Assembly (NCBI RefSeq): GCF_004010195.1 | Contig: NC_057718.1 | Coordinates: 65,533,427 to 65,553,426 of the forward strand | DNA length: 20,000 bases | DNA from: Chiloscyllium plagiosum | Taxonomy: Eukaryota | Direction: 5' to 3' | Shown here: positions 1 through 20,000 of the stretch, in pieces | Layout: each line of letters starts with the position of its first letter | Position numbering within the stretch: the first letter of the stretch is position 1 | The notes under the pieces: model-generated | What the model saw: the letters and a program-made list of their open reading frames with translations, nothing else | Databases searched by the model: none | Told to the model about the DNA's origin: nothing | Made by a program: the position numbers and the translations under genes

Positions 1-283
1 TATAGGGCAAGCCAAACAAAGAACAGCCAGGGAATTCCTAGAAGCATAGCACTCATCCACAAACTCCATCAACAAACACATCGACCTGGACCCAATATAC
101 CGGCCACTACAGCGGACAGCTGAAACTGACAACCGGAAGCGGCAGGGACAGGCCACTATAAATGCCGGAGGAAACACCACAGAAGCGCTTCACAGGAGGC
201 TCCCAAGCACTGAGGATGTCACCTAGACAGGGGACAAAACGTTTGCAACAAAACTTTCCAGCTCGGCGAACACAACCACAACA
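1..283 (+). mobile_element. Penelope-like retroelement 3' end: GIY-YIG endonuclease C-terminus plus pseudo-LTR with hammerhead motif
   Basis: Frame from base 2 reads IGQAKQRTAREFLEA*HSSTNSINKHIDLDPIYRPL, matching the REFLEAWHS...IN.HIDLD.IY type PLE C-terminus (TGG>TAG stop). A hammerhead-like motif follows at 207-246. Confidence 0.8.
207..246 (+). ncRNA. Degenerate minimal type I hammerhead ribozyme in PLE pseudo-LTR
   Basis: gca (stem I), CTGAGGA (210-216), gtcacct/agac/aggggac (stem II), aAAAC-GT-t, tgc (stem I). The core GAAA reads AAAA. Confidence 0.7.
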
Positions 284-425
284 GTTCAAACAATAAAGGT
301 ATTTGAGCATTTTAAAATTGTGCTTTATGTGCAACAGATGGAGGCAACTAACAGTAGTTTAATGTAATTAAACTAGGAGAGAAAAATAAGATGAACAGAG
401 TAAAATTTAGAGCAAAAGTACATGT

Positions 426-725
426 TTAGATTAAATTCCTTTATAGTGTGGAAACCGGCCATTTGGCCCAACCAGTCCACACCGACCCTCCAAAGAGTAA
501 CTCGTCCAGGCCCATTCCCCTACATTTACCCCTGACTAATGCTCCCAACAATATGGACAATTTAGTATGGTCAAAGTCACCTGACCTGCACATTTTTGGA
601 TTGTGGGAGGAAACCAGAACACTCAAACTGGGAGAATGTGCAAACTCCACACATACAGCCATCTGAGGTGGGAATTGAACCCAGGTCCCTGGCAGCAGTG
701 CTAACCACTAAGCCACAAGTGCCGC
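426..725 (-). mobile_element. HE1-like tRNA-derived SINE
   Basis: Minus strand begins gcggcacttgTGGCTTAGTGGttagc (A box) and has GGTTCAATTCC (B box). Body is homologous to 15826-16126 and 17448-17750, with a LINE-like 3' tail. Confidence 0.85.
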
Positions 726-827
726 AGTTGTGGAGATGTGCCCTAAATAAACTTGCTGTATCAGGAACAAGGTAAATGAACTGTGCGCTCAAATGCAACA
801 TGTGGGGAATAAGATGGTAGACATTAA

Positions 828-1399
828 TGGTCATGTTGCAGCTATACATGTTAGGCCACTTTTGGAATACTGCATGCAGTTCTGGCTTCTCTGCTTTGGG
901 AAAGATGTTGTGAAAGTTGTAAGGGTTCAATAAAGATCTACAAGGATGTTGCCAGGGTTGGAGGATTTGAGCTATAGGGCGAGGCTGAATAGGCTAGGAG
1001 TATTTTTACCTGGAGCGTCGGAGGCTGAGGGTGACCTTTTATCGAGGTTTTAAAAATCATGAGGGGCATGGATAGGGTAAACAGACAAGGTCTTTACCTC
1101 TGGGGGAATCCAGAGCTCGAGGGCATAGATTTAAGGTGAAAGGGGAAAGATAGAAAAAGGACCTAAGGGGTAACGTTTTCACGCAGAGAGTGGTACTTGT
1201 ATGGAATGAGCTGCAAGAGGAAGTAGTGGAGGCTGGTACAATTACAATGTTTGTAAAAGGCATATGAATAGGAAAGGCTTAAAAGGATATAGGCCCAATG
1301 CTGGCAAATAGGAGTAAAGTAATTTAGCACGTTTGTTTGGCATGGATGAGTTGGACTAGAGGGTCTGTTTCCATGCTGTACAGCTGACTCAATGACTCA
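828..1399 (+). mobile_element. CR1-clade LINE, 5'-truncated 3' fragment
   Basis: Decayed ORF2 C-terminus (RPLLEYCMQFW...RRLR) and 3' tail gggtctgtttccatgctgtaca...tgactc. Homologous to 5490-6070 and 6664-7281. Confidence 0.9.
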
Positions 1400-1451
1400 G
1401 CTCTGTGACACACGTTAGCAAAGTGAATTAAACTAGGAGCTTAACACACTA

Positions 1452-2155
1452 GTCATAGATATGTACAGCACGGAAACAGAATGCACAGTCCAATTCATCC
1501 AGATATCCTAATCTAGTCCCATTTACCAGCATTTGGCCCATATCCCTCCTAAACCCTGTTCACATACCCATGCAAACACCTTTTTAAATGCTGTAATTGT
1601 ACCAGCCTCCATCATTTTCTCTGACAGCCTATTCCATACACTGAACACCCTCTGTCTGAAAAAGTTGCCCCTTGGGTACCTTTTTATATCTTTTCCCTCT
1701 CGCCCTAAACCTTTGCCGCCTTGTTCTGGACTCCCCCACCCCCAGGGAGAAGACTTTACCTATTTATCCTACCCATGCCCCACATGATTTCATAAACTTC
1801 TATCGGGTCACCCCTCAGCCTCTGACACTCCAGGGAAAACAGCCCCAACCTATTCAACCTGTCCCTTTTTAGCTCTAATCCTCTAACCCTAGCAACAGCC
1901 TTTACTCAGCCCTTTCAAGTTTCACAAAATCCTTCTGATAGGAGGGAGACCAGAATTGCATGCATTATGCCAAAAGTGGCCTAACCAATGCCCTGTACAG
2001 CTGCAACATGACCTCCCAACTCCTGTACTCTTTACTCTGACCAATAAAGGAAAGCATACTGCCTTCGCTATCCTATTTTCCTGCAACTCTATTTTCAAGG
2101 ATCTATGAACCTGCACTCCAATGTCTTTTTGTTTGGCAGCATTCCCCAGGACTTT
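1452..2155 (-). mobile_element. CR1-clade LINE 3' fragment (antisense)
   Basis: Reverse complement of the same ORF2 end and tail (agtcatagatatgtacagcacggaaacag...). Minus ORF 1922-2116 begins VQVHRSLK (GTG start). Confidence 0.9.
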
Positions 2156-2559
2156 ATCAAACTCCTATTGACATTTGCCTTTGTGTATATGTCAGCTGAT
2201 ATGTAGCATTGCAATTTTGATGGGAACTTTTAATTTTTTTTATTTGTGGTTTGCAACGCGTCTGAATACATGCCTTGAAAGGGATGAATTTGCTGTGTCT
2301 GGAAGATTTTCTGCAGCAACACATCCTCGAGCCAAATTTAGTCAATAGCTGAATGGAGCAGGAACATTTACCTGATAATTATAAGGATATGATTAAACAA
2401 GACAATTGACCTGCCTCCGTCTTGTTCTGTGTACTTTCCTTTATTTGCTGGGTTGATCTTTCTGCCTTCCATTTGTTTCTGCATGTTGCATTTGAATAGT
2501 GTGAATTAAGTAATTCACATTAAGCAATTTGCACCTGACTTGGGCACAACCCTTGTTTC

Positions 2560-2781
2560 TTCACTGCCCATACTAATGTTTAGCTGTTTCATTGTGAAAA
2601 CTTCTGTTATTTTAATTTACCCTGGCCTCTACTTTGGCACATTTTCTACTTTTGTTCTTTTTGTGCTCTCTCCTCCACTACTGCCTTAAATCTTGAATTT
2701 GTATTTCTGTTCATTTCTGATGAAAGACCATTAATCTGAACTCTGCAGAGAAACAGATTCTAGTTGATCTGAATTTTCCCA
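2560..2781 (+). mobile_element. Old PLE pseudo-LTR remnant with decayed hammerhead
   Basis: Pyrimidine-rich tract, then ttCTGATGAaagaccattaatctGAActct (core 2717-2723) and a decayed cagat...gatctg motif. Same layout as 7903-7999. Confidence 0.5.
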
Positions 2782-2814
2782 CCCTTTAGTTGTTTGGAAG
2801 CAGGAAGCATGAAA

Positions 2815-3575
2815 CAATGACTAAGATTCCTGATTTAAGTAAAGCTAACTTTGGTGGGATGAAAGAAGTCCTGTCTGCAGTAAAGTGGGCAACACTTACT
2901 GGTAGTGATGTTAAATAATGGGAAGTGTTCTAAAGAAAATTTTAGTATTAGTAAAAATTCACTACCCTTGAGTGCAAACACCTGTCAAAAAGATAGCCAC
3001 AGCAAGTCAGAATAAAACTTCAAATTACAACTGTAGAAATGCAACAGCACAGATACTCAAAGATACAAAGAATTGCCAAGGTGACAAAATAAATTCAGCT
3101 CCACAAAGAGATTTGCACTGAATATTGGAATTATTATACCCAAATGGAATACTCCTCTTTTCATGGAGAGAACTGGAATTCCAGTGGAGGTAAAATGTCA
3201 TGCTTCAATAGTACAAAACTCTGGTTAACACCTACATCAGGTATTCAGAGCACTGCTGAGCACTACACCTTAAAACGGATGTATTGGCCTTAAATGGAGT
3301 GCAACATTTATTTAGCCAAATGATGCCTAGATTGCTAGGGTTAAATTGAGAAGGCAAAGTTGGTTGTAGATAAGATAAAGAGGTAAATTGACTCAATCTT
3401 GCAGAATATTAAGGGGAGCAGAACAGAGAATTTGGGACAAAGTCTTTCTGTTGGTTAAGGAGTCTTGAACTACAGCATACTGTCTGAGGACTAGAACCAA
3501 GCCTTTCAAGAGTAAAGTTAAGAAATACAATTGCACACAGAACCTTTTCACGTATCGAACACCCTTCCAGTAATG
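2815..3575 (+). mobile_element. Ancient, internally deleted CR1-clade LINE
   Basis: KIPDLSKANFGGMKEVLSAVKW resembles the CR1 post-endonuclease linker. 3190-3340 resembles the decayed ORF2 C-terminus (gtcatgcttcaatagtacaaaactctggtt...ggatgtattggcctt...ggagtgcaac). Confidence 0.6.
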
Positions 3576-3649
3576 GCAGGATCTAAAAGTTGAAGTTCTG
3601 AATTGGAGGAAGGCTAATTTTGACTGTATTAGGCAAGAGCTTTCAAAAG

Positions 3650-3812
3650 GAGAAAGTGAGGGCTGCAGATGCTAAAGATCAGAGTCAAGAGTGTGGTGCT
3701 GGAAAAGCGCAGCAGGTCAGGCAGCATCCAAGGAGCAGGAGAAAAGATGTTTCAGGCATAAACCTCATGAAGGGCTTATGTCTGAAATGTCAATTCTCCT
3801 GCTCCTTGATGT
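3650..3812. mobile_element. Short non-autonomous PLE/retrozyme-like palindromic insert with 15-bp TSD
   Basis: Flanked by aagagctttcaaaag (3635-3649) and aagaactttcaaaag (3813-3827). Inverted repeat 3725-3811 is centred on tcatga, with a hammerhead stem II and GAAA on both strands. Confidence 0.8.
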
Positions 3813-4606
3813 AAGAACTTTCAAAAGTTAATTGGGGGCAGATGTTCACAGATAAAGGAACGGCTATAAAATGGGAAGCCTTCAGAAATGAGATAACGAG
3901 CATCCCCAGAGACAGTATATTCTTGTTTGGGTGAAAGGAGAGGCTGGTAGGTGCAGGGAATGCTGGATGACCAGAGATGTTAGGTTTTAGTCAAGGAAAA
4001 GAAGGAAGCATATATCAGGTATAGACAGGATAGATTGAGTGAATCTTTAGAGTGTAAAGGCAGTAGGATTATACTGAAGAGGGAAATCAGGAGGGCAAAA
4101 AGGGGACATGAGATAGCTTTGGCAAATAGGGTTAAGGAGAATCCAAAGAGATTTTATAAACACATTTTAAGGACAAGAGGGCAACTATGGGTAGAATAGG
4201 GTCCCTCAAAGATCAGTAAGGCAGCCTATGTGTGGAGCCACAGGAGATGGGGGAGATACGAAACTAGTATTTTGTATCCATGTTTACTGAGCAAGATATA
4301 GAATGTGGAGAAATAGATGGTGACATCTTGAAAAATGTCCATATTACAGAGGAGGATGTGCTGGATGTCTTGAAATGCATAGACATGGATAAATCCCCAG
4401 GACCTGATCAGATGTACACTAGAACTCTGGGAAGCTAACGAAGTGACTGCTGGGTCCCTTGCTGAGATAGTTGTATCATCGATAGTCACAGATGAGGTGC
4501 CAGAAAACTGAAGGTTAGCTAACATGGTGCCATTATTTAAGAAAGATGTTAAAGAAAAGCCAGGGAACTATAGACAGGTGAGCCTGATGTCAGTGGTGGA
4601 CAAGTA

Positions 4607-4717
4607 CGGGGAGAATGCGGGTAAGTGGAGTTGAGATGCCCATCAGCCATGATTGAATGGCGGAGTGGACTCAATGGGCCGAATGGCTTTACTTCCGCTC
4701 CTATGGCTTATGGTCTT
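4607..4717 (+). mobile_element. 3' tail of a second CR1-clade family nested in the LINE
   Basis: Interrupts the SVV(G)K|LEGILRD motif and is flanked by aagta (4602-4606, 4718-4722). Similar to the reverse complement of the tail at 10423-10515. Confidence 0.8.
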
Positions 4718-6139
4718 AAGTAGTTGGAGGGAATCCTGAGGGACAGGAATTACATGTATTTGGAAAGGCAAGGATTGATTAGGGATAGGCAATATGGTTT
4801 TGTGCATGGAAAATCATGCCTCACAAACTTGATTGGGTTTTTTGAAGAAGCAACAAAGGATTGATGAGGGTAGAGTGGTGGACGTGATCTATATGTACTT
4901 CAGTAGGGCATTCGACAAGGTTCCCCGTGGGAGACTGATATTAGCAAGGTTAGATCACATGGAATACAGGGAAACCTAGCCATTTCGATACTGAACAGAT
5001 TGAAGGTAGAAGACAGAGGATGGTGTTGGAGGGTTGCTTTTCAGACTGGAGGCCTGTGACCAGTGGAGTGCCACAAGGATCACTGCTGGGTCCACTACTT
5101 TTCATCATTTTATATAAATGATTTGGATGTGAGCATAAGAGGTTATAGTTGGTAAGTTTGCAGATGACACCAAAATTGGAAATGTAGTGGACAGTGAAGA
5201 AGGTTACCTCAGATTACAATGGGATCTTGATCAGGTGGACCAATTGGTTGAGGAGTGGCAGATGGAGTTTAATTTCGATAAATGTGAGGTGCTGCATTTT
5301 GGAAAAATCAAATCTTAGCAGGACTTATACACTTAATGGTAAGGTCCTGGGGAGTGTTGTTGAACAAAGAGACCTTGGAGTGCAGGTTCATAATTCCTTG
5401 AAAGTAGAGTCACAGCTAGACAGGACAGTGAAGAAGGCGTTTGGTATGCTTTCCTTTATTGATTAGAGTATTGAGTACATGAGTTGGGAGGTCATGTTGC
5501 GGCTGTACAGGGACATTGGTTAGGCCACTTTTGGAATATTGCATGTGAATCTGGTCTCCATCCAATTGGACAGATGTTGTAAAACATGAAAGGGTTCAGA
5601 AAAGGTTTACAAAGATGTTGCCAGGGTTGGAGGGATATGAGCTATAGGGAGAGGCTCAATAGGCCAGGGCTGTTCTGCCTGGAGTGTCGGAAGCTGAGGG
5701 GTGACCTTTTACAATGGTTGATAAAGTCATGTGGGGGCATTGATAGGATAAATAGACAGTCTTTTTCCTGCGGTGGTTGAGTCCAGAACTGGAAGGCATA
5801 GGTTTAGGTGAGAGGGAAAAAATTTAAAAGGGACCTAAGTGGCAACATTCTCACAGAGGGTGATGTCTGTACGGAATGAGCTGTCAGAGGAAGTGGTGGA
5901 GGCTGGTACAATTGCAACATTTAAAAGGCATCTGGATGGGTATATGAATAGGAAGGGTTTGGAGCAATATGGGCCAAGTGCTGGAAAATGGAGTAGATTA
6001 GGTTAGGATATCTGATCGGCATAGACGAGTTGGTCCGAAGGGTCTGTTTTCGTGCTGTACATCTGACTCTAAATTAGTGATGAATTAATTTAAAATTGAG
6101 ATGGATATTAAAGGATATGGGGAAAGGTGATATATGGAG

Positions 6140-6663
6140 TAGTGATGCAGTCATCAAAACAGGATCTTCTGTCCACCAAGACTATGTCGACCCAGAAGCA
6201 CCAAACTCTGTTAATCCAATTTACCTATACTTGGTACATAGCCTTCTACGCCTGGGCATTTTCAGTACTCCTCCAGCTGCTGCTTTAATGTTGCAGGAGT
6301 ACCTGCCTCCACCCTCTCAGGCAACATGTTCCATATCTGCCGCACTCTGGTTGGAAAAACAATTGTTCGGATCTCCCCAAACCACTTGCTCCTTGCCTTT
6401 TTAAACTTTGCCTTCTGGTCTTGCACATGTCTGCCGTGGGGAAGATTAACTCCTGTCTATGCTTATAATTTTCTATACCTCCATCAAGTTCCACCCCCAC
6501 TTCCCCAACCTCCTCAACATTTTCTGCTCCAACGAAAAGAAACACAGCCTATCCAGTCTCCTCCTCCCGTGTTAACACTTTTTATCCCAGGCAACGTTCT
6601 AGTGAATCTACGCTGCACCCTCTAATACAATGACATTCTTCTGATAGCATGGGAACCAGAACT
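6140..6663 (-). mobile_element. Older CR1-clade LINE (antisense), segment 1
   Basis: Decayed reverse-complement 3' region (cccaggcaacgttctagtgaatctacgctgcaccctct...gggaaccagaact). Left boundary is approximate. Confidence 0.75.
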
Positions 6664-7281
6664 TTTGTTGGTCAGAGTATTGAGTACATGAGTTGGGAGG
6701 TCATGTTGCGGCTGTACAGGACTTTGGTTAGGCCACTGTTGGAATATTGCAAGCAATTCTGGTCTCCTTCCTATCGGAAGGATGTTGTGAAACTTGAAAG
6801 GGCTCAGAAAAGATTTACGAGGATGTTGCCAGGGTTGGAGGATTTGAGCTATAGGGAGAGGCTGAACAGGCTGGGGCTGTTTTCCCTGGTACGTCGGAGG
6901 CTGAGGGGTGACCTCTATAGGGGTTTACAAAATTGAGGGGCATGGATAGGGTAAATAGGAAAAGTCTTTTCCCTGGGGTCGGGTAGTCCAGAACTAGAGG
7001 GCATAGGTTTAGGGTGAGAGGGGAAAGATCTAAAAGAGACCTAAGGGGCAACTTTTTCATGCAGAGTGTGGTATGAGTATGGGATGAGCTGCCAGAGGAA
7101 GTGGTGGAGGCTAGTACAATTGCAGCATTTAAGAGGGATTTGGATGGGTATATGAATGGGAAGGGTTTGGAGGGATATGGGCTGGCAGGTGGGGCTAGAT
7201 AGGGTCGAGCTACCTGGTCGGCGTGGACGAGTTGGACTGAAGGGTTTGTTTCCATGCTGTACATCTCTATGATTCTATGAC
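6664..7281 (+). mobile_element. Younger CR1-clade LINE 3' fragment
   Basis: ORF reads FVGQSIEYMSWEVMLRLYRTLVRPLLEYCKQFWSPSYRKDVVKLERAQKRFTRMLPGL...RRRLRGDL. Intact tail ctatgattctatgact. Confidence 0.95.
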
Positions 7282-7562
7282 TTCCTTGCTTCTATATTCA
7301 GTGTCCTGGCTAATGAAGTGCATCTTCTTGTATGATCCCTTCACTCTGGTTAATTGTGCTGATACCTTCAGGGATCTATGGACTTGTACACCAAGGTCCC
7401 TCTGTTCCTCAGTACTTCCTCGGGACCTACACTTCATTGTGTATATCTTTCCTTTATTAGATGTCCCAAAATGCATCACTCCTCTCTTATCCGGATTAAA
7501 TTCAATCTGACATTGCTTTGCCCAATTTACCAGCTGTTCAATATCTGACTGGAGCCTGAGAC
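7277..7562 (-). mobile_element. Older CR1-clade LINE (antisense), segment 2
   Basis: Minus ORF LQSDIEQLVNWAKQCQIEFNPDKRGVMHFG...EQRDLGVQVHRSLK...EYRSKEV. Confidence 0.9.
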
Positions 7563-7653
7563 TCAAAGAACTGTGGATGTAGGAAATGAGAAACAAAAAC
7601 AAATTAGTGGAAAGTTCCAGCAGGTCTGGCAGCATCTGTGAAGAGATGTCTAA

Positions 7654-7690
7654 GTTTACATTTCAGGTTGAGTTACACTTCCTCAGAACT
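7654..7690 (-). ncRNA. Minimal type I hammerhead-like motif (left arm)
   Basis: Minus strand reads agtt CTGAGGA agtgtaactcaacct GAAA tg TA aact. Confidence 0.6.
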
Positions 7691-7902
7691 CTAGGTATGA
7701 ACACCTTTGAAGTGCTGCTCCTCTCTCTGACCGGATTTCTCTTCCAATCATTTTCCTTGTCCACCGTCCTTAATTTCATTATTGTTCCTGGTGTTCAACC
7801 AAGGTATTTGATAAAACTCTCTTCCACAGCCCATATTGCATTCCTCAGTTATTGTCTCCACCTCAGATTCATCCCATATAGTTTACAACTTCAGTTTCAC
7901 AA

Positions 7903-7938
7903 AGTTCTGAGGAAGTCAGTTGACCTGAAACATTAACT
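7903..7938 (+). ncRNA. Minimal type I hammerhead-like motif (right arm)
   Basis: agtt CTGAGGA (7907-7913) a gtca gt tgac ct GAAA (7927-7930) ca TT aact. Confidence 0.6.
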
Positions 7939-8009
7939 CTGATTTTTCAACATAGCTGCTGCCAGATCTGCTGAGTTTTTCTATCAATTTTATTTTTGTA
8001 GCCTGAGAC

Positions 8010-8365
8010 CATTCTCTTCACTCCACTTCAGTTTTCATGCCATCTGCCAACTTATAATTACACTTTCCACATTCAAATTCCTGGAATTCCAATCTGCAAG
8101 GAATTGTGGGTCAACCTACAGCGTGTGGACTGCAGTGGTTCAAGAAGGCAGCTCACCACCATCACCACCTTAAGGCACCTAAGGACAGGCAGTAAATGCT
8201 GGCCAGCCAATACTGACCATCCTGATCAATTCCTTTCCAAGCATTGATGAATTCTTCTTTGAGAAATTTTTCCAATAATTTCCCTACCATTGACGTCAGA
8301 CTAGGTAGTCTGTGTAATTACCTGGCCTGTCCCTGTTTTCTTTTTTGAACAAAGGATGAATGACC
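8010..8365 (-). mobile_element. Older CR1-clade LINE (antisense), segments 3-4, internally deleted and interrupted
   Basis: Minus strand gives KLADGMK (decayed KFADDTK) at ~8035-8055, and PLFKKENRDRPGNY...LTSMVGKLLEK at ~8265-8360. Confidence 0.75.
8079..8221 (+). mobile_element. 3' end of another shark LINE family
   Basis: tggactgcagtggttcaagaaggcagctcaccacc...aaatgctggccagcc matches my recall of a common elasmobranch LINE 3' end. A decayed relative is at 15510-15748. Confidence 0.6.
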
Positions 8366-9129
8366 CCTAGACTGCTAACTGTTTTGATCCTGTTAGCCGT
8401 GATCTTAACCAGGCTCAGGAGGTGGCTAACCAGGAGTGGTCTTGTGTTTCTACATACTTGATTCCAATTATGAACATGCATCACTGTGTTTCCTTTTTTT
8501 TAAGTTGTATACTTCGAGGAAATGTTGCTGGAGCCTTTGCTTTTGAACTGGGGTCATTTTATATTTCTCATTCAAGGTCTCTGTATTGATTGAGGTTAAT
8601 TATAATTTGTTTTCAGGGCCAAGCACTTGTTGAGACAGTTTTTTTTTTCTTGCCATTTTTTTTTTCTCTTTTAGGTGCTGAATATTAACAGGTATATCAA
8701 CAGCACTCCAGTACTTTTCCCAGATGGTCATTTAACTTGTCACAAGTGCCCAACATTGAATACCTGTTGGATGATTTGTGTAGCCATCACAGTCACTTGA
8801 TCCTGAGTATTCACTTGCACACCTTTCAATGTTCTGCTGGCATGTGATGGAAATTGAAAATGTTACATTGCTTTGCCTACCTTCTGGCCTTTTTCTAGTT
8901 CAAAGGAGTCCTACTTGACCTACTTTTACTGCTTCAGCTGCTTATCACTTTTTATATTGCTTATTGTGAAATATAGTTTGCCCATGCTTCTGTGAAGCAT
9001 CTATGTTTGACTGTTAAAGTTGCTCTACAAATACAAGTTGTTGCTTGTTTATGTCCATGTCATTAAACTGTTTTGAAAACTGAGCTTTGCATCATCAAGT
9101 CAGCATGAATCATGTACTTTTGAAGGTAA

Positions 9130-9447
<318 letters not shown>

Positions 9448-9559
9448 TGAGAGTAACCATATCTTTTTAATGTATTATTTGTTGTTTTATCTATATGATT
9501 AAACATTTGATACAAAAGATTTCCATGACACAGGTTTGTTTTTCATTACTTATGGAGCA

Positions 9560-9593
9560 CCAATAAAATCATCATGTCTGATGATTTTATTGG
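9560..9593. repeat. Perfect 15-bp inverted repeat with 4-nt loop
   Basis: ccaataaaatcatca-tgtc-tgatgattttattgg. Confidence 0.95.
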
Positions 9594-9605
9594 AATAACT
9601 TCTAG

Positions 9606-9925
9606 ACTAGATTCTCCAAAGGCTTGTGGATCTCCAGAGTACCAACAATTTATAAAGGTGATTTGGACTGAACCTTTTATCTTCGGAAGGAGAAAGCTGT
9701 GGAGAAACGTGATAGATATCTTTAAAATCAGAAAGGGTTTTAGAGTATAAACCTAGAGGTGTTTTCATTTGCAGGGTTGTCCAAAAACTAGAGGCTCTGA
9801 ATATAAAATAATCACGAGTGAATTCAATATGGAATTCTGGAGAAACAGTGGCAAGAATGTAAGGGTTTGCTACCACAAGGAATGTTCGAGGTGGATAGCA
9901 TTCATGCACTTAGTTGTAAACATGG
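9606..9925 (+). mobile_element. Ancient CR1-clade 3' fragment
   Basis: ggagaaagctgtggagaaacgtgatagatatctttaaaatcagaaagggtttt resembles RRLRGDLIEVFKIMKGF, followed by ccaaaaactagagg. Confidence 0.6.
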
Positions 9926-10422
9926 ATCATGAATGTCGATGAATTGTTTTCTTTCAACTTTTTTTTATTATTTTGAGGACATGAAGGTTTGGGTACATCA
10001 GTTCTCTTGTTGACTTGCTCTTTTTAGTGTCACAGGGTCATTTCCACTTTCCTTTCAGTAAGGGAGAGCAGTTTACGAAGGAAGGCTGAATCAGAACTCT
10101 TACCGGGAGATTTTCTTTTTGTTACTTCACCATACAGGAGGGATGTAGAAATTTAAGGATTTTTAAACTCGTTTGCAGACTGATGTTTCTTAATTTGCTA
10201 CATAAACAGTTCAGCCATTTTGTCTACCGTGCCGCCCCCACTGCTTGAATAAGACAACATTGTGGATGCAATTCACAATGAGTCATCCACAGCTCTTGGT
10301 TGAAAGCTGTGTCTTTTCCTAAGTGGTCTTTTATTTGAATGAAGGCTTAGGATTGAGTTTGGCATTCTCGTGCCTCCTCTCTGCTGCATACCCCGTTCGC
10401 CTGGCTCAGTTTCATCCTGGTA

Positions 10423-11535
10423 AATAGAATAGATAATAGACAATAGGTGCAGGAGTAGGTCATTCAGCCCTTCAAGCCTGCACCACCATTCAATATGATC
10501 ATGGCTGATCATCCTTAATCAGTATCCTGTTCCTGCCTTATCTCCATAACCCTTGATTCCACTATCCTTGAGAGCTCTATCCAACTCTTAAATGAACCCA
10601 AAGGGCAGAGCATTCCACACAGCCACCCCTCTCTGGCTGAAGAAGTTTCTCCTCATCTCTGTCCTAAATGATCTACCCTGTATTTTTAAGCTGTGTCCCC
10701 TGGTTCGGCACTGACCCATCAGCAGAAACATGTTTCCTGCCTCCAGAGTGTCCAATCCTTGAGACATAAGATTATTAAATCAGATCCCCTCTCAGTCTTC
10801 TAAACTCAAGGGTATACAAGCCCAGTCGCTCCAGTCTTTCAGCGTAAGGTAGTCCCACCATTCCAGGAATTGACCTCGTGAACCTACACTGCACTCCCTC
10901 AATAGCCAGAATGTCTTTCCTCAAATTTGGAGACCAGAACTGCACACCGTATTCCAGGTGTGGTCTCGCCAGGGCCCTGTACAGTTGCAGAAGAACCTCT
11001 TTGCTTCTATACTCAATCCCTCTTGTTGTGAAGGCCAGCATGCTATTAGCCGCCTTCACTACCTGCTGTACCTGCATGCTTACCTTCATTGACTGGTGTA
11101 CAAGAACACCCAGAACTCTCTGTACTGCCCCTTTACCTAAATTGATTCCACTTAGGTGGTAATCTGCCTTCCTGTCCTTGCCACCAAAGTGGATAAGGAT
11201 CCATTTATCCACGTGAAAGTGCATCTGCCATGCATCTGAGCACTCACCTAACTTGTCCAGGTCACCCTGTAATCTCCTAACATCCTCCTCACGTTTCACC
11301 CTGCCACCCAGCTTAGTAAAATCAGCAAATTTGCTAATGTTATTACTAATACCATCTTCTATATCATTAACATATATTATAAAAAGCTGTGGTCCCAGCA
11401 CTGATCCCTGCGGTACCCCACTGGTCAGTGCCTGCCATTCGAAATGGAGCCGTTTATCACTACTCTTTGTTTCCTATCAGCCAACCAACTTTCAATCCAA
11501 GTTAGTACCTTGCCCCCAACACCATGCGCCCTAAT
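10423..11535 (-). mobile_element. CR1-clade LINE (second subfamily), 5'-truncated RT fragment
   Basis: Minus ORF 10775-11401 reads LGPQLFIIYVNDIEDGISNNISKFADFTKLGG...ERLGLYTLEFRRLRGDLI, with upstream WIESWLADRKQRVVING. Short-repeat tail (ctatt) at 10423-10446. Confidence 0.95.
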
Positions 11536-11539
11536 CGGC

Positions 11540-11980
11540 TTTGAGAACAGCTCGTAACTACGATTGGTTCCTGGGTGAATGTGATAAGGAGGTCCATTTG
11601 AGGTGTGGTAGTTATACGAGCATCTTGGCGGAAAGCTTGTAAGTATTGCTGCCACGCACTTCAGGTGAAACTTGGCTGGGTGAGTCTGTTATTTACTTCT
11701 CTGGCAGTTAAATCTCTATGCTCCCATGACACATCAAGTTTCTCTTTGGCGGTTGTAAGATGCTCTCCATCTCTCTCGCAACAGCTTCAGTCCCCTCTTC
11801 AGTGCCTTGTGCTGGGCACAGCAGGATATGACAATTTTCGAACCTCTTCCAAAGTCGTATTGATGAACATCTCTGAATCTATCTAGACAGCGGGGCCTCA
11901 GCTTAATCAGTGCATTGGTTTGCTCCATTGATGATGCTGTAGTGATTTGGTTCCTGTTGTATCTCTATATACTTTTGAGT
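11540..11980 (-). mobile_element. Possible decayed RTE-clade LINE C-terminal fragment
   Basis: Minus frames give KALKRGLKLLRERWRASYNRQRE and PSFT*SAWQQ, loosely similar to the RTE C-terminal helix and zinc knuckle. Weak. Confidence 0.3.
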
Positions 11981-12259
11981 TCCTCACTGCGTCAGCAGTC
12001 ATTGGCCATCCTCTGCTTTCTAGGGTCCTGCCATTGAGGCTACTTGATAGAGAGAACATCTATAGATTCTAATGTTGGATAAAACAATCATGGTAGCACC
12101 CTTGATATCTGATGCAGACCTATGTATGATGCTCTTGTGGTGGCCACAGACCATCTGCACATAAACACGTTTGAAGCCTTTTCAGTTAACAAAGACAAAT
12201 GACTCATCAGATAGTGATTGCTTAAAATCAAGGCACCCTTGGACTAATGGAAATTAAGT

Positions 12260-12376
12260 GAGACCCTCTTGTGGAGCAGCAGTAGTGTCCCTACACCTGA
12301 ACTTGTGGAGGCCTGAGTTGAAGAAATTTGCTCAGAAATGTGTAATAATATCTCTGTTTAGATTTATTAGAAAAAA
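12260..12376 (+). mobile_element. Old short tRNA-derived SINE remnant
   Basis: tgtggagcagcagtagtgtccctac (A-box-like), cctgagttgaag (decayed B box), and an A-rich end. Confidence 0.5.
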
Positions 12377-12620
12377 TAGGTTAAATTTTTTTAAAAAGGG
12401 AAATTTATGTGAAGTTACCAGCTTTCTGGGTCCAACTGCCCTCATTCATGTCAAAGCCAATATCACTGGAAACCTTAAAGCATAAGATACTGGTGTTTTG
12501 AGTCACTTATTGTACATGACGCATGTGGGCTACAACTCCCTTGTTCCACTGCTGGATCTGACACCTCCCTATACCATCAAAGTGTCTGCCGCTGATGCCT
12601 GGAACTTTACTTTCAGAATA

Positions 12621-13201
12621 CAGGGGAACCTCTATTTATCCGAACTTGATGGGCGGGCACTCTTTCGTTCGGTTAACCGATTAAATGCATTCCTCTGGGG
12701 CTTGGAGCTTTTAAAGTCTGCTCCTTGTTCAGGAGACTGCAGCGGCCCAGCCCCCAACCCTGTGCAATACCTCCCCCTGCCCGCAACATCTACCCCCACC
12801 CCCTCTCCGGGGCAGCTGGACTGGACACCAACAACAAGTCTGCTGCAGTTGCCTTTGTGGAGAAAGTCTCCATATAGTGCGTGTGCACACAGCCACACAA
12901 CTTTTTTACTGCAACTTTTTGACAGGTTCCACCTTTGCCCTGTACAGGACAACGTTGGAGAGATTATCTGGGGAAGGAGGCTTTAGGGTACACCCCTTTG
13001 TAGAACTCCAGGGAAAGTGTGAGGAGAGAGAGAGGGCAGGCAGGCTGTCATTTGGAGACGGTGCCTGTTTAATCACTGTAAACAAAAGATGTGATCACTG
13101 TTGGAAACCATGTCTTTGTAATGTTTCCATCGGAACTCGAGATCTCCTTCGTGTAATCCAATTTTCGGATAATTGGTATTCGGATAATCGAGGTTCCTCT
13201 G
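12621..13201. mobile_element. Non-autonomous Tc1/mariner-superfamily (Tigger/pogo-like) DNA transposon, MITE
   Basis: TA at 12619-12620 and 13202-13203. TIRs caggggaacctctatttatccgaa and ttcggataatcgaggttcctctg; subterminal repeat ttcggataat at 13164-13173. No transposase. Confidence 0.85.
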
Positions 13202-15369
13202 TACAGCAGCAGACTACTATGGAAAATAAATGATTTGCTTTCTCATGGCTTTTCTATTCTACAAGGGATCTATCACAATGTTGTTTGGCTCTGCATTTAT
13301 GAAGGAGCCCTGATTGGAGTCTCCTGTTAGAAATGCGGAGCTCCGTATGTCTTTATTTAAAAAATGTGAGTCGGCATGACATTATCCTCTTCAGAAATCC
13401 CATTCCTTTGCCTTCATTTGAATTGCAACTCTGTGTACGGCTGCATGCAACTATTATAAAGTCCAATGCTGTTAAAGTTGCTGTTCCTGTTACTGTGGCT
13501 ACTGGATTGCAGCAAACTGCATTTCCTTCTTAGTGTGTTCAAACGATAGTGAAATAAGTAGTTCCCATTTTGATCACAAATACTTGTAGACAAGATGTTG
13601 AAGTGGAGCACAGAGAACTTGGGCACTTGGTATTTGTGAACAAAGTTGCTGTTCTTAGAAAATCATGCGTTCACGCAAATGTAATAAATCCAGAAAATAC
13701 TAGCGTTTCATTGTGGCTTTCCACAAGCTTACTAATTTCAGCCTTCATACTGTTGCTAGCAGGTCAGTTCTCATTGATCAATAACTTCCCGCTGTGCACT
13801 TGTCTCCTTCACCCTGACAAGATTTTAAAAATATCTTGGAACTATGCATTGCTTGCAAAGTCAAAATGCAGAGTTAAATAAACTTCTTAATTGTCTTAAT
13901 TGCTTTCCCATCAGAATGAAGTGAGTCTAATGATGAACTGTGAATCAAGCCCAGCATTGTCTTTCAGGAATTGACTCCTTGTATGCAAACATGCCCATGT
14001 TTGGCAGGGAAAGTTCAACCCCAGTGTATGTGGGGATAAAAGGAGATTTGCATTTCTTTCTATTTTACAGGTCCATTGAACGTTGTCCATTTTATTATGC
14101 ATGTGGCAGCTCATTGCTAAGATTGTCCCAGAGTAATGCTACAACCTCCTGGGCTCTCCTGAAACCTGTCTTCCTTTATTTATCCAGTTTTTGCTTTTAA
14201 AAGATGCAGTAATCTTTGCCTCAAGAGTTCTTTGTGACACCATGTACCATTTTCCAGTAATTGTTTATTTAAAATAAAAATGTTCTTAGTATCTCCTACT
14301 TTTAATGAAAACAATAAATTGTTAATTCAATCCTCACTGAATCTCCAAAGGACATAATCTTCTATGCATATTCACAACATTTTAAGACACCTTTTTTTAA
14401 AAAAGGTTAATTTACTTCAGTTAAGGAACAGGGTCTACTTCACTGAAACTTTAGTTACCTCCCCTTGGCAACATTCTGATGAATTGTTATACTTTAACAT
14501 TAAATTTCTTCAGATATTAGCATAAGTGTACATTTTGTTCAAATTTGCCATTGGTACTTGGATCTTGTACTCTGTGCCCATATATATCTCTTCAATGATG
14601 CAGTCCTCTTTTCCATGAATACGTTTAACTTGCATGGTATTCATTTTTCATTAAGAATATCTAACTTGTAATGTATTTATACCCAACTGATTTTCCTTGA
14701 TGAAAAATGAGCTCTAATTTTACAAAATAAAAATGTTCTAGGAATGCTGTTATAGTAGGTCCTAGTTATTAATGGCTTTGAGTTCTATGGTCAAGTCAGT
14801 AACTTTGGAGGGTTGTACAAAGTTATGTTCTTGGCATAAGTTCTGACATAATGTTTGAGAGATTCATAGGACTTATTGACGTATTCAATCTCTTTTTTTT
14901 GCTTAAGGATTAGTGAAGAGTTTGAGACTGTAGCTAATTTTATTCAAGAACTAGGACATCTACAGCTACTGGAGTTGGTTAGTTTAGACATTCCTTGTCT
15001 TTTGGCAGCCATCTCCTGAAGTTCCTATAACTTGATTGCCTTACTGAGGGAAGGCTGTTACATTCTCCATCTGTTTTGACTTTTATGTATGAATCATACA
15101 TTTTAGGGTTGGTGAAACGCTATTATGGGTTCTTCATTCGAAGATAAGGCTAACTATTGCACACCTAATTTGTCCCTTGCTGCTTTCAGATGGACTATTC
15201 TCTATTCTGTTGAGGTGTGTAATGATTATCGTTAGTTTAAGTTGTGGTATCACAAAAATACATATATTTTTGGAGTTACTGATTTAAATAAGTCATTAAA
15301 CTAAGGTCCTAACTGCTTGATGACTGTTTGTTTCAATGTCAAATAGAACTGTTCAAGAATGATAGCAGC

Positions 15370-15451
15370 AAGGTCAGGATATCTGGTTGGCATGGATGAA
15401 TTGGATCAAAGGGTCTGTTTCAGTGCTGTACGCTTGTATGACTCTATAACT
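15370..15451 (+). mobile_element. CR1-clade 3' tail only
   Basis: ggatatctggttggcatggatgaattggatcaaagggtctgtttcagtgctgtac...tatgactctataact matches the tail at 6000-6070. Confidence 0.85.
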
Positions 15452-15509
15452 TCAATTTATAAAACATATTAAACATGTTAAAATATCCCAAAACACTTCA
15501 CAGAAGCAG

Positions 15510-15748
15510 TTAAGAGTATAAGGACAGCAAATGCTTGAGAACACGACAACTGCAAGTAACTCTCCTCCAATTGTCTCACTGTCCTATTTTGGAATTAGAT
15601 TCCTGTTCAGTCACTATCACTAGGTCAAGACCCTAGAATTATCTTCATAACAGCACATTGAGAGTACCTAAAAACCTAAGGAAGGTAGGTCACCACTGTT
15701 ACTTCATTTAATGTTGGTCTAGCTTGCAATGCCCGCATCCCATGAATG
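15510..15748 (+). mobile_element. Decayed LINE 3' end, same family as 8079-8221
   Basis: aaggacagcaaatgcttgagaacacgacaactgcaag...aacagcacattgagagtaccta...gaaggtaggtcaccact...gcccgcatcccatgaatg. Confidence 0.55.
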
Positions 15749-15825
15749 GGTAGGAGAAAAAGTGGTGGCGAGGTACAGATACAGGGAGAAAGTCCAGATT
15801 TTCCGATAGATGGGAAAGGATTTTT

Positions 15826-16126
15826 TTAGACTAGATTCCCTACATTGCGGAAACAGGCCCTTTGGCCCTCCAAGTCCACACCGACCCTCCAAAGAGTAAC
15901 CCACCCAGACCCATTCCTGTACTCCCTACTAATGCACCTATCACTGTGGGCAATTTAGCATGGCCAGTTCACCTGACCTGCACATCTTTGGACTGTGGGA
16001 GGAAACCCACGCAGACACTGGGAGAATGTGCAAACTCCATGCAGACAGTTGCCCAAGGCTGGAATCGAACCCGGATCCCTGGTGTTGTGAGGCAGCAGTG
16101 CTAACCACTGAGCCACTGTGCTGCCC
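15826..16126 (-). mobile_element. HE1-like tRNA-derived SINE
   Basis: Minus strand begins gggcagcacagTGGCTCAGTGGttagc (A box) and has GGTTCGATTCC (B box). Homologous to 426-725. Confidence 0.9.
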
Positions 16127-16362
16127 TGGTGATGGACAGGTCAAGAGGGCAGTGCCAAGTTGGAGGCTCTGGACTGGGATAAGGTGGGGGGAGTTGTGGA
16201 AACTGGTGAAATCCACATTAATCCCATGTGGTTGCAGGGTCCCAAGGCAGAAGCTGAGGCATTCTTCCTCCAGGCGTCGAGTGGTTAGGATTTGACAATG
16301 GAGGAGGCACAGGACCTACGTGTCCTTGGTGGAGTGGGAGGGCGAGTGAAATGTTCAGCCAC
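16127..16362 (-). mobile_element. Penelope-like element GIY-YIG C-terminal fragment
   Basis: Minus strand with one frameshift reads VAEHF..PSHSTKDT*VLCLLHCQILTTRRLEEECLSFCLGTLQPHGINVDFTSF, a typical PLE VA.HF...HS...LGTL.P.G.N end. Confidence 0.8.
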
Positions 16363-17296
16363 CTTAGCACCTTAGGCCTGACAAGAACTATGCAAAGTTA
16401 ACTTGAGATCCAAACCCTGTGGTAGACTGATACTCTGCAAGAAACATTTTGCCTATAATGTTGGAATATACATTGCAAGGCCATGTGCTTCTCAAAACCG
16501 TGCCTGTTTTCTCCTAATTTCTTCAGTTGGGTTTCCTCACTGCAGCTTTAAAATGTCCTTATCAAAGTCACATCACAGCATTTCTGTGCCTCCTGTTCAC
16601 AGTCAATCATTGCTTTTTGTTTCTGTATCTGTCTGAAGTCTTTGTAATAGATATGGGCCTCAGAAACACTTCTGTCAAAGCCTATTTTTATGATCAAATG
16701 GATTGCAAAAATCAAATGAGCCTCACGTCTGGATGGAAATACTGATTTGGCTTTTCTTGAGAGCTCCAACCTTTTTTCAATCTGAAAATGTTTAGTTTAA
16801 AGCACAGCTATCTGCAGCCTGTCTGTCACAAACTTTGGAAGCCCATAGTCTATCCACTGTGAGACTTAGACATCGATTGCTGCCAATGTCTGAGTATAAC
16901 CACCCGAGCATTGAAAATGTCTGTGGCCCCTTTCTGATGTCTAACAATCAAACCACTCACACTTTCTGTCAAGCAGATTTCAAACTTCCTTTTTCCTCCC
17001 CCTAACCTCTTCATCTCACATTAATTAAAGACAACCTGTGAAAGCTCACCACTGTAATAATTACTATTTATTCAGTCATAGATACTGTGTCTTACTCTGG
17101 TTTGTCTTCCTTAGTTTGATCATTTCACCTGAGAGTCCCTGTGTGATCTATCCTTAGCCACTTCTGATTCATGTCTTCAGACTGCCTATAAGATCAATAT
17201 CTGAAAATATTGGATTCCAATTGTGTAAAGATGATATCCACCTTTTTTGATATTTTCCTCTCCTATCACCTTTGTTGCTACAATTGGTTTGTCATT

Positions 17297-17364
17297 AACG
17301 TCGATTCTCCTGTTCCCTGGATGCTGCCTGACCTGCTGCGCTTTTCCAGCAACACATTTTCAGC
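17297..17364 (+). mobile_element. Fragment of the hammerhead-bearing PLE/retrozyme-like family
   Basis: 17305-17351 is the reverse complement of 3697-3743 (45/47 identical). It starts at aacgtcgatt, the 3' end of the hammerhead core. Confidence 0.8.
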
Positions 17365-17447
17365 ATTTTACTTGTTGGGCACGTGGTGGATTCACAGAAA
17401 TGACTTCTTCAAATAAACTATCACACACCCTGTTTTGCTTGAAGAAT

Positions 17448-17750
17448 AATCATAATCATAGAACCCCTACATTGTGAAAGCAGGCCATTCAGTCCATTGA
17501 GTCTACACCAACCCTCCAAAGAGCATCCTACCTAGCCCCAACTCCCTAATCTATCCCTGTAACCCTGCATTTCTCATGGCTAATCCACCTCATCGGCACG
17601 TCTTTGGACTGAGGGAGGAAACTGAAGCATACCCACATGGACACTGGGAGAATATGCAAACTCCATGCAGATAATCATCCAAAGCTGGAATGAAACCAGG
17701 TTCTGTGGCGCTGTGAGGCAGCAGTGCTAGCCACTGAGCCACTGGGCTGC
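17448..17750 (-). mobile_element. HE1-like tRNA-derived SINE (older or different tail variant)
   Basis: A box TGGCTCAGTGG and B box GGTTTCATTCC on the minus strand. Body is homologous to the other two copies; (aatcat)2 tail. Confidence 0.85.
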
Positions 17751-19280
17751 TCTAAATGGTGACTCTAAGAATGTAAGGAGTAAATTGAGCAGTAGCATTT
17801 ACACCTTAAAAAAAAAACAGAAGTTGCTACTGGGTATACCCTTGGCCGCCTCAGACCTTTGCTGATAGATTTCTTTGCAAAGTCTGGGTAATTGCATTAA
17901 ACACACCAGAGGTATGTGGGACTGCTGTATTCAGGAATAAGTTACTTGTTAAACATTGTTAATTTTACAATTGTGAAGTATCATTCTGTCACACTTTAAT
18001 TTGTTGGAGATAAAAGATTACCAGGAAGTGTAGAAATCTCATTTTGATCCCATCTTTATTTTGCTTTCTGTACATGATTTTATACTCTGATTTAGATCTA
18101 TCTTTAAGAGTTCCTTTGTCCGATTTTTGAGAAATCTTGAAATTTTGTTTCCAATTGACAGTTTAGATCCACTGGAGAGGATGCCATGCTGAAAATAATC
18201 TATCAGTCGTACTAGCCATCATTCAGAAAATTTGCCGGATGTTTTGTAGAAGCTTTTACTGTGCTTTTGATGTTGGCTGCAAAATTTATCCTGTTGTCTT
18301 GTATCCTTGCACAAACCATTTTTTTTTTCAGCTATTGATCCTGTCCCATTTGCTTTTGGCTATTGTTTGAGGTAAAACCAGTATTCACAATTTCAGAATC
18401 CTATTCACAACTAAGCTGAGCTGGGAGCCATATCTTCTCTGCCACCAAGATCCTCCATACTGTCTATCATTGACTGCTGGAATTCTTATCCATCTATTTG
18501 TTATTGCTACCGCAAATGAAGAGTACAGAAGGAATATTGCAGTGAGGCCACAATAATTAAAAGTCAGGAGTTTTAACTTGGACTTTTGTCCTCCTCTCAG
18601 GAGCCATATGTCATTGAGCACAGGTGTAATGTGTGATGGAATTTTGAGAAAATTAAGACATGACCAACATGGTTTTGGATGAATTAAAGTTTGTGGAAAC
18701 ATTGGAATATAAGTCTACCACATCTCTGCACTCTTCGAAATTTGGCCTCTTATTCCTAATTTACCCCACCCAATCATTCAGCTGTTTTAAATTTCTCCCT
18801 TAATCTCAGGCTCAAATCGCTTATATCGCTTATAAAATACTGATCAATAAACTAGGTTTTTAAAAAAAGCTTGCATCCTAGTATTGCCTTCTGTTGTCTG
18901 CCAAACATAGTTAGTTCTGTGAGGCATTGTGGAGATTAATGCCACATTACAAATACGAATAGTTGTATGGAAATGGTTAACTTTCTACTCGTGCCATATA
19001 GCTGGTTGTAATTGACTTCCTAATACTCTTACAAGCAATTGAATGCACTTCCCAATACATAACTGGCAAAACGCAATCATTGTACATGAATAGGTTTCTT
19101 TCGCACATTTTCCAAACTTCAAATCCTATCCCACAAATACACAATAATCTTTAGTGGACTGGTATACCTATTATAATATCACTAGATACAATGCAGTGCT
19201 TTATGTAATAATTGGGCTGAAATTCACTGACATTTTAGTAATGCAAACCAGCAAACCAGTAATGGTAAAACAGCTAACAT

Positions 19281-20000
19281 CCTCATGGGAGACTCGTTAG
19301 CAAGGTTAGATCTCATGGAATCCAGGGAGATCTAGCCATTTGGATACAGAACTGACTTGAAGGTTGTATAAATGATTTGAATGTGAACGTAGGTATAGTT
19401 GGTAAGTTTGCAGATGACATCAAAATTGGAGGTGTAGAGAACCATGAAGTTTACCTCTGAGTACAACAGGATCTTGATCAGATGGGCCAATGGGCTGAGG
19501 AGTGGTAGATGGAGTTCAATTTAGATAAATGCGAGGTGCTGCATTGTGGAAAGGCAACTCAGAGCAGGACTTAATGATAAGGTCCTGGGGAATGTTGCTG
19601 AACAAAGAGACCTTGGAGTGCAAGTTTATAGTTCCTTGAAAGTAGAGTTGCAGGTAGATAGGATAGTGAAGAAGGCGTTTGGTATGCTTTCCTTTATTGG
19701 TCAGTGCATTGAGTATAGGAGTTGGGAGGTCATGTTGTGGCTGTACAGGATATTGGTTAGGCCACTTTTGGAATATTGCGTGCAGTTCTGGTTTCCTTTC
19801 TATCGGATGGATGGTGTGAAGCTTGGAAGGGTTCAGAAAAGCTTTACAAGGATGTTGGCAGGATTGGAGGATTTGAGCTACAGGGAGAGATTGAATTGTC
19901 TGGGACTGTTTTCCCTGGAATGTCAGACTGAGGGGTGACCTTATAGAGGTTTATAAAATCATGAGGGACATGGATAGGATAAATAGACAAGGTCTTTTCC
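19281..20000 (+). mobile_element. CR1-clade LINE RT fragment with internal deletion, running off the window end
   Basis: [24 protein letters not shown], then directly YINDL-type sequence and KFADDIK. ORF 19546-19938 has EQRDLGVQVYSSLK...RPLLEYCVQFW. Confidence 0.95.

What the first reader, a model, noticed from the sequence alone, without database searches (positions are those of the whole stretch)
207..17364. Recurrent minimal hammerhead-ribozyme modules from several Penelope-like/retrozyme-like families in one gene's introns
Seen: CTGAnGA-hairpin-GAAA-(c/t)(g/a)tH motifs at 210, 2717, 3764 (partial, both strands), 7686 (-) and 7907, plus a truncated copy at 17297. Those other than 210 share a downstream gatgctgcc.gacctgctg-like motif (very decayed at 2717). 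Known: PLEs and retrozymes carry minimal type I hammerheads with a tiny palindromic stem III and are thought to cleave as dimers. Inference: this genome has abundant short ribozyme-carrying mobile units, in both orientations relative to the CNKSR3 pre-mRNA. All copies here carry core or stem mutations.
Basis: partly seen in the sequence, partly recalled or inferred. Interest (0 to 1): 0.75.

Follow-up and report, generated by a model that had tools for sequence, protein, structure and literature searches.

The report
Penelope retrotransposon ends carrying hammerhead ribozymes
These motifs are decayed end pieces of three Penelope-like jumping-gene families that are already known to carry a tiny hammerhead RNA motif, but across this shark-like genome their mirror-image insertions almost always have a short tail on exactly one arm and, in the short-copy families, tend to start just before the motif, which likely records both cut DNA strands being copied from an uncut, capped RNA.

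Summary
The motifs are real but are five insertions, not seven modules: pseudo-LTR (pLTR) remnants of three endonuclease-bearing Penelope-like element (PLE) families (A Poseidon-like; B, C Neptune-like), each linked to an RT/GIY-YIG frame elsewhere in the genome. Minimal hammerheads in PLE pLTRs are published, so this is a new member of a known kind, not a retrozyme. All window copies are damaged, but family majorities keep the full core; a 775-kb sample extrapolates to about 0.3 million intact cores. Two signatures bear on the unsolved PLE insertion mechanism. 73 of 76 classifiable unbiased head-to-head pairs carry the 36-39-nt tail on exactly one arm. In B and C, 5' ends pile up about 4 nt before the core, often after a G (68 of 100 in B), not at the cleavage site. 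Most likely the enzyme primes both target strands, one at each of two internal RNA sites, and runs off a capped, uncleaved RNA (inferred). No orientation bias in the host CNKSR gene (10 sense, 12 antisense). This scan has reported the same pattern before, in this and other genomes.

The parts
1..226 (+). Family A: C-terminal GIY-YIG region of a Poseidon-like PLE ORF. Premature stop at 47-49; the normal stop (224-226) lies in loop II of the hammerhead. The insertion begins about 1.16 kb upstream of the window with an inverted, tailed arm whose core is intact.
   Evidence: full-length relatives with RVT_1 E 2e-11
157..163 (+). TATA-like box in the family A pLTR (function inferred)
   Evidence: sequence
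207..283 (+). Family A minimal hammerhead (C3 at 210, G12>A at 236, predicted cut after 243, ATG at 216-218) and tail-less pLTR end
283..294 (+). 12-bp target-site duplication of the family A insertion (partner upstream of the window)
2712..2795 (+). Very decayed, probable family C pLTR; lacks stem II and GAAA; no duplication found; marginal
3648..3764 (-). Family B arm with tail (family positions +9 to +125), 5' core missing
3763..3812 (+). Family B partner arm (-1 to about +49), G5>C; forms a long hairpin with the other arm; target duplication 3635-3649 / 3813-3827
7561..7690 (-). Family C arm with tail (-4 to +127); core bases intact, stem II broken
7690..7899 (+). 5' part of the family C ORF (+162 to +371) captured between the arms
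7903..7999 (+). Family C tail-less arm (-4 to +94); core bases intact, 2-nt deletion in stem II; target duplication 7553-7562 / 8000-8009
9190..9354 (+). Host CNKSR-family exon (SAM domain), spliced to its neighbours in RNA-like contigs; first exon at about -44.5 kb, PDZ exons at about +124 to +132 kb
17297..17364 (+). Young family B fragment (+22 to +89), identical to the family majority, tail-less, 5' core absent; no clear duplication

Best explanation
These are decayed pseudo-LTR copies of three endonuclease-bearing Penelope-like retrotransposon families, and their shape likely arises because the element's enzyme nicks both target strands, primes one strand at each of two fixed sites 36-39 nt apart inside an uncleaved RNA, and, for the short copies, runs off the RNA's predicted capped 5' end just before the hammerhead. 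Shown here: family identity, ORF linkage, target duplications, two 3' end points per family, the one-tail rule, the 5' pile-up before the core in B and C (and, more broadly, D), and the G excess at that junction. Inferred: the transcription start and cap, two-strand priming, joining of the two cDNAs head to head (with or without template jumps), and that promoterless stubs are dead-end products. The hammerhead is a predicted, protein- or dimer-dependent ribozyme of the parent element that does not set the ends of most inserted copies. In this intron the copies are likely neutral fossils. I put identity as PLE pLTR at about 0.95 and the mechanistic package at about 0.6.
For: ORF links. A: RT+EN copies with pLTR-ORF-pLTR and an ATG inside the hammerhead. 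B: RT-like and GIY-YIG frames directly upstream. C: pLTR within about 1.1 kb downstream of a Neptune-like frame in 18 of 25 loci; D: 9 of 15 loci. Bimodal 3' ends in all four families. One-tail rule: 73 of 76 classifiable unbiased pairs (8 more of 84 had a short arm and were unclassifiable; p about 1e-18) and 93 of 100 classifiable targeted pairs (14 of 114 unclassifiable). Duplications in 131 of 166 pairs vs 20 of 150 random intervals. Single copies use both ends (B 49 tailed, 47 not). Either arm can be the longer (31 tail-less, 22 tailed, 20 equal of 73), and arms share subfamily variants (B 0.79 vs 0.55 shuffled). 5' ends: 36 of 90 unbiased paired B arms end at -6 to -1, only 2 of 90 run past -14, and 4 of 90 lie at the cut +/-2. 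A TATA-like motif lies 30 nt upstream in 47 of 61 promoter-bearing B copies. G precedes the start in 68 of 100 B and 41 of 100 C listed matches vs 26% expected; control junctions 7 of 24. In vitro, an anole Poseidon extends both strands, starts RT at two internal sites, and does not need ribozyme cleavage (PMC11167929).
Against: Family A shows no 5' pile-up: its 54 paired-arm ends spread from -459 to +56. Family D has a small excess at the cut site (6 vs 2.0 expected, p 0.01 uncorrected), though these include a local tandem duplicate and both arms of one insertion. The G before the start usually belongs to the target duplication where that could be traced, so endonuclease site preference could also explain it; 3 of 9 inverted cases are explained by the partner arm. 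In the first, smaller test the G excess was not significant for B (4 of 10, p 0.24; C 4 of 5). The 47 TATA-bearing copies are mostly one subfamily and were sought in a fixed window. No RNA data show the start: no pile of read starts at -4 or at the cut. PMC11167929 saw no strand difference in RT start sites in bulk. The Pfam hits for B are below the curated cut-offs, and Pfam did not detect GIY-YIG in A.
Confidence: 0.7

Rival explanations
1. The inverted arm arises by fold-back self-priming of one cDNA (or of an antisense template), with the endonuclease trimming the second arm to give the one-sided tail.
For: Proposed from palindromic junctions in PMC3846280; the tail is attributed to endonuclease resolution in PMC8557442. 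Arms share variants, and many junctions are palindromic.
Against: Fold-back from a tailed first strand predicts that the tailed arm is the longer one, but the tail-less arm is longer in 31 of 73 unbiased pairs. Tail-less single copies are as common as tailed ones. Pairs with unrelated element segments between the arms (window A and C) need jumps rather than a simple snap-back.
Confidence: 0.2
2. The 100-130-nt copies are independent non-autonomous elements (SINE-like or retrozyme-like) with their own transcripts or circular RNAs, mobilised in trans by PLE proteins.
For: Very high copy number and uniform ends. Retrozymes derive from pLTRs and were found in one chondrichthyan (bioRxiv 10.64898/2026.07.22.740005).
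Against: No tandem arrays in the window. Stubs begin at the predicted start and lack the TATA-like motif. Ends do not match the cleavage site, as cleavage-ligation circles would require. 93% of RNA reads on a B copy run on into unrelated sequence.
Confidence: 0.08
3. Hammerhead self-cleavage makes the template 5' end, or cuts the host pre-mRNA and so matters to the CNKSR gene.
For: Family majorities keep all core bases and paired stems I/II of differing sequence; slight cut-site excess in D; 8 intact-core sense arms in the gene span.
Against: No cut-site excess in B (4 vs 4.3) or C (6 vs 3.8, p 0.17). No orientation bias. The host exon is spliced normally in contigs. Window copies are damaged and two of them are locked in long hairpins. 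Monomeric minimal hammerheads were inactive in vitro (PMC4209133).
Confidence: 0.05

Closest known systems
Minimal type I hammerheads in pLTRs of metazoan PLEs (Cervera and de la Pena 2014, PMC4209133)
   Same: Same core, extra nucleotide after A9, G10.1-C11.1 pair, palindromic 15.2-16.2 junction and no helix III; mostly solo copies in several consensus families.
   Different: No shark is named in the parts I read. The sampled density extrapolates to about 0.3 million intact cores vs about 4,000 (coelacanth) and 9,000 (Xenopus), although my criterion is looser (no stem check). The main B subfamily has a U-U mismatch in stem I.
Poseidon from Anolis (PAc; Frangieh et al. 2024, PMC11167929)
   Same: ORF starts at the base of stem II (family A), two internal RT starts define the tail, both strands are extended, and no reads start or end at the cut.
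   Different: That paper does not report, in the parts I read, that the two starts are used complementarily on the two arms of one insertion, nor 5' run-off stubs. B, C and D are Neptune-like.
Inverted-pLTR PLE insertions with optional tail (PMC3846280; PMC8557442)
   Same: Head-to-head pLTRs, tail often at one end only, long target duplications, TATA plus initiator in the pLTR.
   Different: Described qualitatively and attributed to self-priming or endonuclease resolution; here counted (73 of 76) and dominated by ORF-less miniature forms.
Non-LTR retrozymes (PMC7229834; bioRxiv 10.64898/2026.07.22.740005)
   Same: Short, non-coding, type I hammerhead, pLTR-related.
   Different: Retrozymes are head-to-tail tandem repeats with (mostly canonical) hammerheads yielding circular RNA; these are solo or head-to-head copies tied to ORF-bearing PLEs.
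L1 twin priming and cap-derived extra G (passages in PMC11702581)
   Same: A second RT is primed from the other target strand; an extra G marks full-length 5' junctions.
   Different: L1 primes first at the poly(A) tail and second at a variable internal site, giving adjacent non-overlapping pieces; here both starts are fixed and the arms copy overlapping sequence.

Membership tests
Endonuclease-positive Penelope-like element | Single ORF with RT and C-terminal GIY-YIG attached to the repeat | tested here: met
   A: RVT_1 E 2e-11 and 8e-7; GIY-YIG motif seen by eye but not by Pfam. B: RVT_1 E 0.0065 and GIY-YIG E 3e-4, both below cut-off. C and D: linked to endonuclease-region frames.
Endonuclease-positive Penelope-like element | pLTRs in direct or inverted arrangement, optional 30-40-nt tail, long target duplication | tested here: met
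   L292 is pLTR-ORF-pLTR; tails of 36-39 nt in four families; duplications in 131 of 166 pairs.
Penelope/Poseidon (A) vs Neptune or Nematis (B, C, D) | Zn-finger-like Cys linker between RT and EN, absent in Poseidon (PMC8557442) | tested here: met
   Cys motif visible in B (L306), partly in C (L049) and D (L047), absent in A; read by eye.
Penelope/Poseidon (A) vs Neptune or Nematis (B, C, D) | Placement in an RT phylogeny with reference elements | not tested
   No reference PLE set was fetched; the clade names rest on the linker motif and recalled resemblance.
Minimal type I hammerhead | CUGAnGA, GAAA and UH core with stems I and II in the family majority | tested here: met
   Canonical majority at all 11 core positions in A-D. 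Intact cores in A 10 of 16, B 73 of 115, C 10 of 36, D 22 of 48 core-spanning arms. Stems paired, with a U-U in B stem I and an A-G in young A stem II.
Minimal type I hammerhead | Intact fold in the window's own copies | tested here: not met
   Every window copy has a core change, truncation or broken stem II.
Minimal type I hammerhead | Self-cleavage | not testable with these tools
   Needs an in vitro assay or cyclic-phosphate sequencing.
Non-LTR retrozyme | Head-to-tail tandem units, each with a complete hammerhead | tested here: not met
   No tandem array in the window; sampled copies are single or head-to-head. A genome-wide search for arrays was not done.
Non-LTR retrozyme | Circular RNA bounded by cleavage sites | tested here: inconclusive
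   DNA ends are not enriched at the cut in B or C; no back-joints in poly(A) single-cell reads, a library that would miss circles.

The most novel reading that the evidence does not exclude
The PLE 'tail' is the spacing between two reverse transcriptase active sites that prime the two nicked target strands on uncleaved, capped RNA. Inverted pLTRs are then the normal product of double priming, and the roughly 250,000 miniature palindromes in this genome are strong-stop-like run-offs that map each family's promoter to the first base of its ribozyme.
Probability: 0.5. Interest if true: 0.65.

Novelty: new member of a known kind. Interest (0 to 1): 0.42.

Why it matters
The hammerheads themselves are expected. 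What could matter is that PLE insertion structure (inverted pLTRs, a one-sided tail) is still unexplained in the papers I read, and this genome holds an estimated million pLTR arms whose ends give a countable footprint. The strict one-tail rule and the run-off before the ribozyme make a specific prediction that the published in vitro Poseidon system can test directly. They also argue against ribozyme cleavage and circularisation as the usual route to the template. Separately, about 70 long inverted pairs per Mb are a large potential source of intronic double-stranded RNA in sharks (untested).

Tried and rejected
Rfam scan: no hammerhead family hit; its miRNA-like hits at 3724-3813 reflect the palindrome. 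An apparent GTAA-core subfamily of B is most likely ascertainment by the query's flank, since partner arms keep GAAA; rejected. G12>A in 18 of 30 top family A hits is likewise biased toward the window's own variant; the unbiased majority is G (75%). Apparent 5' ends at -2 to -8 caused by subfamilies with a different upstream sequence were separated out (15 B and 5 D arms). Pfam found nothing in five partial frames. The MAFFT alignment across families did not align GAAA and was not used. A shared 3' stem in B and C is not significantly stable (z -1.0 and -2.0). Sequencing runs: no RNA holder listed; run X8 laid no reads; X7 had no locus-specific reads in these introns, so editing of the hairpins and cleavage of the pre-mRNA were not tested. 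Junction loci for the family C G-test could not be obtained, so only the matched letters were counted. Literature searches found no paper on shark PLE hammerheads, on complementary tail use, or on cap run-off in PLEs. The library lacks most subscription journals, and Repbase and Dfam were not available.
Full report
Setting. The window lies in a 3.56-Gb genome whose repeats look shark-like (recalled resemblance, no call names the organism). The exon at 9190-9354 matches the CNK2 SAM domain (E 1e-25). Recalled motifs place the first exon at about -44.5 kb and PDZ exons at about +124 to +132 kb on the + strand, and two contig runs splice the exon to both neighbours. The paralogue (CNKSR2 or 3) was not tested.

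Observation. The motifs are at the stated places but are not remarkable in isolation: CTGANGA occurs 18 times vs 12.8 +/- 3.4 expected, and neither Rfam nor a strict descriptor hits any of them. They are significant because each belongs to a large family. The descriptor finds 37 intact motifs in the surrounding 440 kb vs 1-4 in five Markov controls, and 58 in 80 evenly placed 10-kb stretches from 40 contigs. The seven sites are five insertions: family A ending at 283, with an inverted tailed arm upstream of the window and a 12-bp duplication; a family B palindrome at 3648-3812; a family C insertion at 7561-7999 with two arms around a piece of its own ORF; a young B fragment at 17297-17364; and a marginal C-like relic at 2717 (2.8% of random 135-mers score as well). 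All are damaged.

Identity. Positions below are relative to hammerhead base C3. Family A ends the ORF of a PLE with RT (RVT_1 E 2e-11) and a GIY-YIG-type C-terminus. L292 is pLTR-ORF-pLTR, with the start codon at the base of stem II, as in the anole Poseidon (PMC11167929, parts 1-2 of 4 read). Family B follows RT-like and GIY-YIG frames (weak Pfam hits). Family C follows a Neptune-like frame in 18 of 25 loci, and a fourth family D, absent from the window, in 9 of 15. B, C and D show the Cys linker that PMC8557442 (passages) gives for Neptune and Nematis; no tree was built. This is the minimal hammerhead of PMC4209133 (parts 1-2 of 4 read), which already reports solo copies in several families per genome and low, dimer-dependent activity. 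Retrozymes are tandem arrays (PMC7229834, passages; bioRxiv 10.64898/2026.07.22.740005, parts 1-3 of 5, supplements not seen, one chondrichthyan sampled); none is in the window.

Abundance. The 775 kb of non-N sample holds 231 arms, 54 inverted pairs and 67 intact cores: 298, 70 and 86 per Mb (bootstrap 256-339, 52-88, 67-107). Scaled to the assembly this is about 1 million arms, 0.25 million pairs and 0.3 million intact cores. The sample is systematic rather than random, and 'intact' does not check stems. One perfect 34-letter B pattern has 5,033 exact matches vs 0 for the reversed control.

3' ends. Each family has two end points 36-39 nt apart, the known tail. Among 84 unbiased head-to-head pairs (sample plus the 440-kb region), 76 were classifiable: 73 have one tailed and one tail-less arm, 3 have no tail, and none has two (p about 1e-18 against independence). 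Among 114 targeted pairs, 93 of 100 classifiable follow the rule. Duplications flank 131 of 166 such pairs vs 20 of 150 random intervals, with a lenient finder. Single copies use both ends. The tail-less arm is longer in 31, the tailed arm in 22, and they are equal in 20 of 73; arms share subfamily variants. All three paired window insertions have the tail on one arm only; in the B pair the other arm is cut short at about +49. PMC3846280 and PMC8557442 (passages) note the tail at one end and invoke self-priming or endonuclease resolution. A simple fold-back from a tailed first strand does not fit pairs whose tail-less arm is longer; priming of both nicked strands at the two sites does. This is inferred, and consistent with the both-strand extension and two internal starts seen in vitro.

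5' ends. Of 187 unbiased B arms, 88 begin at -14 to +1, 32 run upstream, 29 begin inside the ribozyme, 4 at the cut +/-2, 25 downstream, and 9 abut gaps. C and D are similar in kind. There is no cut-site excess in B (4 vs 4.3) or C (6 vs 3.8). D has 6 vs 2.0 (p 0.01), but with non-independent cases. The peak base is an initiator-like A at -4 in B and C, 30 nt below a TATA-like motif in 47 of 61 promoter-bearing B copies. Reads and contigs laid on a B copy drop several-fold there and at both 3' ends. Following a lead from earlier scan notes, I counted the base before that A when it is not the templated C: G in 68 of 100 B and 41 of 100 C listed matches vs 26% expected, and 7 of 24 at control junctions. 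An extra G marks capped full-length L1 insertions (PMC11702581, passages). Here the G is usually part of the target duplication, which fits a cap-derived C annealing to a target G but also a target preference. Family A shows no such peak; its copies are mostly ORF 3' ends.

Expression and host. In about 2% of a poly(A) single-cell run, 2,476 reads fit a B copy; 93% continue into unrelated sequence, and no place has many starts or ends. They look like passengers in host transcripts, and this library is a weak test of 5' ends. Within the gene span, 22 single arms split 10 sense and 12 antisense (p 0.83), and 15 intact cores split 8 and 7. The window's paired arms fold into long hairpins (-74 and -126 kcal/mol) that would sequester the motif.

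Verdict. A real, abundant, expected feature: new shark members of known PLE clades with minimal hammerheads. The added value is the quantified footprint of double priming and 5' run-off, which I did not find in print (the whale shark paper PMC8455134 only lists Penelope, one passage; PMC6155905, passages, restates the PLE link). I reached the tail rule and the start-site reading before consulting earlier notes. The scan has recorded both many times, including in this genome; those notes are not independent support.

Noticed in passing
window 12621-13201: About 580-bp element with imperfect terminal inverted repeats flanked by TA, likely a Tc1/mariner-type (Tigger-like, recalled) non-autonomous DNA transposon; seen by eye.
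   Followed up: no
window about 3560-6070, also 787-1390, 1579-2159 (-), 6664-7272, 19297-20000: Decayed CR1-type LINE copies (RT motifs; name recalled). The family B palindrome is inserted into one of them.
   Followed up: partly
window 442-720, 15841-16127, 17468-17753: Three copies of a SINE-like repeat of about 280 bp, resembling shark HE1-type SINEs by recall.
   Followed up: no
L225:5807-5940 and the flanking 440 kb: A fourth hammerhead-bearing pLTR family (D), absent from the window, with an AGCU-type palindromic junction and a clear TATA box.
   Followed up: yes
family B stem I: The main B subfamily has a U-U mismatch at the third pair of stem I (77 of the arms counted), while a minor subfamily pairs it; this may weaken the ribozyme and hide it from standard descriptors.
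   Followed up: partly
family C, about +140 to +170 (L067; near window 7690-7700): A branch-point and pyrimidine-tract-like signal ending in CAG just before the ORF start codon suggests a 5' UTR intron that may overlap the pLTR (by eye).
   Followed up: no
families B and C, +45 to +112: The shared downstream motif pairs with part of the tail, placing the first RT start in a loop; the fold is not significantly stable.
   Followed up: partly
about 127 kb upstream of the window (region offsets 82702 and 83106): Two family D fragments 404 bp apart with the same upstream sequence, starting one base after the predicted cut: a local tandem without the core.
   Followed up: no
L064, L069, L073, L089: Family C copies in which a 5' ORF fragment is joined directly to a pLTR starting just before the core, like the window's 7690-7999, suggesting template jumps from the RNA 5' end.
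   Followed up: partly
L043:1785-2273 (-): Open frame resembling an LTR-element integrase fragment (recalled resemblance) next to a family A copy.
   Followed up: no
L299:1631-2300: Family B ORF end with several tandem copies of an internal segment of about 140 nt.
   Followed up: no

Follow-up and report, generated by a model that had tools for sequence, protein, structure and literature searches.

A 437-bp head-to-head insert in the Chiloscyllium plagiosum genome as the probable product of a single old Penelope-like insertion

In the shark Chiloscyllium plagiosum, a short insert with two inverted arms, each carrying a hammerhead motif, interrupts an older repeat, and the question arises which kind of event produces such a structure. 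The insert comprises 437 bp at positions 7563-7999 of the stretch of 20,000 nucleotides that was analysed (contig NC_057718.1, positions 65,533,427 to 65,553,426), which is referred to as the window throughout. An initial annotation had taken it for one insertion of an RNA-mobilised unit, either a derivative of a Penelope-like element (PLE) or a self-standing, MITE-shaped family that could cleave itself from either strand.

Target site, host repeat and arms

The insert resides within a fragment of a CR1-type LINE (RT region). The left part of this host fragment (7339-7562, minus strand) can be aligned with further CR1 copies of the window, and by tblastn the LINE-RT part of the protein P0030 matches it at 7554-7429 (E 3e-6); beyond the insert, CR1 alignment lets the fragment resume at 8010-8140 (minus strand). 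When the flanks are joined, they align continuously with two of the three other CR1 copies of the window that were tried (scores 167.5 and 148, against a poor 52.5 for the third), in agreement with the earlier proposal that the host CR1 continues across the insert. The alignment is blind to whether one or two copies of the target-site duplication (TSD) are retained (167.5 versus 166.5; 148 versus 149) and favours one or two copies over none in two of the three comparisons. Four of the 24 contig pieces listed represent CR1 paralogues, and their match breaks off at 7562-7563.

The TSD, to which no strand is assigned, is as perfect as originally described: 7553-7562 and 8000-8009 are identical at 10 of 10 positions, for which the chance is about 1.3e-6 per placement and 6.5e-4 over the 11x46 (506) boundary placements. 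It can be lengthened to 13 bp with one mismatch (12/13; 7550-7562 and 7997-8009). As the two well-aligning CR1 paralogues read TGTA at the extension, just like the right copy, the TSD may be 13 bp long with one later change.

A very abundant short repeat (8077-8200, depth up to 443,905) starts about 70 bp past the right TSD, and an exon at 9191-9354 (plus strand) encodes a SAM domain closest to that of CNKSR2 (Pfam E 3e-12; PDB E 7e-25). The insert probably sits in an intron upstream of this exon in a CNKSR-type gene. Elsewhere in the window, two CR1 3' ends lie tail to tail at 829-2013 and form a 1.2-kb inverted pair at 70%, and a 300-bp SINE-like repeat is present in three copies that are 66-76% alike (425-716, 15825-16127 and 17459-17753).

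The arms of the insert are arranged head to head. The left arm (7593-7693, minus strand) has the character of an inverted PLE end (pLTR), the right arm (7900-7999, plus strand) that of a PLE end in sense orientation and lacking a tail; both have helix I of the hammerhead as their 5' boundary. Positions 7593-7690 align against 7903-7999 with an E value of 1e-7, and the 100 columns of the arm alignment contain 71 matches, 26 substitutions and three gaps, such that 27% of the aligned sites differ. This corroborates the inverted pair as such. Its symmetry did not hold up: 30 extra bases (7563-7592, minus strand) extend the left arm and are missing from the right one, so that the inverted repeat stops short of the left terminus and leaves a 30-bp overhang. 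This one-sided extension, or tail, belongs to the abundant arm family, as the depth of the bin 7559-7595 is 18,238-32,311. Both arms hold CTGAGGA...GAAA; their start, originally placed at agttCTGAGGA and thus four nucleotides upstream of the core, had to be moved to about seven nucleotides upstream (7693 and 7900). The CpG behind GAAA has decayed differently, to TG in the left arm and to CA in the right one, as had been noted.

With arms that are 27% diverged and belong to an extremely abundant family, two independent insertions of arms in opposite orientation might flank a fragment by chance. A single TSD pair nevertheless encloses the whole unit and CR1 resumes beyond it, the centre is not CR1, and the asymmetry of one tail fits a single event, which makes us regard a double insertion as very improbable.

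Abundance and layout of related copies

Contigs from three DNA runs and reads from one RNA run (four of 24 runs) were placed on the window at 80% likeness; the summed depth obtained in this way is not a copy number, and copies that are less than 80% alike are invisible to it. Depth amounts to 24,692-307,623 in the arm bins (up to 307,623 in the left arm, 24,692-54,464 over 7929-8002 in the right arm). Within the 206-bp centre (7694-7899, plus strand), it is 106-617 over 7707-7780, a low-copy repeat, and 12-37 over 7781-7891, which is nearly single-copy at 80% likeness; the locus's own contigs account for about 10. Across all three DNA runs, the smallest ratio between the arms and the centre (7781-7891) is 1,165. 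From about 6% of the single-cell RNA run X22, not a single read was placed.

Contigs that join separate places of the window point in the same direction. Among the best 12 of 140 rows of joints with other letters between the two sides, 11 connect a place in the left arm with one in the right arm across 2-32 other letters, and a variant of the core start is present in six of these 11. With sides of just 18-33 letters in the joints listed (15 of 289), single rows are weak; together they show that head-to-head arms with varied centres occur elsewhere in the genome. The window itself contains a second head-to-head insertion of hammerhead arms at 3650-3812. It is built from a sister subfamily, has no centre and bears a tail on the left arm only; it lies in another CR1-like copy, with a TSD of 15 bp (14/15; copies starting at 3635 and 3813; total span 3635-3827). 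TSD lengths therefore vary, from 10-13 bp at the 437-bp insert to 15 bp here. A single arm of the sister subfamily is found at 17297-17362 (plus strand), cut near the end of the hammerhead core, and a CTGATGA core followed by decayed arm-like sequence at 2717-2753 (plus strand) is possibly another PLE end. Viral contigs yielded no locus with the arm motif; metagenome contigs yielded 24, which were all dismissed as chance since blastn aligned none to the insert or the window.

On this evidence, an abundant PLE end would make up the arms, and what lies between them resembles a rare filler and not the core of a fixed MITE-like family. The idea of a self-standing, MITE-shaped family thus found no support: the depth of the centre is far below that of the arms, and different centres occur between the arms in other contigs. 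The MITE reading deserves consideration also in its stricter sense, namely as a DNA transposon with terminal inverted repeats that resemble hammerheads by chance. MITEs are short and have inverted ends and a TSD, all of which are present in the insert. The ends of the insert are, however, asymmetric with 30 bp protruding at the left terminus, arms occur singly (17297-17362) and around centres that are not common to the copies, TSD lengths differ (10-13 versus 15 bp), the sister arms appear to follow PLE endonuclease ends and the arms are RNA-derived. In our view, a DNA transposon is hardly credible.

The insertion is not recent. A contig from organism B (X9 record 23) covers 7507-7979, and two from organism C (X19 records 15 and 16) cover 7382-7647 and 7618-8142; they span the insert junctions at 3.8-5.3% difference. 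Since both organisms carry the insert, the insertion is older than their split. An empty site was found neither in these two relatives nor among the joints listed (15 of 289). At the eight sites listed, the differences of the left arm are private when compared with the family majority. A TSD preserved at 10 of 10 positions beside arms that are 27% diverged has a probability of 0.04 at equal rates (0.10 for 12 of 13). Better preservation of the TSD than of the arms slightly favours arms that already differed at the time of insertion, a mild tension that is not decisive.

Hammerhead motifs and relationship to Penelope-like elements

Each arm contains what is left of a minimal type I hammerhead. 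In the left motif (7650-7693, minus strand), the core is located at 7686-7680 and GAAA at 7664-7661, helix I retains five contiguous pairs and helix II is unfolded. In the right motif (7900-7941, plus strand), the core is at 7907-7913 and GAAA at 7927-7930, and six of seven pairs of helix I are present. While the two hammerheads of the initial annotation are recognisable as motifs with intact core letters, they have decayed. In both, U replaces C11.1 and the pair closing helix II (G10.1-C11.1) is lost, and the palindrome for a dimeric helix III (15.2-16.2) is broken. In addition, the right motif lacks two nucleotides of helix II (GG) that are present in other copies, with GG inserted behind 7914 in 2, 10 and 11 contigs. 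Neither motif folds better than shuffled sequence (z +1.2 and +1.1), and Rfam at E<=1 finds no hammerhead in the insert and two chance-level matches elsewhere in the window.

For RNA across the insert, folding predicts a single long hairpin (-123 kcal/mol, z -5.3); in a read-through RNA the arms would pair with each other and bury the sense hammerhead motif. As the motifs are on opposite strands, they would not form a hammerhead dimer within one RNA. In vitro, minimal PLE hammerheads show no cleavage as monomers and little as dimers (Cervera 2014, PMC4209133). Given the lost helix III palindrome and helix II closing pair, the opposite strands and the pairing of the arms, self-cleavage from either strand, as originally suggested, is not upheld, and hammerhead cleavage at the insert, as predicted from its sequence, is unlikely. 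Minimal hammerhead pairs on opposite strands, 100-700 bp apart, are known (Cervera 2014, PMC4209133) and share with the insert this spacing and orientation, the core boxes, an extra nucleotide after position 9 and the lack of a real helix III; the insert differs from them in that the 15.2-16.2 palindrome and the G10.1-C11.1 pair are lost by decay.

The connection between the arms and a PLE reading frame runs via the sister subfamily. At 16115-16351 (minus strand), beside a SINE-like repeat, the window preserves a 3' UTR and the C-terminus of a PLE GIY-YIG endonuclease that is Neptune-like and interrupted by one stop. In a HMMER search, 16187-16351 (minus strand) matches the C-terminus of shark RT/GIY-YIG proteins (up to 64%), with homologues in whale shark, zebra shark and skate records. 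These homologues have a cysteine-rich linker before the endonuclease that by eye resembles the Neptune rows of Fig. S2 in Craig 2021 (PMC8557442). For P0013 and P0016, two of the predicted RT/GIY-YIG proteins from sharks, the read-through resembles the sister-subfamily arms at 3650-3812 and 17297-17362 (E 0.002-0.02, 1-kb database), and these arms share 25 of 29 distal bases with the left arm of the insert at 7563-7999. The link from the latter to a PLE ORF is indirect and weak, leading through the sister subfamily without a direct match; the stronger argument for considering the arms as PLE ends is their architecture. PLE protein profiles yielded no loci in viral or prokaryotic contigs. Two further places of the window are reminiscent of PLEs: 1-290 (plus strand) has the appearance of a further PLE, presumably of the Poseidon type, represented by its endonuclease end and pLTR with a hammerhead-like core at about 210-240, and 10184-10394 weakly matches the tail of the insert as well as the endonuclease end of P0013 with its read-through (E 1e-5) and is probably another decayed PLE end.

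The 23-residue peptide reported for the interior is indeed encoded there (7832-7900, plus strand), and, with one stop and two frameshifts allowed for, two other frames upstream prolong the protein-like stretch as far as about 7710. The centre presumably resembles the N-terminus of shark PLE ORFs and is possibly the decayed 5' end of such an ORF, whose start the initial annotation had placed there. A word search with the read-through peptide, a short and decayed query, returned one candidate and none at E<=10. When 40 fetched proteins, whose predicted starts appear to lie downstream of the extreme N-terminus, were compared with the whole window, the centre was not matched at E<0.05, and the one weak match of the centre on the 1-kb database (E 0.012) is out of register and falls into the endonuclease-linker region. 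Canonical N-termini of PLE ORFs are not contained in the available portions of the supplement to Craig 2021 (PMC8557442). Local capture of the centre was not found, as it is matched nowhere else within the 20-kb window. That its first third is a low-copy repeat is as expected for the 5' end of an element that is rarely full-length.

Mode of insertion

The layout of the insert is already described for PLEs and does not define a new mobile family. A search that left most subscription papers as well as Repbase and Dfam outside its range found no paper devoted to inverted PLE mini-insertions in sharks. In Craig 2021 (PMC8557442), PLE insertions are described as having a 5'-truncated copy in inverted orientation and, at one of the ends, a tail of 30-40 bp. 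For rotifer PLEs, Arkhipova 2013 (PMC3846280) reports an inverted pLTR, a one-sided tail of 31 bp, TSDs of 8-10 bp and unrelated sequence captured between solo pLTRs. With Pen2/Pen2a_Av (PMC3846280) and with the insertions in Fig. 2 of Craig 2021 (PMC8557442), the insert shares head-to-head inverted ends, a tail on one arm (30 bp here), a TSD of about 10 bp and the state of an internally incomplete derivative; compared with these insertions, it is far shorter, lacks a direct 5' pLTR, has arms that both start at helix I, and contains a 206-bp fragment as its centre. The features found are those of insertions by endonuclease-bearing (EN+) PLEs: head-to-head repeats from an inverted 5'-truncated copy, a tail at one end only, a short TSD of variable length and a decayed minimal type I hammerhead in the pLTR. 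Single TSD pair, interrupted CR1, head-to-head arms and one-arm tail bear out the earlier assignment to one RNA-mobilised insertion event of PLE type.

Biochemical information is available for a PLE protein from Anolis (Frangieh 2024, PMC11167929). In vitro, this protein, a predicted dimer, cuts and extends both strands and starts reverse transcription at two internal sites that are a tail-length apart; it requires the first 172 nt of its own ORF RNA, whereas hammerhead cleavage is dispensable. The element concerned, Poseidon of Anolis (PAc), resembles the insert in that insertions end about 90-125 nt downstream of the hammerhead and that there are two such ends, spaced by the length of a tail. 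The PAc ORF begins within the hammerhead itself, whereas the putative ORF start of the insert precedes the sense arm; the window's PLE remnant at 16187-16351 is Neptune-like. The inserting PLE was probably of the Neptune type.

We favour a single old insertion by a Penelope-like retrotransposon protein, with the centre as filler from a template jump before the two halves were joined, and hold this to be the probable course of events. The GIY-YIG endonuclease would make a staggered cut, 10-13 bp apart, and each nicked strand would prime reverse transcription inside the element RNA. The left arm with its tail would be primed at a distal start site, the right arm without tail at a proximal site 30 nt away. 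Both cDNAs would halt at the first base of hammerhead helix I, be it the 5' end of the RNA or the point of cDNA snap-back. One half would have jumped to another template before head-to-head joining and copied 206 nt, probably from the 5' part of a PLE ORF. The product would have been dead on arrival and have decayed neutrally ever since, with the hammerheads as fossils. That only one arm has a tail, that both end at helix I and that filler occupies the joint is in keeping with both-strand priming and a template jump. Twin priming in PLEs is our inference; judged by title or abstract, none of the papers found to contain both terms has it as its subject.

The same single PLE insertion may have been followed by an internal deletion, leaving the centre as a remnant of a longer copy (inverted pLTR, ORF and 3' pLTR), or the template RNA may have been spliced onto an acceptor at helix I. 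For such deletions there is an example in Arkhipova 2013 (PMC3846280), a rotifer copy with inverted pLTRs, a 10-bp TSD and a microhomology-mediated internal deletion, while the 3' end of the Penelope intron of D. virilis coincides with the 5' terminus of helix I (PMC4209133); the centre, if an ORF start, is in sense with the right arm. On the other hand, a direct 5' pLTR is not present between the inverted arm and the centre, and a random deletion would need to terminate at precisely the base that forms the start of the other arm and of other copies, which is why the template jump is preferred; moreover, any deletion must be old, as organisms B and C share the short form. We consider deletion or splicing somewhat doubtful.

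Non-LTR retrozymes (Cervera 2020, PMC7229834; Li 2026, bioRxiv 10.64898/2026.07.22.740005) are short, non-coding and PLE-derived with a type I hammerhead, just as the insert is; they form head-to-tail tandems with hammerheads on the same strand, whereas the insert is a head-to-head pair on opposite strands. Such elements bring up an old, low-copy non-autonomous family, in which a short or circular RNA with the ORF start fused to helix I, or else the inverted unit in its entirety, was mobilised again and again in one piece; we deem this unlikely. The junction at 7899/7900 would then derive from a short or circularised PLE RNA in which an end within the ORF 5' region is joined to the first base of helix I, an old low-copy family or a stage in the birth of a retrozyme, for which we see little probability. 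With equally low confidence it may be added that such an RNA would have retained the cis-element for mobilisation, the ORF 5' region being the protein-binding part in the Anolis element, and would have been inserted by priming on both cut strands. Repetition of 7707-7780, with 4-14 contigs sharing other letters at 7740, 7741, 7750 and 7769, speaks in favour of such a family, as do the 1-2 contigs per run that share other letters at 7852-7859 and the combination of diverged arms with a perfect TSD (p 0.04-0.10). The source of retrozymes is pLTRs (bioRxiv 10.64898/2026.07.22.740005), the Anolis protein needs those first 172 nt of ORF RNA (PMC11167929), and old copies of a fixed family could fall under the 80% cut-off. 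The depth of the centre is, however, uneven and drops from 106-617 to 12-37 at about 7780, one piece per run bridges 7900 among the 24 pieces listed, the left-arm differences are mostly private at the eight sites listed, as in ordinary decay, and the index of scanned windows contains no look-alike window.

As a neutral fossil, the single locus matters little. It is one data point on how PLEs build inverted ends, and shark genomes contain thousands of comparable insertions, on which both-strand priming could be tested statistically. If the junction at 7899/7900 recurred, it would show a retrozyme-like non-autonomous element arising from a PLE.
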